From Gemmatimonadaceae bacterium (GTDB lineage Bacteria > Gemmatimonadota > Gemmatimonadetes > Gemmatimonadales > Gemmatimonadaceae): DNA of 64,000 bases. How positions within the stretch are numbered: position 1 is the stretch's first letter; every line of letters begins with the position of its first letter. The stretch is taken from contig JBHYGA010000004.1 in NCBI GenBank assembly GCA_051859245.1, forward strand, positions 932,030-996,029, given 5' to 3'. This document shows, piece after piece, positions 1-64,000 of the stretch. Below the pieces are notes generated by a model. It had not been told where the DNA came from, ran no database searches, and saw only the letters and a list, made by a program, of their open reading frames with translations. The position numbers and the translations under genes were made by a program.

Positions 1-297
1 GGCCCTGCTGGCCCTGGCCCTGCTGGCCCTGGCCCTGCTGGCCCTGGCCCTGCTGGCCCTGGCCCTGCTGCCCTTGCTGGCCTTGACCCTGCTGGCCTTG
101 ACCCTGCTGCCCCTGCTGGCCCTGCTGGCCCTGCTGACCCTGCTGACCCTGCTGACCTCGCTGGCCCTGACCCTGCTGGCCTTGCTGCCCTTGCTGCCCT
201 TGCTGCCCTTGCTGGCCCTGCCCCTGCTGCCCCTGCTGCCCCTGCTGCCCACCACGCGCCGCGCTGTCGCGCTGCTGTCCCTGCTGACCCTGCTGCT
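1..297 (-). repeat. Coding low-complexity tandem repeat (GGCCCTGCT/GGCCCT units on +) encoding (GQQ/GQ)n
   Basis: Directly visible 9-bp and 6-bp units, in frame with the minus-strand DUF4175-like CDS. Confidence 0.9.
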
Positions 298-3259
298 CCG
301 CCAACCGGTCGCGAAGCGATTCCAATCCGCGCACCAGATCACGCGCCCGCTCCAACGCGCGCTCCTGCTGCCGACTCGCTGACTCCGCAGACAACGACGA
401 CTGCGCCTCGCCAAGCTGTTCCGACACCGCGCCGAGCGCCTCGGTGATCTTGTCTTCAAACGAATTCGCGTACTCGCCCGAGTTACCGCGAATCGTACCG
501 CGCGTGTAATCGATCAGATCACGCAACCGCTGTTCGCGCATCGTCTCCGACGCTTCCGACAACTCGCGCGCCGCTGCCGGCTGTTCACGACGCGCTTCAC
601 GAGCCAGACGCTCCGTCTCCGCCTGCAACCGCGCCACATCACTGGCCAGCGTTTGTTTGCGTTCATCGAGACGACGAAGCTGCTCGGCGCGCTCCGATGC
701 CGACCCGGCATTAGGCAGCTCGCGCACCGCATCTGACATGCTCTGTTGACGCTCTTCGAGTTCCTTCGCACGATCCGCGAGCTGCTTCACGCCCTGATTC
801 AAACCATCCGTGCGTGAGTTCTCAAGTTCGCGTGTCGCACGCGACAACTCCTCAAGCGCGGCGTTGCCTTGCGCCGACGAACCAGCGGCGGCGCGACGCA
901 TTGCGTCCGCTGCTTGCTGCATGCGCTGCGCAGCATCCTGCAGCTCAGGCGAGTTCTGCTCACGCGCCAGTCGCTCCAGTCGGCGCGCTTCTTCTTCGGC
1001 CTGACGAGCCATTTCACGCTGTGCATTGCCGCCACCACCACCGCCCGACTGTTGACCGAGTCGTTCCGATAGTTCCTGCTGCATGCGCTGCAAGCGCTCG
1101 TTCTCCTGCTGCTGACGACTGGCCAGCTGCTTCAAACGCTCCAGCGTTTCGTCGACTTCCTGCTGCGCACTCTGCTGTGCCGACTGCTGCACCGCCTCGT
1201 ATTGATTGCGCAGTTTGTCGGTCTGCAGTTCAAACAAGTCGGCCAGGTCTTCGGCGTTGGCACCACCACCGCCGCCGCCACCACCGCCGCCCTGTTGCTG
1301 ACCACCAATCTGCACTTGCACATCCCGGTAGAGCGCCTGCGCACGTTGCGCGTGCTGCAGCGCCTTCTGCTCCGCGGGCAATGCGGCGCCGCCCTTGCCA
1401 GTACCAAGCAAGCCCTCCGCTTCCTGCATCGCCTTGGCGGACGCAGTCAGCTCGGCCTGGATTTTCGCGAACGTGGTATCGGTCGCACTCACACCGCGTT
1501 GCTGCAGCTGCTGAATGAGGGTGTTCACATCTTCGCGAACTTTTGCCTGCGAAATCGTGAGTGTGGTCAGATCGGTGCTGCGCTGACGCGGCGTGCGCTT
1601 GGCACTGTCGCGCTGCCAGTTGAATGTGCCCGCCACAATCTCTCGCTGACGCGCCACAAACCCGTCGGCAGCCTCACCACCACCACCGCCTCCGCCACCA
1701 CCACCACCACCGCCCTGCTGTTCCGCCTGACGATAGTTCTTGGAGAATGGACGCACTTCGAGGAAGTACACATCGCTCGTACCTTCGTTGCCCGCGCCGT
1801 CACGCGCCACCACGTTGTAGGCAATCAGGTCACCGGCTTCGAGCGTCTGCTCTTCAAGAAACAGTGTGTGCGCCGCACTGATTTCGCGCGCTTCACGTCG
1901 AGCTGTTTCCATGATGTTCACACGCTTCTCTTCGCCACCGTTCACGCGGTAGCGCAGCTCCATCGACGTGACGCCGTAGTCATCATCGCTCTTGGCCGAG
2001 ATCGTGACTTCTTCGAGCGACGTGACTTTGGTATCACGACCCGGCTCTTCAATGCGCACCGTTGGTGCACGATCCGGAATCGCGTCAATCGCGTACTGCA
2101 CACCACCCGGTACTTCGCGTCCGTCTGGTGCCACAAGATCAACGCGATAAAAACCCGTCTTCGTCACCTTGAAGCTGCCGCTGAGTGCGCCCGCGCTGTC
2201 GGCGACAAACGGCACTTCATTACCTTCGTCAAACCGCAGCGCGCCACTCTTCACGGCGCGCGTAATCTCGGGAATCACACGCACTGTGGTACCAACCACG
2301 GCAACCACATCACCGCTGCTTTCAATACGCTCTGGCGCGAGTCCCGTATACGCCGGGTAACGCAGCTCAAGCGTGATCGATCGAACGGCCGGCAGGTCCG
2401 ACACTTTCAGCGTGTACATCGGAGAACGCACACCGTCGGACTCTACGAAGTACTGCGTCTGCGCGGTAATGTCGAACAAACGCGATGCGAACGCGTTGTC
2501 TCCGGTTTGCGTGGTGTCCACACCACCTTCACGCTGCATGGGCAGACGAATCCACTCACTCGACGAATCGGCGCGGAACACCAACTCCGCTCCGTCGGCC
2601 ATGAAGTTCACCAGGTCGGCGCGCACATCGAGCGAACCACCGCGTGGCACCGTGATATCGCCCGGCTCCACCGTTACACTGCGCACAATCGACGCGGCTT
2701 CGGCCGTTGTCCATGGTACAAACAGCAAACGCGTCATGTCGCGAATGCTCGCTGGTCCGAACACCAGCAACGCCACCGACGCCGCGCTCACCACACCAAG
2801 CACTTGCACCGCACGACGCGTGGGACGCTTCTCCAAGCGACGCTCACGCTGAATCGGCGCGAGTGATGCCACCACCTGCGCCGCGAGTCGTGCGGTCAAC
2901 GCGCTCGACGCCCGTTCTTCCGGTGCGCGCTGCACTTCGCTCACCGCCGAAACCAGCGACTGCTTGAGTTCCGGCGCGCGTTCTTCTACATAGAGCGCGA
3001 ATCGTTCATCACTCGTGCGGCGCACAAACGGATACACGAGAAAACGGCCGAGCACCGCAATCACTACGAACCACGCGGCGAATCGCACCGTAAGCACGGT
3101 GTTTTCGCCGGGCCCCATGAGTTGAAAGAGCAGCCAGCCAATCGCGACGGCTGCGACCACGCCCAGTACAATGGCGGCGAGTGCTTCGAGCAGCTGGCGT
3201 TGCCGCCACTGACGGCGCAGCGTATGCAGCGCGGCGAGAAGTTGCACGTCGGGGGTCAT
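1..3259 (-). CDS. DUF4175-like large membrane-anchored protein (N-terminal TM helices, Ig-like region, coiled-coil region, Gln/Gly tail); 3'-partial, runs off window edge
   Basis: Absent from the ORF track because it has no stop in the window. Manual translation from ATG 3259 (ATGA overlap with the stop of 3256..5319): MTPDVQLLAALHTLRRQWRQRQLLEALAAIVLG...LRYPAYTGL...DDDYGV...SDVYFLEVRPF...QQGQQGQ. Open to base 1, >=1086 codons. Confidence 0.85.
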   Translation of the reverse strand, partial: MTPDVQLLAALHTLRRQWRQRQLLEALAAIVLGVVAAVAIGWLLFQLMGPGENTVLTVRFAAWFVVIAVLGRFLVYPFVRRTSDERFALYVEERAPELKQSLVSAVSEVQRAPEERASSALTARLAAQVVASLAPIQRERRLEKRPTRRAVQVLGVVSAASVALLVFGPASIRDMTRLLFVPWTTAEAASIVRSVTVEPGDITVPRGGSLDVRADLVNFMADGAELVFRADSSSEWIRLPMQREGGVDTTQTGDNAFASRLFDITAQTQYFVESDGVRSPMYTLKVSDLPAVRSITLELRYPAYTGLAPERIESSGDVVAVVGTTVRVIPEITRAVKSGALRFDEGNEVPFVADSAGALSGSFKVTKTGFYRVDLVAPDGREVPGGVQYAIDAIPDRAPTVRIEEPGRDTKVTSLEEVTISAKSDDDYGVTSMELRYRVNGGEEKRVNIMETARREAREISAAHTLFLEEQTLEAGDLIAYNVVARDGAGNEGTSDVYFLEVRPFSKNYRQAEQQGGGGGGGGGGGGGEAADGFVARQREIVAGTFNWQRDSAKRTPRQRSTDLTTLTISQAKVREDVNTLIQQLQQRGVSATDTTFAKIQAELTASAKAMQEAEGLLGTGKGGAALPAEQKALQHAQRAQALYRDVQVQIGGQQQGGGGGGGGGGANAEDLADLFELQTDKLRNQYEAVQQSAQQSAQQEVDETLERLKQLASRQQQENERLQRMQQELSERLGQQSGGGGGGNAQREMARQAEEEARRLERLAREQNSPELQDAAQRMQQAADAMRRAAAGSSAQGNAALEELSRATRELENSRTDGLNQGVKQLADRAKELEERQQSMSDAVRELPNAGSASERAEQLRRLDERKQTLASDVARLQAETERLAREARREQPAAARELSEASETMREQRLRDLIDYTRGTIRGNSGEYANSFEDKITEALGAVSEQLGEAQSSLSAESASRQQERALERARDLVRGLESLRDRLAEQQGQQGQQRDSAARGGQQGQQGQQGQGQQGQQGQQGQQGQQGQGQRGQQGQQGQQGQQGQQGQQGQGQQGQGQQGQQGQGQQGQGQQGQGQQGQGQQG

Positions 3260-5319
3260 GGGGCACTCCGCTCCGTTCCAGCAACAGTGAGACGCGCGGC
3301 TTTGCCGCGCCATCCCCGGTTTGCGAGCAGCGTTTCCGCTACCAGCAACAGGGCTGCGATGATCAACAACCAACGCCAGAATCCCTGGCGCTTTTCCACT
3401 TCAATCGATCCGGCCGGACCTGCGCCCGCCGCGTCTTCTTGTTCGGACACCGAAACACCAACCAGAAGTTCCCGCGCGTCCACCGCCGAGAGATCCGATT
3501 CAATCGGCGACACATTCGCCGCGACCGTGGCAACCGGATCACCCGACACTTCTCTCGAATAGGCAGCGTAGACGCCACGTTCCGCCAGAGGCACAGCGGC
3601 TGCGACCGTATCTGATGCCGTCGGGCGCTGCAGTTCGCCCGATGGGGAACTCACCACCGGATCCTGCATGCGCTTGGGCAGCGCCCAGGCTTCGCTCGTG
3701 AGTTGCCACAATGGAGACGCCGCGTGGCCTGAGGTGTGCAACGCGAGGCGCCGCAAAAACGGAAGAAACGCCGGCTGAAGGGGCAGATCACCAGTGCGCG
3801 TATCCATGGGCACCGCGAGGGTGATCACGCGCCCCGCGCCAACTCGGCGCTCAATCACCGCCGGCAACCCGTCATCGAATCGTGCGATCACATCGCTGCC
3901 TGCAGCCGGCGTCACGCGCGCGTACCGCAAGAATCGTGCGGAAGTCAGCGCGCCAGGCGTTTCACGAAACGCCGAGAAGAGCGGATGTTCGTTCTGCACT
4001 TCACCAAACGTGCCGCCACGATCCGAGAAGCGATCGGTAGCGCCATCTACGGTGACAACGCTCATCGGAATGTTGGCGCCGCGTGCACTCAATCGCCGGC
4101 CAACCACCACCACGGCGCCACCACCGGCCTGCACAAAGGCATCGAGGGCCGTGTTCTCGCCGGCGGTGAGTGGAGTGTCCCACACAACCGCGAGCCCGGC
4201 GTTGCGAAGCGTTGGCGAGGTCAGCGTCCCGGGAAGTTGACGCGTGATGCGCACCGTTGGCGCACGTCCGATGGCGAGCGCGCGCTCGGCGAACAGTGTT
4301 TCGCTTTCAATGGCATCGTTGGCTGCAAGCAGAACAACGGGCAATGCATCTTCGCCGGCGAGCGCAAAGTAAAAGGTGTCGTCGGCAGCCAGTTTGTCGT
4401 TCTCAAGCGTGATCATGCCACGCACGCGACCAGACGGCAGCGGGACCGCGTCAAAAGCCACCACGCGCTCACCATCAACCGGCAACGTGACCGTTTGCTC
4501 ACCGCTCGCGCGACCGTCAATCTGCAACTGTGCACGAACCGTACGCGGTGCTTCCAGGCTCCGCGCTATCACACGCGCCTGCACTGATAGCCGCGTGCGA
4601 TCAAGATCGGCAACGCGGCGCACATCAACACCGGTGACGGAACTGTTTGACTTGCTCGTTGGGGCGATTGCGACCGATCGCACGGTTACACGCGAAGGCA
4701 GCTCCAGACCAGCGAGGCCCGCCACACCGCCGCGTTGCAGATCGGTAATCACCACGAGTTCGGCCGGAACCGATGGTGCGTCAAGCAACACACTGCGCGC
4801 GGCGCGCAACGCGCTCACGTAGCGCGTGCCACGCGCCGTCGGCTTGGCTGTTTGCAGTACGGCATCGATCGCGGCACGATCCGTGGACAGCGTTTGTGCC
4901 ACTTCGGCTTCATCATCAAACAGAATGAGCGCAACGCGATCCTGCGGTCCCGCCTCACGCACAATACGCCGCGCCGAATCAATGGCGGCAGGCCACACCT
5001 CGGTGTGACCCATGCTCATGGAACGATCCAGCAGAATCACCGAGACCTTTGGTTCATCAGCCGCTGCGGCCTCAGCACTGTCGGCCGCAAAAGGACGCGC
5101 GAACGCAAGTACCAGCAGCGCCAGCGCGAGCGCACGGAGCGCCAACAACGGCCAATCGGTAATGCGTTGACGCTTACTCGTTCGTATCGCCAGCTGCTCA
5201 AGAAACATGAGCGACGGAAACAACACGGGCGTGCCTTTTTCGCGATGCCGCAAGTGCATCACGATGGGAATGGCCAGTGCCGCTAATCCGGCGAGAAAGG
5301 CAGGAACAAGAAAGTTCAT
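3256..5319 (-). CDS. BatA N-terminal + vWA domain protein with C-terminal GATase-like region and TM anchor
   Basis: 687 aa. BatA-type N-terminus (MNFLVPAFLAGLAALAIPIVMHL...FPSLMFL), MIDAS DRSMS, ITDLQ, C-terminal WRWLLIIAALLLVAE helix. Confidence 0.85.
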   Translation of the reverse strand: MNFLVPAFLAGLAALAIPIVMHLRHREKGTPVLFPSLMFLEQLAIRTSKRQRITDWPLLALRALALALLVLAFARPFAADSAEAAAADEPKVSVILLDRSMSMGHTEVWPAAIDSARRIVREAGPQDRVALILFDDEAEVAQTLSTDRAAIDAVLQTAKPTARGTRYVSALRAARSVLLDAPSVPAELVVITDLQRGGVAGLAGLELPSRVTVRSVAIAPTSKSNSSVTGVDVRRVADLDRTRLSVQARVIARSLEAPRTVRAQLQIDGRASGEQTVTLPVDGERVVAFDAVPLPSGRVRGMITLENDKLAADDTFYFALAGEDALPVVLLAANDAIESETLFAERALAIGRAPTVRITRQLPGTLTSPTLRNAGLAVVWDTPLTAGENTALDAFVQAGGGAVVVVGRRLSARGANIPMSVVTVDGATDRFSDRGGTFGEVQNEHPLFSAFRETPGALTSARFLRYARVTPAAGSDVIARFDDGLPAVIERRVGAGRVITLAVPMDTRTGDLPLQPAFLPFLRRLALHTSGHAASPLWQLTSEAWALPKRMQDPVVSSPSGELQRPTASDTVAAAVPLAERGVYAAYSREVSGDPVATVAANVSPIESDLSAVDARELLVGVSVSEQEDAAGAGPAGSIEVEKRQGFWRWLLIIAALLLVAETLLANRGWRGKAARLTVAGTERSAP

Positions 5320-6218
5320 CAGCGCCCCGGATGGCGCATCGCGCGCATGTCGAGATAGGCGTGCAATGCGAGATCCAGCGGTTTGTCCGTCTCAATCGGC
5401 ACGTAATCCACGCGTCCGGCCGCCAGTCGCTTGGTGAGCGCATCACGGTGCGACGCAAACGCCTCCTTGTACTGCTTGCGCAGTTCATCGGGGCGGAGCG
5501 GCAATCGCACACCACTCTCGGCATCTTCAATGGTGAGCGGTACGTCAAACGACAGATCCCGTTCACCCGGATCAATCGGATGAAAGAGAATCACGTCATG
5601 TCCGCGAGCACGCATCGTGTCCAGCGCGCGCCCCAGCCGGTCTGCGGGCTCGTAGCAGTCGGAGACAATCACGACAACACCCGCGCGAGTCGTCACGTGC
5701 GCCACTCGTTCGAGCGTTTCGAGCAATCGTCCGCGACCACTGGCTTTGGTGCGGCCAAGCGTATGCAGCATGCGCTGCAAATGACGCGCCGACGGCGGAA
5801 TCACTTCGCCGAGGTCATCACCCATGGTGACGAGCCCCACACGGTCACCTTGATTCTTGGACAACCACGCCAGTGACGCGACCAGAAATCGCGCGTAGTC
5901 AAACTTGGTTACAGGTCCGGTCGCAAAATCCATGGACGCCGACGTATCGAGCGCGAACCAGACACTCACATTCGTGTCTGCTTCGTACTGCTTGACGTAA
6001 TAACGATCCGTTCGTGCAAACAAACGCCAGTCCACACGCCGCAAGTCATCACCAGGCTGATACGCGCGATGTTCGGCGAAGTCGAGCGACGATCCTTTGC
6101 GTGCTGAACGGTGCACGCCGTGCATGAAACCATCCACAACAGTCCGCGCCAGCAGCTCGAGATCCGAGATGCGGGCCAGCAATGCTGGATCCAGAAAGGC
6201 CGCGGGAGCGGTGGCCAC
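5319..6218 (-). CDS. DUF58 family protein
   Basis: 299 aa. Motifs GVHRS..KGSSLDFAEHRAYQPGDDLRRVDW and DTSASM; directly downstream of MoxR. Confidence 0.92.
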   Translation of the reverse strand: MATAPAAFLDPALLARISDLELLARTVVDGFMHGVHRSARKGSSLDFAEHRAYQPGDDLRRVDWRLFARTDRYYVKQYEADTNVSVWFALDTSASMDFATGPVTKFDYARFLVASLAWLSKNQGDRVGLVTMGDDLGEVIPPSARHLQRMLHTLGRTKASGRGRLLETLERVAHVTTRAGVVVIVSDCYEPADRLGRALDTMRARGHDVILFHPIDPGERDLSFDVPLTIEDAESGVRLPLRPDELRKQYKEAFASHRDALTKRLAAGRVDYVPIETDKPLDLALHAYLDMRAMRHPGR

Positions 6219-6220
6219 GT

Positions 6221-7261
6221 TCAGCGCTCCGAGCGGGGCACGGGGTTCGCCTGCACGAGCTGCTCAACGAGTTTGTCGGTGGTGACCTTCTCCGACTGCG
6301 CCTGAAAGTTGGCCAGAATTCTGTGACGAAGCACGGGACGCGCGAGCGCCGTGATGTCATCAAGGCTCACGTGCGTGCGGCCCTGCAACAACGCGCGCGC
6401 CTTGCCACCAAGCACGAGCGCCTGCGCGGCACGCACACTGGCACCGTAGGAGATGTACTGCTTCACAAAATCCGGCGCGTGTACATCGCTCGGACGCGAC
6501 ATGCGAACCAGGCGCACGGCCCACCGCGTGACCATGTCGGACACCGGTACGCGACGCACAACCTGCTGGAACGCCAGAATCTCGGCTTTGCTCACCACCG
6601 GCGTAATCGCTTTGGGCGATACACTGGTCGTTGAGCGCACCACATTCACTTCGTCGTCTTCCGGCAGATAGTCGAGCATCACTTCAAGCATGAAGCGGTC
6701 GAGCTGCGCTTCAGGCAGTGGATACGTGCCTTCAAGTTCGATCGGGTTCTGCGTCGCGAACACAAAGAACGGCGGATCGAGCTCGTACGTTCGTCCTTGC
6801 ACCGTGACGCGCTTTTCCTGCATGGCTTCCAGCAACGCCGCCTGCGTCTTGGGCGGCGTACGATTGATTTCGTCGGCCAGCAATACGTTCGTGAACACCG
6901 GACCGGCCATGAACGCGAGCTTGCGCTGACCCGTTTGCGGATCGTCCTGAATCACGTCGGTACCGGTGACGTCAGACGGCATGAGGTCAGGCGTGAACTG
7001 AATGCGATTGAACTTGAGATCAAGCGCGCGTGCGAGTGAAGACACGAGCAGCGTTTTGGCGAGACCCGGTACACCCACCAGCAAACAGTTGCCGCCCGCA
7101 AAGAGCGCAATCAGCGCCTGTTCCACCACCGCATCCTGGCCTACGATCACCTTGCGGAGTTCGGTGGTGATGCGCGTGCCGGCGGCGTGCAGCCGGTCAG
7201 CGAGTGCGGCGTCGTCGAGCGTAAGCAGCTCGGAATCCATCTGGGTGTTGGTCACGGTCAC
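6221..7261 (-). CDS. moxR: MoxR family AAA+ ATPase
   Basis: 346 aa. Walker A GVPGLAKT, RIQFTPDLMPSD, Walker B LADEINR, ATQNPIELEGTYPLPEAQLDRF. Confidence 0.95.
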   Translation of the reverse strand: MTVTNTQMDSELLTLDDAALADRLHAAGTRITTELRKVIVGQDAVVEQALIALFAGGNCLLVGVPGLAKTLLVSSLARALDLKFNRIQFTPDLMPSDVTGTDVIQDDPQTGQRKLAFMAGPVFTNVLLADEINRTPPKTQAALLEAMQEKRVTVQGRTYELDPPFFVFATQNPIELEGTYPLPEAQLDRFMLEVMLDYLPEDDEVNVVRSTTSVSPKAITPVVSKAEILAFQQVVRRVPVSDMVTRWAVRLVRMSRPSDVHAPDFVKQYISYGASVRAAQALVLGGKARALLQGRTHVSLDDITALARPVLRHRILANFQAQSEKVTTDKLVEQLVQANPVPRSER

Positions 7262-7276
7262 GCGAGGGCCTCGGGG

Positions 7277-8038
7277 TCAGCGGCTGAGAGCGTACACGAT
7301 GTAGTTGATGCCGAGCTTGTAGGCTTCATTCGATAGATCAATCGGGAAGTACCCCTCGTCGGAGAACTCCCAGTACTCGGCGATGTCGTTGTTGAAGTTC
7401 ACCATCATCAGCATGCGCTGCGACGGATCGTTGTTCTCAAACACGCCGTAAAACTCGGACGGGACCTGCTGCAGCGGGTGGTAATAGTCGAGCGACGTGA
7501 TGCGGTAGAACGAGTCAAAAATCGGGTGCGACGTATCGAGTCGAACAGGCACCGCGCCCGGCAACACCTTGTCCACCTGCGCCGCAAAGTTGAACCAATC
7601 GCGGCCGGCAAAATCGTCAAAAATCATGAAGCCACCCTTTTGCAAGTACGCGCGCAACGCGAGCACTTCCGCAGGGTTCGGAAGCCAGAATCCTGGCTCC
7701 GCCATGTAGATCACGGGAAACCGAAAGAGCTCCGGATTGTCGAGCGAGAGAATCGTGCTGGCATCACTGCGCACGCGCACCGTCGACAACTCTTCAAGAA
7801 TCTTGAGGAAGTTGCGTTCTGCACGCGGATAGTCGTGCGCCCACGCGGAGCCACCTCCGCGACGGAACGAGAAGTTCTGTTCACTGTAGCTGATGCGCGC
7901 AAACACATAGCGGCCGTCATACTCCGCATTAGGAAAATCTTCCATGCCGCGACGCTCGCGGCCGCCCTGGGCAAAGGCGAGTGCACCGGCGCTGAGCAGC
8001 AGTGCGCATGTTGCCACGAGCGTTCGCGCACGACTCAT
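7277..8038 (-). CDS. DUF4159-like secreted protein
   Basis: 253 aa. Signal peptide (ALAFA|Q), WAHDYP, LRAYLQKGGFMIFDDF, HPIFDSFY, GINYIVYAL. Confidence 0.8.
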   Translation of the reverse strand: MSRARTLVATCALLLSAGALAFAQGGRERRGMEDFPNAEYDGRYVFARISYSEQNFSFRRGGGSAWAHDYPRAERNFLKILEELSTVRVRSDASTILSLDNPELFRFPVIYMAEPGFWLPNPAEVLALRAYLQKGGFMIFDDFAGRDWFNFAAQVDKVLPGAVPVRLDTSHPIFDSFYRITSLDYYHPLQQVPSEFYGVFENNDPSQRMLMMVNFNNDIAEYWEFSDEGYFPIDLSNEAYKLGINYIVYALSR

Positions 8039-10557
8039 CGCGCACCGCCTGGTGGTGTGCTCGAGCGCAGTTGCAGCAACAATGCCTGCGCCTTCTCAAA
8101 ACCAGGTGCTGTTTCCAGCATGCCAATGACTTCGCGTCGCGCCGCGGGAATGTCACCGGCCCGCCGGAGCGCATCGGCCAGCTGGTAGCGCGCTTCGAGC
8201 GGATCCGATGCACCAATGGCCAACGCCGCGCGACGCTCGCGCACGGCGACGGTATGCAAACCCGTACGCGTGGCTGCGCTGGCCAGCCGTTCGTGCAGGC
8301 TCGCACTGTACGGAGCCATCCAGATAATGCGCTCAAGCGTTTTCACAAGCGCGGTATCGTTGCCGCGTGCCTCGAGCAAATCGGCTTCGAGCACGTTGGC
8401 CGCCATCGCGGTTTCCTGCGCGCGCGTGATGTTGCGCAAATACGACAAAGCCGCCGTTGTATCTGCACGTTCAAGTGCGAGGCGGGCGAGATACCAATCG
8501 GGACCCGTAGAGGCGTGCAAATCTGGCCAGAGCGCCTGCGCCTTCTCGAACGCTCGCTGCGCCTCACGCGCGCGCTGTGCCTCAAGATGCCCCACACCTT
8601 CGCGCATGGCGTCCACAAACTCACCGTTTACGATGCCCGGTCCCTCACCGGGCACCACCGCAGCGAGCGCCTTTCCAAAACGCTTGGTCATGAAGGCGCG
8701 AAAGCGATTGTCGAGCGAGTCACCCGATACCCTGAGCGTGCGCGCAAACACGTCGGGCGATTCCAGCCCGTCGCGATACGCCTTCATCATGGCCGGCAAG
8801 ACCGCCGCACCAAACTCCTGTTCAATCATCTCGCATACGAGCGACGCGAGATAGTAGCTGAACTGTACCTCGGCCGGATATCGCGGACGCACAAACCCGT
8901 CGTTCAGTGAGCTGACCGGCCGCAGCATGTTCGCTTTGTACGCCGCGAGAAACTCAACCGATGCCTTTGCGCCCCAGCCATCGCGTGCGCGACGTTCTTC
9001 AAGCACTGACAACCCTTCAGATAGCCAGCGCGGCACCTGATTGTTGCTGGCACCGAGCGTGAAGGTGTGCGCCAACTCGTGCCAAGCGGTGGAGCCCCAG
9101 TTAAACGAACCCGGTTCGCGCGCTGACGGTGCATCCATGGCCAGCACATCACCAAAACTCACGCCGAGTGCGCCAAGGCCCGTGAGGCCAACTGAGCGCA
9201 CTGAAAAATCCGCGTGACGCCGGAAAATCTCAAACCGAACCGGCCGATCAGGCTTCCACGCATATCGCTTGGCCAGCGTATCGTACGCTTCTTCAAGCAT
9301 CGGCAGCAGATACAACTCCATCAGCGCCGCGTCTTCAGGTGACACAACCAAACGGAACCGCTCGCGCTCGATGACGGTGAACTTCTTCATTTCATCGAGC
9401 AGGTCGAGCGTATTCTTGTGCCACAGGTTGAAGGGATCAATCGCGAACGCGCGCTCGAGCGTGGCGCGGCCCTCGTTCATGGCACCCGTGCGCAACTGAT
9501 TCGTGCCGAGCACGCCAAGTGCGCGCACCGAGTTGGAATCGAGCGCCACCGCTTGTTCAGCCCAGCGCACGCCGTCAGCGTATCGACGATGGCGCACCGC
9601 GGTCTCCGCAAGCGTCGCAAAAAAGCCGGCGGGCCGCGGATTCAACGCCTCCGCGCGCTTCTGCGATTCCATCAGCACCGTTGCGTTACCTGCGAACCAA
9701 GCCACCGCGCCACGTAGCGCCCACGCTTCGATTGCGGTGGAGTCAATCGCGAGCGCACGATCGGCCGCTACCGAGGCCGAATCGTATGCTTCGGCTTCGA
9801 GATGCAACCGCGCGAGCATGGTGTGCGCTGCAGTCAGCGACGGATTGGCCGCAAGACTCTTGCGCACCGTTTCCATGGCCGCCGCTTCGCCTTCAAACTC
9901 CTGCACGCGCGCCATGCCGAGCAGCGCACGGGGATACGCAGGGTTTACGCTCAGCACATCGGAGAACGATGACTTGGCGTCAGGTGCGTTGTACTTCTCA
10001 AGCAGCAACTCACCGGCCCGAACGCGGGCGTCGAGCAGCGTGGGATCGGCTGCCCACGCCGCGTCGAATGCCCCCAGTGCCTGACGCGCCAAACGCGAGT
10101 CACGCAGGCCGAGCAGCACATACGCGCGACCCGCCGCCACACGCTCTTCCGGGCTCCATTGCGAGCCGCCACGTTCGTACGCTGCGGTGATTCGCTCGGC
10201 GCGGTCAAGCGCGTCCGTAATATCGCCGCGACGCGCACTCAACTCCGCGCGACTAACCTCCGCGACGCGAGCCAGCGGCGCGTTGGTTGCAGTGGCGTAC
10301 ACCGAATCCGCAGCGCGCAACTGGCCGCGCATCACCAGCACATCACCGAGCGTTGCGGCAAGTGTTGGTCCCGCGGCGCGCGCTGCCGATTCTGCCTGTT
10401 CGAGTTTGCCTTCGTTGGCGAGCGCGAGGATCGCTGGTCGATCTTGCGCGTCCGCCTGGCAGGCGCCGAGCAGCACGGAGCACGCGGCAACAAACGCCAC
10501 TCGCCCAACGCGAGCGCCGCGCCGAGTGCTCACCGGCGTATTCAGCTGCGTGCTCAC
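8035..10557 (-). CDS. TPR-repeat (lipo)protein with internal gluzincin (peptidase MA-like) domain
   Basis: 840 aa. Lipobox-like LLGAC, many TPR-like helices, WHELAH (HExxH) followed by PRWLSEG. Confidence 0.8.
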   Translation of the reverse strand: MSTQLNTPVSTRRGARVGRVAFVAACSVLLGACQADAQDRPAILALANEGKLEQAESAARAAGPTLAATLGDVLVMRGQLRAADSVYATATNAPLARVAEVSRAELSARRGDITDALDRAERITAAYERGGSQWSPEERVAAGRAYVLLGLRDSRLARQALGAFDAAWAADPTLLDARVRAGELLLEKYNAPDAKSSFSDVLSVNPAYPRALLGMARVQEFEGEAAAMETVRKSLAANPSLTAAHTMLARLHLEAEAYDSASVAADRALAIDSTAIEAWALRGAVAWFAGNATVLMESQKRAEALNPRPAGFFATLAETAVRHRRYADGVRWAEQAVALDSNSVRALGVLGTNQLRTGAMNEGRATLERAFAIDPFNLWHKNTLDLLDEMKKFTVIERERFRLVVSPEDAALMELYLLPMLEEAYDTLAKRYAWKPDRPVRFEIFRRHADFSVRSVGLTGLGALGVSFGDVLAMDAPSAREPGSFNWGSTAWHELAHTFTLGASNNQVPRWLSEGLSVLEERRARDGWGAKASVEFLAAYKANMLRPVSSLNDGFVRPRYPAEVQFSYYLASLVCEMIEQEFGAAVLPAMMKAYRDGLESPDVFARTLRVSGDSLDNRFRAFMTKRFGKALAAVVPGEGPGIVNGEFVDAMREGVGHLEAQRAREAQRAFEKAQALWPDLHASTGPDWYLARLALERADTTAALSYLRNITRAQETAMAANVLEADLLEARGNDTALVKTLERIIWMAPYSASLHERLASAATRTGLHTVAVRERRAALAIGASDPLEARYQLADALRRAGDIPAARREVIGMLETAPGFEKAQALLLQLRSSTPPGGAR

Positions 10558-11507
10558 GGCGTGCCTCCCGCAGCACGAATCGCCTGCGTTTTTTCAGCGA
10601 TCGCAATCAGCAAGCGCTCCAGTTCCTTCTCGTATGCGTCCGCGGTCATGCTGTCCTTTCGCGTACGCAATGCGGCCACCTGCGACTCTAGCGTCTGACG
10701 TTCCGCCACGAGCGCTGCAACGCGCGGATCACTTGATACAGCCCGTCCACCAAAGGCGACCGTAGACGCAAGCGACGAATCACTCACCACCGCGTGCTCG
10801 GTGAGCATGCGGCTGTCTGTTTCGTACTCGCGCGCCACTTGGCGCTGCGCGAACGTAAACGACTCCAGCACGGAAATACGGCCGTCTTTGTTCGCGTCGG
10901 CTTCACCGGAGTTGAGACCGCGCACAAAGTACGTAGCAAAGCGCGTGTCATTCCGCTCCACGCTGCTCTTTGTGGCGGTCAGAATCACACGACGGGGACC
11001 GGCGAGCACGCGCACAAAATCGCCGCTCGCGCTGGCCGCATTCACAAACACTACCGTCTGCTGCGCAAACCCGCCGAGCCACATGTTAAAGTCAGCGGCG
11101 CTCGGATCAGGGCCCGGTAAGTTCACGCGCGACTCGGTGCCCTGTCCGCTCCCGTGCCCGTGCAGGAAGACGAACACCACATCACCGGGCTTCGCACGGC
11201 GACCAATCGTTGCAAACGCTGCTGCAACCGCTTCTTTCGTAGCCTTCCCACGAAAGCGCTTGCTGTCGCGCGTTGCGTCTTCGGTGAGCACAATGAGACT
11301 GGAATCGGCCACATTCCATTTGGTCTTGGCCACATCGTGCAGCAATACGGCCGCGCCAAAGAACGCATCACGATACGCCGGCTCGCCACCCAATCCGGTA
11401 ATGATGATGGCGTGCTGCTGCTGCGCGTGTGCAAACGGTGCAATCGTAGCGAGCGCGTACGCGATGGCTGCGACCGCTGTTGCGCGAACAAAGGAAATCC
11501 GTGTCAT
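10554..11507 (-). CDS. Secreted caspase/peptidase C13-fold protein, catalytic Cys apparently replaced by Ser
   Basis: Start moved to ATG 11507 (ATGA overlap with the upstream stop). Signal peptide AHA|Q, VFVFLHGHG, VNAASASG, VILTATKS, EF-hand-like DANKDGRISVLE, C-terminal coiled coil. Confidence 0.7.
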   Translation of the reverse strand: MTRISFVRATAVAAIAYALATIAPFAHAQQQHAIIITGLGGEPAYRDAFFGAAVLLHDVAKTKWNVADSSLIVLTEDATRDSKRFRGKATKEAVAAAFATIGRRAKPGDVVFVFLHGHGSGQGTESRVNLPGPDPSAADFNMWLGGFAQQTVVFVNAASASGDFVRVLAGPRRVILTATKSSVERNDTRFATYFVRGLNSGEADANKDGRISVLESFTFAQRQVAREYETDSRMLTEHAVVSDSSLASTVAFGGRAVSSDPRVAALVAERQTLESQVAALRTRKDSMTADAYEKELERLLIAIAEKTQAIRAAGGTP

Positions 11508-13795
11508 GCCAACCCCCGCCAACGACGCCAGGTCCACTCCGCGCCGAGGCACAGCGCCAGGAGTAGAAATACCGCTGGCATGTCCCAGAGGTCCTTTGTA
11601 TCACGTACCACCACGCCGGCTTCTGTATACGAGACATCATCTTCAAGTCGCGCAGCATCGGCGAGCGGTACGTACCGTCCGCCCGTTTCCTGCGCAACAC
11701 GACGCAGTAGTGCCACGCGCTGCTCGGCTTGCGTGACATCAGCGTCTGCGTCGTCTACAAGCAGTGTGCCATTGGTGGAGCGCAGCGTATCGCGTCCGCG
11801 TACGACCTGTGTGGCGAGGGTATGCACACCGGTTTCCGTGGGCACAAAACGCCCTGCGTACACACCATCGGCGCGCACCGACCAGTCGAGGCTTACATCG
11901 GTGGCCACACCGGTTGGTGAGATCACGGTGGTGCTCACCGATGCGTCGTTCACATCGAGAAACGATTCGTCGGCAATCTGCGCACGGATAGACACCGGCT
12001 CAGACGTGCCCACACGATCGGGCGAAGCGGCCACCGCGATGCGGTCAGGCACGCCGTCCACCAGCCAGCGTAACAGTTGCCGCCACAGCGTGAGATGTGT
12101 CTGATCTTCAACCGCCATATCGGCGTGCATGCGCCACAACCATGAGTCCTGCACACCGAAAATCGCACCGATGCCACGGCCGTATCGGTGGTAGGCAAGC
12201 AATGGTTGCTCTGTCGTGCTCTCGCCTGCACGTCCGCTCAGGAGCGACGTGGCGCCAGGACGCAGCGCACCAAGCGCGTTCACCGCCGTCAGCGGCGGCA
12301 GCTTGGTCCACTTGTCGGTTGATGCGGCGTCGTTATCGGCAATCTGCAGCGCGGCGTGTGATCGTCCGGCCGCGGTTGGGCGCAGCGTGTACACCACCGG
12401 CGCGACATCGCCGTTTCGCGGCGCACGATCAAGTGAAATTGGGAGTACGTCGGCAAACGGTGTGCCGCGATAACCGCCTTCCGTGAGTGCACTGCGTCCA
12501 CCAAGCGCGAGCAATCCGCCGCCGCGCACATTCACGAAGTCAGCCAGCATGCGCAGCTGATCGCCGGTAAAGAACGACGCTTCAATACTGCCGATCACCA
12601 GCGCGCGATAACTGAACAACTCTTCGCGAGTGGACGGAAAACCTGTGAGCAGTTCGAGACTGTCTTTGACACCAAGCCGCAGGAACTTCCCTTCGGCGCT
12701 GCGCAGCAGCCCCACAAGCTGCAATCCACTGTCGGCCGCGATGGCGCGTCGAAGGAACGCAAACTCGGGGCGGGGCTCGCCTTCTATATAAAGAACGCGA
12801 TCCGGACCGCGCCGCACCTGCAACACGGTGTGCGCCACATTGTTTTCGGGCACGAGCTCATTGGCCATCGGCGCAGCGCGTACCGACAACCGATATGTGC
12901 CGGCGGGGAGCGGAGGCACACGCAGTCGCACCGCGACCACATCACCCGTTTTTGGTGCGCGCACATTTTCAGTGGCCACAATGCGTCCGTCGGCTTCTGC
13001 CGTGACCGTGATCGCATCATTGCCTGTGCCGCGCAATCGCACTGAGGCATCCACCAGCACCGTGCCGCCGGCGAGCGCGCTTGATGACGCCGTGACACGT
13101 TCCACGGCCACGTCGCGCTCGAACCGTTCCTGTCCTACACCAACGGTGTACACCGGCACTTTGCGCGCGCGCAGGCCGAGCAGTGCGGCATCAAGATCAC
13201 CGCCGCCATTGTCGGCGCCATCTGAAACGACCACTACACCGGCCAGCGGCACACCGGTGAGTTCCTGCCGCGTAGCATCGAGCGCGTGGGCGATGTCGGT
13301 GCGCGAACTCGTGGCCTGCAATCCCGTCACGCTGTCGATGCTGCGTGTGTCTGCACCAAAACGGATGAACCGCAGCGCAAACTTCTCGGCGAGTGCGCGA
13401 ACCAGCGCGCTGGAGTCGGCAAAAGTGGACTGCATCGCGGCCAGACGCGTGCGGCCGTCCATATCGGCAATGCGCTGGCTGCGCGAATCGTCGAGCAGAA
13501 TGGCGAGCACGTTGCGCTGCGGCACGGCCGACGCAACCACGAGCGCCGGTCGCAGCAAGCAGGCGAGTACAACAAGCAGGGCAAGCGCGCGCAGCGAACC
13601 CAACACCGCTCGATCCAGCGGCCGGACGGACTGCAGCCGAGAGTACAGCAGACCCACCATCACCACCACGGCCACCGCGCAGGCAATGATCAGCGCGATT
13701 GGCAGGACCGGGGTCAGTACAAACTCACCGCGTTCATAAACGCGGGGCGAGTACTTGAAGAGGAACGTCAGGAAGGATTCGAGGAAGGAGGGCAC
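11504..13795 (-). CDS. Membrane protein with vWA, Ig-like (CARDB-like) and glutamine-amidotransferase-like domains
   Basis: 763 aa. N-terminal TMs, MIDAS DDSRS, VVSDG, PVYTVGVG, RVLYIEGEPRPE, GGGLLALGG, C-terminal EWTWRRWRGLA. Confidence 0.8.
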   Translation of the reverse strand: MPSFLESFLTFLFKYSPRVYERGEFVLTPVLPIALIIACAVAVVVMVGLLYSRLQSVRPLDRAVLGSLRALALLVVLACLLRPALVVASAVPQRNVLAILLDDSRSQRIADMDGRTRLAAMQSTFADSSALVRALAEKFALRFIRFGADTRSIDSVTGLQATSSRTDIAHALDATRQELTGVPLAGVVVVSDGADNGGGDLDAALLGLRARKVPVYTVGVGQERFERDVAVERVTASSSALAGGTVLVDASVRLRGTGNDAITVTAEADGRIVATENVRAPKTGDVVAVRLRVPPLPAGTYRLSVRAAPMANELVPENNVAHTVLQVRRGPDRVLYIEGEPRPEFAFLRRAIAADSGLQLVGLLRSAEGKFLRLGVKDSLELLTGFPSTREELFSYRALVIGSIEASFFTGDQLRMLADFVNVRGGGLLALGGRSALTEGGYRGTPFADVLPISLDRAPRNGDVAPVVYTLRPTAAGRSHAALQIADNDAASTDKWTKLPPLTAVNALGALRPGATSLLSGRAGESTTEQPLLAYHRYGRGIGAIFGVQDSWLWRMHADMAVEDQTHLTLWRQLLRWLVDGVPDRIAVAASPDRVGTSEPVSIRAQIADESFLDVNDASVSTTVISPTGVATDVSLDWSVRADGVYAGRFVPTETGVHTLATQVVRGRDTLRSTNGTLLVDDADADVTQAEQRVALLRRVAQETGGRYVPLADAARLEDDVSYTEAGVVVRDTKDLWDMPAVFLLLALCLGAEWTWRRWRGLA

Positions 13796-14029
13796 GGCGT
13801 TTCATTACGTACTGCGTGGCAATCGCGCTGGCCCGGTGGGACCAATCACTCGTGGGCGTGTCCGAACGTCTCACGGGGCTTCCATCTGCTGTGAGTCCAG
13901 ACCGCCAGGTACGTGCAACGTTAAGGGCGCGGGACAAAAGAATGTGCCAGCGGCTGCGGGACCGGCGTTCATGTGTTACATGAGGTGGGCGCTGTCGAGT
14001 GGCAAGAAGGCGCCGTTTTGCCCCGGAAT

Positions 14030-14140
14030 CGCAGATTAATAGTTCATTAAAAAAACATAACAAAGACACAGACGCGACAGTAATAAATTATGGAGTCGGG
14101 ATCGCCCAGGGGTAGCCTGACGCGGTCAGGCACTCCCAAC
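14030..14140. promoter_or_regulatory. AT-rich divergent promoter region with GC hairpin
   Basis: A/T-rich tract (TTAATAGTTCATTAAAAAAACATAA) between divergent genes; perfect GCCTGAC-gcg-GTCAGGC hairpin at 14115-14131. Confidence 0.45.
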
Positions 14141-14276
14141 CACCCCGCGTGTAATTACCGTCACTGCGCATCATCACCTTGCTGACCCGCGCATACTGCC
14201 CGCACGAGAGGGCTTCTCGCCTCCCGCGGGTACATACCCTCAGGCTCGAGGCGCGTTCACAGCGCGGGAGATCGTC

Positions 14277-15047
14277 ATGCTACGGACGGCCGGATTCGCT
14301 GCTCGGCTCGGCGTCACCTTTGGGCAGTCTTACATCCGTCGGCGCACCCGGGCGATGCTCGCCTCTGCCGCGCTGCTGGTCGCGCCAACCCTCGCCGCCG
14401 CTCAGGCCACGCTCACCGGTCGGGTCACCGACGAGTCCGGGGCCCCGATCGCCGGCGCCGAAGTGCTGGTCAACAAGTTTTCCGACGGTGTGCTCACCGA
14501 TAGCGATGGCATGTTCACCGTGCCGAACGTGTCGTACGGGCTGTACTACTACGGCGTTCGCAAGAACGGCTATCGGGGCAGTGCCGATCTCCTGCGCTTC
14601 AAACAAGGCTCCACGTTGGGTGTCATGCTCGAGGAAATCGGCGCGGACAAAGACAGCGTCAAGATCCAGAAGCGATCAGACGCCATGCTCGACCGCGAAC
14701 TGCGCCGCTTTGCGCTGGCGATTGAGGCCTCGCGGTTCGGCAACGTCATTACGGAAGAGGATATCGTCAATCGATCCCCGCTCTTTACGAGTGATCTGTT
14801 TCTTACGCAGCCTGGATTCGTCGTGATCGGCAGTGGCAATGCGAGTCGCGTGGTGGGCACCCGGGCGCGCTGCATTCCTACCGTGTTCCTGGATGGCCAG
14901 GTGGCGCGCGGCTTCAACATCAATGACATGTCGCCGCAGTTCATCAAGATCCTGATCGCCTATCGCAGCGCGAGCACGATTCCGGCGCAACTGCAGCTGA
15001 TCGACGGTAATCCCAACTGTGGCGTGATCGCGATTTTCACGGTGTAG
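14277..15047 (+). CDS. Secreted CarboxypepD_reg-like domain + TonB plug-like domain protein (no barrel)
   Basis: 256 aa. GGGAG RBS, signal peptide, LTGRVTDESGAPIAGAEV, C-terminal CIPTVFLDG...CGVIAIFT. Confidence 0.8.
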   Translation: MLRTAGFAARLGVTFGQSYIRRRTRAMLASAALLVAPTLAAAQATLTGRVTDESGAPIAGAEVLVNKFSDGVLTDSDGMFTVPNVSYGLYYYGVRKNGYRGSADLLRFKQGSTLGVMLEEIGADKDSVKIQKRSDAMLDRELRRFALAIEASRFGNVITEEDIVNRSPLFTSDLFLTQPGFVVIGSGNASRVVGTRARCIPTVFLDGQVARGFNINDMSPQFIKILIAYRSASTIPAQLQLIDGNPNCGVIAIFTV

Positions 15048-15182
15048 GAAAGCGTTTGAGAGCGTGCGCGAGCGGACTCATGTCCGCTTTCGCTCCCGGA
15101 TTACGCGATTGAAGCGTCCGGAGTTGCAGCCGTGCTGCTGCTCCGGAGCCTGCCTTCCTTTCGCCTCTCCGGAGTTCTCACC

Positions 15183-17879
15183 ATGCGACACACCCGCTCT
15201 TTGCTGTTTGTGACAGGTGCGATTTTATTGGCGGCCTGTCAGGATGTTGAACGCCGCCCGATCGCCACGGAGCCCGAGAACGCCGTGCGCGCAGATGTCA
15301 CCCCTCAGACGACCGCGAGTCTGCTGGTGACCTTCTTCGATCGCGGTGACAACAGGCTTCAGCTGATCCAGGCAATCAATGATGCCGGCGGTTCGATCAC
15401 ACGGGAGTATGAAAACTTCCCGGTGCTCGCTTTTCGCATTCCGGACTCTCCCGATCTGCGCGCCCGACTCGCGGCTCTTGAAGGCGTACGTAGCATCGAT
15501 GAGGACGGGGTGTTCGGGATTGATCTCGATGAGAGCCTCGCGGTGATGCGCATCAACACCGTACACGCACTCGGCTTTCGCGGTGCGGGTCAGACAGTTG
15601 CCGTGCTCGACAACGGATTCGATCGCGATCATCCGTTTATTGCCGGACGCGTCGTTGAAGAAGCGTGTTTTTCACAACCGACCGGCGGCACCAAGGTCTC
15701 ACTGTGCCCCAGTGAGGTCACAACACTGACCGGTGCAAACTCCGCGTCGTTGAATGTGACGCCGTGTACAAACGGCGCGAATAACCTGTGCACGCACGGC
15801 TCGCACGTTGCAGGAATTGCCGCGGGCAATGGCGCCGGCATTGCTGGCGCGCCGGCAGCGGGCGTTGCACCGGACGCGAATCTGATTCTGGTCCAGGTGT
15901 TTCATCGTGAGAACTCCTCCTGCGGCACGCGTCCGGCGCCTTGTACCCTCACCTCCTGGAGCGATCTGATCGCTGGGATCGACTACGTCTACGGTCTGCG
16001 CAACAATCACAGTATTGTCAGCCTGAACATGAGTCTGGGAGGAGGGGCCAACGCGGTTGCGTGTGATGCGAACAACTTGTCGCTGGCCGTGGCAATGTCG
16101 TCCTTGTTGTCGGCTGACATCATGCCTGTGGCGGCCGCTGGCAACAACAGCAACACGAACGGTGTGTCGCTACCCGCATGCCTCACGAACGTGGTAGCTG
16201 TCGGCAACACGACGGACACCGATCAACTCGCCGCCAGTACGGATCGCGGCGTGTTGTTGGATCTGTTCGCGATCGGAACGGGCGTGATCTCGTCCATCAA
16301 CAACGCCGGGTATGCGAGTTTCAATGGGACATCCATGGCCGCGCCGCATGTCGCGGGCGCGTTTGCAGTGCTCCGCAGTGCGTATCCAACGGAGGGGGTC
16401 GGTGATCTGCTCGCACGCATGACAACAACAGGCGTGGGCATCAGCTACGAGAGTGGCGGCGTGACGGTCACCACGCCCAGGCTTGATCTCGCAGCTGCGC
16501 TCGCGGCGGGGCAATCGCCACCAAATATTAGCGTGGGCGCATCCACCGTTACCGTGAACGAAGGTGCAACGGCCACAAACTCTGGTACCGCGAGTGCCGC
16601 CGAGGGAGTTGTCGCGTCGATCAGCGCTTCTGTGGGCACGGTCAGTCTTGGCGCATCAGGTACGTGGAACTGGAGCTTTGCCACGTCGGACGGCCCTGCG
16701 CAAAGCCAGACGGTCACGATCACTGCTACCAGCAACTTCGGTGTGACGTCCACGAAAACCTTTCAGCTCGACGTCAAAAACGTCGCGCCGACCGTGACCT
16801 TCGCCGCCAGCCAAATGTCAGCGGCCAATGAAGGCGGAACCATTGCAATCAACGCGACGCTTTCCGACCCGGGCGTGACTGATGGTCCGTTCATCGCGAA
16901 TGCCACGTGCTACACACTGGCAGGTGGGCAGCAGCTCGTTGTCGCCGTGACGGTGGGAAGCCTGTCCGTGGTGAACGGAACACTGACAGGAAGTCTGTCC
17001 TCCTCGGGTTGCCAGTACGGAGACAATGGCAAGTACACCCTGGAGCTGTCGGTCACTGACAAAGACGGTGCGAAAGGTTCAGCACAGCGTGAGGTGGACA
17101 TCAGCAATGTGAAGCCAGCGGTCACCATGGGCGGCGACAACACCACGCTGGTGAATGGTGTGCCTACGGTCTTCACGTCGATCAATACGCCGACCGCATT
17201 CAGCTCGGTCACAACAGACCCCGGAAGCGACGATTTGTCACTGCTGTGGGACTGGAAGGACGGCACCACCGCGTCCGCGGCGTCGCTGAATCTTGCGCCG
17301 AACCCGGATCCCGTGCTGAGCCCATCGTTAAACCCACGCTCGTTTAACAACGCGCAAAGCAAGAGTTTCGCGCAGGCCTGCTTCAGACAGATTTCACTTC
17401 GTGCAACCGATGACGACGGCGGGGTAACAACGCAAACCGCGAACGTGGTGATTGCCGGAAACTCCGAACGTGCGCGCAGCTCAGGGTATTGGCAAACGCA
17501 ATACCGCAATGTGCGCAGCAGCGCCGTTGGTGAGGGCACGTTGCTCTGCTATCTGCAGATCGCGGCGCAGCTCTCCTCGGTGTACAACGAGATACGCGAC
17601 GCGTCGACACTCGCCAAAGCAGGCGCGATACTGCAAAACAGTGGCAGTAGCGGGGATATGCGCTTCATCCTTGATCAGCAACTGCTGGCGGCCTGGATCA
17701 ACTTTGCCAATGGCGCGTACGGCTGGAACGATCTCGTCGACACAAACGGCGACAAAATTCCGGACACACCGTTTGCCGCGGCGATCGCCGGTGCGGAAGC
17801 GGTGCGCGGTAACCCGGCATCCACCAAAGCACAGCTCGAAGCCCAGAAGATCAGGATGGAGGCGATCAACCTGATGTAG
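15183..17879 (+). CDS. Subtilisin-like S8 serine protease lipoprotein with PKD/Ig-like repeats
   Basis: Start set at ATG 15183 (MRHTRSLLFVTGAILLAAC lipobox). Triad VAVLDNG / HGSHVAG / GTSMAAPHVAG, oxyanion AAAGN, NVAP...DPG...DKDG repeats. Confidence 0.9.
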   Translation: MRHTRSLLFVTGAILLAACQDVERRPIATEPENAVRADVTPQTTASLLVTFFDRGDNRLQLIQAINDAGGSITREYENFPVLAFRIPDSPDLRARLAALEGVRSIDEDGVFGIDLDESLAVMRINTVHALGFRGAGQTVAVLDNGFDRDHPFIAGRVVEEACFSQPTGGTKVSLCPSEVTTLTGANSASLNVTPCTNGANNLCTHGSHVAGIAAGNGAGIAGAPAAGVAPDANLILVQVFHRENSSCGTRPAPCTLTSWSDLIAGIDYVYGLRNNHSIVSLNMSLGGGANAVACDANNLSLAVAMSSLLSADIMPVAAAGNNSNTNGVSLPACLTNVVAVGNTTDTDQLAASTDRGVLLDLFAIGTGVISSINNAGYASFNGTSMAAPHVAGAFAVLRSAYPTEGVGDLLARMTTTGVGISYESGGVTVTTPRLDLAAALAAGQSPPNISVGASTVTVNEGATATNSGTASAAEGVVASISASVGTVSLGASGTWNWSFATSDGPAQSQTVTITATSNFGVTSTKTFQLDVKNVAPTVTFAASQMSAANEGGTIAINATLSDPGVTDGPFIANATCYTLAGGQQLVVAVTVGSLSVVNGTLTGSLSSSGCQYGDNGKYTLELSVTDKDGAKGSAQREVDISNVKPAVTMGGDNTTLVNGVPTVFTSINTPTAFSSVTTDPGSDDLSLLWDWKDGTTASAASLNLAPNPDPVLSPSLNPRSFNNAQSKSFAQACFRQISLRATDDDGGVTTQTANVVIAGNSERARSSGYWQTQYRNVRSSAVGEGTLLCYLQIAAQLSSVYNEIRDASTLAKAGAILQNSGSSGDMRFILDQQLLAAWINFANGAYGWNDLVDTNGDKIPDTPFAAAIAGAEAVRGNPASTKAQLEAQKIRMEAINLM

Positions 17880-17900
17880 GGCATCGGCTGGCGCAGACCG

Positions 17901-17922
17901 AGGGCGGGGATGATCCCGCCCT
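17901..17922 (+). terminator. Possible terminator hairpin after the S8 gene
   Basis: AGGGCGGG...CCCGCCCT 8-bp stem; no U-tract. Confidence 0.3.
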
Positions 17923-18095
17923 GGTGCCGCTCGTATGAAGTTCCTCAGAACGACGGGGTCACTGGTCCGCACGCATTGTGCGTTCACCGGTGGCCCCGTT
18001 CGCTACATCTATGCATTTTCAGGGGATAGTCGGATTGTTCGCTGACACTGCGCGCTCCCGCGCCACGACCCTCCCCAGTTTCCACACACCGCATC

Positions 18096-19313
18096 ATGGC
18101 CAAGATCAAGGTTGCGAATCCCATCGTCGAGATGGACGGCGACGAGATGACGCGCATCATCTGGAGCTTCATCAAGGACAAACTCGTCCTGCCGTACCTC
18201 GATCTCGAGATCGACTATTACGACCTCGGCATTGAACATCGTGACGCCACCAACGATCAGGTCACGATTGACTCGGCCGAAGCCACGAAGAAGTACGGAG
18301 TCGCGGTCAAGTGCGCCACGATCACGCCCGACGAAGCGCGTGTGGAGGAGTTCAAGCTCAAGAAGATGTGGCGCAGTCCGAACGGCACCATTCGCAACAT
18401 CCTCGGCGGCGTGATTTTCCGCGAGCCGATCATCATGAAGAACATCCCCAAGCTGGTGCCGGGATGGACCAAGCCGATTGTTGTCGGACGTCACGCGCAC
18501 GGTGATCAGTACAAGGCCACGGACTTCAAGGTGGCTGGTCCGGGCACGCTCACCATGACGTACACACCACAAGATGGTAGTGCGCCTATGGAGTTCGAAG
18601 TCGCCAAGTTCGGCGCCGACGGCGGTGTGGCCATGGGCATGTACAACTTCAACGATTCCATTCGTGATTTTGCGCGCGCCAGTTTTACGTATGGTTTGCA
18701 GCGCAACTATCCGGTGTACCTGAGCACCAAGAACACCATTCTCAAGGCGTACGACGGCGCGTTCAAGGATATTTTTGCGCACGTGTTCGAGAGCGAGTTC
18801 AAAGCCGAGTTTGATAGCAAGGGACTCACGTACGAACACCGTTTGATTGACGACATGGTCGCCGCCGCGCTCAAGTGGGAAGGCGGTTACGTGTGGGCCT
18901 GCAAGAACTACGACGGTGATGTGCAGTCGGACATTGTTGCACAGGGCTTTGGTTCACTTGGTCTGATGACCAGCGTGCTGCTCACGCCCGACGGCAAAAC
19001 AATGGAAGCCGAAGCGGCGCACGGCACGGTTACGCGTCACTACCGCGAACATCAGAAGGGGCGCAAGACGTCCACGAACCCGATCGCTTCGATCTTTGCG
19101 TGGACGCGTGGTCTCGCGCATCGCGGGCGACTTGATGGTACGCCAGATGTAGTGGCGTTTGCAGAAGCTCTGGAAGCCGTGTGTATTGAGGCGGTGGAAT
19201 CGGGCGAGATGACAAAGGATCTGTCGCTGCTGATTTCCAAAGACGCGCCGTATCTGAATACGGAAGATTTTCTTGACGCGCTTGATCGTCGTTTGCAAGC
19301 GAAGATGGCGTAG
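18096..19313 (+). CDS. icd: NADP-dependent isocitrate dehydrogenase (type II, eukaryote-like)
   Basis: 405 aa. [53 protein letters not shown]. Confidence 0.97.
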
Positions 19314-19762
19314 TGAATCGGTTTTTGTTGTGGGCCCCGTTCATCGGGATTGGCTCGTTTGTCACCGGCGCCAACATCGAGACGGGGCAGTCGAGGTACA
19401 CGATGCCAGTGGTCGGTGTGAGTGCGGAGTACGCGCTCACACCGAGGCTGAGCGTGGCGTCGTCGGCCGCCGCTGGTGCGTTGCCTGGCGGCTGCGCGGG
19501 AAGTTGTCCTGACGCGGGAGTCGCGCTGGATCTGTCCGCGCTGTGGCTCGTGACGTCGACTGACGAAGCATGGGGCGTTTTTGTCGGACCGAGCGTGGCC
19601 TACACGACGTTTGGTGCTTCGACTGCCGGAGTGGGTGGCGCAGTCAGCGCGGGCGTGCGGCGCGGTATTGGTCCCCGTCTCACGATACGCACGCACGCGA
19701 TGTTCGCCGGTGAAGTGCGGCGAACGACGCGCGCTGAGCTGGGGTTGGTGCTCACGCGGTGA
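19313..19762 (+). CDS. Hypothetical protein, possibly small outer-membrane beta-barrel-like
   Basis: 149 aa. GTG overlaps the icd stop; alternating hydrophobic/Gly beta-strand pattern; no clear signal peptide. Confidence 0.45.
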   Translation: MNRFLLWAPFIGIGSFVTGANIETGQSRYTMPVVGVSAEYALTPRLSVASSAAAGALPGGCAGSCPDAGVALDLSALWLVTSTDEAWGVFVGPSVAYTTFGASTAGVGGAVSAGVRRGIGPRLTIRTHAMFAGEVRRTTRAELGLVLTR

Positions 19763-19851
19763 GCCTGCGGATCGCGGACCGTCACCGAGGGTAGAACAGG
19801 TAGACGAGACGTACACGTCTCGAGTTCACACCTTGCCCGAGGACCGGACCG

Positions 19852-20643
19852 ATGAAGTCAGCAGCCAAAGCCGAGGCGATTGAAGAGACGGAGACCGCGG
19901 CCCGCGAGGCCTCGGTGCGCCGTCTGGTGGTGATTGCCGCGCTCACCGTGGGCACACTGCTGGCGGGCACGCTGCTCGCGCAAACGCCGGCACTGAAAAC
20001 GGTCGCGTACAGCGGCGCGCAGGACGTGCGTCAACTGTACGGCACTGTGACTGACGACGCAGGTCGTCCGATTGCGGGTGTTGAAGTCTCGGTGCGCGAC
20101 AAGAATGGTGAAGTCAGCACCGTGACGACTGATGCGATCGGTCGCTATCACGTCACCGAAGTGCCTGACGCGTTGTTTGCGATTGGCGCGCGCCAGACCG
20201 GCTTTGCGCCAGTGGCGAAGTTGCTACGCTCCGCGCCCAACGGTGCGTTCGATCTGACGCTCGCGCATGTAGACGACGAAGAACAGGAGCGTAAAGTGGA
20301 GAAATCCTGGCGCCGCGATCTCGAGCTGTATGATCGTGCGATGGACGTCGCGGTGCCGAGTGGTGTGTTGCTGCCGGCCGACTTTGACCTCGCGAAAACA
20401 TCATTCACCGGCGATCTGCTGAATCTGCTGCCCGGTTTTCCGCGTGCACCCGAGCGCACGGCGTCGCGTTGCGCGCAGGTGTTGCTCAATGATTTCCCGC
20501 AGGGCAACGTGTCGGTGAGTCAGATTCCGGTGGAGAATCTCAAGCTGGTCATGGTGCGCACACCGGGCAATCCGCTGCCGGATGCGTGGCGACCGTTTGT
20601 TTATTCGACGGCGTGTACGGTGTTGGCGGTGTACACGCTGTAG
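19852..20643 (+). CDS. Secreted CarboxypepD_reg-like + degenerate plug-like protein (paralogue of 14277..15047)
   Basis: 263 aa (true start may be GTG 19915). LYGTVTDDAGRPIAGVEV; C-terminal CAQVLLND...CTVLAVYT. Confidence 0.75.
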   Translation: MKSAAKAEAIEETETAAREASVRRLVVIAALTVGTLLAGTLLAQTPALKTVAYSGAQDVRQLYGTVTDDAGRPIAGVEVSVRDKNGEVSTVTTDAIGRYHVTEVPDALFAIGARQTGFAPVAKLLRSAPNGAFDLTLAHVDDEEQERKVEKSWRRDLELYDRAMDVAVPSGVLLPADFDLAKTSFTGDLLNLLPGFPRAPERTASRCAQVLLNDFPQGNVSVSQIPVENLKLVMVRTPGNPLPDAWRPFVYSTACTVLAVYTL

Positions 20644-20672
20644 GCAACACGAAAGTCGCGCGCTGGCAGCTA

Positions 20673-20921
20673 CTATCGATTGTCGCGCGCGCGCGGTGCG
20701 GCAACCACGTCGCCGACGCGCGCCTCGTCCAGACCCGCGCCCATCGAGAGCGGTGGATCTTCACGACGCCGAAGTGCGGCTCGCAATCGCCACGACTTGG
20801 TGCCGGCGTTGACATCACGACGCATGATCGGTGCGTCAGTGAGGCGATCGAGCAGCGGCACGGCGGCCGCGAGCAGGATTACAACAACTGCGCTGATAGT
20901 GAGCCACATTTCGGTTGTCAT
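20673..20921 (-). CDS. Small hypothetical protein with N-terminal TM helix
   Basis: 82 aa. ATG start, hydrophobic N-terminus; fills a gap between genes. Confidence 0.45.
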   Translation of the reverse strand: MTTEMWLTISAVVVILLAAAVPLLDRLTDAPIMRRDVNAGTKSWRLRAALRRREDPPLSMGAGLDEARVGDVVAAPRARDNR

Positions 20922-20999
20922 GTTGTGAGATTGTACCCGCTACGCTCGGCGGATGTTCGCCCCTTGCGTACACGCCCTCGCCGAGCCGACCAAGCGCCT

Positions 21000-21107
21000 A
21001 TGCCAGATACGCGACTGCATCGCTCGCCCAGTGCCGACCGCACCATCTGGACGGTGGCCGATCTCGAAGCGCTCCCCGACGACGGGAACCGCTACGAGAC
21101 CTTGCAC
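21000..21107 (+). pseudogene. 5' remnant of a Uma2-family endonuclease gene
   Basis: MPDTRLHRSPSADRTIWTVADLEALPDDGNRYETLH matches the typical Uma2 N-terminus (WT...LPDDGNRYE). The similarity stops where IDG-ELxV would be expected. Confidence 0.65.
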
Positions 21108-21160
21108 TGCCGCCTGTCGACGGCGCGTATCCGCGATCACATCGCGACGAACGCCGGTCG

Positions 21161-21439
21161 CTACGATGTACTGACTTGCGCCGGCGGCTTTGGCGTGCGG
21201 CGCCGATACGAAACAATCGCGGCGACCGCACTGAACGCGCCTGCCACGACAAACAACCACCAGAGCACGTTGGTGTAGCTGGCGTCCACCGGTAGCACCC
21301 GGCGGATCGTGGACGCGGCGCCGAAGAGTGCACCAGCCGCAATCAGCAGTCGCACTCCGGGATGGCTCTTGGCGAATGCGCAATACGCGAGCACAGCGGC
21401 TTGCACGAGCAGGATGCCAAGGTCTATGGGATAGTTCAT
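21161..21439 (-). CDS. Small 3-TM membrane protein
   Basis: ATG 21439 with GGAGG RBS. MNYPIDLGILLVQAAVLAYCAF..., three hydrophobic segments, 92 aa. Confidence 0.65.
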   Translation of the reverse strand: MNYPIDLGILLVQAAVLAYCAFAKSHPGVRLLIAAGALFGAASTIRRVLPVDASYTNVLWWLFVVAGAFSAVAAIVSYRRRTPKPPAQVSTS

Positions 21440-21489
21440 CGCAGCCTCCGTGTGTCGCGGTGCGTCGCGCGGCGCGTTAACGTGGGTGT

Positions 21490-22707
21490 ATGCCTCGCGC
21501 CTACCCTGCGAATCTAGTGGTTCGTGCGTCTGCACGCGCGATGATGGTTACGTGCCTCGCGTGTGTGGCCGCAGTGCAAAGTGCGCACACCCAACCCACC
21601 GTGCGCCTCGGCGCGCCCGTCGCCGCAACGCCGCACGATTTTGTGCAGCCGATCGCAATTCGCGAACTCCCGGACGGCACACTATTGATCTCGGATCAAA
21701 TTGAAAATCGGTTGGTGCACTACAACTTTGCAAACCGCGCAGCAACGGACATCGGGCGCACCGGCAGCGGGCCCGGCGAATACCGAGCGGTTGGGTGGCT
21801 CCACGCGCTCGGCGCTGATTCCTCGCTGCTTACCGATGCGTACACCGGCCGTTGGTTCGTACTTGTCGGGACAAAGATTACGAAAACGTTCGCCGAGCAG
21901 GAGCCTGCAAACCTGCTGTTGCGTGGCAGGCTTGACGGCGCCAGCCGCGACGGCCACGTAATTTCCACGCAGGCTCACATCTACGCCAAGGGAGCGCGAC
22001 GATTTCCATCAACTGCGGATACGTTCGTGCTGATTCGTGCAAACTGGCGAACAGTCGACATCGATACCGTCGCCCGGCTCCTGGGTCCCGGTGACAAGGG
22101 ATACACGCAATTCCTGGCGACGCCGACGCGGCTCAATCATGTGTTCCCAACCAATCCACTTGCTGCGGCAGAAAAGGGATTGTTGCTCCCCGATGGATGG
22201 ATCGCGGTGGCAAGGCTTCGACCGTACCGCGTAGACTGGCGACAACCCAATGGTCAATGGATTCGCGGGACTGCACTTCCCACGTACGTGCCCAGGGCAA
22301 CTACCGCGCGCGACAAATGCTTCACGATTCAAGTGATGGTGGACAAGTTCTCCTGTGAAACCGACACGTTCAACGGATGGCCGGACGTTGTTCCCCCGTT
22401 TGTTCAGCAGGCCAGCAACAGAATTCCCACGCTGTTAGCTGACATCGAAGGCAACGTGCTCGTCGAACGACTTCGAACCGTTGAATCACCGACTCGGCGA
22501 TACGATGTTGTCGATCGGCAGGCGAGAATCAAACGCATCATTCTGTTGGGCCCGAAAGAGCAAATCATCGGTTTCGGTGCGAGGCATGTGTACGTCGTGC
22601 ACACGGATGACGATGATCTCAAGTCGATCCGGAAGCACATGGTGCCTTGGGCCGCTTCGGGAGTCAGAGAGCGAATCCGCGATGCCGCCGCGGCGCGGAG
22701 CCGTTGA
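21490..22707 (+). CDS. Secreted 6-bladed beta-propeller-like protein
   Basis: 405 aa (start may be 21541). Signal-like N-terminus, IGRTGSGPGEY motif, C-terminal YDVVD...VYVVHTDDDDL. Confidence 0.75.
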   Translation: MPRAYPANLVVRASARAMMVTCLACVAAVQSAHTQPTVRLGAPVAATPHDFVQPIAIRELPDGTLLISDQIENRLVHYNFANRAATDIGRTGSGPGEYRAVGWLHALGADSSLLTDAYTGRWFVLVGTKITKTFAEQEPANLLLRGRLDGASRDGHVISTQAHIYAKGARRFPSTADTFVLIRANWRTVDIDTVARLLGPGDKGYTQFLATPTRLNHVFPTNPLAAAEKGLLLPDGWIAVARLRPYRVDWRQPNGQWIRGTALPTYVPRATTARDKCFTIQVMVDKFSCETDTFNGWPDVVPPFVQQASNRIPTLLADIEGNVLVERLRTVESPTRRYDVVDRQARIKRIILLGPKEQIIGFGARHVYVVHTDDDDLKSIRKHMVPWAASGVRERIRDAAAARSR

Positions 22708-23344
22708 CCTTCTGCGAATTTCTACACGTCAGGTAGAACAGCATTTCATCAGCGCGGCGCGCCGCACTAACAATGACCTTGATCGGCCCGGATTTGGGCG
22801 TGATGACCACAACCTGGGTACCGAGATCTGAGCCGATCCACCAATGCTCTTGGACGTCGCCGTCTGGTACGGTCCCTCCCGGCGCGCAGGCCCACCGTTC
22901 GAGTTGCAGCGCGGTAAAGCGCTGATGCAGAGAGTCCACGAGCGCGCGCGCAGCCATTGAGTCCTTGAGAAGCCGATTGTCCCACGTCACGCTTCGAAGT
23001 GAATCGACGGGATGGAAAAACAATCGGATCGAATCGTCTGCGGGCTTGGGTCGCCGAAAAGTGCAGCGCCGAACGACTTCATCGTGGGCAGCCCAGTCTG
23101 GCGCATCCGTGCATGTGGGCACGGGAAACGGTCGCGTCCATTCTTTGACCAGCTGCTCTAGCGGGCTTGTCTGCGCGCTGGAAGTGCGCGTCACCGGAGT
23201 GAGCGCCGCGAGCAATCCGACGGCTACGTATCGCAAAGCGATTTTTACATATTGCGTTGTTCTCATTCTTCCGCTCATACGCAAAAACCTTGTTTTTGTG
23301 CAAGTCGCACGCACTTGGTGACCTGCACCACAATCGGAGTGCAT
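22664..23344 (-). CDS. Hypothetical secreted protein (true start probably ~23266-23278)
   Basis: Signal-like MRTTQYVKIALRYVAVGLLAALTP...SSA|Q followed by a globular-looking sequence. Confidence 0.5.
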   Translation of the reverse strand: MHSDCGAGHQVRATCTKTRFLRMSGRMRTTQYVKIALRYVAVGLLAALTPVTRTSSAQTSPLEQLVKEWTRPFPVPTCTDAPDWAAHDEVVRRCTFRRPKPADDSIRLFFHPVDSLRSVTWDNRLLKDSMAARALVDSLHQRFTALQLERWACAPGGTVPDGDVQEHWWIGSDLGTQVVVITPKSGPIKVIVSAARRADEMLFYLTCRNSQKVNGSAPRRHRGFAL

Positions 23345-23546
23345 GTCAGCCGAAATGTCGACGCTGGTGACGACTTCGTCTCAATCTATCCCAGACTATG
23401 GGCCCCTTTGCGTTCTACAAACGATTCGGGAAAGGTTCGTGACGCGACTCACGTTCTATTCTGATTCCCGTGCGTTAGCGTGAAGCTGTGCTCCACCGCC
23501 GCCGCGACATTCTGAGCGGTAGACGAATCAAATTCAGAGGTGCCCG

Positions 23547-23948
23547 ATGAAAGCTGAGTTACCCCAAAAACGTGCGGGACGGACTGCGTTGTTCGCGATC
23601 GCACTCGCGATCCAAGGCTGCGGCGGTTGTGATCTCGTTGGATGTGTGGAAGGGTTGTTAGTATCGTTCGATTCACCGCCTGCGGCGCCGTGGAAAGCCG
23701 AACTTTTTGTAGATGGCGTGCTCCAGCCCGAGCCAACAGAAGCACGATGCGACGGCACCCGAGAGTGTCCCAATGGCGTGCTGTTTCGTACGTTTGCGCG
23801 TACTGGCGTTTCCGTGCGCATCACCACAAGCACTGGTGAACGCACCACACTGCTTCCGCAGCTTAGCTACGACAAAGGACAGGGAGAACCGAACTGGTGT
23901 GATGAGTGCCGCGGAATGGCAACCGCGTCAGTTCCAGTTCCGGAGTAG
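23547..23948 (+). CDS. Hypothetical Cys-rich lipoprotein
   Basis: 133 aa. Lipobox-like IQGC, multiple Cys pairs. Confidence 0.6.
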   Translation: MKAELPQKRAGRTALFAIALAIQGCGGCDLVGCVEGLLVSFDSPPAAPWKAELFVDGVLQPEPTEARCDGTRECPNGVLFRTFARTGVSVRITTSTGERTTLLPQLSYDKGQGEPNWCDECRGMATASVPVPE

Positions 23949-23993
23949 CGCAAGACAAGTGAGACGGGTTCGGCCTGATAGACACTACGCGTG

Positions 23994-25097
23994 TCACCGC
24001 TGCATCATCGCAAAAACCACCGCCGCCACAACCGCCGCCACAATCACCGCCCCCGCAATCTTCCACGCCGACCACGGGCGGTCGCCTTGCACCTTGCCCG
24101 TCTGTCCGTTCACCACCACGCGGTACGACGTCTCGCCAAACTTGTACGACGCGATCCACACGGGCAGCAACAGGTGCTTGAACTGAATCGCCCCGTAGTG
24201 CGTGTCAATGTTGAACACACGCTGCTGATGCCCGCCAATATCCGCGCGCACCGCACCGTCAATCGCGCTCGCGAATCGCTCCTGCGCTTCAGCGAAGCCC
24301 GCCTCAAGCCCCACCTGATACGCCTCAACGGTAAATCCCGCCATGTAATCATCAGCCGGCGGTACCAGCTTTGACGTGTCCCACCCTTCGAGCACACCCG
24401 CGAGATGTTTCGGAATGCTGTGCGACGCAAGCACGAGTTCGTCGTCAAACATCACGGACACACGCCCTTGCGCGTGATACCAGTCGGTTTCAATGCGCGT
24501 GTACTGCTCCAGCTGCCCCTGCGAGTTGCGACGCGTATCAGTGACCGTGCGATTGATGCCACGCTGCCCCGTGTAATCACTCGTGGTTTCCGCATCGAAC
24601 GTCCAGCAGGGCACATACACACCACGCACACCCTGCGCTGACTTTACCGTGTGCTTGAGCGCGTTCGGCGCAAACCAGCGGCCAGCAATCCAGTTGCGGA
24701 ACAGCTCCTGCGCACTCGACGGTTCCAGCGCAAACGGCACCACACCACGCGGTTTGATCTGACGCTCCGCATGCGCCTTTACGGACACCATGGGCGATGC
24801 ACAAAACGCGCAGTGCGACGCGACCACGTTCGGATCAAACACCGTTTGCGCACCACACTGCGGACAATCCACAATCTGCTGCACGAGCGCGGGCTCATTG
24901 CCGGCCTGCCGCTGCAAGTGCTCGCGGAAATCGAGTTCTTCGTGCGCCTCGGCGAGCAGCGCGTCGTCAAAGGCGGGCAGATCGTTACTCGTGCCACACG
25001 TGGCGCACGAGAGTCGACCGACGCCGGGCGCAAACGTGAGCGACGCCCCGCAGTTTGAACACGGAAACGCACGCCCAGCCATGGGCGTGTTCGTCAC
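23994..25097 (-). CDS. Multi zinc-ribbon protein with C-terminal TM anchor
   Basis: 367 aa. CSNC/CATC and CPQC/CAFC pairs, GVYVPCWTFD, LLLPVWI, VNGQTGKVQGDRP, C-terminal TM. Confidence 0.8.
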   Translation of the reverse strand: MTNTPMAGRAFPCSNCGASLTFAPGVGRLSCATCGTSNDLPAFDDALLAEAHEELDFREHLQRQAGNEPALVQQIVDCPQCGAQTVFDPNVVASHCAFCASPMVSVKAHAERQIKPRGVVPFALEPSSAQELFRNWIAGRWFAPNALKHTVKSAQGVRGVYVPCWTFDAETTSDYTGQRGINRTVTDTRRNSQGQLEQYTRIETDWYHAQGRVSVMFDDELVLASHSIPKHLAGVLEGWDTSKLVPPADDYMAGFTVEAYQVGLEAGFAEAQERFASAIDGAVRADIGGHQQRVFNIDTHYGAIQFKHLLLPVWIASYKFGETSYRVVVNGQTGKVQGDRPWSAWKIAGAVIVAAVVAAVVFAMMQR

Positions 25098-25246
25098 GGA
25101 TCCACAGGCTCCTGCTTGCGAGCGTCGCTGCTGAACTGCATGATGCGATTCTCCCAGCCGCCAACGGCGGACTTACAAGTAGTTGTGATGGTCTGCACAC
25201 GACGTCACACGGCTCCCACCATCCGCATGTTCCGCGGGGACCTAAC

Positions 25247-27043
25247 ATGAACTTAAGCCGAACTCGCCGCAGCAGCACGGCCGGTCTGCTCGCTCCATTT
25301 CTGCGCATCTCTCAGACGCGCGTTCGGTCCTCGTCACTGGCTCGAGCGCTTGTGCTCGTACCAGCCCTGGCTTTTGGCGTTGCGTGTTCGCGCCCGCCCG
25401 CATCGCCAGTTCCCGCCAACGTGGTGCTCAGCGAAACGCAGAGCACACGCGGCATGGTGGTGTCGGCGAGTGCGATTGCCAGCAACGCCGGTCGGGATGT
25501 GCTCGCAGCGGGTGGCAACGCGGTAGACGCGGCCGTTGCCACGGGCCTCGCACTCGCGGTGACCTATCCCACCGCCGGCAACATTGGTGGCGGCGGATTC
25601 ATGGTGATTCGTTTTCCCGACGGGCGCGCCACCACGCTGGATTTCCGTGAAATGGCGCCGGCCGCGTCTTCGCCGAACATGTTCGTCGATTCTACGGGCG
25701 CGTATTCCGCGTCGCGTCACCACAACACGCACATTGCCGTTGGCGTGCCGGGCACGGTGGCGGGGTTCGCGATGGCGCACAGCAAGTACGGATCGCGCGA
25801 ATGGAAGTCGCTGGTAGAACCGGCGGTGCGTTTGGCGAGCGACGGGTTTGTTGTGCCTGAGGGATTGGCGGGTTCGCTGCGTGGCACGCGCAACAAACTC
25901 GCGCGCTATCCCGCGTCACTCGCGGCGTACTACAAAAATGGTGAACCGTACGCGGCTGGTGATCGGCTTGTACTCGCGGATCTTGGTCGCACGCTTGAGC
26001 GTATTCGGGACAACGGGCGCGACGGATTTTATACGGGTGAAACCGCGCGGTTGATTGTTGCGGAAATGCAGCGAGGCGGCGGCTTGATCACTGCGAAGGA
26101 TCTGGCGGGATACCAGGCGAAGGAGCGGCCGGCCGTGCGCGGCACGTATCGCGGATTTGAGATCATCTCCATGCCACCGCCAAGTTCAGGTGGTGTGGCC
26201 ATGATTCAGATGCTGAACATTCTTGAAGGCTATGACCTCAAGAGTGCAGGGCACAACTCGCCGCGGTACATCCATCTGGTCACGGAGAGCATGCGTCGAG
26301 CGTTTCGCGATCGGGCGCAGCACATTGGCGATCCCGATTTTGTGAAGCCGCCGGTCGACAAGCTCACGAGCAAGGCGTACGCAACGGAGCTGCGCAAAAC
26401 GATTGACGAAAACCGTGCGTCGGTTTCGCGCTCAACGGAGCTGGTTGCTGATTACGAGAGTGACGAGACCACGCACTACTCCGTGGTTGATGCCAACGGT
26501 ATGGCGGTGTCTGTCACGTACACGCTTGAGGCGGGATACGGACTCGGCGCCGTAGTCGCGGGCGCGGGCTTCTTGCTGAACAACGAGATGGGCGACTTTA
26601 ACGGCAAGCCTGGTCTTACCGACAGCACCGGTTTGATTGGCACCGCCGCAAACGTAGCGCGCCCCGGTAAACGCATGGTGTCGAGCATGACGCCGGCAAT
26701 CGTGGCGAAAGACGGCAAACTGGTCGCGGTAACCGGAAGTCCTGGTGGTCGCACGATCATCAACACCGTGTTGCAAATCGTGCTCAACGTGACCGAGTTC
26801 AACATGCCAATCGACAGCGCGGTTGCCGCAGCGCGCATTCATCACCAGTGGTTGCCCGATCGTCTCAGCATTGAAGGCGACGGTGTACCGGCGTCAACTG
26901 TGAGTGCACTGCAAGCGATGGGACACACTGTGCGAATGGGCGGGCGACAGGGCACCGCGCATTCCATTCATGTCGATAGTCGCGGTGTGCGCACTGGTGC
27001 GCCGGACAAGCGCGATCGTGATGCGGGGGCGGCGAAGCAGTAG
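25247..27043 (+). CDS. ggt: Gamma-glutamyltransferase
   Basis: GGNAVDAAVA, GNIGGGGF, DFRE, autocleavage site E|TTHYSVVD, LNNEMGDF, SSMTP, GSPGG. Start placed at ATG 25247. Confidence 0.95.
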   Translation: MNLSRTRRSSTAGLLAPFLRISQTRVRSSSLARALVLVPALAFGVACSRPPASPVPANVVLSETQSTRGMVVSASAIASNAGRDVLAAGGNAVDAAVATGLALAVTYPTAGNIGGGGFMVIRFPDGRATTLDFREMAPAASSPNMFVDSTGAYSASRHHNTHIAVGVPGTVAGFAMAHSKYGSREWKSLVEPAVRLASDGFVVPEGLAGSLRGTRNKLARYPASLAAYYKNGEPYAAGDRLVLADLGRTLERIRDNGRDGFYTGETARLIVAEMQRGGGLITAKDLAGYQAKERPAVRGTYRGFEIISMPPPSSGGVAMIQMLNILEGYDLKSAGHNSPRYIHLVTESMRRAFRDRAQHIGDPDFVKPPVDKLTSKAYATELRKTIDENRASVSRSTELVADYESDETTHYSVVDANGMAVSVTYTLEAGYGLGAVVAGAGFLLNNEMGDFNGKPGLTDSTGLIGTAANVARPGKRMVSSMTPAIVAKDGKLVAVTGSPGGRTIINTVLQIVLNVTEFNMPIDSAVAAARIHHQWLPDRLSIEGDGVPASTVSALQAMGHTVRMGGRQGTAHSIHVDSRGVRTGAPDKRDRDAGAAKQ

Positions 27044-27064
27044 CTGGGTCGCGCTGCGCGGAAA

Positions 27065-27175
27065 TCTATACATATTCTCCTTGACATGTATAGATAATAG
27101 CATAATCTATACATTATGACTAATAATGTATAGAAAACGAATCTTATCTATACATAATAGATTCGACATGTATAG
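27065..27175. promoter_or_regulatory. Array of six alternating half-sites (TCTATACAT / ATGTATAG[A]) with overlapping sigma70-like promoter upstream of fic
   Basis: Half-sites start at 27065, 27086, 27106, 27126, 27147 and 27168. TTGACA at 27081 and TAATCT at 27103. Very AT-rich against a GC-rich background. Confidence 0.8.
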
Positions 27176-27194
27176 CCGGTAGCCCATCTCAGTC

Positions 27195-28328
27195 ATGACT
27201 GACAGCGATCCCGAGGTCGGCGGTGCCCTCGACTCCAGGCGGAGACTCGGACCGCTGACGCGCCTGAGCCCGGCGATGTTCGAAGGCCGCGCCGTGCTGA
27301 AAAAAACGGCCACGGCGAGCCGAAAACTGGCCGAGCTCAAAGGGCTGGCCGCGTCGATCCCGAACCAGGGCATTCTCGTCAACACCTTGGCGCTACAAGA
27401 AGCCAAAGACAGCTCGGCGATCGAAAACATTGTCACCACACATGACGAACTTTTCCGCGGAGCAACCTACCCGGATCTGGCGGCGACGCCTGCGGCAAAA
27501 GAGGTGCGCTACTACGCGCACGCATTGCGCGCTGGCTACGAACTGGTTCGCGAACACGGGCTGCTGACATCCAATCACATGCTGGCAATTCAGGCCGCGC
27601 TGGAACAGAGTGATGCCGGCTTTCGCAGACTGCCTGGAACGACGCTGAAGGACGGTGCAGGACGTGTTGTATACACGCCTCCGCAACAGCACGGCGAAAT
27701 TGTTGAGCTGATGAGTGATCTGGAAACGTTTCTCAACGACGCCGCCGCGTTTGAAGCGGACCCACTGATCAAGATGGCAATCGCGCATCACCAGTTCGAA
27801 AGCATCCATCCGTTCTACGATGGCAATGGGCGAACGGGACGCATCGTAAACGTGTTGTATTTGGTGAATACGGGACTGCTCGATATTCCTGTGCTCTACC
27901 TCAGCAGCTACATCGTGCGCAACAAGCCTGAGTACTATCGACTGCTGCAGGCCGTGCGTGACAGTGGTGATGCGCCCGCTGTCTGGGAAGCGTGGGTGAT
28001 GTACGTACTAAATGCGGTTGAGACCACGGCGCAGCAGAGCATTCAAACAATCAGCGACATGAAGGTCGCGCTCCTTGACTACAAACACCGCATCCGTGCG
28101 AGCTTCAAATTCTATAGTCAGGATCTCATCAACAACCTGTTCATGCACCCCTACACCAGAATCGAATTTATCGAGCGTGACTTGAACGTGTCGCGGCTGA
28201 CCGCCACGAAGTACCTCGATGCGTTGGCAACCGCAGGATTTGTAGAGAAGAGGAAAGTCGGACGATCGAGCTACTACATCAACTCGGCGTTGAATGCAAT
28301 TCTGACGCGAGGCGACGTCAGCGCTTGA
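27195..28328 (+). CDS. Class II Fic-family AMP transferase with C-terminal winged helix (SoFic-like architecture)
   Basis: 377 aa. Canonical HPFYDGNGRTGR, N-terminal inhibitory SSAIEN (SxxxEN), C-terminal LNVSRLTATKYLDAL...KVGRSSYY wHTH. Confidence 0.92.
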   Translation: MTDSDPEVGGALDSRRRLGPLTRLSPAMFEGRAVLKKTATASRKLAELKGLAASIPNQGILVNTLALQEAKDSSAIENIVTTHDELFRGATYPDLAATPAAKEVRYYAHALRAGYELVREHGLLTSNHMLAIQAALEQSDAGFRRLPGTTLKDGAGRVVYTPPQQHGEIVELMSDLETFLNDAAAFEADPLIKMAIAHHQFESIHPFYDGNGRTGRIVNVLYLVNTGLLDIPVLYLSSYIVRNKPEYYRLLQAVRDSGDAPAVWEAWVMYVLNAVETTAQQSIQTISDMKVALLDYKHRIRASFKFYSQDLINNLFMHPYTRIEFIERDLNVSRLTATKYLDALATAGFVEKRKVGRSSYYINSALNAILTRGDVSA

Positions 28329-28336
28329 CGCGCTCC

Positions 28337-29839
28337 CTACCGCCGCACCACGCGCATCGTTGCAATCCGATCGCCTTCCAGAATCCCGTCAACCACCTCG
28401 ATCCCCTCGGTCACTTCCGCAAACACGGTGTAGTCGCGATTCAGTCGCAGATTATCGCGCACGTTAAAGAACCACTGAGCATCACCCGTATCGTGACCAC
28501 GCGTGCTCATGCCCACCGTGCCGCGCACGTGCGGCACCGTGCCGAGTTCGTCGCGCAGGAACGTTGACAACCCCACGTATTCGTTCGCGCCGGGCCCGCC
28601 GCCTTGCACCACAAAGTCGTGCTCTACGCGGTGCCACTTGAGTCCGTCGTAATATTTCGCGTCCACCAGATCGAGCACGCGCGAGGCCATCATTGGCGCG
28701 GCGTCTCCGCGCATGCGCACGACAAACGAACCGCCACCGCTCGCGGCGTCCATGGTCACGCGCACGTGAATCACTTCGCCGAGCACAAGCGGCACCGCGC
28801 GCGACGGTAAACTCGCAAAACGTGGCGCCGCGATATCCTCGCTGCTATCGCGCCTTGCCGCCGCGAGCAGCGCGAGACGCACATCACGCGCAGATGCATT
28901 CGCGCGTGCGACCCAGCGCGCGTGCGCCGCGTTCGCGCGAGCCGCAACATCGGTGCGTGGTGAGCCGGCGAGCGCCAGCGCCGCAGCACGAGCAACCTGC
29001 GCCGCCGTGTCGTCAATCGCCGCGAGATAAAGCTCGTCGTCTGTGTGCCCCACCAACTTTTGCAGCGACTCAATGGCCAGCTCGCGCACGTTGGCGTTTG
29101 CATCGCGCACGAACCCACGAAGGGTCACCGTATCTGACAACTGAGCGGCCGCACGCGCGACGTACTCGCGAAGCTCGGGCTGCGAATGCGACGCAAGTTT
29201 ACTCACACGCGAGCGCGCTTCATTGGGCGCAATCCGCGACAACGCGACTAGTGCATGCGCCGCACCATGCCACGACACGTTGCCCGCCGAGCGCCGCGAC
29301 GCATCAGCCGGCACCTCATCAACCCATCGCTGTAACAGCGCGAGAGTACCTGCGTCCGCTGCGCAGGCCGCGGAGAGCAGGGCCATCGCGCGAAACCGCA
29401 CCGGCCACACGCTGTCGTTGAGCGCGGTACGCAGCACGCCACAATCGTTGCGTTGCGCGGTGAGCGCGCGAAGCCGCAAGCGCCACGCCGGATCCGCGTA
29501 CACCGATGGCGCGGGATTTGGCGTGACCGCGGGCAACGAATCGCGCCGCGCGAACTGCGGATCACGAATGCGTTCCGCGGCGCGCTCGGCGATTGCACGC
29601 ACACGCGCATTCGTGTGTCCTTTGCCCGCGGCGATCGACGGGTCAGCAGCACTACGCGCATCTTCCGCGAGCAGAATGCGACCCACGAGTGCGGAGTCAG
29701 TCGAAGAAAGCGCGCCGGACTGCGCCAGCAGCGTGCGCAGAGACGTCACAGAGGTGAGCAGTACACCGAGCGCGATATACGCAGCAGCACGAAATGCCGT
29801 GCGACCGGCTACGGAACGAACGATCAGCGATGTACGCAT
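28337..29839 (-). CDS. Secreted HEAT-repeat + cyclophilin-type peptidyl-prolyl isomerase
   Basis: Start set at ATG 29839 (signal peptide). Ala-rich HEAT helices, then YYDGLKWHRVEHDFVVQGG...RGTVGM...DAQWFF...YTVFAEV. Confidence 0.85.
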   Translation of the reverse strand: MRTSLIVRSVAGRTAFRAAAYIALGVLLTSVTSLRTLLAQSGALSSTDSALVGRILLAEDARSAADPSIAAGKGHTNARVRAIAERAAERIRDPQFARRDSLPAVTPNPAPSVYADPAWRLRLRALTAQRNDCGVLRTALNDSVWPVRFRAMALLSAACAADAGTLALLQRWVDEVPADASRRSAGNVSWHGAAHALVALSRIAPNEARSRVSKLASHSQPELREYVARAAAQLSDTVTLRGFVRDANANVRELAIESLQKLVGHTDDELYLAAIDDTAAQVARAAALALAGSPRTDVAARANAAHARWVARANASARDVRLALLAAARRDSSEDIAAPRFASLPSRAVPLVLGEVIHVRVTMDAASGGGSFVVRMRGDAAPMMASRVLDLVDAKYYDGLKWHRVEHDFVVQGGGPGANEYVGLSTFLRDELGTVPHVRGTVGMSTRGHDTGDAQWFFNVRDNLRLNRDYTVFAEVTEGIEVVDGILEGDRIATMRVVRR

Positions 29840-29909
29840 TGCAGGGGGAGTTCGGAGGGCGTAAGGCAATACGTGTGGAAACGCGGCCGAGCCGCCGCGG
29901 ATCAGAATA

Positions 29910-30572
29910 CTACTGTCCCTTCCGCGCCGCGTGCATCGCCGCCTGCAGCTCAAGATCCGGCAAGACCCGGCGCAAGACGGCATCAATGCGCTGCAGCCGC
30001 TCCTGCGGAGACCGTTCCGCCAGCACCGCCTGCCGCTCTTCGAGATCAAAGTCAATCATGGACGCAATCGCAAAACTCAGCTGCGCGCCATCGTCCGGCA
30101 ATGCGGGCGGTGGATCACTCTCATCGTTCAGCGTTTGCACGGCCTTCACAATGCGCCGGAAGTTGGAGATCACATCGTCACTTAACACCGCAAGCGCGAC
30201 GGGTGACGAGACGGCCGTATCGCCGATCAGCGTGACGTCGGCCACGTGGTAGGGCGTCTCCTGCTCAACAAAACGATCCAGCACAAAACGCTCGCGCCCA
30301 AGAATCAGAATATTCGAGCGTCCGTCTTCGAGCGTTTCTGATTCCGTGACTTCCGCCACGCAGCCCACGCGTCCCGGCGGAAGATCGCGCTCCGACACAC
30401 CGGGAATGGCACACAGTAATCCGAACTGACGGTCGCTCTTGCTGATATCGAGTAACATCTGTCGATACCGCGGCTCAAAAAGATGCAGAGGCACCGTGGT
30501 GCCAGGAAACAGCACCATACCAAGCGGAAAAATCGGCAGCGAGCGAGATGTCACAAGGAACCGCGTGTGCAA
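29910..30572 (-). CDS. LON peptidase substrate-binding (LON-N) domain protein, stand-alone
   Basis: LPIFPLGMVLFPG...PLHLFEPRYRQM, VGCVAEV, DGRSNI; no AAA or protease domain. Start may be GTG 30554. Confidence 0.9.
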   Translation of the reverse strand: MHTRFLVTSRSLPIFPLGMVLFPGTTVPLHLFEPRYRQMLLDISKSDRQFGLLCAIPGVSERDLPPGRVGCVAEVTESETLEDGRSNILILGRERFVLDRFVEQETPYHVADVTLIGDTAVSSPVALAVLSDDVISNFRRIVKAVQTLNDESDPPPALPDDGAQLSFAIASMIDFDLEERQAVLAERSPQERLQRIDAVLRRVLPDLELQAAMHAARKGQ

Positions 30573-30575
30573 AGG

Positions 30576-31901
30576 TTACAGGCCACTCCACGATGGCGTG
30601 ATGCGCCACTGCGTGATGAACGGCACGTCGTTCTCATCACGCGTGATGCCCCACACGAGATCACCGCGCGCACCAAGCCAGCTGGATCGTGCTGGCATGA
30701 CAATCCGACCGAGAAAACGTCCGTCCGTTTCGAACACATCATACCACACCGGTTCGCGCCACGTGATGGCAATGGGCGGCGGTTGATTGGGCTGCGCGGG
30801 ACGCGGTTCGTCTCGCTCCGCCTCTGGTATCAGCTCACCCGGAGCGGAAACCCGAACCCATAACCGACCATCAACTCCAGACTGCATCCGGACAATCATA
30901 GGCTTAACCGAGGGAATCGGTGGTCCGTTCCACCGCCACGTCGGATCTTCGCTCATCATCTCGCGTTCTGCGAGCGCGCGCCGTTCGTCACGTTCGCCAT
31001 CACTCACCGGTACACCAACCGCATCGCGTTCAATGCGAAGGTTGGTTGATCCGTTTGAGAGATCAATGCGATAGCGGTCTCCCTCGCTCATCGCGCGCAA
31101 ACCGTTTGTCAGCAATGCAAACGAAGGCCCCGACGCGAACGGTACCCCACGACGAGAAATCCGTGTTTCATTCTGCAGAACCAGCATCGCCGGCTCCACC
31201 TTCGGTTTGGGCACGATCATGGTGTCGACAATGTGTCCCGTGGTGTCGTACATGAAGTAGGCGCCGCGCATCTCCGGAGGTCCGGGATTGTCCTTGCGTG
31301 CGGTATCGATGATCGCGGCGCGAATCATCAAGGCGTGACCCTCCACCGGCGACAGCGCGTCGCTCAGTTGCCAACCGTTCACCGGTGGCTGCCAGGCGCC
31401 GTCCACCTCTCCGGTCTGCCGGAACAGAGTGATGCGCGAGGTCGGTGCATCCCAGATGGCGAGCCGACCATCGCTCAGAAATGCCAGTCCATTCGCATGT
31501 TCATACTCGCCGGGCCCCGATCCTTTGCGACCGAGTGTTCGCACGTATTGGCCATTCGCGTCGAACAATCGCAGCGTGGGCGCACTCGGATCAAATACGG
31601 CGATCGTGTTGTCCGCATGCACGGCGAATCCGTTCACCCGCCCGAACGTAATGGTGGAGTCGATCGCGTCCGCATCGCCAACACGCCAGATTTCCTGCAA
31701 ACGATGCGTGCCGCTGTCCGGAATGACTCCCGTCGTTCGCGCCACCGTGGTATCACCGCTGGCGCTCATCGTGGTGGTCCAGGCCGGGCCATTCTCGGCA
31801 CTTCCACCCGCGTCGCCGCCGCAGGCAACGAACGCCACGCTTACCAGACTCACGCCAAGCGTGGAGCGCCAGCGCGGAATGGACCGGGGAGCGAGCCGCA
31901 T
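30576..31901 (-). CDS. 6-bladed beta-propeller lipoprotein
   Basis: Start set at ATG 31901. Lipobox AFVAC, LGRKGSGPGEY, YDVFETDGRFLG, RDENDVP. Confidence 0.8.
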   Translation of the reverse strand: MRLAPRSIPRWRSTLGVSLVSVAFVACGGDAGGSAENGPAWTTTMSASGDTTVARTTGVIPDSGTHRLQEIWRVGDADAIDSTITFGRVNGFAVHADNTIAVFDPSAPTLRLFDANGQYVRTLGRKGSGPGEYEHANGLAFLSDGRLAIWDAPTSRITLFRQTGEVDGAWQPPVNGWQLSDALSPVEGHALMIRAAIIDTARKDNPGPPEMRGAYFMYDTTGHIVDTMIVPKPKVEPAMLVLQNETRISRRGVPFASGPSFALLTNGLRAMSEGDRYRIDLSNGSTNLRIERDAVGVPVSDGERDERRALAEREMMSEDPTWRWNGPPIPSVKPMIVRMQSGVDGRLWVRVSAPGELIPEAERDEPRPAQPNQPPPIAITWREPVWYDVFETDGRFLGRIVMPARSSWLGARGDLVWGITRDENDVPFITQWRITPSWSGL

Positions 31902-32035
31902 ACAGGGCCTCAATTTCGAGAGGGAAGGACGCCTCGCCCGGAGACTGGCACGTCGCGTACCTGGCAAGGACGGCTACATCGAATACGTCGGAATGAACGC
32001 CTTCGCGACAGACGGTGTCAAACCCTGCGAACCAG

Positions 32036-32617
32036 ATGACCATCCCGGCAACTCCCCTTGACTCACCGGACCGGGCAGACGAGCGCGATCTCATCGCGCG
32101 GGTGCTGCTTGGAGACCGATCGGCGGCACGTGCGCTCTATGACGCGCACGTGAGTCGTGTGCACCGCGTGGTGTTCCGGTTGTGTGGAGACGCTGAGCTG
32201 GCGGGTGAGTTCACGCAGGACACGTTCGTTCGCGCGTTTCAGCAGCTGGCCAAGTTTCGTGGGGAGTCGTCGTTCGCCACCTGGTTACATCGAGTGGCCG
32301 TGACCACCGCAATGAACGGGCTGCGCAAGGTCAAGCGGATTCGTGATCGCGAAGTCGCGCTGGAGCACGCGGGTGAGATGGGCGCGTGGGAGCAGGGAGC
32401 GGATCATGCGCTCAAGAAACGGTTGTTCGACGCGCTCGAAGCACTGCCCGAGTCACAACGCTGCACGCTGATTCTGCACGATCTTGAAGGTTATACACAT
32501 CAGGAAATCGCAACCACGCTCGGTGTCGCCGAAGGCACCAGCAAATCTCGGCTCTTCATGGCGCGTTCGGCGCTTCGGCGCACGCTGGCAGACCTCGCGC
32601 CGGATTTTCAACACTAG
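32036..32617 (+). CDS. ECF RNA polymerase sigma factor
   Basis: Region 2 TQDTFVRAF...SFATWLHRVA; region 4 LHDLEGYTHQEIATTLGVAEGTSKSRLFMAR. Confidence 0.93.
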   Translation: MTIPATPLDSPDRADERDLIARVLLGDRSAARALYDAHVSRVHRVVFRLCGDAELAGEFTQDTFVRAFQQLAKFRGESSFATWLHRVAVTTAMNGLRKVKRIRDREVALEHAGEMGAWEQGADHALKKRLFDALEALPESQRCTLILHDLEGYTHQEIATTLGVAEGTSKSRLFMARSALRRTLADLAPDFQH

Positions 32618-32694
32618 TGCCAGCACAACATCCGCCGCAGCACGTCTTGCGGTATTCGCTCCAACACTCGTTTGTACGCATGGCGTGGTAACGT

Positions 32695-33333
32695 ATGACA
32701 ACACCTGAACTGAACGACGAACAACTGGATCAACTGCTGGCCACCGCGCGTGAATCGTGGCGGGTGCCGCACGCGACGGATCACGACGCACTCTGGTCGC
32801 GCATTGAACACGAAGCGTTTGACGTGCCCGCCGCTGCGCCGAAGTCTGCGCCAGGCTGGCGTACGCTCACGTGGGTTGCGGCGGCGGCGCTGGTTGTTGG
32901 AGCCGGCATTGGACGTTACTCAGCGCCCTCTGCGCCAGCGATCATGGTTGCGGAATCGACCGTTCCGGAGAACGTCGCTGACCGGCGCGACAATCCGTTG
33001 TTACTCACCACGTCGGAATACCTCGGCGAAACGTCAGCGCTGCTTGCGTCGCTGGAACGCGACGCGGATGACGGCGCGGTGAGTGCACGTTTTGCGTCTG
33101 ACGCGTCGTCACTGCTTTCCACTACGCGTTTGTTGATTGATGCACCTGCTGCGACCGATCCGGAACTGCGCGCACTGCTCAGCGATCTGGAGCTGGTGCT
33201 TGCTCAGATCGCGCGACTGCCAGCGCGTCGTGACAACGAAGAACTCGAGTTCATTAACGAAGCGATTCTGGCGCGCGATGTTGTGCCGCGCCTGCGCCTC
33301 GCTGCGATTGATTACGCACCACAAGGCAACTGA
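32695..33333 (+). CDS. Putative single-TM anti-sigma factor
   Basis: 212 aa directly after the ECF gene. LWSRIE, TM WVAAAALVVGAGIG, helical C-terminus LLSDLELVLAQIA. Confidence 0.7.
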   Translation: MTTPELNDEQLDQLLATARESWRVPHATDHDALWSRIEHEAFDVPAAAPKSAPGWRTLTWVAAAALVVGAGIGRYSAPSAPAIMVAESTVPENVADRRDNPLLLTTSEYLGETSALLASLERDADDGAVSARFASDASSLLSTTRLLIDAPAATDPELRALLSDLELVLAQIARLPARRDNEELEFINEAILARDVVPRLRLAAIDYAPQGN

Positions 33334-33343
33334 GGAGTTGACC

Positions 33344-35074
33344 ATGACGACTGGCTCATTTCGTATCGATCGCACAATCTGTCGCGGAGCGCTGGTGCTG
33401 CTGGTCTCGGCTCCAGTGGCGCTGTCTGCGCAGCAAAGCGGTGGCGCATCACCACCTCGGCCGCCGGAGCGTCCGGTGCCGGCGGCAACTACGGCTCCAG
33501 CGCCTCGTCCGGCCAGATCACCACTCGGCAGGGCCGGTGTGCTCGCGCCGGACGACGAGCTCGCCTGGCAGCTTGAGCGCGAGCTCGCACGAGACCTGCG
33601 CCTCGACATGTTGATGTCAGACCAGATGCACGCCAGCGTGGCCATTGCCGGACGAGCGCACGCGGAAGCACTCGGTTCGGTGTATGCCGCAGAAGCCGCT
33701 GCTCATGCGGTGAGCGTGGCGGGGTTTGGCCAGCAGATCGCCGACCAAGCGCTCGCGGGCTCCCTGCAATACGCACCGTTCGCAGCGACGCAGGCTGGCA
33801 TGGCGCAACCTGCCATGGCACCTCCCGCGCCGTGGGCACAGGATGATCCGGCCGACTCACTGTATCGCGTGGCGCGCGAAGCGCTGAATCGTGGTGAGTA
33901 TCGACGTGCGTCGGAAGCGTTCCGTGATATTCCCGCGCGTTTCGCATCCTCACGGTATGCCTCCGATGCACTGTACTGGCAGGCGTTTGCACTCTATCGC
34001 ATTGGTGGTACCGAAGAGTTGCGGGCGGCGCGCGCCGTACTGCAATCGCAGACCTCCAAATACCCGAATGCACGCACCCAAGCGGACGCCGAAGCGTTGA
34101 GTACGCGCATTCTTGGTGCGCTGGCAACTCGCGGTGACACAGAAGCGCAGCAGGCGTTGCGCGCACGGCCTGCTGCGACCGGCAGCTCATGTGATGCGGA
34201 AGATCAGTCGGTGCGCGGTGAAGCGCTCAGTGCCGTCGTGCGCTCCAATCCAGAGCAATCACTGCCCACATTGCAGGCGGTGCTACAGCGTCGCGACGAT
34301 TGTTCGGCGTCGCTGCGACTGCGCGCGGTGACGTTGTTGCCGTCAACCAAAGACAAGTCGATGGAGAGCGTCCTCGTTGACGTCATCCGCAATGATCCTC
34401 GCAATGAAGTTCGCACGGCCGCAATGAGCACGCTGGCGCGTGAGCTCCCCGAGCAAGCGATTCCGATGCTCGAAGAGATGGTTCGCACGTCAACGGATGA
34501 AAAGGCGCAAGTATCTGCCGTCATGGCCCTTGGCTCGAGTGATCTGCCGCGTAGCCGACAGGCGCTGCGCTCAGTGATCGAGCGCAGCGGATCGCCGTAC
34601 ACAGTCCGCCGCGCGGCGATCAGCGCGTTCACGACGCGTTCACGAGTAACGCCAGAAGAAAGCGCGTGGCTGCGACTCATGCACGGTAGCATTAGCGACT
34701 CGCGTCTCAAGAGCTCAATCGTCAGTGCACTGGTTCGCATTGGCGGCGACGAGAACCAGCAGTGGCTGGCCGCCATGGTGCGCAACCCGTCAGAGTCGAT
34801 TGATATGCGCAATGCAGCGCTCGGCGCGATCAATACGTCGAAGACACCGATCGCAACGCTCGCGTCGCTTTACGACTCGTTGTCGGAACGCTCGCTGCGC
34901 GAACAGTTGGTGAGCTCGATGGGTCGTCGCACAGAACCGGAAGCCACCGATAAACTGCTCGACATCGCGCGCTCCGGCACCGATCCGAACTTGCGTCGTA
35001 TGGCCATCTCCGCGCTCTCAAAAAAGAATGACCCACGCACCACACGGTTGCTTCTGGAGATCATCAACAAATGA
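33344..35074 (+). CDS. Secreted TPR + HEAT-repeat protein
   Basis: ATG 33344 with GAGG RBS. Signal peptide, DPADSLYRVAREAL...ALYWQAFALY (TPR), multiple HEAT repeats. Confidence 0.85.
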   Translation: MTTGSFRIDRTICRGALVLLVSAPVALSAQQSGGASPPRPPERPVPAATTAPAPRPARSPLGRAGVLAPDDELAWQLERELARDLRLDMLMSDQMHASVAIAGRAHAEALGSVYAAEAAAHAVSVAGFGQQIADQALAGSLQYAPFAATQAGMAQPAMAPPAPWAQDDPADSLYRVAREALNRGEYRRASEAFRDIPARFASSRYASDALYWQAFALYRIGGTEELRAARAVLQSQTSKYPNARTQADAEALSTRILGALATRGDTEAQQALRARPAATGSSCDAEDQSVRGEALSAVVRSNPEQSLPTLQAVLQRRDDCSASLRLRAVTLLPSTKDKSMESVLVDVIRNDPRNEVRTAAMSTLARELPEQAIPMLEEMVRTSTDEKAQVSAVMALGSSDLPRSRQALRSVIERSGSPYTVRRAAISAFTTRSRVTPEESAWLRLMHGSISDSRLKSSIVSALVRIGGDENQQWLAAMVRNPSESIDMRNAALGAINTSKTPIATLASLYDSLSERSLREQLVSSMGRRTEPEATDKLLDIARSGTDPNLRRMAISALSKKNDPRTTRLLLEIINK

Positions 35075-36384
35075 CTCGCCATGCGCGGTACCTCATGAAG
35101 GCGACGCTGTTGTTCGGCGTGCTGCTGCCCGCGCATCGTCCACTTGAAGCGCAGACACTCAGCGACCGAATTGCCGCAGCACCTGCGGGTTCGCTGCAAT
35201 TCAACTACGCCGCGCGTGCTGGTGTGTGCGGTGATGGTCGCAGCTGGTTCAGCACGGGGAACGGAAGCTGGTACGGCAGCGGCAGCACCCAGTTCATCAG
35301 CGTGAATACAAGTGTGAACACAACGGACGTCGCCTCACGCAGCGACTGTCAGACCGGGCCCGTGCGCGTTACGCTCGTTCGCATCGATCGCGAAGTGGTC
35401 GATGTTACCGTGCAGGTAGGACCACTCTCGCCTGATCCGCGAGTGCAGGATCTCGGCCAAGTGAGTGGCGCTGACGCCTCGGCGTATCTGCTGCAGCTCG
35501 TGGCGCGTAGCGATGGTAAACCGTCGCGCGCGTCGCTGATGCCAGCCATGTTGGCAGACGGCGCGCAGCCTGCCGCCGCGCTGCTCGCGATCGTTCGGGA
35601 TCGCGATCGACCGCGGGAAACACGCCGTTCCGCAATCTCCTGGTTGGCACGCGAGCCGGGCAACGCGAGTATCACGGACGCACTGCTCACTATTGCGCGT
35701 GACGCCGACGAGCAGCAGATCGTACGCGACGCCGCAATCAGTGCGGTGGCGCGCGTTGATGCGGCCCGTGCGATTACACCACTCGTGCAGATCGCACAGA
35801 ACGAATCCGATCCATGGGCTGCACAGCAGGCGATCGAAGCGCTGGGTCGGACCAGTGAGGCGGCCGCGCGCAGTGCGCTTCGTGAACTGCTCACGCGTGC
35901 CGAACTCTCGGATGCTGTGCGCGCGGCAGCTGTTACCGCGAGCATGCAGAACTTCGCGACCGCCGCCGACGCTGAGTTGTTGCGTTCACGTTTTGCGAGC
36001 ATGACAGGGGAGAAGTCGCGCGCCGCGACGGTGAGCGCATTGGCGTCAATGGGCGGTCGCACCAACGCGCAGTGGTTGCTCGGTGTGGCCGGTAACGCCG
36101 CGTTGTCTACAACGCAACGTCGTCAGGCGATTGCCATGAGTGACCGCGCCGGCGTGCCCGTGCGAGAGCTGGTGCAACTCTACGACAAGTTGGAAGCGCG
36201 CGATCTGCGTGAAGCGATGCTGACCGTGTTGGCGGCCGGTGGCACAGAAACGGGCACCACCAAGCTGTTGGAGATCGCGTCGCGCGACACCGATGTGCAG
36301 GTGCGCCGTCGTGCGATCAGTCTGCTTGCGCGCCGAGAGGAGCCGCGTGTGCAGAAAGCGTTGCAGGCGATGGTGACGAAGTAA
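35071..36384 (+). CDS. Secreted HEAT-repeat protein
   Basis: 437 aa. ATGA-coupled; GVCGDG N-terminal domain then HEAT repeats similar to the preceding gene's C-terminus. Confidence 0.85.
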   Translation: MTRHARYLMKATLLFGVLLPAHRPLEAQTLSDRIAAAPAGSLQFNYAARAGVCGDGRSWFSTGNGSWYGSGSTQFISVNTSVNTTDVASRSDCQTGPVRVTLVRIDREVVDVTVQVGPLSPDPRVQDLGQVSGADASAYLLQLVARSDGKPSRASLMPAMLADGAQPAAALLAIVRDRDRPRETRRSAISWLAREPGNASITDALLTIARDADEQQIVRDAAISAVARVDAARAITPLVQIAQNESDPWAAQQAIEALGRTSEAAARSALRELLTRAELSDAVRAAAVTASMQNFATAADAELLRSRFASMTGEKSRAATVSALASMGGRTNAQWLLGVAGNAALSTTQRRQAIAMSDRAGVPVRELVQLYDKLEARDLREAMLTVLAAGGTETGTTKLLEIASRDTDVQVRRRAISLLARREEPRVQKALQAMVTK

Positions 36385-36964
36385 GTGATGGTGTTTGCAT
36401 CACCGCACGCCAGCGCGCTTCCAGCACCACGATAGCCACGAGATAGAGCGCCACGATCACCGCGGGGATAACCACAAAGCGGTGATCCGGAAACAGGTAC
36501 CACGCGGCCAGAACCGACACCGTGCGCGCTGCACCGTGCGCGACGCCAATCCAGTGTTGCAGCACCCAGGAAATCGGTAGCCACATGAGTCCGCTCAGAA
36601 TCCCCACTGTGAGCGGCAACGACGTGTAGTCGGCCATGAAAAACGGAATCGCGATCGCGTACACCAGCAGCGACATGCCCACGGTGTACATGAAGAGCGC
36701 ATCAAACGCGTTCTTCGGACGCGAGCGATCGAGAAAGTTCTCGCCGGTGAACCTCGAGAGGAACATGCCGAGGTACGCGATCATTCCCGTGCCGATCCAC
36801 GTGGCCCACACCGCGCCTTGCGGGGAAAGTGTCGCGCCGGCAACGCCAACACCTGTCCAGGCGATCGTGCCAGCGAGCGGCATGGCGAGCAGTCGGCGGC
36901 GCTGATATTCGGCGCGCTGTTCGTCGAGGGAGCGTGGCGGGGAGATGCGTGGGATCGCGGACAT
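36317..36964 (-). CDS. Six-TM hypothetical membrane protein (DUF7010-like)
   Basis: 215 aa. LAMPLAGTIAW, GILSGLMWLPISW; 3' end overlaps the convergent gene. Confidence 0.75.
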   Translation of the reverse strand: MSAIPRISPPRSLDEQRAEYQRRRLLAMPLAGTIAWTGVGVAGATLSPQGAVWATWIGTGMIAYLGMFLSRFTGENFLDRSRPKNAFDALFMYTVGMSLLVYAIAIPFFMADYTSLPLTVGILSGLMWLPISWVLQHWIGVAHGAARTVSVLAAWYLFPDHRFVVIPAVIVALYLVAIVVLEARWRAVMQTPSLTSSPSPATLSAHAAPLGAQAD

Positions 36965-37043
36965 GGCAGTCGTGGACTGAGGCGGGATGCGCAGATGGGC
37001 GCCGATTTTCTGACTACGAAGCCTAAGGTCTCAGGTTTCCGGG

Positions 37044-37072
37044 TTGACATTGAACGCGCGTTCAATGAGAGT
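37044..37072 (+). promoter_or_regulatory. TetR operator (perfect 20-bp palindrome) overlapping a -35 box
   Basis: CATTGAACGC|GCGTTCAATG at 37048-37067; TTGACA at 37044-37049. Confidence 0.75.
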
Positions 37073-37122
37073 TCGGGGACAGGCCAGATGCTCGCATCGG
37101 TCGCGTTCCTTTGCCCGATCCG

Positions 37123-37737
37123 ATGCCCGGTCACAAAGCCCCCGAAGCCATTCGTAGAGATGAGATCCTGCGCGCCGCGTATCGCGTGGCCGCGAGGGAT
37201 CGGTTGGGCGGGCTGACCATCCGGAGCGTGGCCGCCGAGGCCGGCGTGAGCGCCGGTTTGCTGCTCTTTCATTTCGAATCGAAAGACGGCCTGCTCGTCG
37301 ATCTGCTGGACTGGATGCTCGCCCACACGATTGTGGCCGGCGAGCTCCATCGTCGTCCACCGTCCGATGCACAGCCCGTGCAGTGGCTGCTCGCCGTGGT
37401 CGAGCGCGATCTCGCACATTTGCTGAAACAACGCGAGCGCGTGGAGCTCTTCTACGACTACTGGGTACTGGGCACCAGGCACCCGGTGATTCGTCGACTG
37501 ATTCGTCGCGCACTGCATCGTTATCGCGATGCGTTTCGCCCCGCTGCTGACGCCATCATCGCGGCATACCCCGAACGATATCGCGGCGTTTCTGCAGATG
37601 ATCTGGCAGGCGTCTGTGCCGCATTTATCGAGGGGTGTGCAACGCAAACAATTCTGGATCCCGCACGTTTCGATGCGGTGCGCGCTATGGCGACACTGCA
37701 GGCGCTCGTATTACCACCCGCCACGGTGGTGTCATGA
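37123..37737 (+). CDS. TetR/AcrR family transcriptional regulator (BetI-like)
   Basis: RRDEILRAA...LTIRSVAAEAGVSAGLLLFHFESKDGLL HTH. Confidence 0.9.
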   Translation: MPGHKAPEAIRRDEILRAAYRVAARDRLGGLTIRSVAAEAGVSAGLLLFHFESKDGLLVDLLDWMLAHTIVAGELHRRPPSDAQPVQWLLAVVERDLAHLLKQRERVELFYDYWVLGTRHPVIRRLIRRALHRYRDAFRPAADAIIAAYPERYRGVSADDLAGVCAAFIEGCATQTILDPARFDAVRAMATLQALVLPPATVVS

Positions 37738-37852
37738 ACGCTTCAACCGATCGTCTCTTCTGCGCGTATCGCTTTGCTGCGGTGTGTCGCGACACACGTG
37801 CATTACGCACGCACAAACGCTGTAATTCACCTGTTCCCAAGGGCTGACCAGA

Positions 37853-39055
37853 GTGCCGTTGTCCAGTTCCACACACAACTCCAACTCGGCGAATGCTGTC
37901 GCCGCTACATCGCCGACCAACGCCGAACCCGCGCCGCATGCGCACGGCCACGACGATACCGTGTACCCCGGCAAAGCGCTGTTCATTGCCATGCACGTGG
38001 CGTGTTTTGCGGCGATCTGGACTGGTGTCACGGCGTCCGCCGTTGCGCTTGCGATTACGCTGTACGTGGTGCGCATGTTCGGCGTCACCGCAGGATATCA
38101 TCGGTACTTCTCGCATCGCACGTTCAAGACCAGTCGCGTGATGCAGTTCCTGCTGGCGTTTCTCGCGCAAACCACGGCGCAAAAAGGCACGCTCTGGTGG
38201 GCCGCGCACCACCGGCATCATCATCGCCACAGCGACACCGAAAACGATGTACATTCGCCGCTGCACGGTGGCTTCTGGCATTCGCACCTCGGCTGGATTT
38301 TCGAACCGCGGTGGGACAAGACAAACTTTGACGCCGTACCCGATCTCACGGCGTATCCGGAACTCGTGTGGCTGAACAAGTACGAGCATGTGCCAACGGT
38401 GGCGTTGATGGCGCTCTGCTTCTGGATCGAAAGCTGGACAGGACTCGTGGTTGGATTTGTGTGGAGCACGGTGGCCACCTGGCACGGCACGTTCATGATC
38501 AACTCACTCGCGCACGTGAGCGGCAAGCAGCGCTACGTGACGGGTGACGACTCACGCAACAACTGGTGGCTCGCGATCATCACGCTCGGCGAGGGCTGGC
38601 ACAACAATCACCATGCGTATCAGCGCTCTACGCGTCAGGGATTTCGCTGGTACGAGTTTGATCCCACGTTCTATGTGTTGCGTGCGATGTCATGGGCTGG
38701 ACTCGTGTGGGATCTTGGTGCTCCGCCTGAAGAAGTGGTGCGCAACGAGCGCCCGGTTGGCAAAGCCGTGCTCGAGAAAGTCGCGCGTCAGTTAGCCGCG
38801 TCATTCAACGTGGAGCAGATGGTGGCCGATGCGCGTGCGCACGCGGGCGACGCGATCGCGCACATGCGTGGGCAGATGCACGACGCCATGTCGCACGTGC
38901 ACTGGCCCACGTTCCCAACACGAGATGAACTGAAGGCGCGTGCGCAGGCCATGCTGCCCACCACGCCTTCTCTCGACGCCATCGCTGAGCGGGCTCACGA
39001 ATTATTGGCGGAGCGTGTCGCCGAGCGCTTGGGCCGCACCAGCGCGACGGCCTGA
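37853..39055 (+). CDS. Acyl-CoA/lipid delta-9-type fatty acid desaturase with C-terminal extension
   Basis: 400 aa. His boxes GYHRYFSH, HHRHHH, GEGWHNNHH. Confidence 0.92.
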   Translation: MPLSSSTHNSNSANAVAATSPTNAEPAPHAHGHDDTVYPGKALFIAMHVACFAAIWTGVTASAVALAITLYVVRMFGVTAGYHRYFSHRTFKTSRVMQFLLAFLAQTTAQKGTLWWAAHHRHHHRHSDTENDVHSPLHGGFWHSHLGWIFEPRWDKTNFDAVPDLTAYPELVWLNKYEHVPTVALMALCFWIESWTGLVVGFVWSTVATWHGTFMINSLAHVSGKQRYVTGDDSRNNWWLAIITLGEGWHNNHHAYQRSTRQGFRWYEFDPTFYVLRAMSWAGLVWDLGAPPEEVVRNERPVGKAVLEKVARQLAASFNVEQMVADARAHAGDAIAHMRGQMHDAMSHVHWPTFPTRDELKARAQAMLPTTPSLDAIAERAHELLAERVAERLGRTSATA

Positions 39056-39061
39056 GTTCTT

Positions 39062-39170
39062 CTTAGTGCTGGGGCACCGGCGGGCGGGAAGGACACGAAT
39101 CAGCATCAGTTGCTGTTTTTGTGTCCTTCGTGCCTTCGTGTCCTTCCCGCCGCAGTTCCCTCAGCATTAG
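39062..39170. repeat. REP/MITE-like palindromic element
   Basis: Perfect 17-bp IR GGCGGGAAGGACACGAA (39083-39099) / TTCGTGTCCTTCCCGCC (39135-39151), with imperfect outward extension ending GCAGTTCCCTCAGCATTAG. Confidence 0.7.
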
Positions 39171-39244
39171 GCGCACATGCGCCGCAACGACCGGACTACC
39201 GTGCCCGGAAAACAGCTGGGACAAAACGGATTTTCAGGGACCAA

Positions 39245-39283
39245 ACGTTCAGTCTTGACTGAACGTACTGAACGTACTAATCA
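39245..39283 (+). promoter_or_regulatory. GbsR/MarR-type operator palindrome overlapping a putative promoter
   Basis: ACGTTCAGTC-TT-GACTGAACGT (39245-39266) plus an extra ACTGAACGT copy (39267-39275); TTGACT at 39255. Confidence 0.75.
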
Positions 39284-39289
39284 TTCAAA

Positions 39290-39784
39290 ATGAACAAATC
39301 TGACGAACAGCTCGAAAAACGCGCCCGCATTGTCGAAACGATGGGGCTGTTGACCGAATCCGAGGGCATGTCACGCATTATGGGTCGGATCTTCGGGCTC
39401 ATGCTGATTAGCGAGGATTCGCTCTCGCTCGATGATATGGCCGCGAAACTCGGGGTATCCAAAGCGTCGATCAGCACCGACGCCAGACGACTAGAGCACA
39501 TGGGATTTCTGGTGCGCGTCAGCCGGCCGGGCGATCGGAGGGACTACTACGAGCTCGCCTCGGACTTCATGCTGCGCTCAATGCGACGTCAGGTCGAACG
39601 CATCCGCAAGCTGCGCGATGCCATGCATGACGCGCAGTCGGGACTGATCGCGCCCGCGCGCATTCAGAAACGGCTGCGCGACTTCGAGGCGGTTTTTGAG
39701 ACAGGAATCGGATCGCTGGAGCGGGATCTCGAAGCGCTGGAAGCCGGTGAACAACCGAACAAGAAAAAACGACACTCTCCCTGA
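39290..39784 (+). CDS. GbsR/MarR family transcriptional regulator
   Basis: 164 aa. GMSRIMGRIFGLMLI...SLDDMAAKLGVSKASIST...PGDRRDYY. Confidence 0.9.
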   Translation: MNKSDEQLEKRARIVETMGLLTESEGMSRIMGRIFGLMLISEDSLSLDDMAAKLGVSKASISTDARRLEHMGFLVRVSRPGDRRDYYELASDFMLRSMRRQVERIRKLRDAMHDAQSGLIAPARIQKRLRDFEAVFETGIGSLERDLEALEAGEQPNKKKRHSP

Positions 39785-39795
39785 GTTCTATAGCT

Positions 39796-41262
39796 ATGTC
39801 TTCTCGCATCACGATCGCACTGCTCTGCAGTGTGATCGCGCCGGCCGCCTTGTTTGCCCAAAGCACACCGCGCGCACAATCAACTGACACGGTTCGTCTG
39901 TCGATCGAACTCGCGCTGGAACGCGTGACGGGCGAATCGGAAGAAGTGCGTCTCGCACGCAGCGGCGTGCAGATGGCCGACGCGCAGGTCAAAGCCGCCG
40001 TTGCGTCCGCGTTGCCACAACTTGATGGCAACGCCACGTACACGCGCACGTTCGCCACACCATTTGCCGTGCGCTCCGCACCAACACCCGACTCGCTGCA
40101 GTTCAATCCGGATCCGTCGCTACCGTTGGCCGATCGTGTGGCCTATCTGGAGCAGAACGCCGATCTGGCCGGTCTCGGCGGACTCGGGGCGCTGTTTGGT
40201 AACCTGCCCTTTGGTCAGGCAAACACGTACATCGCATCACTGTCCCTTTCGCAGCCGCTGTACACCGCCGGCCGTGTTGGTGCCGCACTCAAGATCGCGC
40301 GCGAATATAAGGCCGCGTCGGAGTACGAGCTGACAGAGCAGATGGCAGAAGCCGAGCGCAACGTGCGTCGCGCGTATTTCACCGCGCTGCTTGCCCAGGA
40401 ACTCGAACGAATTGCAGATACATCACTTTCGCAGGCCACGCAGTTCCGCGATGTCGTTCGCTTGCAGCTCGAGGCCGGACAAGCGTCGGAGCTCGACCTG
40501 CTACGCGCGGAGGTCTCCCTCGAGAACCTGCAGCCACAGCTCGTCGCCGCGCGTAACTCAGCGTCTCTGGCGCTGCTCGAACTCAAGCGACTGGTGAACC
40601 TGAGTGTGGACACGCCGCTGCAGCTCACGACAACACTCGCCGTGTCCAATGCACAATTGGCCGAAGCCGCACGCGGAGGAGATCCGGGTCTCCTCATGGA
40701 TCGCGCGGCCATGCGCGTGGCCGAACGCACCGTCAAGATCCGCGAGTCGCAGCTCGATATCGCCAGTAAAGCGTGGCTGCCGTCGCTCGACTTTCGCATG
40801 GCGTACGGCCGACAGATTTTTCCGTCCACGGTGTTTGGGTTCAACAGCACCCCATGGCGAACCGACTGGACGGCGTCACTGGCGCTGACCGTGCCAATCT
40901 TTGACGGTTTCCGCCGCAACTCGGAGAAGGCGCAGGCGCAGATCACGCTCGATCAGGAGCGCCTGCGACTCTCGCAACTCGGTGAATCGCTACGCCTGCA
41001 GTATGAGCAGGCGATTGGCGAACGCCAGCGCGCCGCGTCGGCCATTGCTGCACGCGCTCGCACGGTGGAGCAAGCAGATCGCGTGTATTCCCTCACCGTC
41101 CTGCGGTTTGAGCGCGGATTGTCCACGCAACTTGAAGTGTCCGACGCGCGTCTCGCGCTTTTGCAGGCTCGAACCAACTACGCCCAGTCTGTGGCTGACC
41201 TGCTGCTCGCCGACGCCGATGTCGCGCGTGCGCTCGCCGGTACCGCTGGACGCAACCGATAG
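39796..41262 (+). CDS. TolC family outer membrane efflux protein
   Basis: 488 aa. Signal peptide, duplicated OEP repeats (ALPQLD...LSQPLY; WLPSLD...TVPIFDG). Confidence 0.92.
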   Translation: MSSRITIALLCSVIAPAALFAQSTPRAQSTDTVRLSIELALERVTGESEEVRLARSGVQMADAQVKAAVASALPQLDGNATYTRTFATPFAVRSAPTPDSLQFNPDPSLPLADRVAYLEQNADLAGLGGLGALFGNLPFGQANTYIASLSLSQPLYTAGRVGAALKIAREYKAASEYELTEQMAEAERNVRRAYFTALLAQELERIADTSLSQATQFRDVVRLQLEAGQASELDLLRAEVSLENLQPQLVAARNSASLALLELKRLVNLSVDTPLQLTTTLAVSNAQLAEAARGGDPGLLMDRAAMRVAERTVKIRESQLDIASKAWLPSLDFRMAYGRQIFPSTVFGFNSTPWRTDWTASLALTVPIFDGFRRNSEKAQAQITLDQERLRLSQLGESLRLQYEQAIGERQRAASAIAARARTVEQADRVYSLTVLRFERGLSTQLEVSDARLALLQARTNYAQSVADLLLADADVARALAGTAGRNR

Positions 41263-41268
41263 ATCTTT

Positions 41269-42480
41269 ATGACTGCGCTCCCCGCTTCTGCACCCATGTT
41301 TGCAACACCTGCAGCGCAACGCATGCAAAGTCGTGCTCGTTCGTTGCTGCTGCTTGCCCTCGCCGCCAGCGCGGTCGCCTGCGGTGGTGATAGCGAATCG
41401 GCTGAGGCCACCGATACCGCAACACCATCAGTGGTCGCGCTCACGCCCGCCGACATCGGCGAGGCGCGTCTCGACACCATTGCTGGCGGCGTGCTGTTGA
41501 GCGGGGCGCTCGAACCCGCACGCCGCGTCATGCTGAAAGCACAAATCGACGGCACGATTGGCTCGTTGCTCGTTGACCGTGGTTCTGCTGTTCGGAAGGG
41601 ACAACTGCTGCTCACGATCAATGCCGAAGGCATTCGCGATCAGGCGGCGAGCTCCGCGTCGGCAATTGCCGCGGCAAAAGCGGGCGTTGCCGTCGCCGAA
41701 CAACGTCGTGACGGGTCGCGCGCACTCTTCGCAAAAGGCGCGATTGCGGAGCTGGATCTGCGCGCCGCGGAAGCGCAATACGAAGCGGCCGTCGCAGATC
41801 TGGTGGCGGTGCAGGCCGGCGCCACCAGTGCGCAGGAGTCGGCCTCACGCACGCGCATTACGTCTCCCATTGATGGTGTGATCAGCGAGCGAGAGGTGCA
41901 GGTGGGTGAGCCGGTGAGCAACGGTGGCGCACTGCTGACCGTTGTCGACGTACGCACACTCGAACTCGCCGGTCAGGTTGGCGTGGATGTCGCGTCGCAA
42001 CTCAAGACCGGCATGAATGTGGAGTTTACCGTCGAATCGCGACCGGATCAGTCGTATCGCGGCCGTGTGGCGCGCATTGATCCGGAAGCGAACGCGGGAA
42101 CGCGACAGGTTGGTGTGTACATCGAACTGCCCAACACGAACCGCGAACTGACGGCCGGACAATACGCCACGGGACGTGTGCTGCTGGATACGCCGAGTGC
42201 GTTGGTGGTGGTGCCGAACGTGGCGGTGCGCATGCGTGACGGAAAGACCATGGTCGCGATTGTCGCGGATGGACAGATTCGTCTGCAGGAAGTCACGGTT
42301 GCCACTCGCGATGAAGCGCGAGGACTCGTTGGTCTCTCAAGCGGGCTCGACGCGGGCGCACGCATCCTCGTGATGCCAGGCAGTGGACTTGATCACGGCA
42401 CGCAGGTGCGCGTGGTGAACACCAGCTCGCCGAACGACAGTGGTCGTCCACCGGTGGCGCCGGTAGGAGAAAAGAACTGA
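41269..42480 (+). CDS. RND efflux periplasmic adaptor (MFP) lipoprotein
   Basis: 403 aa. AVAC lipobox, lipoyl-like halves, ITSPIDGVI, GRVARIDP. Confidence 0.92.
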   Translation: MTALPASAPMFATPAAQRMQSRARSLLLLALAASAVACGGDSESAEATDTATPSVVALTPADIGEARLDTIAGGVLLSGALEPARRVMLKAQIDGTIGSLLVDRGSAVRKGQLLLTINAEGIRDQAASSASAIAAAKAGVAVAEQRRDGSRALFAKGAIAELDLRAAEAQYEAAVADLVAVQAGATSAQESASRTRITSPIDGVISEREVQVGEPVSNGGALLTVVDVRTLELAGQVGVDVASQLKTGMNVEFTVESRPDQSYRGRVARIDPEANAGTRQVGVYIELPNTNRELTAGQYATGRVLLDTPSALVVVPNVAVRMRDGKTMVAIVADGQIRLQEVTVATRDEARGLVGLSSGLDAGARILVMPGSGLDHGTQVRVVNTSSPNDSGRPPVAPVGEKN

Positions 42481-45400
42481 TGTCTGAACAGCATGAAGAC
42501 CGCGCTGCCGCTGGCGGCAGCGTTAAAGGTGCGGCGGAGCAGGGCGGTGGACTCAGTGGCGTCGCCATTCGACGCCCGGTGTTCACCACCATGATCATGC
42601 TCGGACTGGTGGTGCTTGGATTGTTCGCGTACCGCGGACTGCCTATCGACCAGTTCCCGGATGTCAGCATTCCCGTGGTATCGGTGCAAACCACGTATCC
42701 GGGTGCCAGCGCCGAAACAGTTGAGCGCGAGGTCACGCGCCGACTGGAAGAAGCGTTCAATCCGGTGCAGGGCGTGAAGAAACTCACGTCCATCTCGCTG
42801 GAAGGTGTGTCGCAGGTGACGGTGGAGTTTGACCTCGGACGTGATGCCGATGCCGCATCGCAGGACCTGCGTTCCAAGATTGAACTCATTCGCCGTGATC
42901 TGCCAACGGATATTGATCCGCCGATTGTGCAGAAGTTCAACTCGTCAGATCTGCCGATCATTTCGCTCGCGCTTCGCTCCAAAACCGTTCCGCTCAGTGA
43001 ACTCACCACGATTGCCGACGAACCACTGCGCCGCCGCATGGAAGCGGTTGCTGGAGTTGGTGAAGTGCGCGTGTCGGGCGGTGTGCGTCGGCAGGTGAAT
43101 GTGTATCTGCAGCCGGAGCGCATGCGCGCACTCGGCATTACCGTGCCCGAAGTCATGGGCGCGTTGCAGCGGCAGAACCTCGAAGTGCCCGCGGGACGTC
43201 TTGAGCGCGGGTTGGCCGAACAACTCGTGCGCGTGACCGGACGTATTGACGACCCGGCGGGCTTTGAGCAGGTGATCATTGCCACCCGTGGTGCGAATCC
43301 CGTTCGCTTGCGCGATGTGGCGCGCGTGGAAGACGGTGTGGAAGAAAAGCGCTCGGTTGCACTCGTGAATGGTGAAGTGGCCGTTGCGCTGGACCTGCTC
43401 AAGGTCTCCGGCGCGAACACAGTGGAAGTGGCCGACGGTGTGACCGAAGCACTCGACGAAGCGCGGGCGCTGCTCCCACAAGGCGCAACGTTGCAGGTCG
43501 TGCGCGACAACTCCACCATGATCCGTCAATCGGTTGATGACGTCATCCATGAGCTGGTGCTTGGCGCGATTCTCACCGTGCTGATCGTGATGTTGTTCCT
43601 GAACGACATCAAGGCCACCGCCATTACGGCACTCGCGCTTCCGGTGTCGGTGATTTCGGCCTTCGTGCTGATGGGCATTCTGGGCTTCACGCTCAACGTT
43701 CTTACGCTGCTGGCCCTGTCGATCTCGATTGGTATCCTAATTGACGACGCGATTGTGGTGGTGGAAAACATTGTGCGTCGTCGGCAGATGGGCGACGACG
43801 TCTTCACTGCCGCACGCGAAGGCACACGCGAAATTGTGCTGGCGGTGTTGGCCACTACACTCTCCATCGTAGCCGTGTTTGTGCCGGTCGCGTTCATGAA
43901 AGGCATCATTGGCCGGTTCTTCTTTGAGTTCGGTCTGACTGTTGCGTGGGCGGTGCTCGTGTCGCTGTTCGTGTCGTTCACACTCACGCCAATGCTCAGC
44001 GCGTGGTGGGGTGTGTCGCCGCATACGGGTGAAGGCGGCAATGTGATCACGCGTAGCATCAGCCGTTTTAATCGCTGGTTCGACCAGCAGGCGCTGCGCT
44101 ATCGCGGACTGCTGCGGTGGGCGCTCGGACACCGTCGCAGCACCGTGTTGATGGCCGTGGTGGCGTTTGTCGGCGCCATGGCACTCTTCCCACTGGTTGG
44201 TGGATCGTTTTCGCCTGACAGCGATGACGGCGAGTTCATTGTAAAGTTTGAAACGCCGCAAGGTGCCAGCTTGCCGTACACGCAGGCCAAGGCCGAGCAG
44301 ATTGATGCGATGCTCACGGCCATGCCGGAAGTGTCGTACGTGTATACCACGGTGGGTGCGGGTGCGATTGGTACGGTTACCACCGGCGAAGCGTATGTGA
44401 AACTCGTGCCGTCCAACGAACGCACGCGTTCGCAGCTTGAGATGATCGCCGTCGCGCGAACCGCCATGCAAGACGTGGCAGGTGTGCAGTCGCAGGTTCT
44501 TTTGAGCGGCGGTCTCGGTGGCCCAGTGGCGCCGCTGCAGGTTGAACTGCGCGGACGTGATCTCGATACCCTCACCATGATTTCGGCGCAGGCGCTGGCC
44601 GCTGTTCGCGCACTCCCTGAAGTTGTGGATTCGCGCACCACACTTGGTGCACCGCGTCCCGAAGTACGCGTTGATCTGGATCGCGATGTCGCCAATCGTG
44701 TCGGACTCGATGTGGGTTCGCTCGCCGCGACAATTCGACCGCTCTTTGCGGGCGAAGTCGCTACACGTTGGGAAGATCCTACGGGTGAAGAGCGTGACGT
44801 GCGCGTGCAGCTCTCGCCCGAGTCGCGCGTATCGCGTACGGATCTGGCGCAGATTCCCGTGCCCACGGCAAGCGGCAATGCAAACGGAATCGCCAGCGTT
44901 CCGCTCGGTGATATTGCGCGACTGGAAGACGGATTTGCGCCGGCCGAAATCCGTCGTCAGGATTTGCAGCGCACGGTGATTGTGGAGGGCAGCCCGGCGC
45001 CAGGCGTGTCCATCTCGGTGGCGTCGGCCAAGCTGAACGAAGCGCTCAACACGCTCACACTTCCCGAGGGCTATCGCTTTCAGCTTGGCGGCGAAACAAA
45101 GGAGCTGGCCGAAACGGGTGGGTACGTGATCGAAGCGATCTTGCTGGCTGTGGTGCTCATCTTCCTGATTCTTGCATCACAGTTTGAGTCGTTCACGCAG
45201 CCAGTGGCGATTATGCTGTCACTGCCATTGTCGTTGATTGGCGTGCTTATCGCGCTGCTGCTGACGGGCGATACGATCAACATCATGTCCATGATTGGCG
45301 TGATCATGCTCTTTGGTCTAGTCACCAAGAACGCGATTCTGCTGGTGGACAACGCCAATGAACGACGACGCGAGGGCATGCCACGATTCGAGGCGCTTAT

Positions 45401-45686
45401 TGAAGCCGGTGCGGTGCGTTTACGTCCGATCATGATGACCACATTGGCCATGATTTTTGGCATGTTGCCGATTGCGCTCGCACTTGGACAGGGCGGCGGT
45501 TTCCGCGCACCAATGGCGCGCGCGGTAATCGGCGGCCTGATCACCAGTACGGCGCTCACACTGCTCGTTGTGCCGGTCGCGTACACGTATCTCGACGACC
45601 TCGGCGCGTGGGTGCTGTCGAAAGTGCGGAGAACCGGACGTCGTGCGAACACCGCTGAAATGCCAGTTCCGGTGGCGGGTGACTAG
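42480..45686 (+). CDS. RND efflux permease (AcrB/AcrD/AcrF family)
   Basis: 1068 aa. IRRPVF, GILIDDAIVVVEN, GLVTKNAILLVD, RLRPIMMTT. Confidence 0.95.
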   Translation: MSEQHEDRAAAGGSVKGAAEQGGGLSGVAIRRPVFTTMIMLGLVVLGLFAYRGLPIDQFPDVSIPVVSVQTTYPGASAETVEREVTRRLEEAFNPVQGVKKLTSISLEGVSQVTVEFDLGRDADAASQDLRSKIELIRRDLPTDIDPPIVQKFNSSDLPIISLALRSKTVPLSELTTIADEPLRRRMEAVAGVGEVRVSGGVRRQVNVYLQPERMRALGITVPEVMGALQRQNLEVPAGRLERGLAEQLVRVTGRIDDPAGFEQVIIATRGANPVRLRDVARVEDGVEEKRSVALVNGEVAVALDLLKVSGANTVEVADGVTEALDEARALLPQGATLQVVRDNSTMIRQSVDDVIHELVLGAILTVLIVMLFLNDIKATAITALALPVSVISAFVLMGILGFTLNVLTLLALSISIGILIDDAIVVVENIVRRRQMGDDVFTAAREGTREIVLAVLATTLSIVAVFVPVAFMKGIIGRFFFEFGLTVAWAVLVSLFVSFTLTPMLSAWWGVSPHTGEGGNVITRSISRFNRWFDQQALRYRGLLRWALGHRRSTVLMAVVAFVGAMALFPLVGGSFSPDSDDGEFIVKFETPQGASLPYTQAKAEQIDAMLTAMPEVSYVYTTVGAGAIGTVTTGEAYVKLVPSNERTRSQLEMIAVARTAMQDVAGVQSQVLLSGGLGGPVAPLQVELRGRDLDTLTMISAQALAAVRALPEVVDSRTTLGAPRPEVRVDLDRDVANRVGLDVGSLAATIRPLFAGEVATRWEDPTGEERDVRVQLSPESRVSRTDLAQIPVPTASGNANGIASVPLGDIARLEDGFAPAEIRRQDLQRTVIVEGSPAPGVSISVASAKLNEALNTLTLPEGYRFQLGGETKELAETGGYVIEAILLAVVLIFLILASQFESFTQPVAIMLSLPLSLIGVLIALLLTGDTINIMSMIGVIMLFGLVTKNAILLVDNANERRREGMPRFEALIEAGAVRLRPIMMTTLAMIFGMLPIALALGQGGGFRAPMARAVIGGLITSTALTLLVVPVAYTYLDDLGAWVLSKVRRTGRRANTAEMPVPVAGD

Positions 45687-45709
45687 TCCGATTCGCTCGG
45701 CGCGGAGTT

Positions 45710-45744
45710 GCTCCTGATGCCGCAGTTCCCTCAGCATCAGGAGC
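45710..45744. terminator. Hairpin between convergent genes (possible bidirectional terminator / minimal repeat copy)
   Basis: GCTCCTGATGC...GCATCAGGAGC 11-bp stem; contains GCCGCAGTTCCCTCAGCAT, identical to 39149-39167. Confidence 0.55.
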
Positions 45745-45777
45745 GTGTCCGCGATATGCCCCGCCCCCATCGCTGCT

Positions 45778-46386
45778 CTACAGATGCCGTGAAGCCCAGA
45801 TGAGGCGCTGCAGGATGCCGACGATCACACCGCCGGTCATGATCCACGCGAGCGTGACGTAGTGGTAGGGGAAGAGCAGGAAGAGTGAAAAGAAGATGAC
45901 CGTTTCGGTGCCGGCCACGAGACCGCGTGGCATCGTGACCGTGGTGAGTTCACCACGCGAAGTTGCGCCGGCGCCGCGCCGTTCAAGAATCGCCGAGAGG
46001 TACATCCACGACGCGGCGTTCACGAACCATGAGGCGAGCAGTACACTGCTGGCGAGCCAGCTGCTTCGCGTATCGAACGCGAGCGCAATACCGAGTGGCA
46101 TCGCGGCGTAGACCACGAAGTCAAGCAAAATGTCGAGATAGCCGCCCATGTCGGTCTGGCGATCATGCAGGCGCGCCACGGTGCCGTCAATACCATCGAG
46201 CAGTCGGTTGGCGATCCACAGTATGAGCGCGAATCGCCACGTCGCCTGGCTGGCCGCGACCGCTGCGCCGATACCGACCACGAGCGCGAGCAGGGTGATG
46301 GCCAAGGGTGAGCACCACGTACCCAGCCACTGCGCGAGTGGTGCGAGCCAGCGTTCTTTTCGAATGCGAAACCATTCGTCAAACAT
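45778..46386 (-). CDS. CDP-alcohol phosphatidyltransferase family protein (YnjF-like)
   Basis: 202 aa. Signature DGIDGTVAR...GGYLDILLD; GLVAGTET. Confidence 0.9.
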   Translation of the reverse strand: MFDEWFRIRKERWLAPLAQWLGTWCSPLAITLLALVVGIGAAVAASQATWRFALILWIANRLLDGIDGTVARLHDRQTDMGGYLDILLDFVVYAAMPLGIALAFDTRSSWLASSVLLASWFVNAASWMYLSAILERRGAGATSRGELTTVTMPRGLVAGTETVIFFSLFLLFPYHYVTLAWIMTGGVIVGILQRLIWASRHL

Positions 46387-46395
46387 TGTGGCGTC

Positions 46396-47508
46396 TCACG
46401 CAGGAAATAGGATCATGCCACGTACGTCGATGCACACAGTAACCTGTGAGCCGGTGGCCGGCACAGACATGGGGTCGATGAGCGCGTGGACCACGGCGTG
46501 AGGCAATTGGACCGCTGCCGTCGCGCTTCCTGCCCGGTGATTAATGCTGAGTACGCGGCCATCAGCGAGCGTGTGAATGTGCGGAGTGTCGCTGGCGCGG
46601 GTGTGATTCGCGGTTGACTCGCAACGTATGGCGTCGCTCCGAATGCCAAGCACAACGCGCTGCTGGTTTGCGTAGCCGGCGCTGCTCCGCGTGGGCAGCG
46701 CGCCCAGCACCGTGTCAATGCTGCTGTCGGATTCGCGAACCACTCCCTCAAACTCCTGATGCAATCCCAGAAAGCGCATCACGCCAACTGACGCTGGCGA
46801 TGCGAACAGCTCCAGCGCGGTTCCCACCTGCGCGATGGTGCGATCGAGCATGATCGCCATGCGATCGCCAAGCGACGTCGCATCATCGAGATCGTGGGTC
46901 ACGAGCAGCAGGCCGGCATCGCTCTCGGCGTGCGCCTCACGGATTGCGTCGCGCACATCACGTCGCAATACCGGATCGAGCGCCGAGAGTGGTTCGTCAA
47001 GCAGCAATACATGTGGCCTGGCGGCAAGTGCACGAGCCAGTGCCACGCGATGTTTCTGTCCACCGCTCAGTGTCTGTGGCGAGCGTTTGGCTAGCTCACC
47101 AAGGTGTAAACGTTCGAGCAGCGCCCGCACCACGCGCTCACGCTCCGCAGACGCCATGCCACGAATGGTGAGCGGAAACGCAACGTTGTCCTCTACGCTG
47201 AGGTGCGGAAAGAGCACCGGCGTTTGATGCAGATACACCGTACCGCGCGAGTGCGCGGCGACATCGGAGACGTCAATATTGCCAACGCGAATGTGTCCTG
47301 CGCTGATGGGCGTCAGGCCCGCAATCGCTCGCAGCAACGATGTCTTTCCCTCACCGGATGGCCCGAGTAACACCACGCGTTCACCACATGCCAAGCGCAA
47401 ACTGATGTCGTGCAGTCCGTGCGTGCGTGCCGCGTCACCGCGAGTATCGGGAGACGCAAACGGCACAGCCACTGCTTCAACGGAAAGCGCGTTGCCAGTG
47501 GGCGTCAT
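46396..47508 (-). CDS. ABC transporter ATP-binding protein
   Basis: 370 aa. GPSGEGKT, LSGGQKHR, LLLDEP, LVTHD. Confidence 0.93.
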   Translation of the reverse strand: MTPTGNALSVEAVAVPFASPDTRGDAARTHGLHDISLRLACGERVVLLGPSGEGKTSLLRAIAGLTPISAGHIRVGNIDVSDVAAHSRGTVYLHQTPVLFPHLSVEDNVAFPLTIRGMASAERERVVRALLERLHLGELAKRSPQTLSGGQKHRVALARALAARPHVLLLDEPLSALDPVLRRDVRDAIREAHAESDAGLLLVTHDLDDATSLGDRMAIMLDRTIAQVGTALELFASPASVGVMRFLGLHQEFEGVVRESDSSIDTVLGALPTRSSAGYANQQRVVLGIRSDAIRCESTANHTRASDTPHIHTLADGRVLSINHRAGSATAAVQLPHAVVHALIDPMSVPATGSQVTVCIDVRGMILFPA

Positions 47509-48323
47509 GTTGCAAGTGCGTCAGTGCGTCGCGCGCCAAGGCGCAAGGCGGCCAGTGCGGCAATCGCCGGTACAATGAGCAACAGGGCGCCTACAGCCGC
47601 CGGTCGATCCTGCCCGGCACGAACAAGCGTCAGTACTTCAATTGGCAACGTGCGCAGCGCTCCTCCGCCAACCACAAGCGTCAGTGCGACCTGCGTCCAC
47701 GAGATGAGAAAGGCAATCGCAAGTGCTTCGGCAATTGGTGCACGCAGCGACGGGACAATTACGCGTGTCCATGTGTTCCACGCCGACGCGCCGAGCGTAC
47801 GCGCTGCTTCTTCTGGTTCCGAGCCGCGGGTAGTAAACACGCCAAGAAAGAGCAGAGACACGTAGCCCACAGCGGGAACGGTGTGCGAAAGCCACACGCC
47901 AACCGACGTGCCCGCTATTCCCAGCCACAGTGTCAGAATCTGCAGACCCGCACCAAGTGCAATCGGCGGCGCTGCGACCGGAAGAAACACGAGCGCCGCG
48001 GCAACATGTCGCCAGCCACCGCGCAAACGGGCGAGTGATCGCCCAACAGGCAACGCGACCGCAACCGCAGCAACGGCGGTCGCCAGGCCCAACGCGACGC
48101 TCGTTACCGCGGCGCCTCCGAGCGAGCCGCTAACCACCGCACGCCATGACGATCCCGTAAAGCCAGACGGCAGGAGCGCGGGCCACCGCCAGCTCTCGCT
48201 GAATGATTGCACGAGCAGAATCGCAAACGGCAGGAACGTTGAAATGGCCAGTGCGGCAATCGCGACAACGCGCCATGGCGATGTGTCAGCTTTTGCATGC
48301 GCAATCTGCACAGGCGCCGTCAT
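47505..48323 (-). CDS. ABC transporter permease
   Basis: 272 aa. EEAARTLGAS EAA loop; WRWPALLP. Confidence 0.9.
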   Translation of the reverse strand: MTAPVQIAHAKADTSPWRVVAIAALAISTFLPFAILLVQSFSESWRWPALLPSGFTGSSWRAVVSGSLGGAAVTSVALGLATAVAAVAVALPVGRSLARLRGGWRHVAAALVFLPVAAPPIALGAGLQILTLWLGIAGTSVGVWLSHTVPAVGYVSLLFLGVFTTRGSEPEEAARTLGASAWNTWTRVIVPSLRAPIAEALAIAFLISWTQVALTLVVGGGALRTLPIEVLTLVRAGQDRPAAVGALLLIVPAIAALAALRLGARRTDALAT

Positions 48324-49174
48324 TTAACGAGTGAACCCCAACGCGCGCGTGCGACTTCGTGCGCGGCCACGGCAATCGCGGCCACGCCGAGTGCAACCAA
48401 CGCGAGTCCGTACGCTTCTCCGCGGCGCGAAAGCTGCGGGTCGGCGAAACGCTCCATGGTGAGTACCGGAAGCGGGGCCGGATCAATCGGGGCCAACAGC
48501 ACCGCCGACTCAAAGCTTCCGAATGCAAACACAAACGTTGCGATCACTGCCGGAAACAAGCCGCGCCACAACAACGGCCAGGTGATGGTGCGCGCCACAA
48601 CGCTCGGCGTTGCTCCAAGCGTGCGGGCTGCGTCTTCCAGATCGCGAGCAATGCCCGCGCGAAGGGCGATGGCTACAACGGCGAGAAAGGGTAGTTCCTT
48701 CCACGCAAGCGAAAGAATCAGCGCGACACCGCCTGAATCGTACACAAGCGCGGGCATGTTCGCGGGTGCGTCAATCACGCCGGCGCCGTGCAGTGCCCGG
48801 GCCAGCAACCCACTTTGACTGAGCACAAAAAGTGCGGTGGCCGCCGCGACAAGGTGGGGCACAGGAAGCGGCAGTGTGGCCAGCGATCGAGCCACACGAT
48901 CGCTTCGTGAGTGTGACGGAAAGAGCAGGGCAATGGCGACTGCAGCAGCGGCCGCAATCACGGTGCTGGTACACGCCACATAAAGCGACCAGGAAGTTGC
49001 GCGCCACGTGGTGCGATCGCCGAGCACGAAGAACAGGCGATCGGCATCGGCCACGGACGAGGCTCCGGCACCGGTGAGTCCGAGTACCGCGAGCGCGGAG
49101 TAGGCCACGCCGAAAAGCACCGGCGCGGCCACAAGCATCGCGATCAATAACGGAAAAGGCACACGCCGAGGCAT
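48320..49174 (-). CDS. ABC transporter permease
   Basis: 284 aa. PHLVAA, WKELPF, EDAARTLGAT EAA loop. Confidence 0.9.
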   Translation of the reverse strand: MPRRVPFPLLIAMLVAAPVLFGVAYSALAVLGLTGAGASSVADADRLFFVLGDRTTWRATSWSLYVACTSTVIAAAAAVAIALLFPSHSRSDRVARSLATLPLPVPHLVAAATALFVLSQSGLLARALHGAGVIDAPANMPALVYDSGGVALILSLAWKELPFLAVVAIALRAGIARDLEDAARTLGATPSVVARTITWPLLWRGLFPAVIATFVFAFGSFESAVLLAPIDPAPLPVLTMERFADPQLSRRGEAYGLALVALGVAAIAVAAHEVARARWGSLVK

Positions 49175-49199
49175 GTCCGAAGTTACGCCATGGGCGACA

Positions 49200-50447
49200 C
49201 TACGGCTCGCGAGGCGATGCTCCGGCGCGCGCCCAGTCTCGCCAATCCGCGTTCAGTCGCTCGTGATAACGCGGCGACACCTCAGGAACGGCGTATCGGC
49301 GCAGTGTGTCCCGAGGGATCGCGCGCGGATCCGCCTCGGCGTTCGCAAAACGTGAGCGCCACGGCTCAGGGACCGTGCGAACATTCAGCACCGTGCCATC
49401 TGCCCACACCTCGGGCTTTTGTTTCTCAAATTGCGCTTCGGCAGACAGGAGCAGGTTTGCGACCACCATCGCGCCGGCCGGATTGGGCGCATTCAAGGGA
49501 ATGCCCACGAAATGTGAGTTCGCAATGGTGCCGTCGCGCAATACCAGTGCACGAGCTGTACTCGGCAGTACCCCCTGGCGAATCTTGTTGACCACGTCGT
49601 GTTGATTGTTCGACATGGAAAAATCGATCTCTGAGTTCGCGAACAGGCGATGCATGGCCGCGACATCCGGCGGATACGTGCTGCCGTTTCGCCAGAAGCT
49701 GCTGCGCAACGAGTCGAGCCACGCAAACACCACCTGTCGACCAAGGTCGTAGCGCTCATCGGTGAACCCATTGGCGAACGCGCTTGCGCCTCCACCGCGG
49801 GCGTACATCAGCATCTTGAGAAACGTGATGCCGGAGAATCCTTGATCGTGTGTGAACCGGCCTGGATTCGATCGAATCCAGGCTGAGAGTTCGTCGAATG
49901 ACCGCGGCGGATTGGGTGTGCGTACGGTGTCGTAAATCAGCGCAAACTGCACCGAGCCCCACGGACTCTCAAAGCCGGCTGGGTCCTGCTCAAAGTCGCG
50001 TGCAATGATGGGCGACGCAGAGTCGATGAACGCGGCGTTCGGCAACACGCCCGCCCACGGCCCTGCCAGCAGCGACTCCGCGCGCAGATTGGAGAATGTC
50101 TCACCGTTGATCCACACGAGGCTCGCGGTGCCGCGTCCACGTCCCGCTTCGCGCTCGAGCACCAGCTGATTCACGATCTCCGGTCCTTGTCCCTCAACCG
50201 CTTCAAGGGTGATGCCGTACATCGTGCGCAAACGCGGGGCGAGCCAACCGTCAACGTAGGCGTTGATGGCCGGATCGCCTCGCCACTTGCGCCATGTCAC
50301 GGTCGTGCCGCGCGCGCGTGCTTCCACGCTGTCCCACGGCAGTGCGGTGAGTTGCGCAACTTCGGTCTGTGCCGATTGCTCTGCAGCGTCACCCGCGCAC
50401 GCCACGAGACACGTGGCGAGAAGAACGGATCGCAACACAGGGAACAT
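49200..50447 (-). CDS. ABC transporter substrate-binding lipoprotein (YnjB-like)
   Basis: Start set at ATG 50447. Lipobox LVAC, ARGTTVTW..WRGDPAIN, LVWINGETF, ESPWGSVQF, NPGRFT, GAMVVANLLLS. Confidence 0.85.
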   Translation of the reverse strand: MFPVLRSVLLATCLVACAGDAAEQSAQTEVAQLTALPWDSVEARARGTTVTWRKWRGDPAINAYVDGWLAPRLRTMYGITLEAVEGQGPEIVNQLVLEREAGRGRGTASLVWINGETFSNLRAESLLAGPWAGVLPNAAFIDSASPIIARDFEQDPAGFESPWGSVQFALIYDTVRTPNPPRSFDELSAWIRSNPGRFTHDQGFSGITFLKMLMYARGGGASAFANGFTDERYDLGRQVVFAWLDSLRSSFWRNGSTYPPDVAAMHRLFANSEIDFSMSNNQHDVVNKIRQGVLPSTARALVLRDGTIANSHFVGIPLNAPNPAGAMVVANLLLSAEAQFEKQKPEVWADGTVLNVRTVPEPWRSRFANAEADPRAIPRDTLRRYAVPEVSPRYHERLNADWRDWARAGASPREP

Positions 50448-50488
50448 CGGAACGCATGATCGCTTACTCAACAACGTGCGCACGCGCC

Positions 50489-53311
50489 TCAGAACAACCA
50501 ACGTGCTGAGAACTGCAGCTGACGCGGCGGTGCGACGGCTGAAGTGACAATCGGATCACCGGGGCGTCCCACCTGCGTGCGCGTACCGCCGCCAGGCAAT
50601 CCATTGGCGTATCCACCAGCGTTGGTGCTGTTGAACAAGTTGAACGCGTCGGCACGCAGCTCAATGCCCTGATTTCTCACGCGCAGTTCGTACGATACAC
50701 TCGCGCTGGTAAACAGCGCACTCGGCAGCCGCTCACCGTTGCGCGACACGCCAAAGAAACGATCCTGGTTGCCGAGAAATCCGTTGCCGAACGTATCACC
50801 AGAACCATCAAGATCGCGGAAGAATGCGATGCGATTAATCGGCTGACCCGTCTGCCAATCCGCTACACCAGAGAGTGACAGCCGCCGGAATCCGGTGTAC
50901 GTGGCGCGCATGGCAATGCGATGACGGCGATCGTTGATCGCGTCGGCCCACTCGGCATCAAAGTTGTTGCCCTGTGTGGCGTTAAAGTTGATGTCTTCGG
51001 TGTTTGTGCGCGCGCGTGACCAGATCCAGTTTGCATCAATGAGCCACGCGTCGTCAGCGGCCCAGCGAGCGGTCGTGTACAAACCGGCGTATGTGGAGCG
51101 CCCACCACTCTCGGTGGTGGTGCGACGGCGGAAACCACCGTTTACCGGCGCCACTGGTCGGAATGCGTCGCCGGTGGCGACGGACAGGCTGATCGTGTCT
51201 GCGGGTCCGATGCCGCGCGTGCTGGCATTCAGATCCCACGAACGCGGCAGGTTGCGCGTATCGACGTACACAGCGTCCATGCCAATCGCGACTCGTGTGC
51301 CGATCTGCTGTTGCCAACCGCCGGTAAACTGGCGGCTCATCGGCTGCTCAAGTCCGAGCGCAAACAGCTCGCGCACTTCGCCCGGTGGCAACTGACTGCG
51401 ATCAAGTGTCGCCGTGCGCGGGCCCTGCAGATACGCCGGCGCGTTCGCACCGTCAAACGTGACCGTTTGATTGCCATCGGGTCCGAACTGAATGGCGTCG
51501 GAGTACACGGCGTACGGAAACTTGCCGGCGTACAAACCAGCGCCCGCGCGAAGGACGGACGACGGACCAACGAGCCAGTTGACGGAGGCGCGGGGTTGCC
51601 AGTTGTTCAGATCAGGCGAACTCTGTCCACGCGATGTGAGGTCGTCGTAGTCCCAACGCACGCCAAGTGTGAGCGTGAGGGCGGGCGACAGACGCCACGC
51701 GTCTTCAATGAACGCTCCAACAAGTGTTTGCGACAAGTCGACCTGTTTCTGTGCGGCGTCTACGGTGTAGCTGAGCACGCGTACGTTCTGCGGCACGTCG
51801 GCAAATGCGAACCGATTGCCGCGCTGCGGAATATTGCCTTCGTCAAGTACCACATAGGAGCCGGACGGATTCGTTTGCGAGCCGGCGAGTCTGAAGTTCG
51901 AGCGCCAGCCATCGCCGCCAATTCGCAACTGATGTTTGTCGCCGATGAACGTTTCAAACACGTTGCGCAACTGCAGCTGCGTTTCGGATTCGTCAAACAC
52001 GAAGTTACTTGAACCCACCACGCCGACCGACACGGTATCAATGCCTTGTACGCGACGAATCGTGACCTGGGGAATCGAAAAACTGCTCTGCGCCGGCGGA
52101 AAATTCCATCGGAACGAACCAAGTTGCGCCGCGAACACGTTGCTGGCGCGCCCGTTGCGCAAGGCTGATCGATGCAACAACGCAGTGACCGTGCCAATGC
52201 GCTGCGTGACGATGTCCGCCTCAGGCGCAACAATGCCGCTGCCTCGACCTTCGCGATCAATCCGACTGGCCGCAATACGCAACGTGGTGGTCTGATTGGG
52301 CGACCAGCCATGATCCACACGCCCGAACGCCTTCACCGTGCCACGCACCTCTCGGCCAGTAAACGTAGTGTTCGCGGTTGATGCAATGCGATCTTCGTTC
52401 TCGTTGGTGTATTCGATGGCTCCAAACACAAATGTTTGATCGGCGCGAAGCGGACCGCCGCCGGCCGCACCAATCTGTGAGCGACGGAATCCTTCCTGCG
52501 CGCGACGGAAGTCTTCCGGATTCTGGCCTGCCGGTACAATCGCGGAGCGCGCATCGACCGGTAATCCCGGGCGATTGTACACAAACGCCTCACCCTGCCA
52601 CGTCGAACCACCCGAGCGTGTTTCCATATTCACCACGCCGTTCGAACTCCGCCCGAACTCCGCGCCGTACGTGTTGGCCAGCACGCCAAAGCGCTGCAGT
52701 GCGGACAGTGGCACTTCCACGCGTGCGCCGCCGAGAAAGCCTTCGTTGTTCTCAAGTCCGTCGAGCGAGTACTGCGTGTACAACGCGTTCGCACCATTGA
52801 TGGACAGGCGCGGTGCGTCGCCGAAGAATCCGGTCGCGGTGGAAACGCCAGGAATGGTGTACGCGAGCGCGATGGGATCACGCGAGTCGGTCGGCAGTCG
52901 CTCCAGCTCAGTGCGCTCCACTGTGCCGCCAGTAGTTGCGTTTTCGGTGTTCAGCAGCGGGCGTGGCAACGGGGCCACCACAGACACAACACCCAGCGAA
53001 GCAAGGGGGCGAAGTGTGAGTGCGATGACCCGTGCATTGGCCTTGTTGGATGCGTCAATGCGAACCGAGTCTGGCAGAAAGCCGAGCGCGCGCACCACAA
53101 CGAAGCCTGCGGATGTATTCGCAACGGCGAGTGCAAAACGACCGGCTGAGTCAGACGTTGCTGCTTCAGTCAGCATCGTAATCTGCGCGCCGCGTATAGG
53201 CAGTCCTGCTGCCGAACGCACGACGCCTGTGACAGCGCCGGTGGTTTGCGCAGAGAGAATGAACGGCGCGCACAGCGCGGCCACGAACAGTGCACACTTT
53301 GGCAACATCAT
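50489..53311 (-). CDS. TonB-dependent receptor (Oar-like) with CarboxypepD_reg N-domain
   Basis: 940 aa. Signal peptide, YSLDGLENN, YGAEFGRSSNGVVN, LTLTLGVRWDY, DAFNLFN, C-terminal PRQLQFSARWLF. Confidence 0.92.
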   Translation of the reverse strand: MMLPKCALFVAALCAPFILSAQTTGAVTGVVRSAAGLPIRGAQITMLTEAATSDSAGRFALAVANTSAGFVVVRALGFLPDSVRIDASNKANARVIALTLRPLASLGVVSVVAPLPRPLLNTENATTGGTVERTELERLPTDSRDPIALAYTIPGVSTATGFFGDAPRLSINGANALYTQYSLDGLENNEGFLGGARVEVPLSALQRFGVLANTYGAEFGRSSNGVVNMETRSGGSTWQGEAFVYNRPGLPVDARSAIVPAGQNPEDFRRAQEGFRRSQIGAAGGGPLRADQTFVFGAIEYTNENEDRIASTANTTFTGREVRGTVKAFGRVDHGWSPNQTTTLRIAASRIDREGRGSGIVAPEADIVTQRIGTVTALLHRSALRNGRASNVFAAQLGSFRWNFPPAQSSFSIPQVTIRRVQGIDTVSVGVVGSSNFVFDESETQLQLRNVFETFIGDKHQLRIGGDGWRSNFRLAGSQTNPSGSYVVLDEGNIPQRGNRFAFADVPQNVRVLSYTVDAAQKQVDLSQTLVGAFIEDAWRLSPALTLTLGVRWDYDDLTSRGQSSPDLNNWQPRASVNWLVGPSSVLRAGAGLYAGKFPYAVYSDAIQFGPDGNQTVTFDGANAPAYLQGPRTATLDRSQLPPGEVRELFALGLEQPMSRQFTGGWQQQIGTRVAIGMDAVYVDTRNLPRSWDLNASTRGIGPADTISLSVATGDAFRPVAPVNGGFRRRTTTESGGRSTYAGLYTTARWAADDAWLIDANWIWSRARTNTEDINFNATQGNNFDAEWADAINDRRHRIAMRATYTGFRRLSLSGVADWQTGQPINRIAFFRDLDGSGDTFGNGFLGNQDRFFGVSRNGERLPSALFTSASVSYELRVRNQGIELRADAFNLFNSTNAGGYANGLPGGGTRTQVGRPGDPIVTSAVAPPRQLQFSARWLF

Positions 53312-53414
53312 GATGGAGGCGTTCGGAATGGTTCCGCGGCACAGCGTACCGCTGGATCAAAGACAACGGCGTGGTGGATGTACGATCCAAAGGCTGAGCC
53401 CGGATCTCCCGCGG

Positions 53415-53696
53415 TCAGCTACCCTCGTAGCCTTCCGCGCGCAGCCTGGCCAGTACGCCATCGCGTGCGGCGGCCGCGCTGTCGGGTGTATCGCGCACCT
53501 GAGCCAGTGCGTCAATCACAATCTGTCCAAAGTTTGCGTGCGGAAAGCAATGAGAGCAGCGAGCCACATGCGCGCGCACTGCCGCTTCATTTGCGGTATC
53601 GAGGTGGCCGTCCAGATAGTCCCACAGCATGCGGACGGCGGTTCCGCAATCGAGTGACGGCGTGTCGAGCGCGGCGTGATCAGTATTCGAAATCAT
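53415..53696 (-). CDS. Cytoplasmic zinc-binding (ZAS, zf-HC2) anti-sigma factor
   Basis: 93 aa. C...LWDYLDG...HVARCSHC; no TM; ATGA-coupled to the ECF gene. Confidence 0.9.
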   Translation of the reverse strand: MISNTDHAALDTPSLDCGTAVRMLWDYLDGHLDTANEAAVRAHVARCSHCFPHANFGQIVIDALAQVRDTPDSAAAARDGVLARLRAEGYEGS

Positions 53697-54271
53697 GTGG
53701 ACTCCTCCTCAGCGTGTACCGGCACAATGCCGGCTTCTCGCGCGTGTTCAAGCAACGCCGTTTGCAGCAGACGGCGCGCACGGAACAGTCTTGAGCGCAC
53801 CGTACCAACGGGAATGTCGAGCACTGTAGCCGCCTCGGCGTACGGCAGCTCCTGCAGCTCTACCAGTTCGACAACTTCGCGGAACGCTTCGGGCAAGGCC
53901 GCGATGGCGAGATTGATGGCCGGACGAAGGTCGGCATCACTGAGGCGCTGCAGCACATCGTCCGGTGCACCGAGCGAGTAGTTGTCGTCGGCCAGCGCCT
54001 GCAAAGTATCATCTTCTACCGGCACAAGACGCGCGTCTCGCGGCGCCCGTTTCCGCCACGCATTGCGCGCAATCGTGAACAACCACGCCCGCGCCTCACT
54101 GCCCTGTCTGAACGACTCCCAGTGTCGCCAGGCGCGCAAATACGTCTCCTGCACAAGATCTTCCGCGTCGGACTCATCGCGCGTGAGTGAGCGCGCGAAT
54201 CGTGTTACGTCGGGAAGCCAACGCAGTGCGATGTCGTGAAAGGCGATGTGTTTGTCAACCGGTATTTCCAC
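53693..54271 (-). CDS. ECF RNA polymerase sigma factor (SigH/SigR-like)
   Basis: 192 aa. AEDLVQETYLRAW, RAWLFTIARN, LDIPVGTVRSRLFRAR. Confidence 0.93.
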   Translation of the reverse strand: MEIPVDKHIAFHDIALRWLPDVTRFARSLTRDESDAEDLVQETYLRAWRHWESFRQGSEARAWLFTIARNAWRKRAPRDARLVPVEDDTLQALADDNYSLGAPDDVLQRLSDADLRPAINLAIAALPEAFREVVELVELQELPYAEAATVLDIPVGTVRSRLFRARRLLQTALLEHAREAGIVPVHAEEEST

Positions 54272-55004
54272 GCCGTACCCTTTGCACCAATGATGGTAAG
54301 AACGACAACGCGAGCAGCAGTACAGACGCGATAATCAAGTTGGTGCGCGCCGTAGCCGACGCGCCACTCACGCCGCCCACGAGACTGCCCGCGAAATACG
54401 TATAAATGATCGTGCCCGGCAAAATTCCCAATCCGGTCGCCGCGATGTACGGACGGATCGGGATACCCGACAGCGCGGCGGTAAAGCTCAACGCATTGAA
54501 CGGAATCACGGGCAACAGGCGCAGCCGAAACAGCGTGCTGAATCCACGTTTACCAGCCAGCAGGTCGAGTCTGGCAGCCTGGCCACCGAGCAGTTTCCGC
54601 AACGCGTCCCCACCCAACGTTCGTGCGAGCAGGTAGGTGCCAGTGGCCCCGATCGTGGCGCCCAGCCAGTTCAGTCCCGAGCCGAGCGCCGTGCCAAACA
54701 GAATGCCACCGGCAAGGGTGAACGGGGTCGCCGGTAAGCCAAACGTCGCCACCACGATGTACACCAGCACAAAGACCACGTGGATGTACGGGATCTCGCG
54801 CGCTCGCTCGATCGCCGCGAGCAACGCCGCCGGATCTCGTAGATCGAGCAGACCGGCGCGTGAGGCTGCGTAGCCGGCCGCCGCGAGTACCAGCGCGAGT
54901 ATGCCGAGGCGCACGAACGCGGATGAGCGCGAGGATTTCGCGGGTGCTGCCTGCGCTGCACCCGCAGCGTCATCACGTTGCATCTCGCTCACCGTGTCAC
55001 TCAT
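54255..55004 (-). CDS. TVP38/TMEM64 (DedA superfamily, YdjX/Z-like) membrane protein
   Basis: 249 aa. FTLAGGILFG, LRLLPVIPFNALSF, GILPGTIIYTYF. Confidence 0.9.
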   Translation of the reverse strand: MSDTVSEMQRDDAAGAAQAAPAKSSRSSAFVRLGILALVLAAAGYAASRAGLLDLRDPAALLAAIERAREIPYIHVVFVLVYIVVATFGLPATPFTLAGGILFGTALGSGLNWLGATIGATGTYLLARTLGGDALRKLLGGQAARLDLLAGKRGFSTLFRLRLLPVIPFNALSFTAALSGIPIRPYIAATGLGILPGTIIYTYFAGSLVGGVSGASATARTNLIIASVLLLALSFLPSLVQRVRRGNTG

Positions 55005-56533
55005 GTGGTCGCCCGAAAGAACGCCGCGAACACACGTTTGGCGGTCGGTGTGAGTCGGCCTCGATTGTACTGATCAGCAGCGCGACCAAAGATCGCGGCG
55101 CGCGTTGGATACGGGCGGATGGTTCCGCCGAACGAACGCAACCCATCACCGCGCTTCATGGCGCTCACCACCTCGCCGATCATGTCACCGGCACCTTCGC
55201 ACACGAGCGTGGCGCCCAGAATCTGATCGGTTCCACGCGCGAGATGCACGCGAAAAAATCCTTCGGTATCGCCTTCGAGGATGGCACGATCATTGTCGTG
55301 CATGGGCATCGTGATGGTGTCAAACGCCGTGCCCGCACGTTCAAGCGCGTCGCTGGTTTTTCCAACGTGCGCCACTTCAGGTGAGGTGTACGTCGTCCAT
55401 GGAATGATCAACGAGGATGCCTTGCCGCCACCCAACCCAAAGAAGAGCGCGTTCGGCACCGCGAGTCGCGCTTGCGCATCGGCGGCGTGCGTAAACTGGA
55501 ACGAAGAGGACACATCACCAATCGCAAACACACTCGCGTTGGTGGTGCGAAATTTTTCGTCAACGGTTACGCCAGTTTTGGAGAACTGCACACCAGCGGC
55601 GTCAAGACCGAGACCATCGGTGTTTGGCGTGCGACCTGCAGCGACCAGCAACGCGTCCACCGTAATTGCAATGCGCTGTCCGTCGCGTGTGGCTTGCACC
55701 GTTGTGACGTCGCCCTGGCGCTCCACCTGAGAGATCGTGACGCCATGGTGAAATACCACACCATCGCGCGCGAGCGACGCCTCCACCACACGGGCGGCAT
55801 CCGCGTCATCGCGCGGCATCGCGCGCGCATCGGCGTTGAGCACGGTGACGGTGCTACCGAACCGTGCAAACGACTGCGCGAGCTCGAGACCAATTGGCCC
55901 GGCACCAATGATGGCCAGTCGCTCCGGCCGTTCGGTGAGCGAAAAGACGGTCTCGTTGGTGAGCGGTCTGGCTTCAGCAAGACCAGAAATAGGTGGCAGC
56001 GCTGCGCGGGCGCCCGTCGCAATGATGGCGCGTCGAAAACGCAGCGTTTGCCCAGCAACTTCGATAGCATTACGTCCGGTAAACGTTGCGTCACCGAGGA
56101 ACACATCCACACCGAGCGAAGCAAACCGCGGCGCACCGTCCACTGGTGCAATGCCGGCGCGCAGCCTGCGCAATCGCTCCATCACAGCGCCAAAATCGCC
56201 GTCGCCGACTGCTGCCGGTCCGCCAAACTCGGCCTGCGCCGAACGCGCCTGATGCCACGCACGCGATGCGCGCAGCACGGCCTTCGATGGAACACACCCC
56301 ACATTGAGGCAATCGCCACCGAGCAGATGACGCTCGATCAGCGCCACACGTGCGCCGAGTCCGGCGGCAATCGCGGCGCTGACCAGCCCCGCCGTTCCGC
56401 CACCGATCACCACCAGTTGATACCGGTCGGCGGCGGTGGGATTCTGCCACGACGGCGGATGGACGTGCGAAATGAGTGCACGATTGTGCACGTCATCGGG
56501 AAGCATGAGGGGGGTGTCGGCCATGTGTGTCAT
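55001..56533 (-). CDS. Class I pyridine nucleotide-disulfide oxidoreductase (MerA/LpdA-like, lacks MerA metal-binding cysteines)
   Basis: 510 aa. IGGGTAG, GGDCLNVGCVPSK, IGAGPIG, AIGDV, RPYPT; no N-terminal HMA domain and no C-terminal CC. Confidence 0.9.
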   Translation of the reverse strand: MTHMADTPLMLPDDVHNRALISHVHPPSWQNPTAADRYQLVVIGGGTAGLVSAAIAAGLGARVALIERHLLGGDCLNVGCVPSKAVLRASRAWHQARSAQAEFGGPAAVGDGDFGAVMERLRRLRAGIAPVDGAPRFASLGVDVFLGDATFTGRNAIEVAGQTLRFRRAIIATGARAALPPISGLAEARPLTNETVFSLTERPERLAIIGAGPIGLELAQSFARFGSTVTVLNADARAMPRDDADAARVVEASLARDGVVFHHGVTISQVERQGDVTTVQATRDGQRIAITVDALLVAAGRTPNTDGLGLDAAGVQFSKTGVTVDEKFRTTNASVFAIGDVSSSFQFTHAADAQARLAVPNALFFGLGGGKASSLIIPWTTYTSPEVAHVGKTSDALERAGTAFDTITMPMHDNDRAILEGDTEGFFRVHLARGTDQILGATLVCEGAGDMIGEVVSAMKRGDGLRSFGGTIRPYPTRAAIFGRAADQYNRGRLTPTAKRVFAAFFRATT

Positions 56534-56587
56534 ACGCTCAGACGTAGTGTGACGGATGCCTGAGAGTTCCCTGCGGCGTCCGATGCG

Positions 56588-57199
56588 TCAATCCACGCGT
56601 GGTTCGGACTGTCGCCAGCGATACACATCTTCCGGCGTATCCAGATCCATCGCCCCGCCCGGAAGTGGCACGGCGGTCTCGTTACCGCGCAGCAGCGAAC
56701 GCGCACCGCGATCTCCCTTGAGTGACGCGAGCAACGGCCATTCGCTCCGCGGCCAGATGGCCGGAATGCCACAGACATCATCGTACTTGGACACCACGCG
56801 TCCACCATGGTTCGCATGCGCATCCAGCAGCGCGCGCACATGTGCAACATCAACGGACGGTTGGTCGCAGGTGAGCAGCATCATGGCGGTGGCAGCGCTC
56901 GGTTCGACCACCTGCAGACCCACGCGAATGGATCCCGACATGCCCTCGGCCCATTCGGCGTTCTCTGCGTAGGTAACAGATGCGCTATCGTGCAGCGCAT
57001 CACGAAGCACCTCGCGCACACTCTCCGCATACGCGCCGAGTACGACGACCACTGGCGCGCATCCACCAGCGATTGCATCACGCACCAGTCGGACCAGCAA
57101 CGCCTCACCACTGGCATCCCGCAACAGTTGCTTGGCCGATCCCATCCGACGAGACGCACCAGCCGCCAGCAGCACCGCCGCCACGGAGCGAGTGCTCAC
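56588..57199 (-). CDS. MocA/MobA-like NTP transferase (molybdenum cofactor cytidylyltransferase-like)
   Basis: Start set at GTG 57199, next to the XdhC stop. LLAAGASRRMGSAKQLL, CDQP, GDRGAR, DLDTPED. Confidence 0.88.
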   Translation of the reverse strand: MSTRSVAAVLLAAGASRRMGSAKQLLRDASGEALLVRLVRDAIAGGCAPVVVVLGAYAESVREVLRDALHDSASVTYAENAEWAEGMSGSIRVGLQVVEPSAATAMMLLTCDQPSVDVAHVRALLDAHANHGGRVVSKYDDVCGIPAIWPRSEWPLLASLKGDRGARSLLRGNETAVPLPGGAMDLDTPEDVYRWRQSEPRVD

Positions 57200-57200
57200 G

Positions 57201-58403
57201 CTATCGACGCTCGCGCGGAGCAACCGTTGGCGTGGCGCAGGTCGCGTTGGTCTGTTCGCTGGCCAACTTTGGTGTGTCGGTGCGTGTGTGCAGCGGCGCC
57301 TGACGCTCGCGTAGCGAACCACCCGGTCGCGACTGCAACACTGCTTGCATCTCTGCAATCGCGGCCAGCGCCACCTCGTCTGGTGACTCACCGCCGATGT
57401 CGAGTCCGATCGGTGCAAAGAGACGCGCCCGATCACGCGCGCGCATCGCCGGCTTTGCGTCGAGCAATGAGCGCACCAAACGACCCGCGCGCTGACGTGA
57501 GCCCAACACACCCACGTATGGTGAGTCGGTGGCCAATGCAGCCTGCAGCCACGCCAGATCGGCCTCGAAGCGGTGGGTACAGAGCGCGAACATCGTGCGC
57601 GCATCGACCGGACACAAGTGCGCCTTCATCGCATCCGACGCGTTCTCTGGCGTAATGTGCACGAGCTGAACAGCGCCTGGCAGCGCGAGTTCATTAAGGA
57701 GTGCGGTGCGATCGTCAATTACGGTCACACGCCAGCCGGTGGCGACCGCGATCCGGGCAAACGATTCCGCACCGCGTGACGCACCAACCACGATGACATG
57801 CACCGGTGGTCGTACCGGTGCGCCAAACGTTCGCTCGAGTCCGCTCGACGTGGTTTGTTGTCCGAGATACGGTTGATCCGTATGTCGCACCGTATCCTGC
57901 ACACGTGCATTCGTTTCTGATCGTAGTGCCAATGCTGGCGCTGCGTCGCGAACAAACACGGTTCGGCCAATGCATGAAGCGTCCGCAGACTCGATCGTGG
58001 TGAGCAACACACCACTTTGTCGCAACTCGGCGCTGCTGCACGCCGCTTCGAGTTCGCGCAGGTCTGGGAGCGGCGCAAGCATGATATGCGCGACGCCTTC
58101 ACAGCCGGAGCCAAAACCCCAGATGGTTTCGAGATCTTCGCGCAGATCGTACGCCATGAGTGAGGCTTCACCACGCGCGCACACCGCAGTGGCGCGCAGG
58201 GCCACATCGCCTTCAAGGCAGCCACCGCTGATCGCGCCGGCGAGCACGCGCCCCTCTGCGTCGCACAGCATGCGCGCACCGGGCTGGCGATATGACGATC
58301 CGTCAACCGCCACCAGCGTGGCGAGCGCCAGTGGTACGCCCGGACGCGAAACAACCGCTGAGCGCGCCGCTGTAATCAGCGCGACGAGTTCGGTGTGCGT
58401 CAC
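57201..58403 (-). CDS. XdhC/CoxI family molybdoenzyme maturation factor
   Basis: 400 aa. GSSYRQPGARM, ISGGCLEG, GCEG, YVGVLGSR, APIGLDIGGESPDEVALA. Confidence 0.92.
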   Translation of the reverse strand: MTHTELVALITAARSAVVSRPGVPLALATLVAVDGSSYRQPGARMLCDAEGRVLAGAISGGCLEGDVALRATAVCARGEASLMAYDLREDLETIWGFGSGCEGVAHIMLAPLPDLRELEAACSSAELRQSGVLLTTIESADASCIGRTVFVRDAAPALALRSETNARVQDTVRHTDQPYLGQQTTSSGLERTFGAPVRPPVHVIVVGASRGAESFARIAVATGWRVTVIDDRTALLNELALPGAVQLVHITPENASDAMKAHLCPVDARTMFALCTHRFEADLAWLQAALATDSPYVGVLGSRQRAGRLVRSLLDAKPAMRARDRARLFAPIGLDIGGESPDEVALAAIAEMQAVLQSRPGGSLRERQAPLHTRTDTPKLASEQTNATCATPTVAPRERR

Positions 58404-58406
58404 GAG

Positions 58407-60899
58407 TTACTGATTCATGTTGGTGATGGACTTCTTTGGCTTCACGTGTTTGTCCATCCACGCGACCATTTCATACAGCGTGTGGCCAATGCTCTCGCGG
58501 GCTGAGTAGCCGTGAGACTCAGCAGGAAGCTGTACGTATCGCACGGTCGCGCCGTTCCCCTTGAGGGCCGCGTACATGCGCTCGCTCTGCACAGGAAACG
58601 TGCCTGTGTTGTTGTCGGCCATGCCGTGCACCAACAGAATCGGATCCTTGATCTGATTGGCGTAGGTGAACGGCGACATGGTGGTGTAGATCTCCTGCGC
58701 CTGCCAGTAGGTACGCTCTTCCGCCTGAAAACCAAACGGCGTCAGCGTGCGGTTGTATGCACCACTGCGCGCAATACCGGCGCGGAATAGTCGCGAATGC
58801 GCCAGCAGGTTGGCGGTCATGAACGCACCGTACGAATGGCCACCCACACCAATCCGGTCACGGTCGGCGACGCCGCGTGAGACAATCGCGTCAACGGCAG
58901 CTTCGGCGCTCGCAACCAGCTGCTCACGATACGTGTCGTTCGGTTCCGCCGTGCCTTCACCGATGATCGGCATCGCCGGACCGTCCAGTACTCCGTAACC
59001 TTGCGACAGCAAGAAGAGATGGCTTGAACCAGAGGGTCGCACAAAACGATTGGGTGAGCCCTGCACCTGCGCGGCTGCGGCAGCGGAGCGGAATTCCTGC
59101 GGATAAGCCCAGAGGAAGAACGGCAGCGCCCCGTCACGTTCCTTGTTGTAACCCGCTGGCAAATACAGCGTGGCGGAGAGTTGCACGCCGTCTTTGCGCT
59201 TGTAGGTAATCAACTCCGATGTCACGCCCGCGAACGCCGGTGCGGGATCGGCGAAGAAGGTCAGCTGCCGAGGCGCCATGCGCGCCCGCGTTTCGCGCAG
59301 CCAATAGTTCGGGACTTCGGTTTTGCTTTCGCGACGCGTGAGCAGCCGGTCACCATTGTCGTTCAGCAGCGCAACGGCACTTTCGTACACCGTATTCGAG
59401 GACTGAAACAGTCGCAGCGTTTTGCCTGTCGCGATGTCGTAGCGGTCCACAAACGGGCGATCACCTTCATCTGAGGCGCCATTGCCTTGCAAGAAGGCGT
59501 AGCGGCCATCGGGTGTGGTCTTCAGAACGGATTGTCCGCTGGCATTGGTGGTCGTCACGAAAGCACCTGGATCCTGATAACGATCTTCGGTACTGCGTTC
59601 CCAGAGCAGCCGCGGTGCGGCGGCGGGATTTGACGGATTCACCGCCCAATAGCGTTCCGTACGCGTGCGCTGCCAGCCTTCGCGAACAAACGCGAGGTCA
59701 GGGCGCGCCCAAATCACCGTGGTCGCGCGCCACCCGACCGACGCCAACGCTGTGGCCGAACCGGTGAACGGCGCCGGCAACATCATGACACGATCACGAA
59801 TGCCGTTCACCGCGATCGTATCTGTGCGCAACGCTTCGGACCACACCAGCGTCGCGTCGCTATCGGACCGCCAGCGAATGGCGCGTGGCCCTTCGGCCAC
59901 GACGTCACCGCCCCAGGGTACGCTCTCGCGCAGCGGGAGTGCATGCACGCGTTTCACTTCGCGGCCATTCATATCCCACACGGCCGTGACGGTGGGGAAA
60001 AAGTTGAGCGGCACCACGTAGGAGAACGGACGCGACATGGTGGTCACCAACAGGAACCGCGCGTCGGGACTTGGGCTGACACCGGCGTGAATTCCCGCCG
60101 CGCCGATTTCCGTGATCGTGCCATCAAGCGCGACGCGCGCCAACTGACTGGTGGCGTAGTGCTGAAACACCGCTTCGTCATACGGTGATTTGAGCAAATC
60201 CTGATAGGTGGCCACGCGATCCTCAGAGCCGCCACCCGTTTCCTGCACGATCGGACCGTCAGGCGTGGTTGGTGCCTGCGGCGCGTTACCTCGTCCCGCC
60301 GGAACAAAGCGACACACGAGCGCCGGCTCCGCACTGAGCCAGGTACACGGTGCGCCGAGTACGGCGTTGAGCGGACGCGTGCTCAGCTGGCGCGCGGTGG
60401 TGGCGGGATGCGCCACCACAAACGGATAGATGCCCGTCTCCGTGGTCACGGTAAAAAACGTGTGTTCGCCAGACGGTGACCAGCTCACATTGCTGATCGG
60501 CCCACCGGTCGTATCGGTGCCTGCGGGCCACGGTACACTGATGCGACGCGCTTCTCCGCCTGTGATTGGCATGATGGAGAGTGCGCGCATGCCCGAGCCG
60601 CGCGACGGTCCGTTGGATCGCGGATCAAAGCGCAAACCCGCGAGTTTGAACTCGGGCGCCGCAACTTCGGCAATCGACGGATAGCCCGCCCGCTCGGAGA
60701 GCAGCAATCGGGTGCGCGAAGGGCTCGGGCTTACCAGCGGCGTGAGCGGAGCGTCGAGCACGCTCGCGATGGCCGGTGGCGGCTGTTGGTACCCGCTCTG
60801 CGCGGCGGCCACAGTGCTCAGAGCAGCCACGGCGAGTGTTGCGCGCGTGGTGGACGAGAAAAGCGCTCGATGGGCGAGCGAGGGCAGCGACCGTAGCAT
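58407..60899 (-). CDS. Secreted S9 (prolyl oligopeptidase family) peptidase
   Basis: Start set at ATG 60899. Signal peptide, GGHSYGAF nucleophile elbow, HGMADNNTGT, ESHGY. Confidence 0.92.
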   Translation of the reverse strand: MLRSLPSLAHRALFSSTTRATLAVAALSTVAAAQSGYQQPPPAIASVLDAPLTPLVSPSPSRTRLLLSERAGYPSIAEVAAPEFKLAGLRFDPRSNGPSRGSGMRALSIMPITGGEARRISVPWPAGTDTTGGPISNVSWSPSGEHTFFTVTTETGIYPFVVAHPATTARQLSTRPLNAVLGAPCTWLSAEPALVCRFVPAGRGNAPQAPTTPDGPIVQETGGGSEDRVATYQDLLKSPYDEAVFQHYATSQLARVALDGTITEIGAAGIHAGVSPSPDARFLLVTTMSRPFSYVVPLNFFPTVTAVWDMNGREVKRVHALPLRESVPWGGDVVAEGPRAIRWRSDSDATLVWSEALRTDTIAVNGIRDRVMMLPAPFTGSATALASVGWRATTVIWARPDLAFVREGWQRTRTERYWAVNPSNPAAAPRLLWERSTEDRYQDPGAFVTTTNASGQSVLKTTPDGRYAFLQGNGASDEGDRPFVDRYDIATGKTLRLFQSSNTVYESAVALLNDNGDRLLTRRESKTEVPNYWLRETRARMAPRQLTFFADPAPAFAGVTSELITYKRKDGVQLSATLYLPAGYNKERDGALPFFLWAYPQEFRSAAAAAQVQGSPNRFVRPSGSSHLFLLSQGYGVLDGPAMPIIGEGTAEPNDTYREQLVASAEAAVDAIVSRGVADRDRIGVGGHSYGAFMTANLLAHSRLFRAGIARSGAYNRTLTPFGFQAEERTYWQAQEIYTTMSPFTYANQIKDPILLVHGMADNNTGTFPVQSERMYAALKGNGATVRYVQLPAESHGYSARESIGHTLYEMVAWMDKHVKPKKSITNMNQ

Positions 60900-60996
60900 G
60901 TGAGGGGCTCCAGAGGTGGGGGCAGCAGGTCTACCCATGAAGCCTACAGCATCTCGACGCCGACGTCACGCCCGTGAGAGTGATTATCTTCAAGGG

Positions 60997-62628
60997 ATGT
61001 CCCAAAGTCAGCCCGAAGCCACGATCTCCGAACACAGCCCGTACGCGGCGCTCCATCCCGAAATTGCGCGACGACGCACGTTCGCGATCATCTCGCACCC
61101 CGACGCCGGCAAGACCACACTTACCGAGAAGCTGCTGCTCTACGGTGGTGCGCTGCACATGGCCGGCACGGTCAAGGCACGTCGCGCGGAGCGGCACGCC
61201 ACGTCCGATTGGCTGGCCATGGAAAAGGAGCGTGGCATCTCGGTGACGACCTCCGTGATGCAGTTCGACTACCACGGTTTTCGCGTGAACCTGCTCGACA
61301 CCCCGGGTCACGAAGATTTCTCGGAAGACACGTACCGCACGCTGGTCGCCGCAGACTGCGCGATCATGCTGGTGGACAATCGCAAGGGCGTGGAAGAGCG
61401 CACCCGTCAGCTCTACGCGGTGTGTCGTCGTCGCCGCTTGCCGATCTTTGCGTTCGTGAACAAGTGTGACCGCGTAGGCCGCGATCCGCTCGAACTGCTC
61501 GGCCTGCTCGAAGAAGAGCTTGGGTTACCCGTGGCGGCCGCGATGTGGCCGGTCATGGAAAACGATACGCTGCAAGGCGTGGTGGACCGGCGACGGAAGA
61601 TCGTGCACTGGTTCCAACGCGGCGGTGACCATGGTGCGTCACGTGTGGCGGTGGAAACGAGTCCGCTGTCGCGTGAAGACATTGCCAAACACACCAGCCA
61701 GAGTGTGTCGGATCGCACATTCGACGAGCTCACGTTGCTCGAAGAAGCGGGCAATCAGCTGGACGACGCAAAGATCACCTCGGGCGAACTGATTCCGCTC
61801 TATTTCGGCAGCGCACTCACGAACTTTGGTATTGAGCCGTTTCTCGACGATTTCCTGCGACTCGCGCCCGTCCCCGCGCCGCGTTCTGTGAACAATGGCA
61901 TGGTGTATCCGGGCGACGATGCGTTCACCGGTTTCGTGTTCAAGATTCAGGCGAACATGGATCCGAAGCACCGCGATCGCATTGCGTTTGTGCGTGTGTG
62001 TTCAGGACACTTTGAAGCGGGTTTGCAGGTCACGCTTGGGCGCACGAATAAAATGCTGCGACTCAATCTACCGCAGTCATTTCTGGCGCAGGAACGCATT
62101 CACGTGGAAGACGCGTGGGCCGGTGATGTGATTGGTGTGCACGACCGCGGCAACTTGCGCATTGGTGATGCGCTGTTCACGGGCAAACCGGTCGTCTTTG
62201 ACGACATTCCGCGTTTTCCGCCCGAACATTTTTCGCGCATCAGCGTGAAGGATCCGCTGCGTCGCCCGCATCTCGACACGGGGCTGCGTCAGCTCGCCGA
62301 AGAAGGCGCGGTGCAGCTCTTTCGTGGTGATCCGCAGGCGAGCGTGCCCGACATTGTCGGCGCCGTTGGACAGCTGCAGTTCGATGTATTGCTGCATCGG
62401 CTGGAGCATGAATACGGAGTGCCCGCGAAGCTTGTGAGCCTTGGCATGTCGCACGCGCGGTGGATCAGTGGTACGCCCGCGGCGATTCAGAAGGCGACGT
62501 CGATGCGTGATCGCATGGTGCTGTACGATGCGAAGGGGCAGATCGTGCTGCTGTTTGCGAATCAGTTTGCGATGCGGTGGGCGGAGCGGGAGAGTGATGG
62601 GCTGGTGATGCGGGAGTTCCCGGACTGA
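60997..62628 (+). CDS. prfC: Peptide chain release factor 3
   Basis: RRRTFAIISHPDAGKTTLTEKLLL, ERGISV, DTPGH, NKCD, FKIQANMDPKHRDRIAF. Start set at ATG 60997. Confidence 0.96.
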   Translation: MSQSQPEATISEHSPYAALHPEIARRRTFAIISHPDAGKTTLTEKLLLYGGALHMAGTVKARRAERHATSDWLAMEKERGISVTTSVMQFDYHGFRVNLLDTPGHEDFSEDTYRTLVAADCAIMLVDNRKGVEERTRQLYAVCRRRRLPIFAFVNKCDRVGRDPLELLGLLEEELGLPVAAAMWPVMENDTLQGVVDRRRKIVHWFQRGGDHGASRVAVETSPLSREDIAKHTSQSVSDRTFDELTLLEEAGNQLDDAKITSGELIPLYFGSALTNFGIEPFLDDFLRLAPVPAPRSVNNGMVYPGDDAFTGFVFKIQANMDPKHRDRIAFVRVCSGHFEAGLQVTLGRTNKMLRLNLPQSFLAQERIHVEDAWAGDVIGVHDRGNLRIGDALFTGKPVVFDDIPRFPPEHFSRISVKDPLRRPHLDTGLRQLAEEGAVQLFRGDPQASVPDIVGAVGQLQFDVLLHRLEHEYGVPAKLVSLGMSHARWISGTPAAIQKATSMRDRMVLYDAKGQIVLLFANQFAMRWAERESDGLVMREFPD

Positions 62629-62642
62629 GGTGCGAGCGTCAT

Positions 62643-62808
62643 CTGATGCCGAGATTGGGAACTGCCTTGAACGCAGAGACGCAGAGGCGCGGAGACTGCA
62701 CGCTGCGACGGACGGCGTTGCTCGATGCGGACATCATCAAATTTTTGAAAGAGTATGACGTCGCGTGATGCAGCGAGCAATCTCTGCGTCTCTGCGTTAA
62801 TGCAGTTT
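62643..62808. repeat. REP/MITE-like palindromic element between convergent genes
   Basis: Perfect 17-bp IR AACGCAGAGACGCAGAG (62670-62686) / CTCTGCGTCTCTGCGTT (62782-62798), bounded by AACTGC and GCAGTT. Confidence 0.7.
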
Positions 62809-62861
62809 ACGACGCGAGCCCCGCGCCGCCGAGCGCCTCAACGAACGAGCGTCGCGCGTCT

Positions 62862-63884
62862 TCACTGCGCGACACGAATCGCCACTTTCCCGACGACATC
62901 GTTCCCGCCGAGCATCGCGTGCGCCTCTGCGATCTCGACTAAGGTATACGAGCGCTCGATCACCGGCTTCACCCGCCCGTCGGCGAGCAACGGCACAATC
63001 TCCTTCGAGAACGCCTGCGTAAATGCCACACGCTCCGTGATCTCGCGTGCGCGGAGCACGGTGCCGCGTATCGAGAGCCGGCGCGCGAGCACGCGACTGA
63101 GATCAACCGATGTTTCGCGTCCCGCGAGCAGTCCGATCAGAATGAGACGCCCACGCGGTGCGAGGGCGCGCACGCCTTCACCCACGTACGCGCCGCCCAC
63201 GAGATCAAGGATCACGTCAACACCACGACCCTTCGTGTGCTCCATGATCTGCGCGGCGAACTGCGGCAGTTTTGCGTCGCTGATGGCGGGAACCACTCCA
63301 GCCTCGAGCCCCCACGCGCGCGCAGCGTCAAGTTTGCGTTCGGAGCGCGCGGTGCCATACGGAATGCCGCCAAGTGCGCGCACGATTTGTACGGCGGCCA
63401 GACCAACGCCACTGCCAACGGCGTGAATCAGGACTGATTCCCCTTCGACGAAGCCTGCCTGCCGCAGCGCGTCGTGGGCTGTGATGCAGGCCTCAGGCAG
63501 CGCGCCGGCGTCGTCGTCCGAGAGTGAATCCGGAACGCGGGCGATGGTGTGCGCATGTGTGACGAGATACTCCGCGTGCGCGCCACCGGGCACGAGTCCG
63601 AACACCCGCTCGCCAACACGCCAGTTGGTCACGCCCGCACCGAGCGCGACGACTTCGCCCGCGAACTCGAGCCCCGGAATGTCGGGCGGCGCACCGGGCG
63701 GCGCCGGGTAGTGACCGGCGCGCTGCACCAGATCCGCCCGGTTCAGCGCTGAGCTGATCACGCGGACGAGTACGTGGTTGTCGGTGAGTGCGGGGAGTGG
63801 CCGCATCTCGACGGAGAGCACGTCTGGACCACCGGGTTTGGTGATCACCGCCGCGCGCATTGAGGAGGGCAGGGATAAGGACAT
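62862..63884 (-). CDS. NAD(P)H-quinone oxidoreductase (zeta-crystallin/PIG3-type MDR)
   Basis: LNRADLVQRAGHYP, PGLEFAGEV, HAVGSGVG, GVDVILDLVGG. Start placed at ATG 63884. Confidence 0.92.
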   Translation of the reverse strand: MSLSLPSSMRAAVITKPGGPDVLSVEMRPLPALTDNHVLVRVISSALNRADLVQRAGHYPAPPGAPPDIPGLEFAGEVVALGAGVTNWRVGERVFGLVPGGAHAEYLVTHAHTIARVPDSLSDDDAGALPEACITAHDALRQAGFVEGESVLIHAVGSGVGLAAVQIVRALGGIPYGTARSERKLDAARAWGLEAGVVPAISDAKLPQFAAQIMEHTKGRGVDVILDLVGGAYVGEGVRALAPRGRLILIGLLAGRETSVDLSRVLARRLSIRGTVLRAREITERVAFTQAFSKEIVPLLADGRVKPVIERSYTLVEIAEAHAMLGGNDVVGKVAIRVAQ

Positions 63885-63927
63885 GATGGAAGATCGCACG
63901 GACGCGGGAGTTTGGGGTGCGGCGACA

Positions 63928-63987
63928 TGCAGTCTGATTCGGTCATTCGGCCCGCTACTGGGCCGAATGACCGAATCAGGAACTGCA
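63928..63987. repeat. Perfect 20-bp hairpin element
   Basis: CTGATTCGGTCATTCGGCCC-gctact-GGGCCGAATGACCGAATCAG (63934-63979), flanked by TGCAGT/ACTGCA. Confidence 0.75.
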
Positions 63988-64000
63988 ACACCGGGCGTAC

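Follow-up and report, generated by a model that had tools for sequence, protein, structure and literature searches.

The gene cluster described here, from a soil-dwelling member of the Gemmatimonadaceae whose genome is 99.9% complete, may be a diderm, receptor-fed form of a widespread, uncharacterized set (YnjBCD-type importer, YnjF-type transferase, TVP38/DedA protein, and MerA-like flavoprotein) that imports and lipidates a solute; we put the probability of this reading at about 45%. Besides the host, the set occurs in E. coli and in members of several further phyla, and no published function for it was found in the literature searched. An ORF check of the window (the whole 64-kb stretch of DNA analyzed) located all ten ORFs of the cluster on the minus strand (Table 1). 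This confirms the ten co-directional, closely packed genes that had been proposed, with junctions that are either 4-17-nt overlaps or 9-103-nt gaps. The arrangement recurs in scores of other genomes and is therefore far beyond chance. MocA-like, XdhC, and S9 peptidase genes, which were absent from the gene list of the original prediction, lie upstream of the cluster on the same strand.

Table 1. Coordinates of the cluster genes and flanking features in the window.
Feature	Position	Strand	Remarks
Candidate ECF-type promoter, GGGAAC-N17-ACTACGTC	56541-56571	-	ends ~10 nt before first ATG of RED
RED, MerA-like FAD/NAD(P)H flavoprotein	55001-56533	-	4-nt overlap with TVP38 gene
TVP38/DedA (VTT domain) membrane protein	54255-55004	-	17-nt overlap with sigma gene (GTG start)
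ECF sigma factor	53693-54271	-	4-nt overlap with ZAS anti-sigma gene
ZAS anti-sigma factor, 93 aa	53415-53696	-	103-nt gap to TBDR gene
TonB-dependent outer-membrane receptor (TBDR)	50489-53311	-	38-nt gap to SBP gene
YnjB-family substrate-binding lipoprotein (SBP)	49200-50450	-	25-nt gap to permease 1 gene
ABC importer permease 1	48320-49174	-	BPD_transp_1; 4-nt overlap with permease 2 gene
ABC importer permease 2	47505-48323	-	BPD_transp_1; 4-nt overlap with ATPase gene
ABC importer ATPase	46396-47508	-	ABC_tran; 9-nt gap to transferase gene
YnjF-type CDP-alcohol phosphotransferase, 202 aa	45778-46386	-	PF01066; last gene of the cluster
RND pump gene	42480-45686	+	convergent with the cluster, marks its end

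Protein families were assigned by Pfam and NCBIfam profile matches. The receptor matches OMP_b-brl_4 (162 bits), Plug, and TonB_dep_Rec_b-barrel; its N-terminus is a CarboxypepD_reg domain, and it has no STN signaling domain. Of 384 loci from relatives, the best 80 were compared; 65 are sufficiently flanked, and the receptor gene lies directly upstream of the SBP gene in 55 of these and somewhere in the locus in 63. Judged by gene neighborhood, conservation of the diderm version of the system extends to the receptor. SBP scores 382 bits against the YnjB family (NF008633, cut-off 203); its start was placed at the ATG ahead of the lipobox (LVAC), and the longest ORF begins at a TTG at 50501. The ATPase matches ABC_tran (116 bits), and its best NCBIfam matches (WtpC, PhnT2, and PotA) are all under cut-off. 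Its length resembles that of the best-matching MalK/PotA/WtpC-type ATPases.

The transferase matches PF01066 with 44 bits, and its DGxxDGxxAR..G...D...D catalytic motif is intact. Of 48 loci (from the best 80 of 384), 45 carry its gene, which directly follows the ATPase gene in 41, and one relative (P0121) has a natural ATPase-transferase fusion. YnjB is over cut-off in 5 of 151 sampled genomes of the phylum (one of them the unpublished G056), and a YnjF-type protein (E<=1e-50) is found in the same five, within about 4 kb of the YnjB gene in each. Transferase and importer genes occur together in 56 of 90 contigs from Gemmatimonadota, 13 of 15 from Acidobacteriota, 12 of 32 from Chloroflexota (never with a TonB receptor), and one of four from Spirochaetota; these counts come from a union of 147 unique contigs collected with two anchors. 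Both locus sets are anchor-biased, are made up largely of fragments of MAGs, and contain some genomes that are related to each other. The YnjB importer is missing from the available flank of 19 of 31 transferase loci in Chloroflexota, where neighbors are heterogeneous. Gene order, phyletic profile, and fusion thus bear out the tight importer-transferase pairing originally predicted. The conserved core in these comparisons is the TonB receptor, YnjB-type SBP, two permeases, ATPase, and YnjF-type transferase. Such linkage fits import of a solute followed by its attachment through a phosphodiester.

In the favored mechanism, the receptor would carry a scarce or bulky solute through the outer membrane, and the lipoprotein SBP and two-permease/ATPase importer would move it into the cytoplasm, a step to which the firm family assignments of these proteins point directly. 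The transferase may then link a hydroxyl of the solute by a phosphodiester to a CDP-activated partner, giving a phosphatidyl-X lipid. Among the clustered neighbor families of the two locus sets, no cytidylyltransferase family recurs, the sole exception being the MocA-like gene of the six to seven nearest relatives; housekeeping CDP-diacylglycerol is therefore the most likely partner. By analogy with other DedA proteins, TVP38 could redistribute the lipid across the membrane, and the flavoprotein might hold the solute or head group reduced. A looser S/Se/As redox theme does recur, in the form of SelL-like proteins, of TIGR03169 proteins, and of transferase fusions to an ArsO-like monooxygenase, and the recurrent neighbors suggest that S, Se, or As is present in X as a soft, redox-active atom.

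Alternatively, two or three independent units with no common substrate may merely lie side by side, with a thiol-stress unit (sigma factor, ZAS anti-sigma, reductase, and TVP38) protecting or repairing the membrane and a nutrient-uptake operon formed by the receptor, importer, and transferase. This is the strongest of the alternatives, although we consider it rather unlikely. RED scores 671 bits against NF004991 (cut-off 620) and also matches PF07992 and PF02852; it has a CxxxxC redox pair and a tyrosine in place of the catalytic histidine (RPYPTRAA), and CxxxxC and PYPT are each present in 44 of 52 homologues. TVP38 matches PF09335 with 82.7 bits, and its longer forms include 15 TVP38-reductase fusions and 48 TVP38-DUF547 fusions. 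Published work likewise names the reductase as the most frequent fusion partner of COG0398 DedA proteins (PMC10127716). Several observations favor separate units. RED is over cut-off in 29 of the 151 genomes (including unpublished G056 and G096) and is far commoner than the importer, with its five, and therefore is not dependent on it. RED and TVP38 are absent from seven of 25 well-flanked loci (best 80 of 384), TVP38-reductase fusions are found in cyanobacteria, a 103-nt gap separates the ZAS and receptor genes, and the conserved ECF promoter described below lies upstream of RED only. Against this, both genes are within 10 kb in the other 18 of the 25 loci, and they recur beside importer and transferase genes in Gemmatimonadota, Acidobacteriota, Chloroflexota, and a spirochaete, in varied orders and orientations; in Chloroflexota, the redox genes are interleaved between the two permease genes. 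A RED-type gene (E<=1e-100) is also present in all five importer genomes, over the family cut-off in four (the G097 gene scores 502 bits against 620), and adjoins the cluster in four, lying far from it only in G102. On this distribution, RED/TVP38 is a wider, separable, stand-alone module.

The sigma factor contains Sigma70_r2 and r4_2 (Pfam) and scores 96 bits against TIGR02937 (cut-off 42.9). Its partner matches zf-HC2 (37.8 bits) and has the sequence HVARCSHC within a C-x26-H-x3-C-x2-C arrangement; its best NCBIfam match is RsrA, at 33 bits and under the 62.5 cut-off. HxxxCxxC is kept in 21 of 21 homologues, and the protein, which shows no transmembrane segment by eye, is read as a soluble anti-sigma factor of RsrA/RshA size. 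The sigma and ZAS genes are carried by just 18 of the 90 Gemmatimonadota contigs, and the pair is, on the contigs compared, lineage-limited. In the window and in the six near-relative loci with the RED-TVP38-sigma-ZAS order, a GGGAAY-N17-A(C/G)TnGTY pattern precedes RED, and a looser form also matches upstream of RED in another relative (L010). The strict motif has seven matches genome-wide, which is the chance frequency and shows no enrichment, and no convincing copy precedes the receptor gene in the window. In the import-and-lipidation reading, the thiol-sensing pair would act through the promoter upstream of RED to drive the first four genes at least, and read-through may also feed the receptor operon. 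The original prediction had placed all of the genes under redox control. The comparisons bear this out only in part: the conserved promoter lies upstream of RED and is not demonstrable upstream of the receptor operon, the sigma/ZAS pair occurs in a minority of relatives, and RED/TVP38 forms a wider, separable module.

The product of the transferase might also be something other than a membrane lipid: a soluble phosphodiester, an envelope-polymer decoration, or a head group released in reverse from an imported phosphodiester. The transferase is under every NCBIfam cut-off, its nearest named families include DIPPS, which makes a soluble product, and its sole solved relative by sequence is 4mnd (E=1.7e-5). 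In 11 Chloroflexota contigs, a YdjM/phospholipase-C-like hydrolase gene lies alongside. Nevertheless, no cytidylyltransferase able to make a soluble CDP-alcohol recurs, and the partners are lipid-related (TVP38 generally, and a PlsC-like acyltransferase in nine contigs), so that a non-lipid product seems quite unlikely.

It is very unlikely that the importer is an ordinary one for a known SBP-class ligand (thiamine, polyamine, phosphonate, iron, or sugar phosphate) with the transferase gene as a passenger. Foldseek places the SBP model (pLDDT 82) nearest PhnS, PotD/PotF, FbpA, AfuA, and TbpA, at no more than 19% identity, and this modeled fold would indicate a broad ligand class only; the permeases and ATPase resemble Mod/Cys/Pot/Phn types (NCBIfam). 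However, SBP matches no NCBIfam family besides YnjB at E<=0.001, no PDB sequence matches it, and the association of transferase and importer genes described above (45 of 48 loci, five of five genomes, and an ATPase fusion) argues against a passenger.

Least probable of all, and likewise very unlikely, is the originally proposed arsenic version, in which arsenosugars or similar arsenic alcohols would be scavenged and converted into arsenolipids. Arsenosugar phospholipids and phosphatidylarsenocholine do occur naturally, an intact arsM was found in the genome, and Anaerolineales have fusions of the transferase with a flavin monooxygenase (P0126-P0129, with the fusion contiguous in L105 and L106) whose best NCBIfam match is ArsO (197 bits). 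This match is well short of the 425-bit cut-off, however, arsM is on another contig than the cluster, no ars genes are among the recurrent neighbors in relatives' loci, no link to arsenic is evident for the E. coli, soil, and wastewater lineages that carry the gene set, and a profile search of the genome found no ArsS, TIGR04282, TIGR04283, or SelD over cut-off.

Parts of the cluster resemble known systems. MerA is the best solved relative of RED (5x1y, 261 bits). The two share the CxxxxC pair and a tyrosine at the catalytic-histidine position of disulfide reductases, with PYPT of RED aligned to PYLT of MerA. Unlike MerA, RED has neither the C-terminal cysteine pair nor an NmerA domain, its score against TIGR02053 (MerA) is 350 bits, under the 454 cut-off, and no mer genes are near it. 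The regulatory genes are similar to SigR-RsrA and SigH-RshA of Actinobacteria, in which a short ZAS anti-sigma factor with HxxxCxxC and no apparent membrane segment accompanies an adjoining ECF sigma factor, which drives its own gene together with one for a flavoprotein reductase, as the promoter predicts for the cluster. The anti-sigma factor of the cluster is under the RsrA equivalog cut-off, the phylum differs, and the regulon is putative.

In the phosphatidylcholine synthase (Pcs) pathway, choline from outside the cell enters through an ABC system and is condensed with CDP-diacylglycerol. To our knowledge, this is the sole well-known precedent for phosphatidylation of an imported head-group alcohol by a CDP-alcohol-family enzyme. 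It is a possible working analogy, and we do not claim that the cluster belongs to it: the SBP family differs, the transferase is smaller and of another subfamily, and Pcs needs no receptor, reductase, or TVP38, whereas the cluster has all three.

E. coli has a counterpart, as had been claimed: SBP is 35% identical to YnjB, TVP38 is a homologue of YdjX and YdjZ with 39% identity to the latter, and the transferase is 34% identical to YnjF, its only match in that species. In ydjX-ydjY-ydjZ-ynjA-ynjB-ynjC-ynjD and ynjE/ynjF, an ABC importer likewise adjoins a CDP-alcohol phosphotransferase. The ydjXYZ-ynjABCD genes are described as a single FNR-activated operon (PMC3688515), and the importer has been termed the "uncharacterized transport system YnjBCD" (PMC9207381). 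Unlike the Gemmatimonadaceae cluster, the E. coli system has no TonB receptor, ECF/ZAS pair, or MerA-like reductase and carries YdjY, the AhpD-like YnjA, and the rhodanese YnjE in their place. Its permease YnjC is fused, whereas the cluster has two permeases, and ynjF is convergent, whereas the transferase gene of the cluster is co-directional.

Comparison of gene families predicts that the cluster is a coherent, probably mobile system shared by several phyla (Gemmatimonadota, Acidobacteriota, Chloroflexota, a spirochaete, and enterobacteria). Its ten open reading frames are encoded on a single strand; neighbouring frames overlap at five junctions (by 4 nt at four of them and by 17 nt at one) and are separated by 9, 25, 38, and 103 nt at the others. 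Pfam and NCBIfam profile matches bore out all ten family assignments of the original prediction, including the two permeases; the ATPase is of the MalK/PotA/WtpC type by its best NCBIfam matches, none of which is above cut-off. Three pairs of components are linked by naturally occurring fusions: importer and transferase, transferase and a heteroatom monooxygenase, and TVP38 (a DedA membrane protein) and the reductase.

Positions of the cluster and of other features discussed in the text (C1 and C4, sequences of this genome; L numbers, loci of relatives)
Feature	Sequence	Position	Strand	Remark
Ten-gene cluster	window	45778-56533	minus	
RND efflux permease gene	window	42480-45686	plus	ACR_tran, 941 bits; convergent on the transferase gene, closing the cluster downstream
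Genes for MocA-like molybdenum-cofactor cytidylyltransferase, XdhC, and S9 peptidase	window	56588-60938	minus	directly upstream of the cluster, same strand
Candidate ECF-type promoter	window	56541-56571		ends about 10 nt before the first ATG of the reductase gene
Perfect ECF-type element	C4	572588		outside the window
TIGR03169 flavoprotein gene	C4	845003-846097		
arsM-type arsenite methyltransferase gene	C1	1018142-1019008		343 bits vs. cut-off of 263; Cys-rich N-terminus
GH42 beta-galactosidase gene	L105	7956-9929		
GH42 beta-galactosidase gene	L106	3400-5616		
Transferase and receptor in one open frame	L137	840-4259		
Stand-alone DUF547 gene	L163	973-1917		
Two genes inserted between permease genes	L162	5826-8122		
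Radical SAM gene	L131	8421-9518		
Radical SAM gene	L173	8421-9509		

The substrate-binding lipoprotein (SBP) belongs to the YnjB family (NF008633, COG4134; 382 bits vs. a cut-off of 203), has 35% identity to E. coli YnjB over 328 residues, and carries a lipobox. A sequence search of the PDB with this protein gave 0 matches. Its structure model (pLDDT 82, pTM 0.80) resembles the PhnS/PotD/FbpA/AfuA/TbpA structural class in Foldseek, with class-level matches only (no more than 19% identity), and the model would narrow the ligand only to "small, polar or charged." The dedicated TonB-dependent receptor in the outer membrane of this diderm system argues for an external substrate that is scarce or bulky.

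Conservation of the importer was assessed by scanning one genome per species, in which 384 stretches encode SBP relatives. The best 80 loci were analysed by tblastn with the window proteins (E ≤ 1e-5 to 1e-8 and coverage of at least 45-50%, thresholds that short or divergent genes such as that of the anti-sigma factor can escape). Among these best 80 of the 384, the receptor gene immediately precedes the SBP gene in the same orientation in 55 of the 65 loci whose upstream flank is 3.2 kb or longer, and it is present somewhere in the locus in 63 of the 65. The transferase is present in 45 of the 48 loci with at least 4 kb downstream and directly follows the ATPase in 41 of them; tblastn did not find it in loci L027, L045, and L074. 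Some sub-lineages have the transferase preceding the receptor, and in Acidobacteriota the receptor is convergent, just past the transferase, indicating that the linkage of importer, transferase, and receptor survives rearrangement. The loci of this set and of a second one (also the best 80) are anchored on a query and derive largely from fragmentary MAGs, some of them from related genomes; the counts therefore do not represent independent events. Taxon labels of the contigs are the depositors' own; a 1.4-kb contig labelled Streptomycetaceae has probably been binned wrongly, as has one labelled Bifidobacteriaceae whose sequence is the same as that of a Vicinamibacterales contig.

Across 151 evenly sampled genomes from the phylum (unpublished G056 among them), the YnjB family is above cut-off in only five, which include this genome and G056. 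Strong matches to the YnjF-type transferase (E ≤ 1e-50) occur in exactly those five genomes, each about 4 kb or less from the SBP gene; one more genome has a distant YnjF-type paralogue (35% identity). This occurrence in the same five of 151 genomes indicates that importer and transferase travel together as a rare, accessory, and probably mobile trait. ATPase and transferase are encoded as a single polypeptide in one relative (protein cluster P0121).

CDP-alcohol phosphotransferases share the motif D-G-x2-D-G-x2-A-R-x8-G-x3-D-x3-D. In the transferase of the cluster (202 residues; PF01066, 44 bits vs. a cut-off of 22) this motif is intact in translation, reading DGIDGTVARLHDRQTDMGGYLDILLD, and YnjF is its sole match in E. 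coli K-12. The protein is nearest to enzymes that use inositol phosphate, yet it is far below the phosphatidylinositol-phosphate/archaetidylinositol-phosphate synthase equivalog cut-offs (NF040950, 54.9 vs. 180 bits; NF045883, 30.1 vs. 170 bits). Its subfamily is small (148 representative clusters at E ≤ 1e-30 among 1.84 billion), and a search of the ESM Atlas gave generic CDP-alcohol transferase clusters only. Because no cytidylyltransferase recurs among the neighbours of the cluster in either locus set, housekeeping CDP-diacylglycerol is favoured as the putative donor. Fusion of the transferase to a monooxygenase of the FMO type occurs in Anaerolineales; the best NCBIfam match of this monooxygenase is ArsO (197 bits vs. 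a cut-off of 425). A GH42 beta-galactosidase gene is located just upstream in both true transferase-monooxygenase fusion loci. Four protein clusters (P0122-P0125) also joined transferase and receptor, but these were rejected as real fusions: of 13 junctions inspected, 12 are interrupted by stops or frame changes and only one stays open in a single frame. A lineage oddity or run-on gene calling is the preferred reading. In L137, where the two share a stop-free frame, the receptor signal peptide comes directly after the transferase.

The reductase (RED) is a class-I flavoprotein reductase of the PRK06370.1-3 FAD-containing oxidoreductase subfamily (NF004991, 671 bits vs. a cut-off of 620). Mercuric reductase (MerA) is marked by a C-terminal Cys pair and the NmerA domain, and it is the closest of the solved structures to RED (5x1y, 261 bits). 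Like MerA, RED has Tyr where disulfide reductases have an acid-base His; unlike MerA, it has neither a metal-binding N-domain nor a Cys pair at its C-terminus. RED was rejected as MerA itself (TIGR02053, 350 vs. 454 bits; C-terminus ...AAFFRATT without Cys; no HMA domain). The CxxxxC and PYPT motifs are each present in 44 of 52 RED homologues and missing in the other eight. TVP38 is of the COG0398 type (PF09335, 82.7 vs. 33.9 bits) with 39% identity to E. coli YdjZ, and was rejected as the undecaprenyl-phosphate transporter UptA (20 vs. 250 bits).

Of the 25 loci that extend 8 kb or more in both directions, 18 have RED and TVP38 both no further than 10 kb from the importer, in varying order and strand. 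The RED family is above cut-off in 29 of the 151 genomes, much commoner than the importer with five, and reaches E ≤ 1e-100 in 67 (unpublished G056 and G096 counted); in the importer-bearing genome G102, RED is far from the importer. As a pattern of gene neighbourhoods, RED and TVP38 read as a separable module that would repeatedly dock onto the importer/transferase module. A word search of longer TVP38 relatives gave 15 TVP38-reductase fusions (e.g., in Cyanobium, Aphanothece, and Methylococcaceae) and 48 protein clusters with TVP38-DUF547 fusions (P0131-P0178, mostly Gemmatimonadota). The former agree with a passage in which PF07992/PF02852 are the domains most often fused to COG0398 DedA proteins (PMC10127716). 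One Vicinamibacteria contig (L163) has a stand-alone DUF547 gene after the transferase.

A second locus set, anchored on the transferase-monooxygenase fusion protein P0127, added Chloroflexota, Spirochaetota, Poribacteria, and more Acidobacteriota; the joined sets comprise 147 unique contigs once 9 duplicates are removed. In Chloroflexota, the receptor was found in 0 of 32 contigs, the transferase together with a YnjB-type importer in 12, and RED in 14. Gene order there is typically TVP38-RED-SBP-permease-[FAD protein-YdjM-like]-permease-ATPase-transferase(-SelL-like), or alternatively these genes converge on the transferase. The two genes inserted between the permease genes in L162 (equivalents in L167, L169, L172, and L180) encode a 565-aa FAD protein (geranylgeranyl-reductase/halogenase-like) and a YdjM/phospholipase-C-like membrane hydrolase. 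Recurrent extra genes encode such FAD proteins (16 contigs), SelL-related thioredoxin-fold proteins (13), YdjM/phospholipase-C-like hydrolases (11), and double short-chain dehydrogenases (6). Extras in Gemmatimonadota and Acidobacteriota are TIGR03169 ("N-terminal to SelD") flavoproteins (11 contigs), DUF547 (11 of the 147), PlsC-like acyltransferases (9), and GT28-type glycosyltransferases (9). Nineteen of 31 Chloroflexota transferase loci have no importer in the available flank and have heterogeneous neighbours, which argues against a single obligatory pathway, and the neighbours of lone transferase loci in Chloroflexota and Poribacteria have no common biosynthetic theme. Two Caldilinea loci (L131 and L173) have a lone YnjF-type transferase gene that is preceded, at a distance of about 0.5 kb and in the same orientation, by a radical SAM gene (362-365 aa); L173 also has a MerR regulator after it. 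A search of the radical SAM genes against Pfam gave Radical_SAM alone.

Of the sigma regions, the ECF sigma factor has just 2 and 4, and beside it is encoded an HxxxCxxC anti-sigma factor (ZAS). The latter is a zf-HC2 protein (HVARCSHC) of 93 residues, the size of RsrA/RshA, with no membrane segment by eye. H-x3-C-x2-C and the upstream LDC cysteine are kept in 21 of 21 homologues, and the protein is predicted to be of the thiol-sensing type. It was rejected as the mycothiol-system RsrA (TIGR03988, 33 bits vs. a cut-off of 62.5). The receptor (Plug, 28.9 vs. 23.9 bits; OMP_b-brl_4, 162 vs. 30 bits; N-terminal CarboxypepD_reg) was rejected as a FecA-type transducer with FecR/FecI, having no STN domain and an anti-sigma partner of such size and apparent solubility.

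Among the phyla sampled, the pair of sigma factor and ZAS is confined to Gemmatimonadota, where 18 of 90 contigs have it. An ECF-type element, GGGAAY-N17-A(C/G)TnGTY, is found upstream of RED in the window and in six near-relative RED-TVP38-sigma-ZAS loci. When a relaxed pattern was scanned over the 147 contigs (2.13 Mb), 7 of 39 matches were upstream of RED in sigma/ZAS loci and 3 were upstream of the receptor gene in loci without this pair in the available flank. The strict motif occurs seven times genome-wide, no more than in shuffles, so its weight comes from positional conservation only and no regulon can be read from the motif alone. A perfect element (GGGAAC-N17-ACTAGTC) lies just upstream of a secreted-protein gene with a GYDPVAYF...GGYC motif, presumably recalling YHS-domain proteins, and may be a further sigma target or a chance match. 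The 103-nt gap before the receptor gene has no convincing copy of the element and no terminator, and a scan for terminators and sigma-70 promoters gave nothing above shuffles. Because no convincing element precedes the receptor gene, the sigma factor most likely autoregulates RED-TVP38-sigma-ZAS; the receptor operon may be reached by read-through or be controlled otherwise.

Neighbours of the system repeat soft-heteroatom redox chemistry (MerA-like reductase, ArsO-like FMO, SQR/NDH-2-like flavoproteins, thiol proteins that are SelL-like or, in E. coli, AhpD-like, a rhodanese, and the predicted thiol-sensing anti-sigma factor), which hints indirectly that the imported compound or head group may carry S, Se, or As. 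With a probability of roughly 0.15, the cluster makes a new phospholipid class whose head group is a scavenged small molecule with a redox-active S, Se, or As atom. TVP38 would flip this lipid to the outer leaflet and the MerA-like flavoprotein would recycle it, so that the envelope has a membrane-anchored redox buffer or sensor switched on by the thiol-stress sigma factor. The original prediction raised, as one hypothesis, scavenging of an arsenosugar (or other S/As/Se-sugar); the arsenosugar version is now very improbable. An intact arsM-type gene is present on another contig (the TGA counted within the match is its natural stop codon), but ArsS, TIGR04282, and TIGR04283 have no match above cut-off in this 4.7-Mb, 99.87%-complete genome, and no ars genes recur beside the cluster. 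A selenium reading was dropped: TIGR03169 flavoproteins above cut-off recur beside RED (L013, L034, L035, L055, L059, L062, and others), but this genome has its gene 87 kb from the cluster, with tesB and fabH as neighbours, and SelD has no match above cut-off. A molybdenum-cofactor reading was also dropped, since synteny of the MocA-like and XdhC genes, like that of the S9 peptidase gene, is limited to the six nearest loci and YnjE-like genes occur in just two contigs. A further neighbour with a Moco link is E. coli ynjE, which lies between ynjD and ynjF and has the annotation molybdopterin synthase sulfurtransferase; the presence of such genes near both clusters is probably coincidence.

Phosphatidylcholine synthase condenses imported choline with CDP-diacylglycerol, and this route is the closest functional precedent for an importer with a transferase. 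The likeness would be one of scheme; no Pcs or choline-SBP family is among the NCBIfam matches of the cluster proteins, in libraries that may lack a Pcs model. The closest described layout is ydjXYZ-ynjABCD-ynjE-ynjF of E. coli K-12, in which the genes for YnjBCD, YnjF, and YdjX-YdjZ count among the orphan genes of that strain. The literature searched assigns no function to YnjBCD, YnjF, YdjX-YdjZ, ydjY, or ynjA, with operon, regulon, and pangenome mentions only. Passages in two papers describe the ydjXYZ-ynjABCD operon as FNR-activated (PMC3688515) and the YnjBCD transporter as still uncharacterised (PMC9207381). New here are a diderm edition with its own receptor, ZAS/ECF control, and the phyletic and fusion evidence that ties the parts together. 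The redox-active lipid, if true, would account for some nine orphan y-genes of E. coli K-12, and what could be gained is a head group new to phospholipids, along with a clear function for one branch of the still puzzling DedA/TVP38 family.
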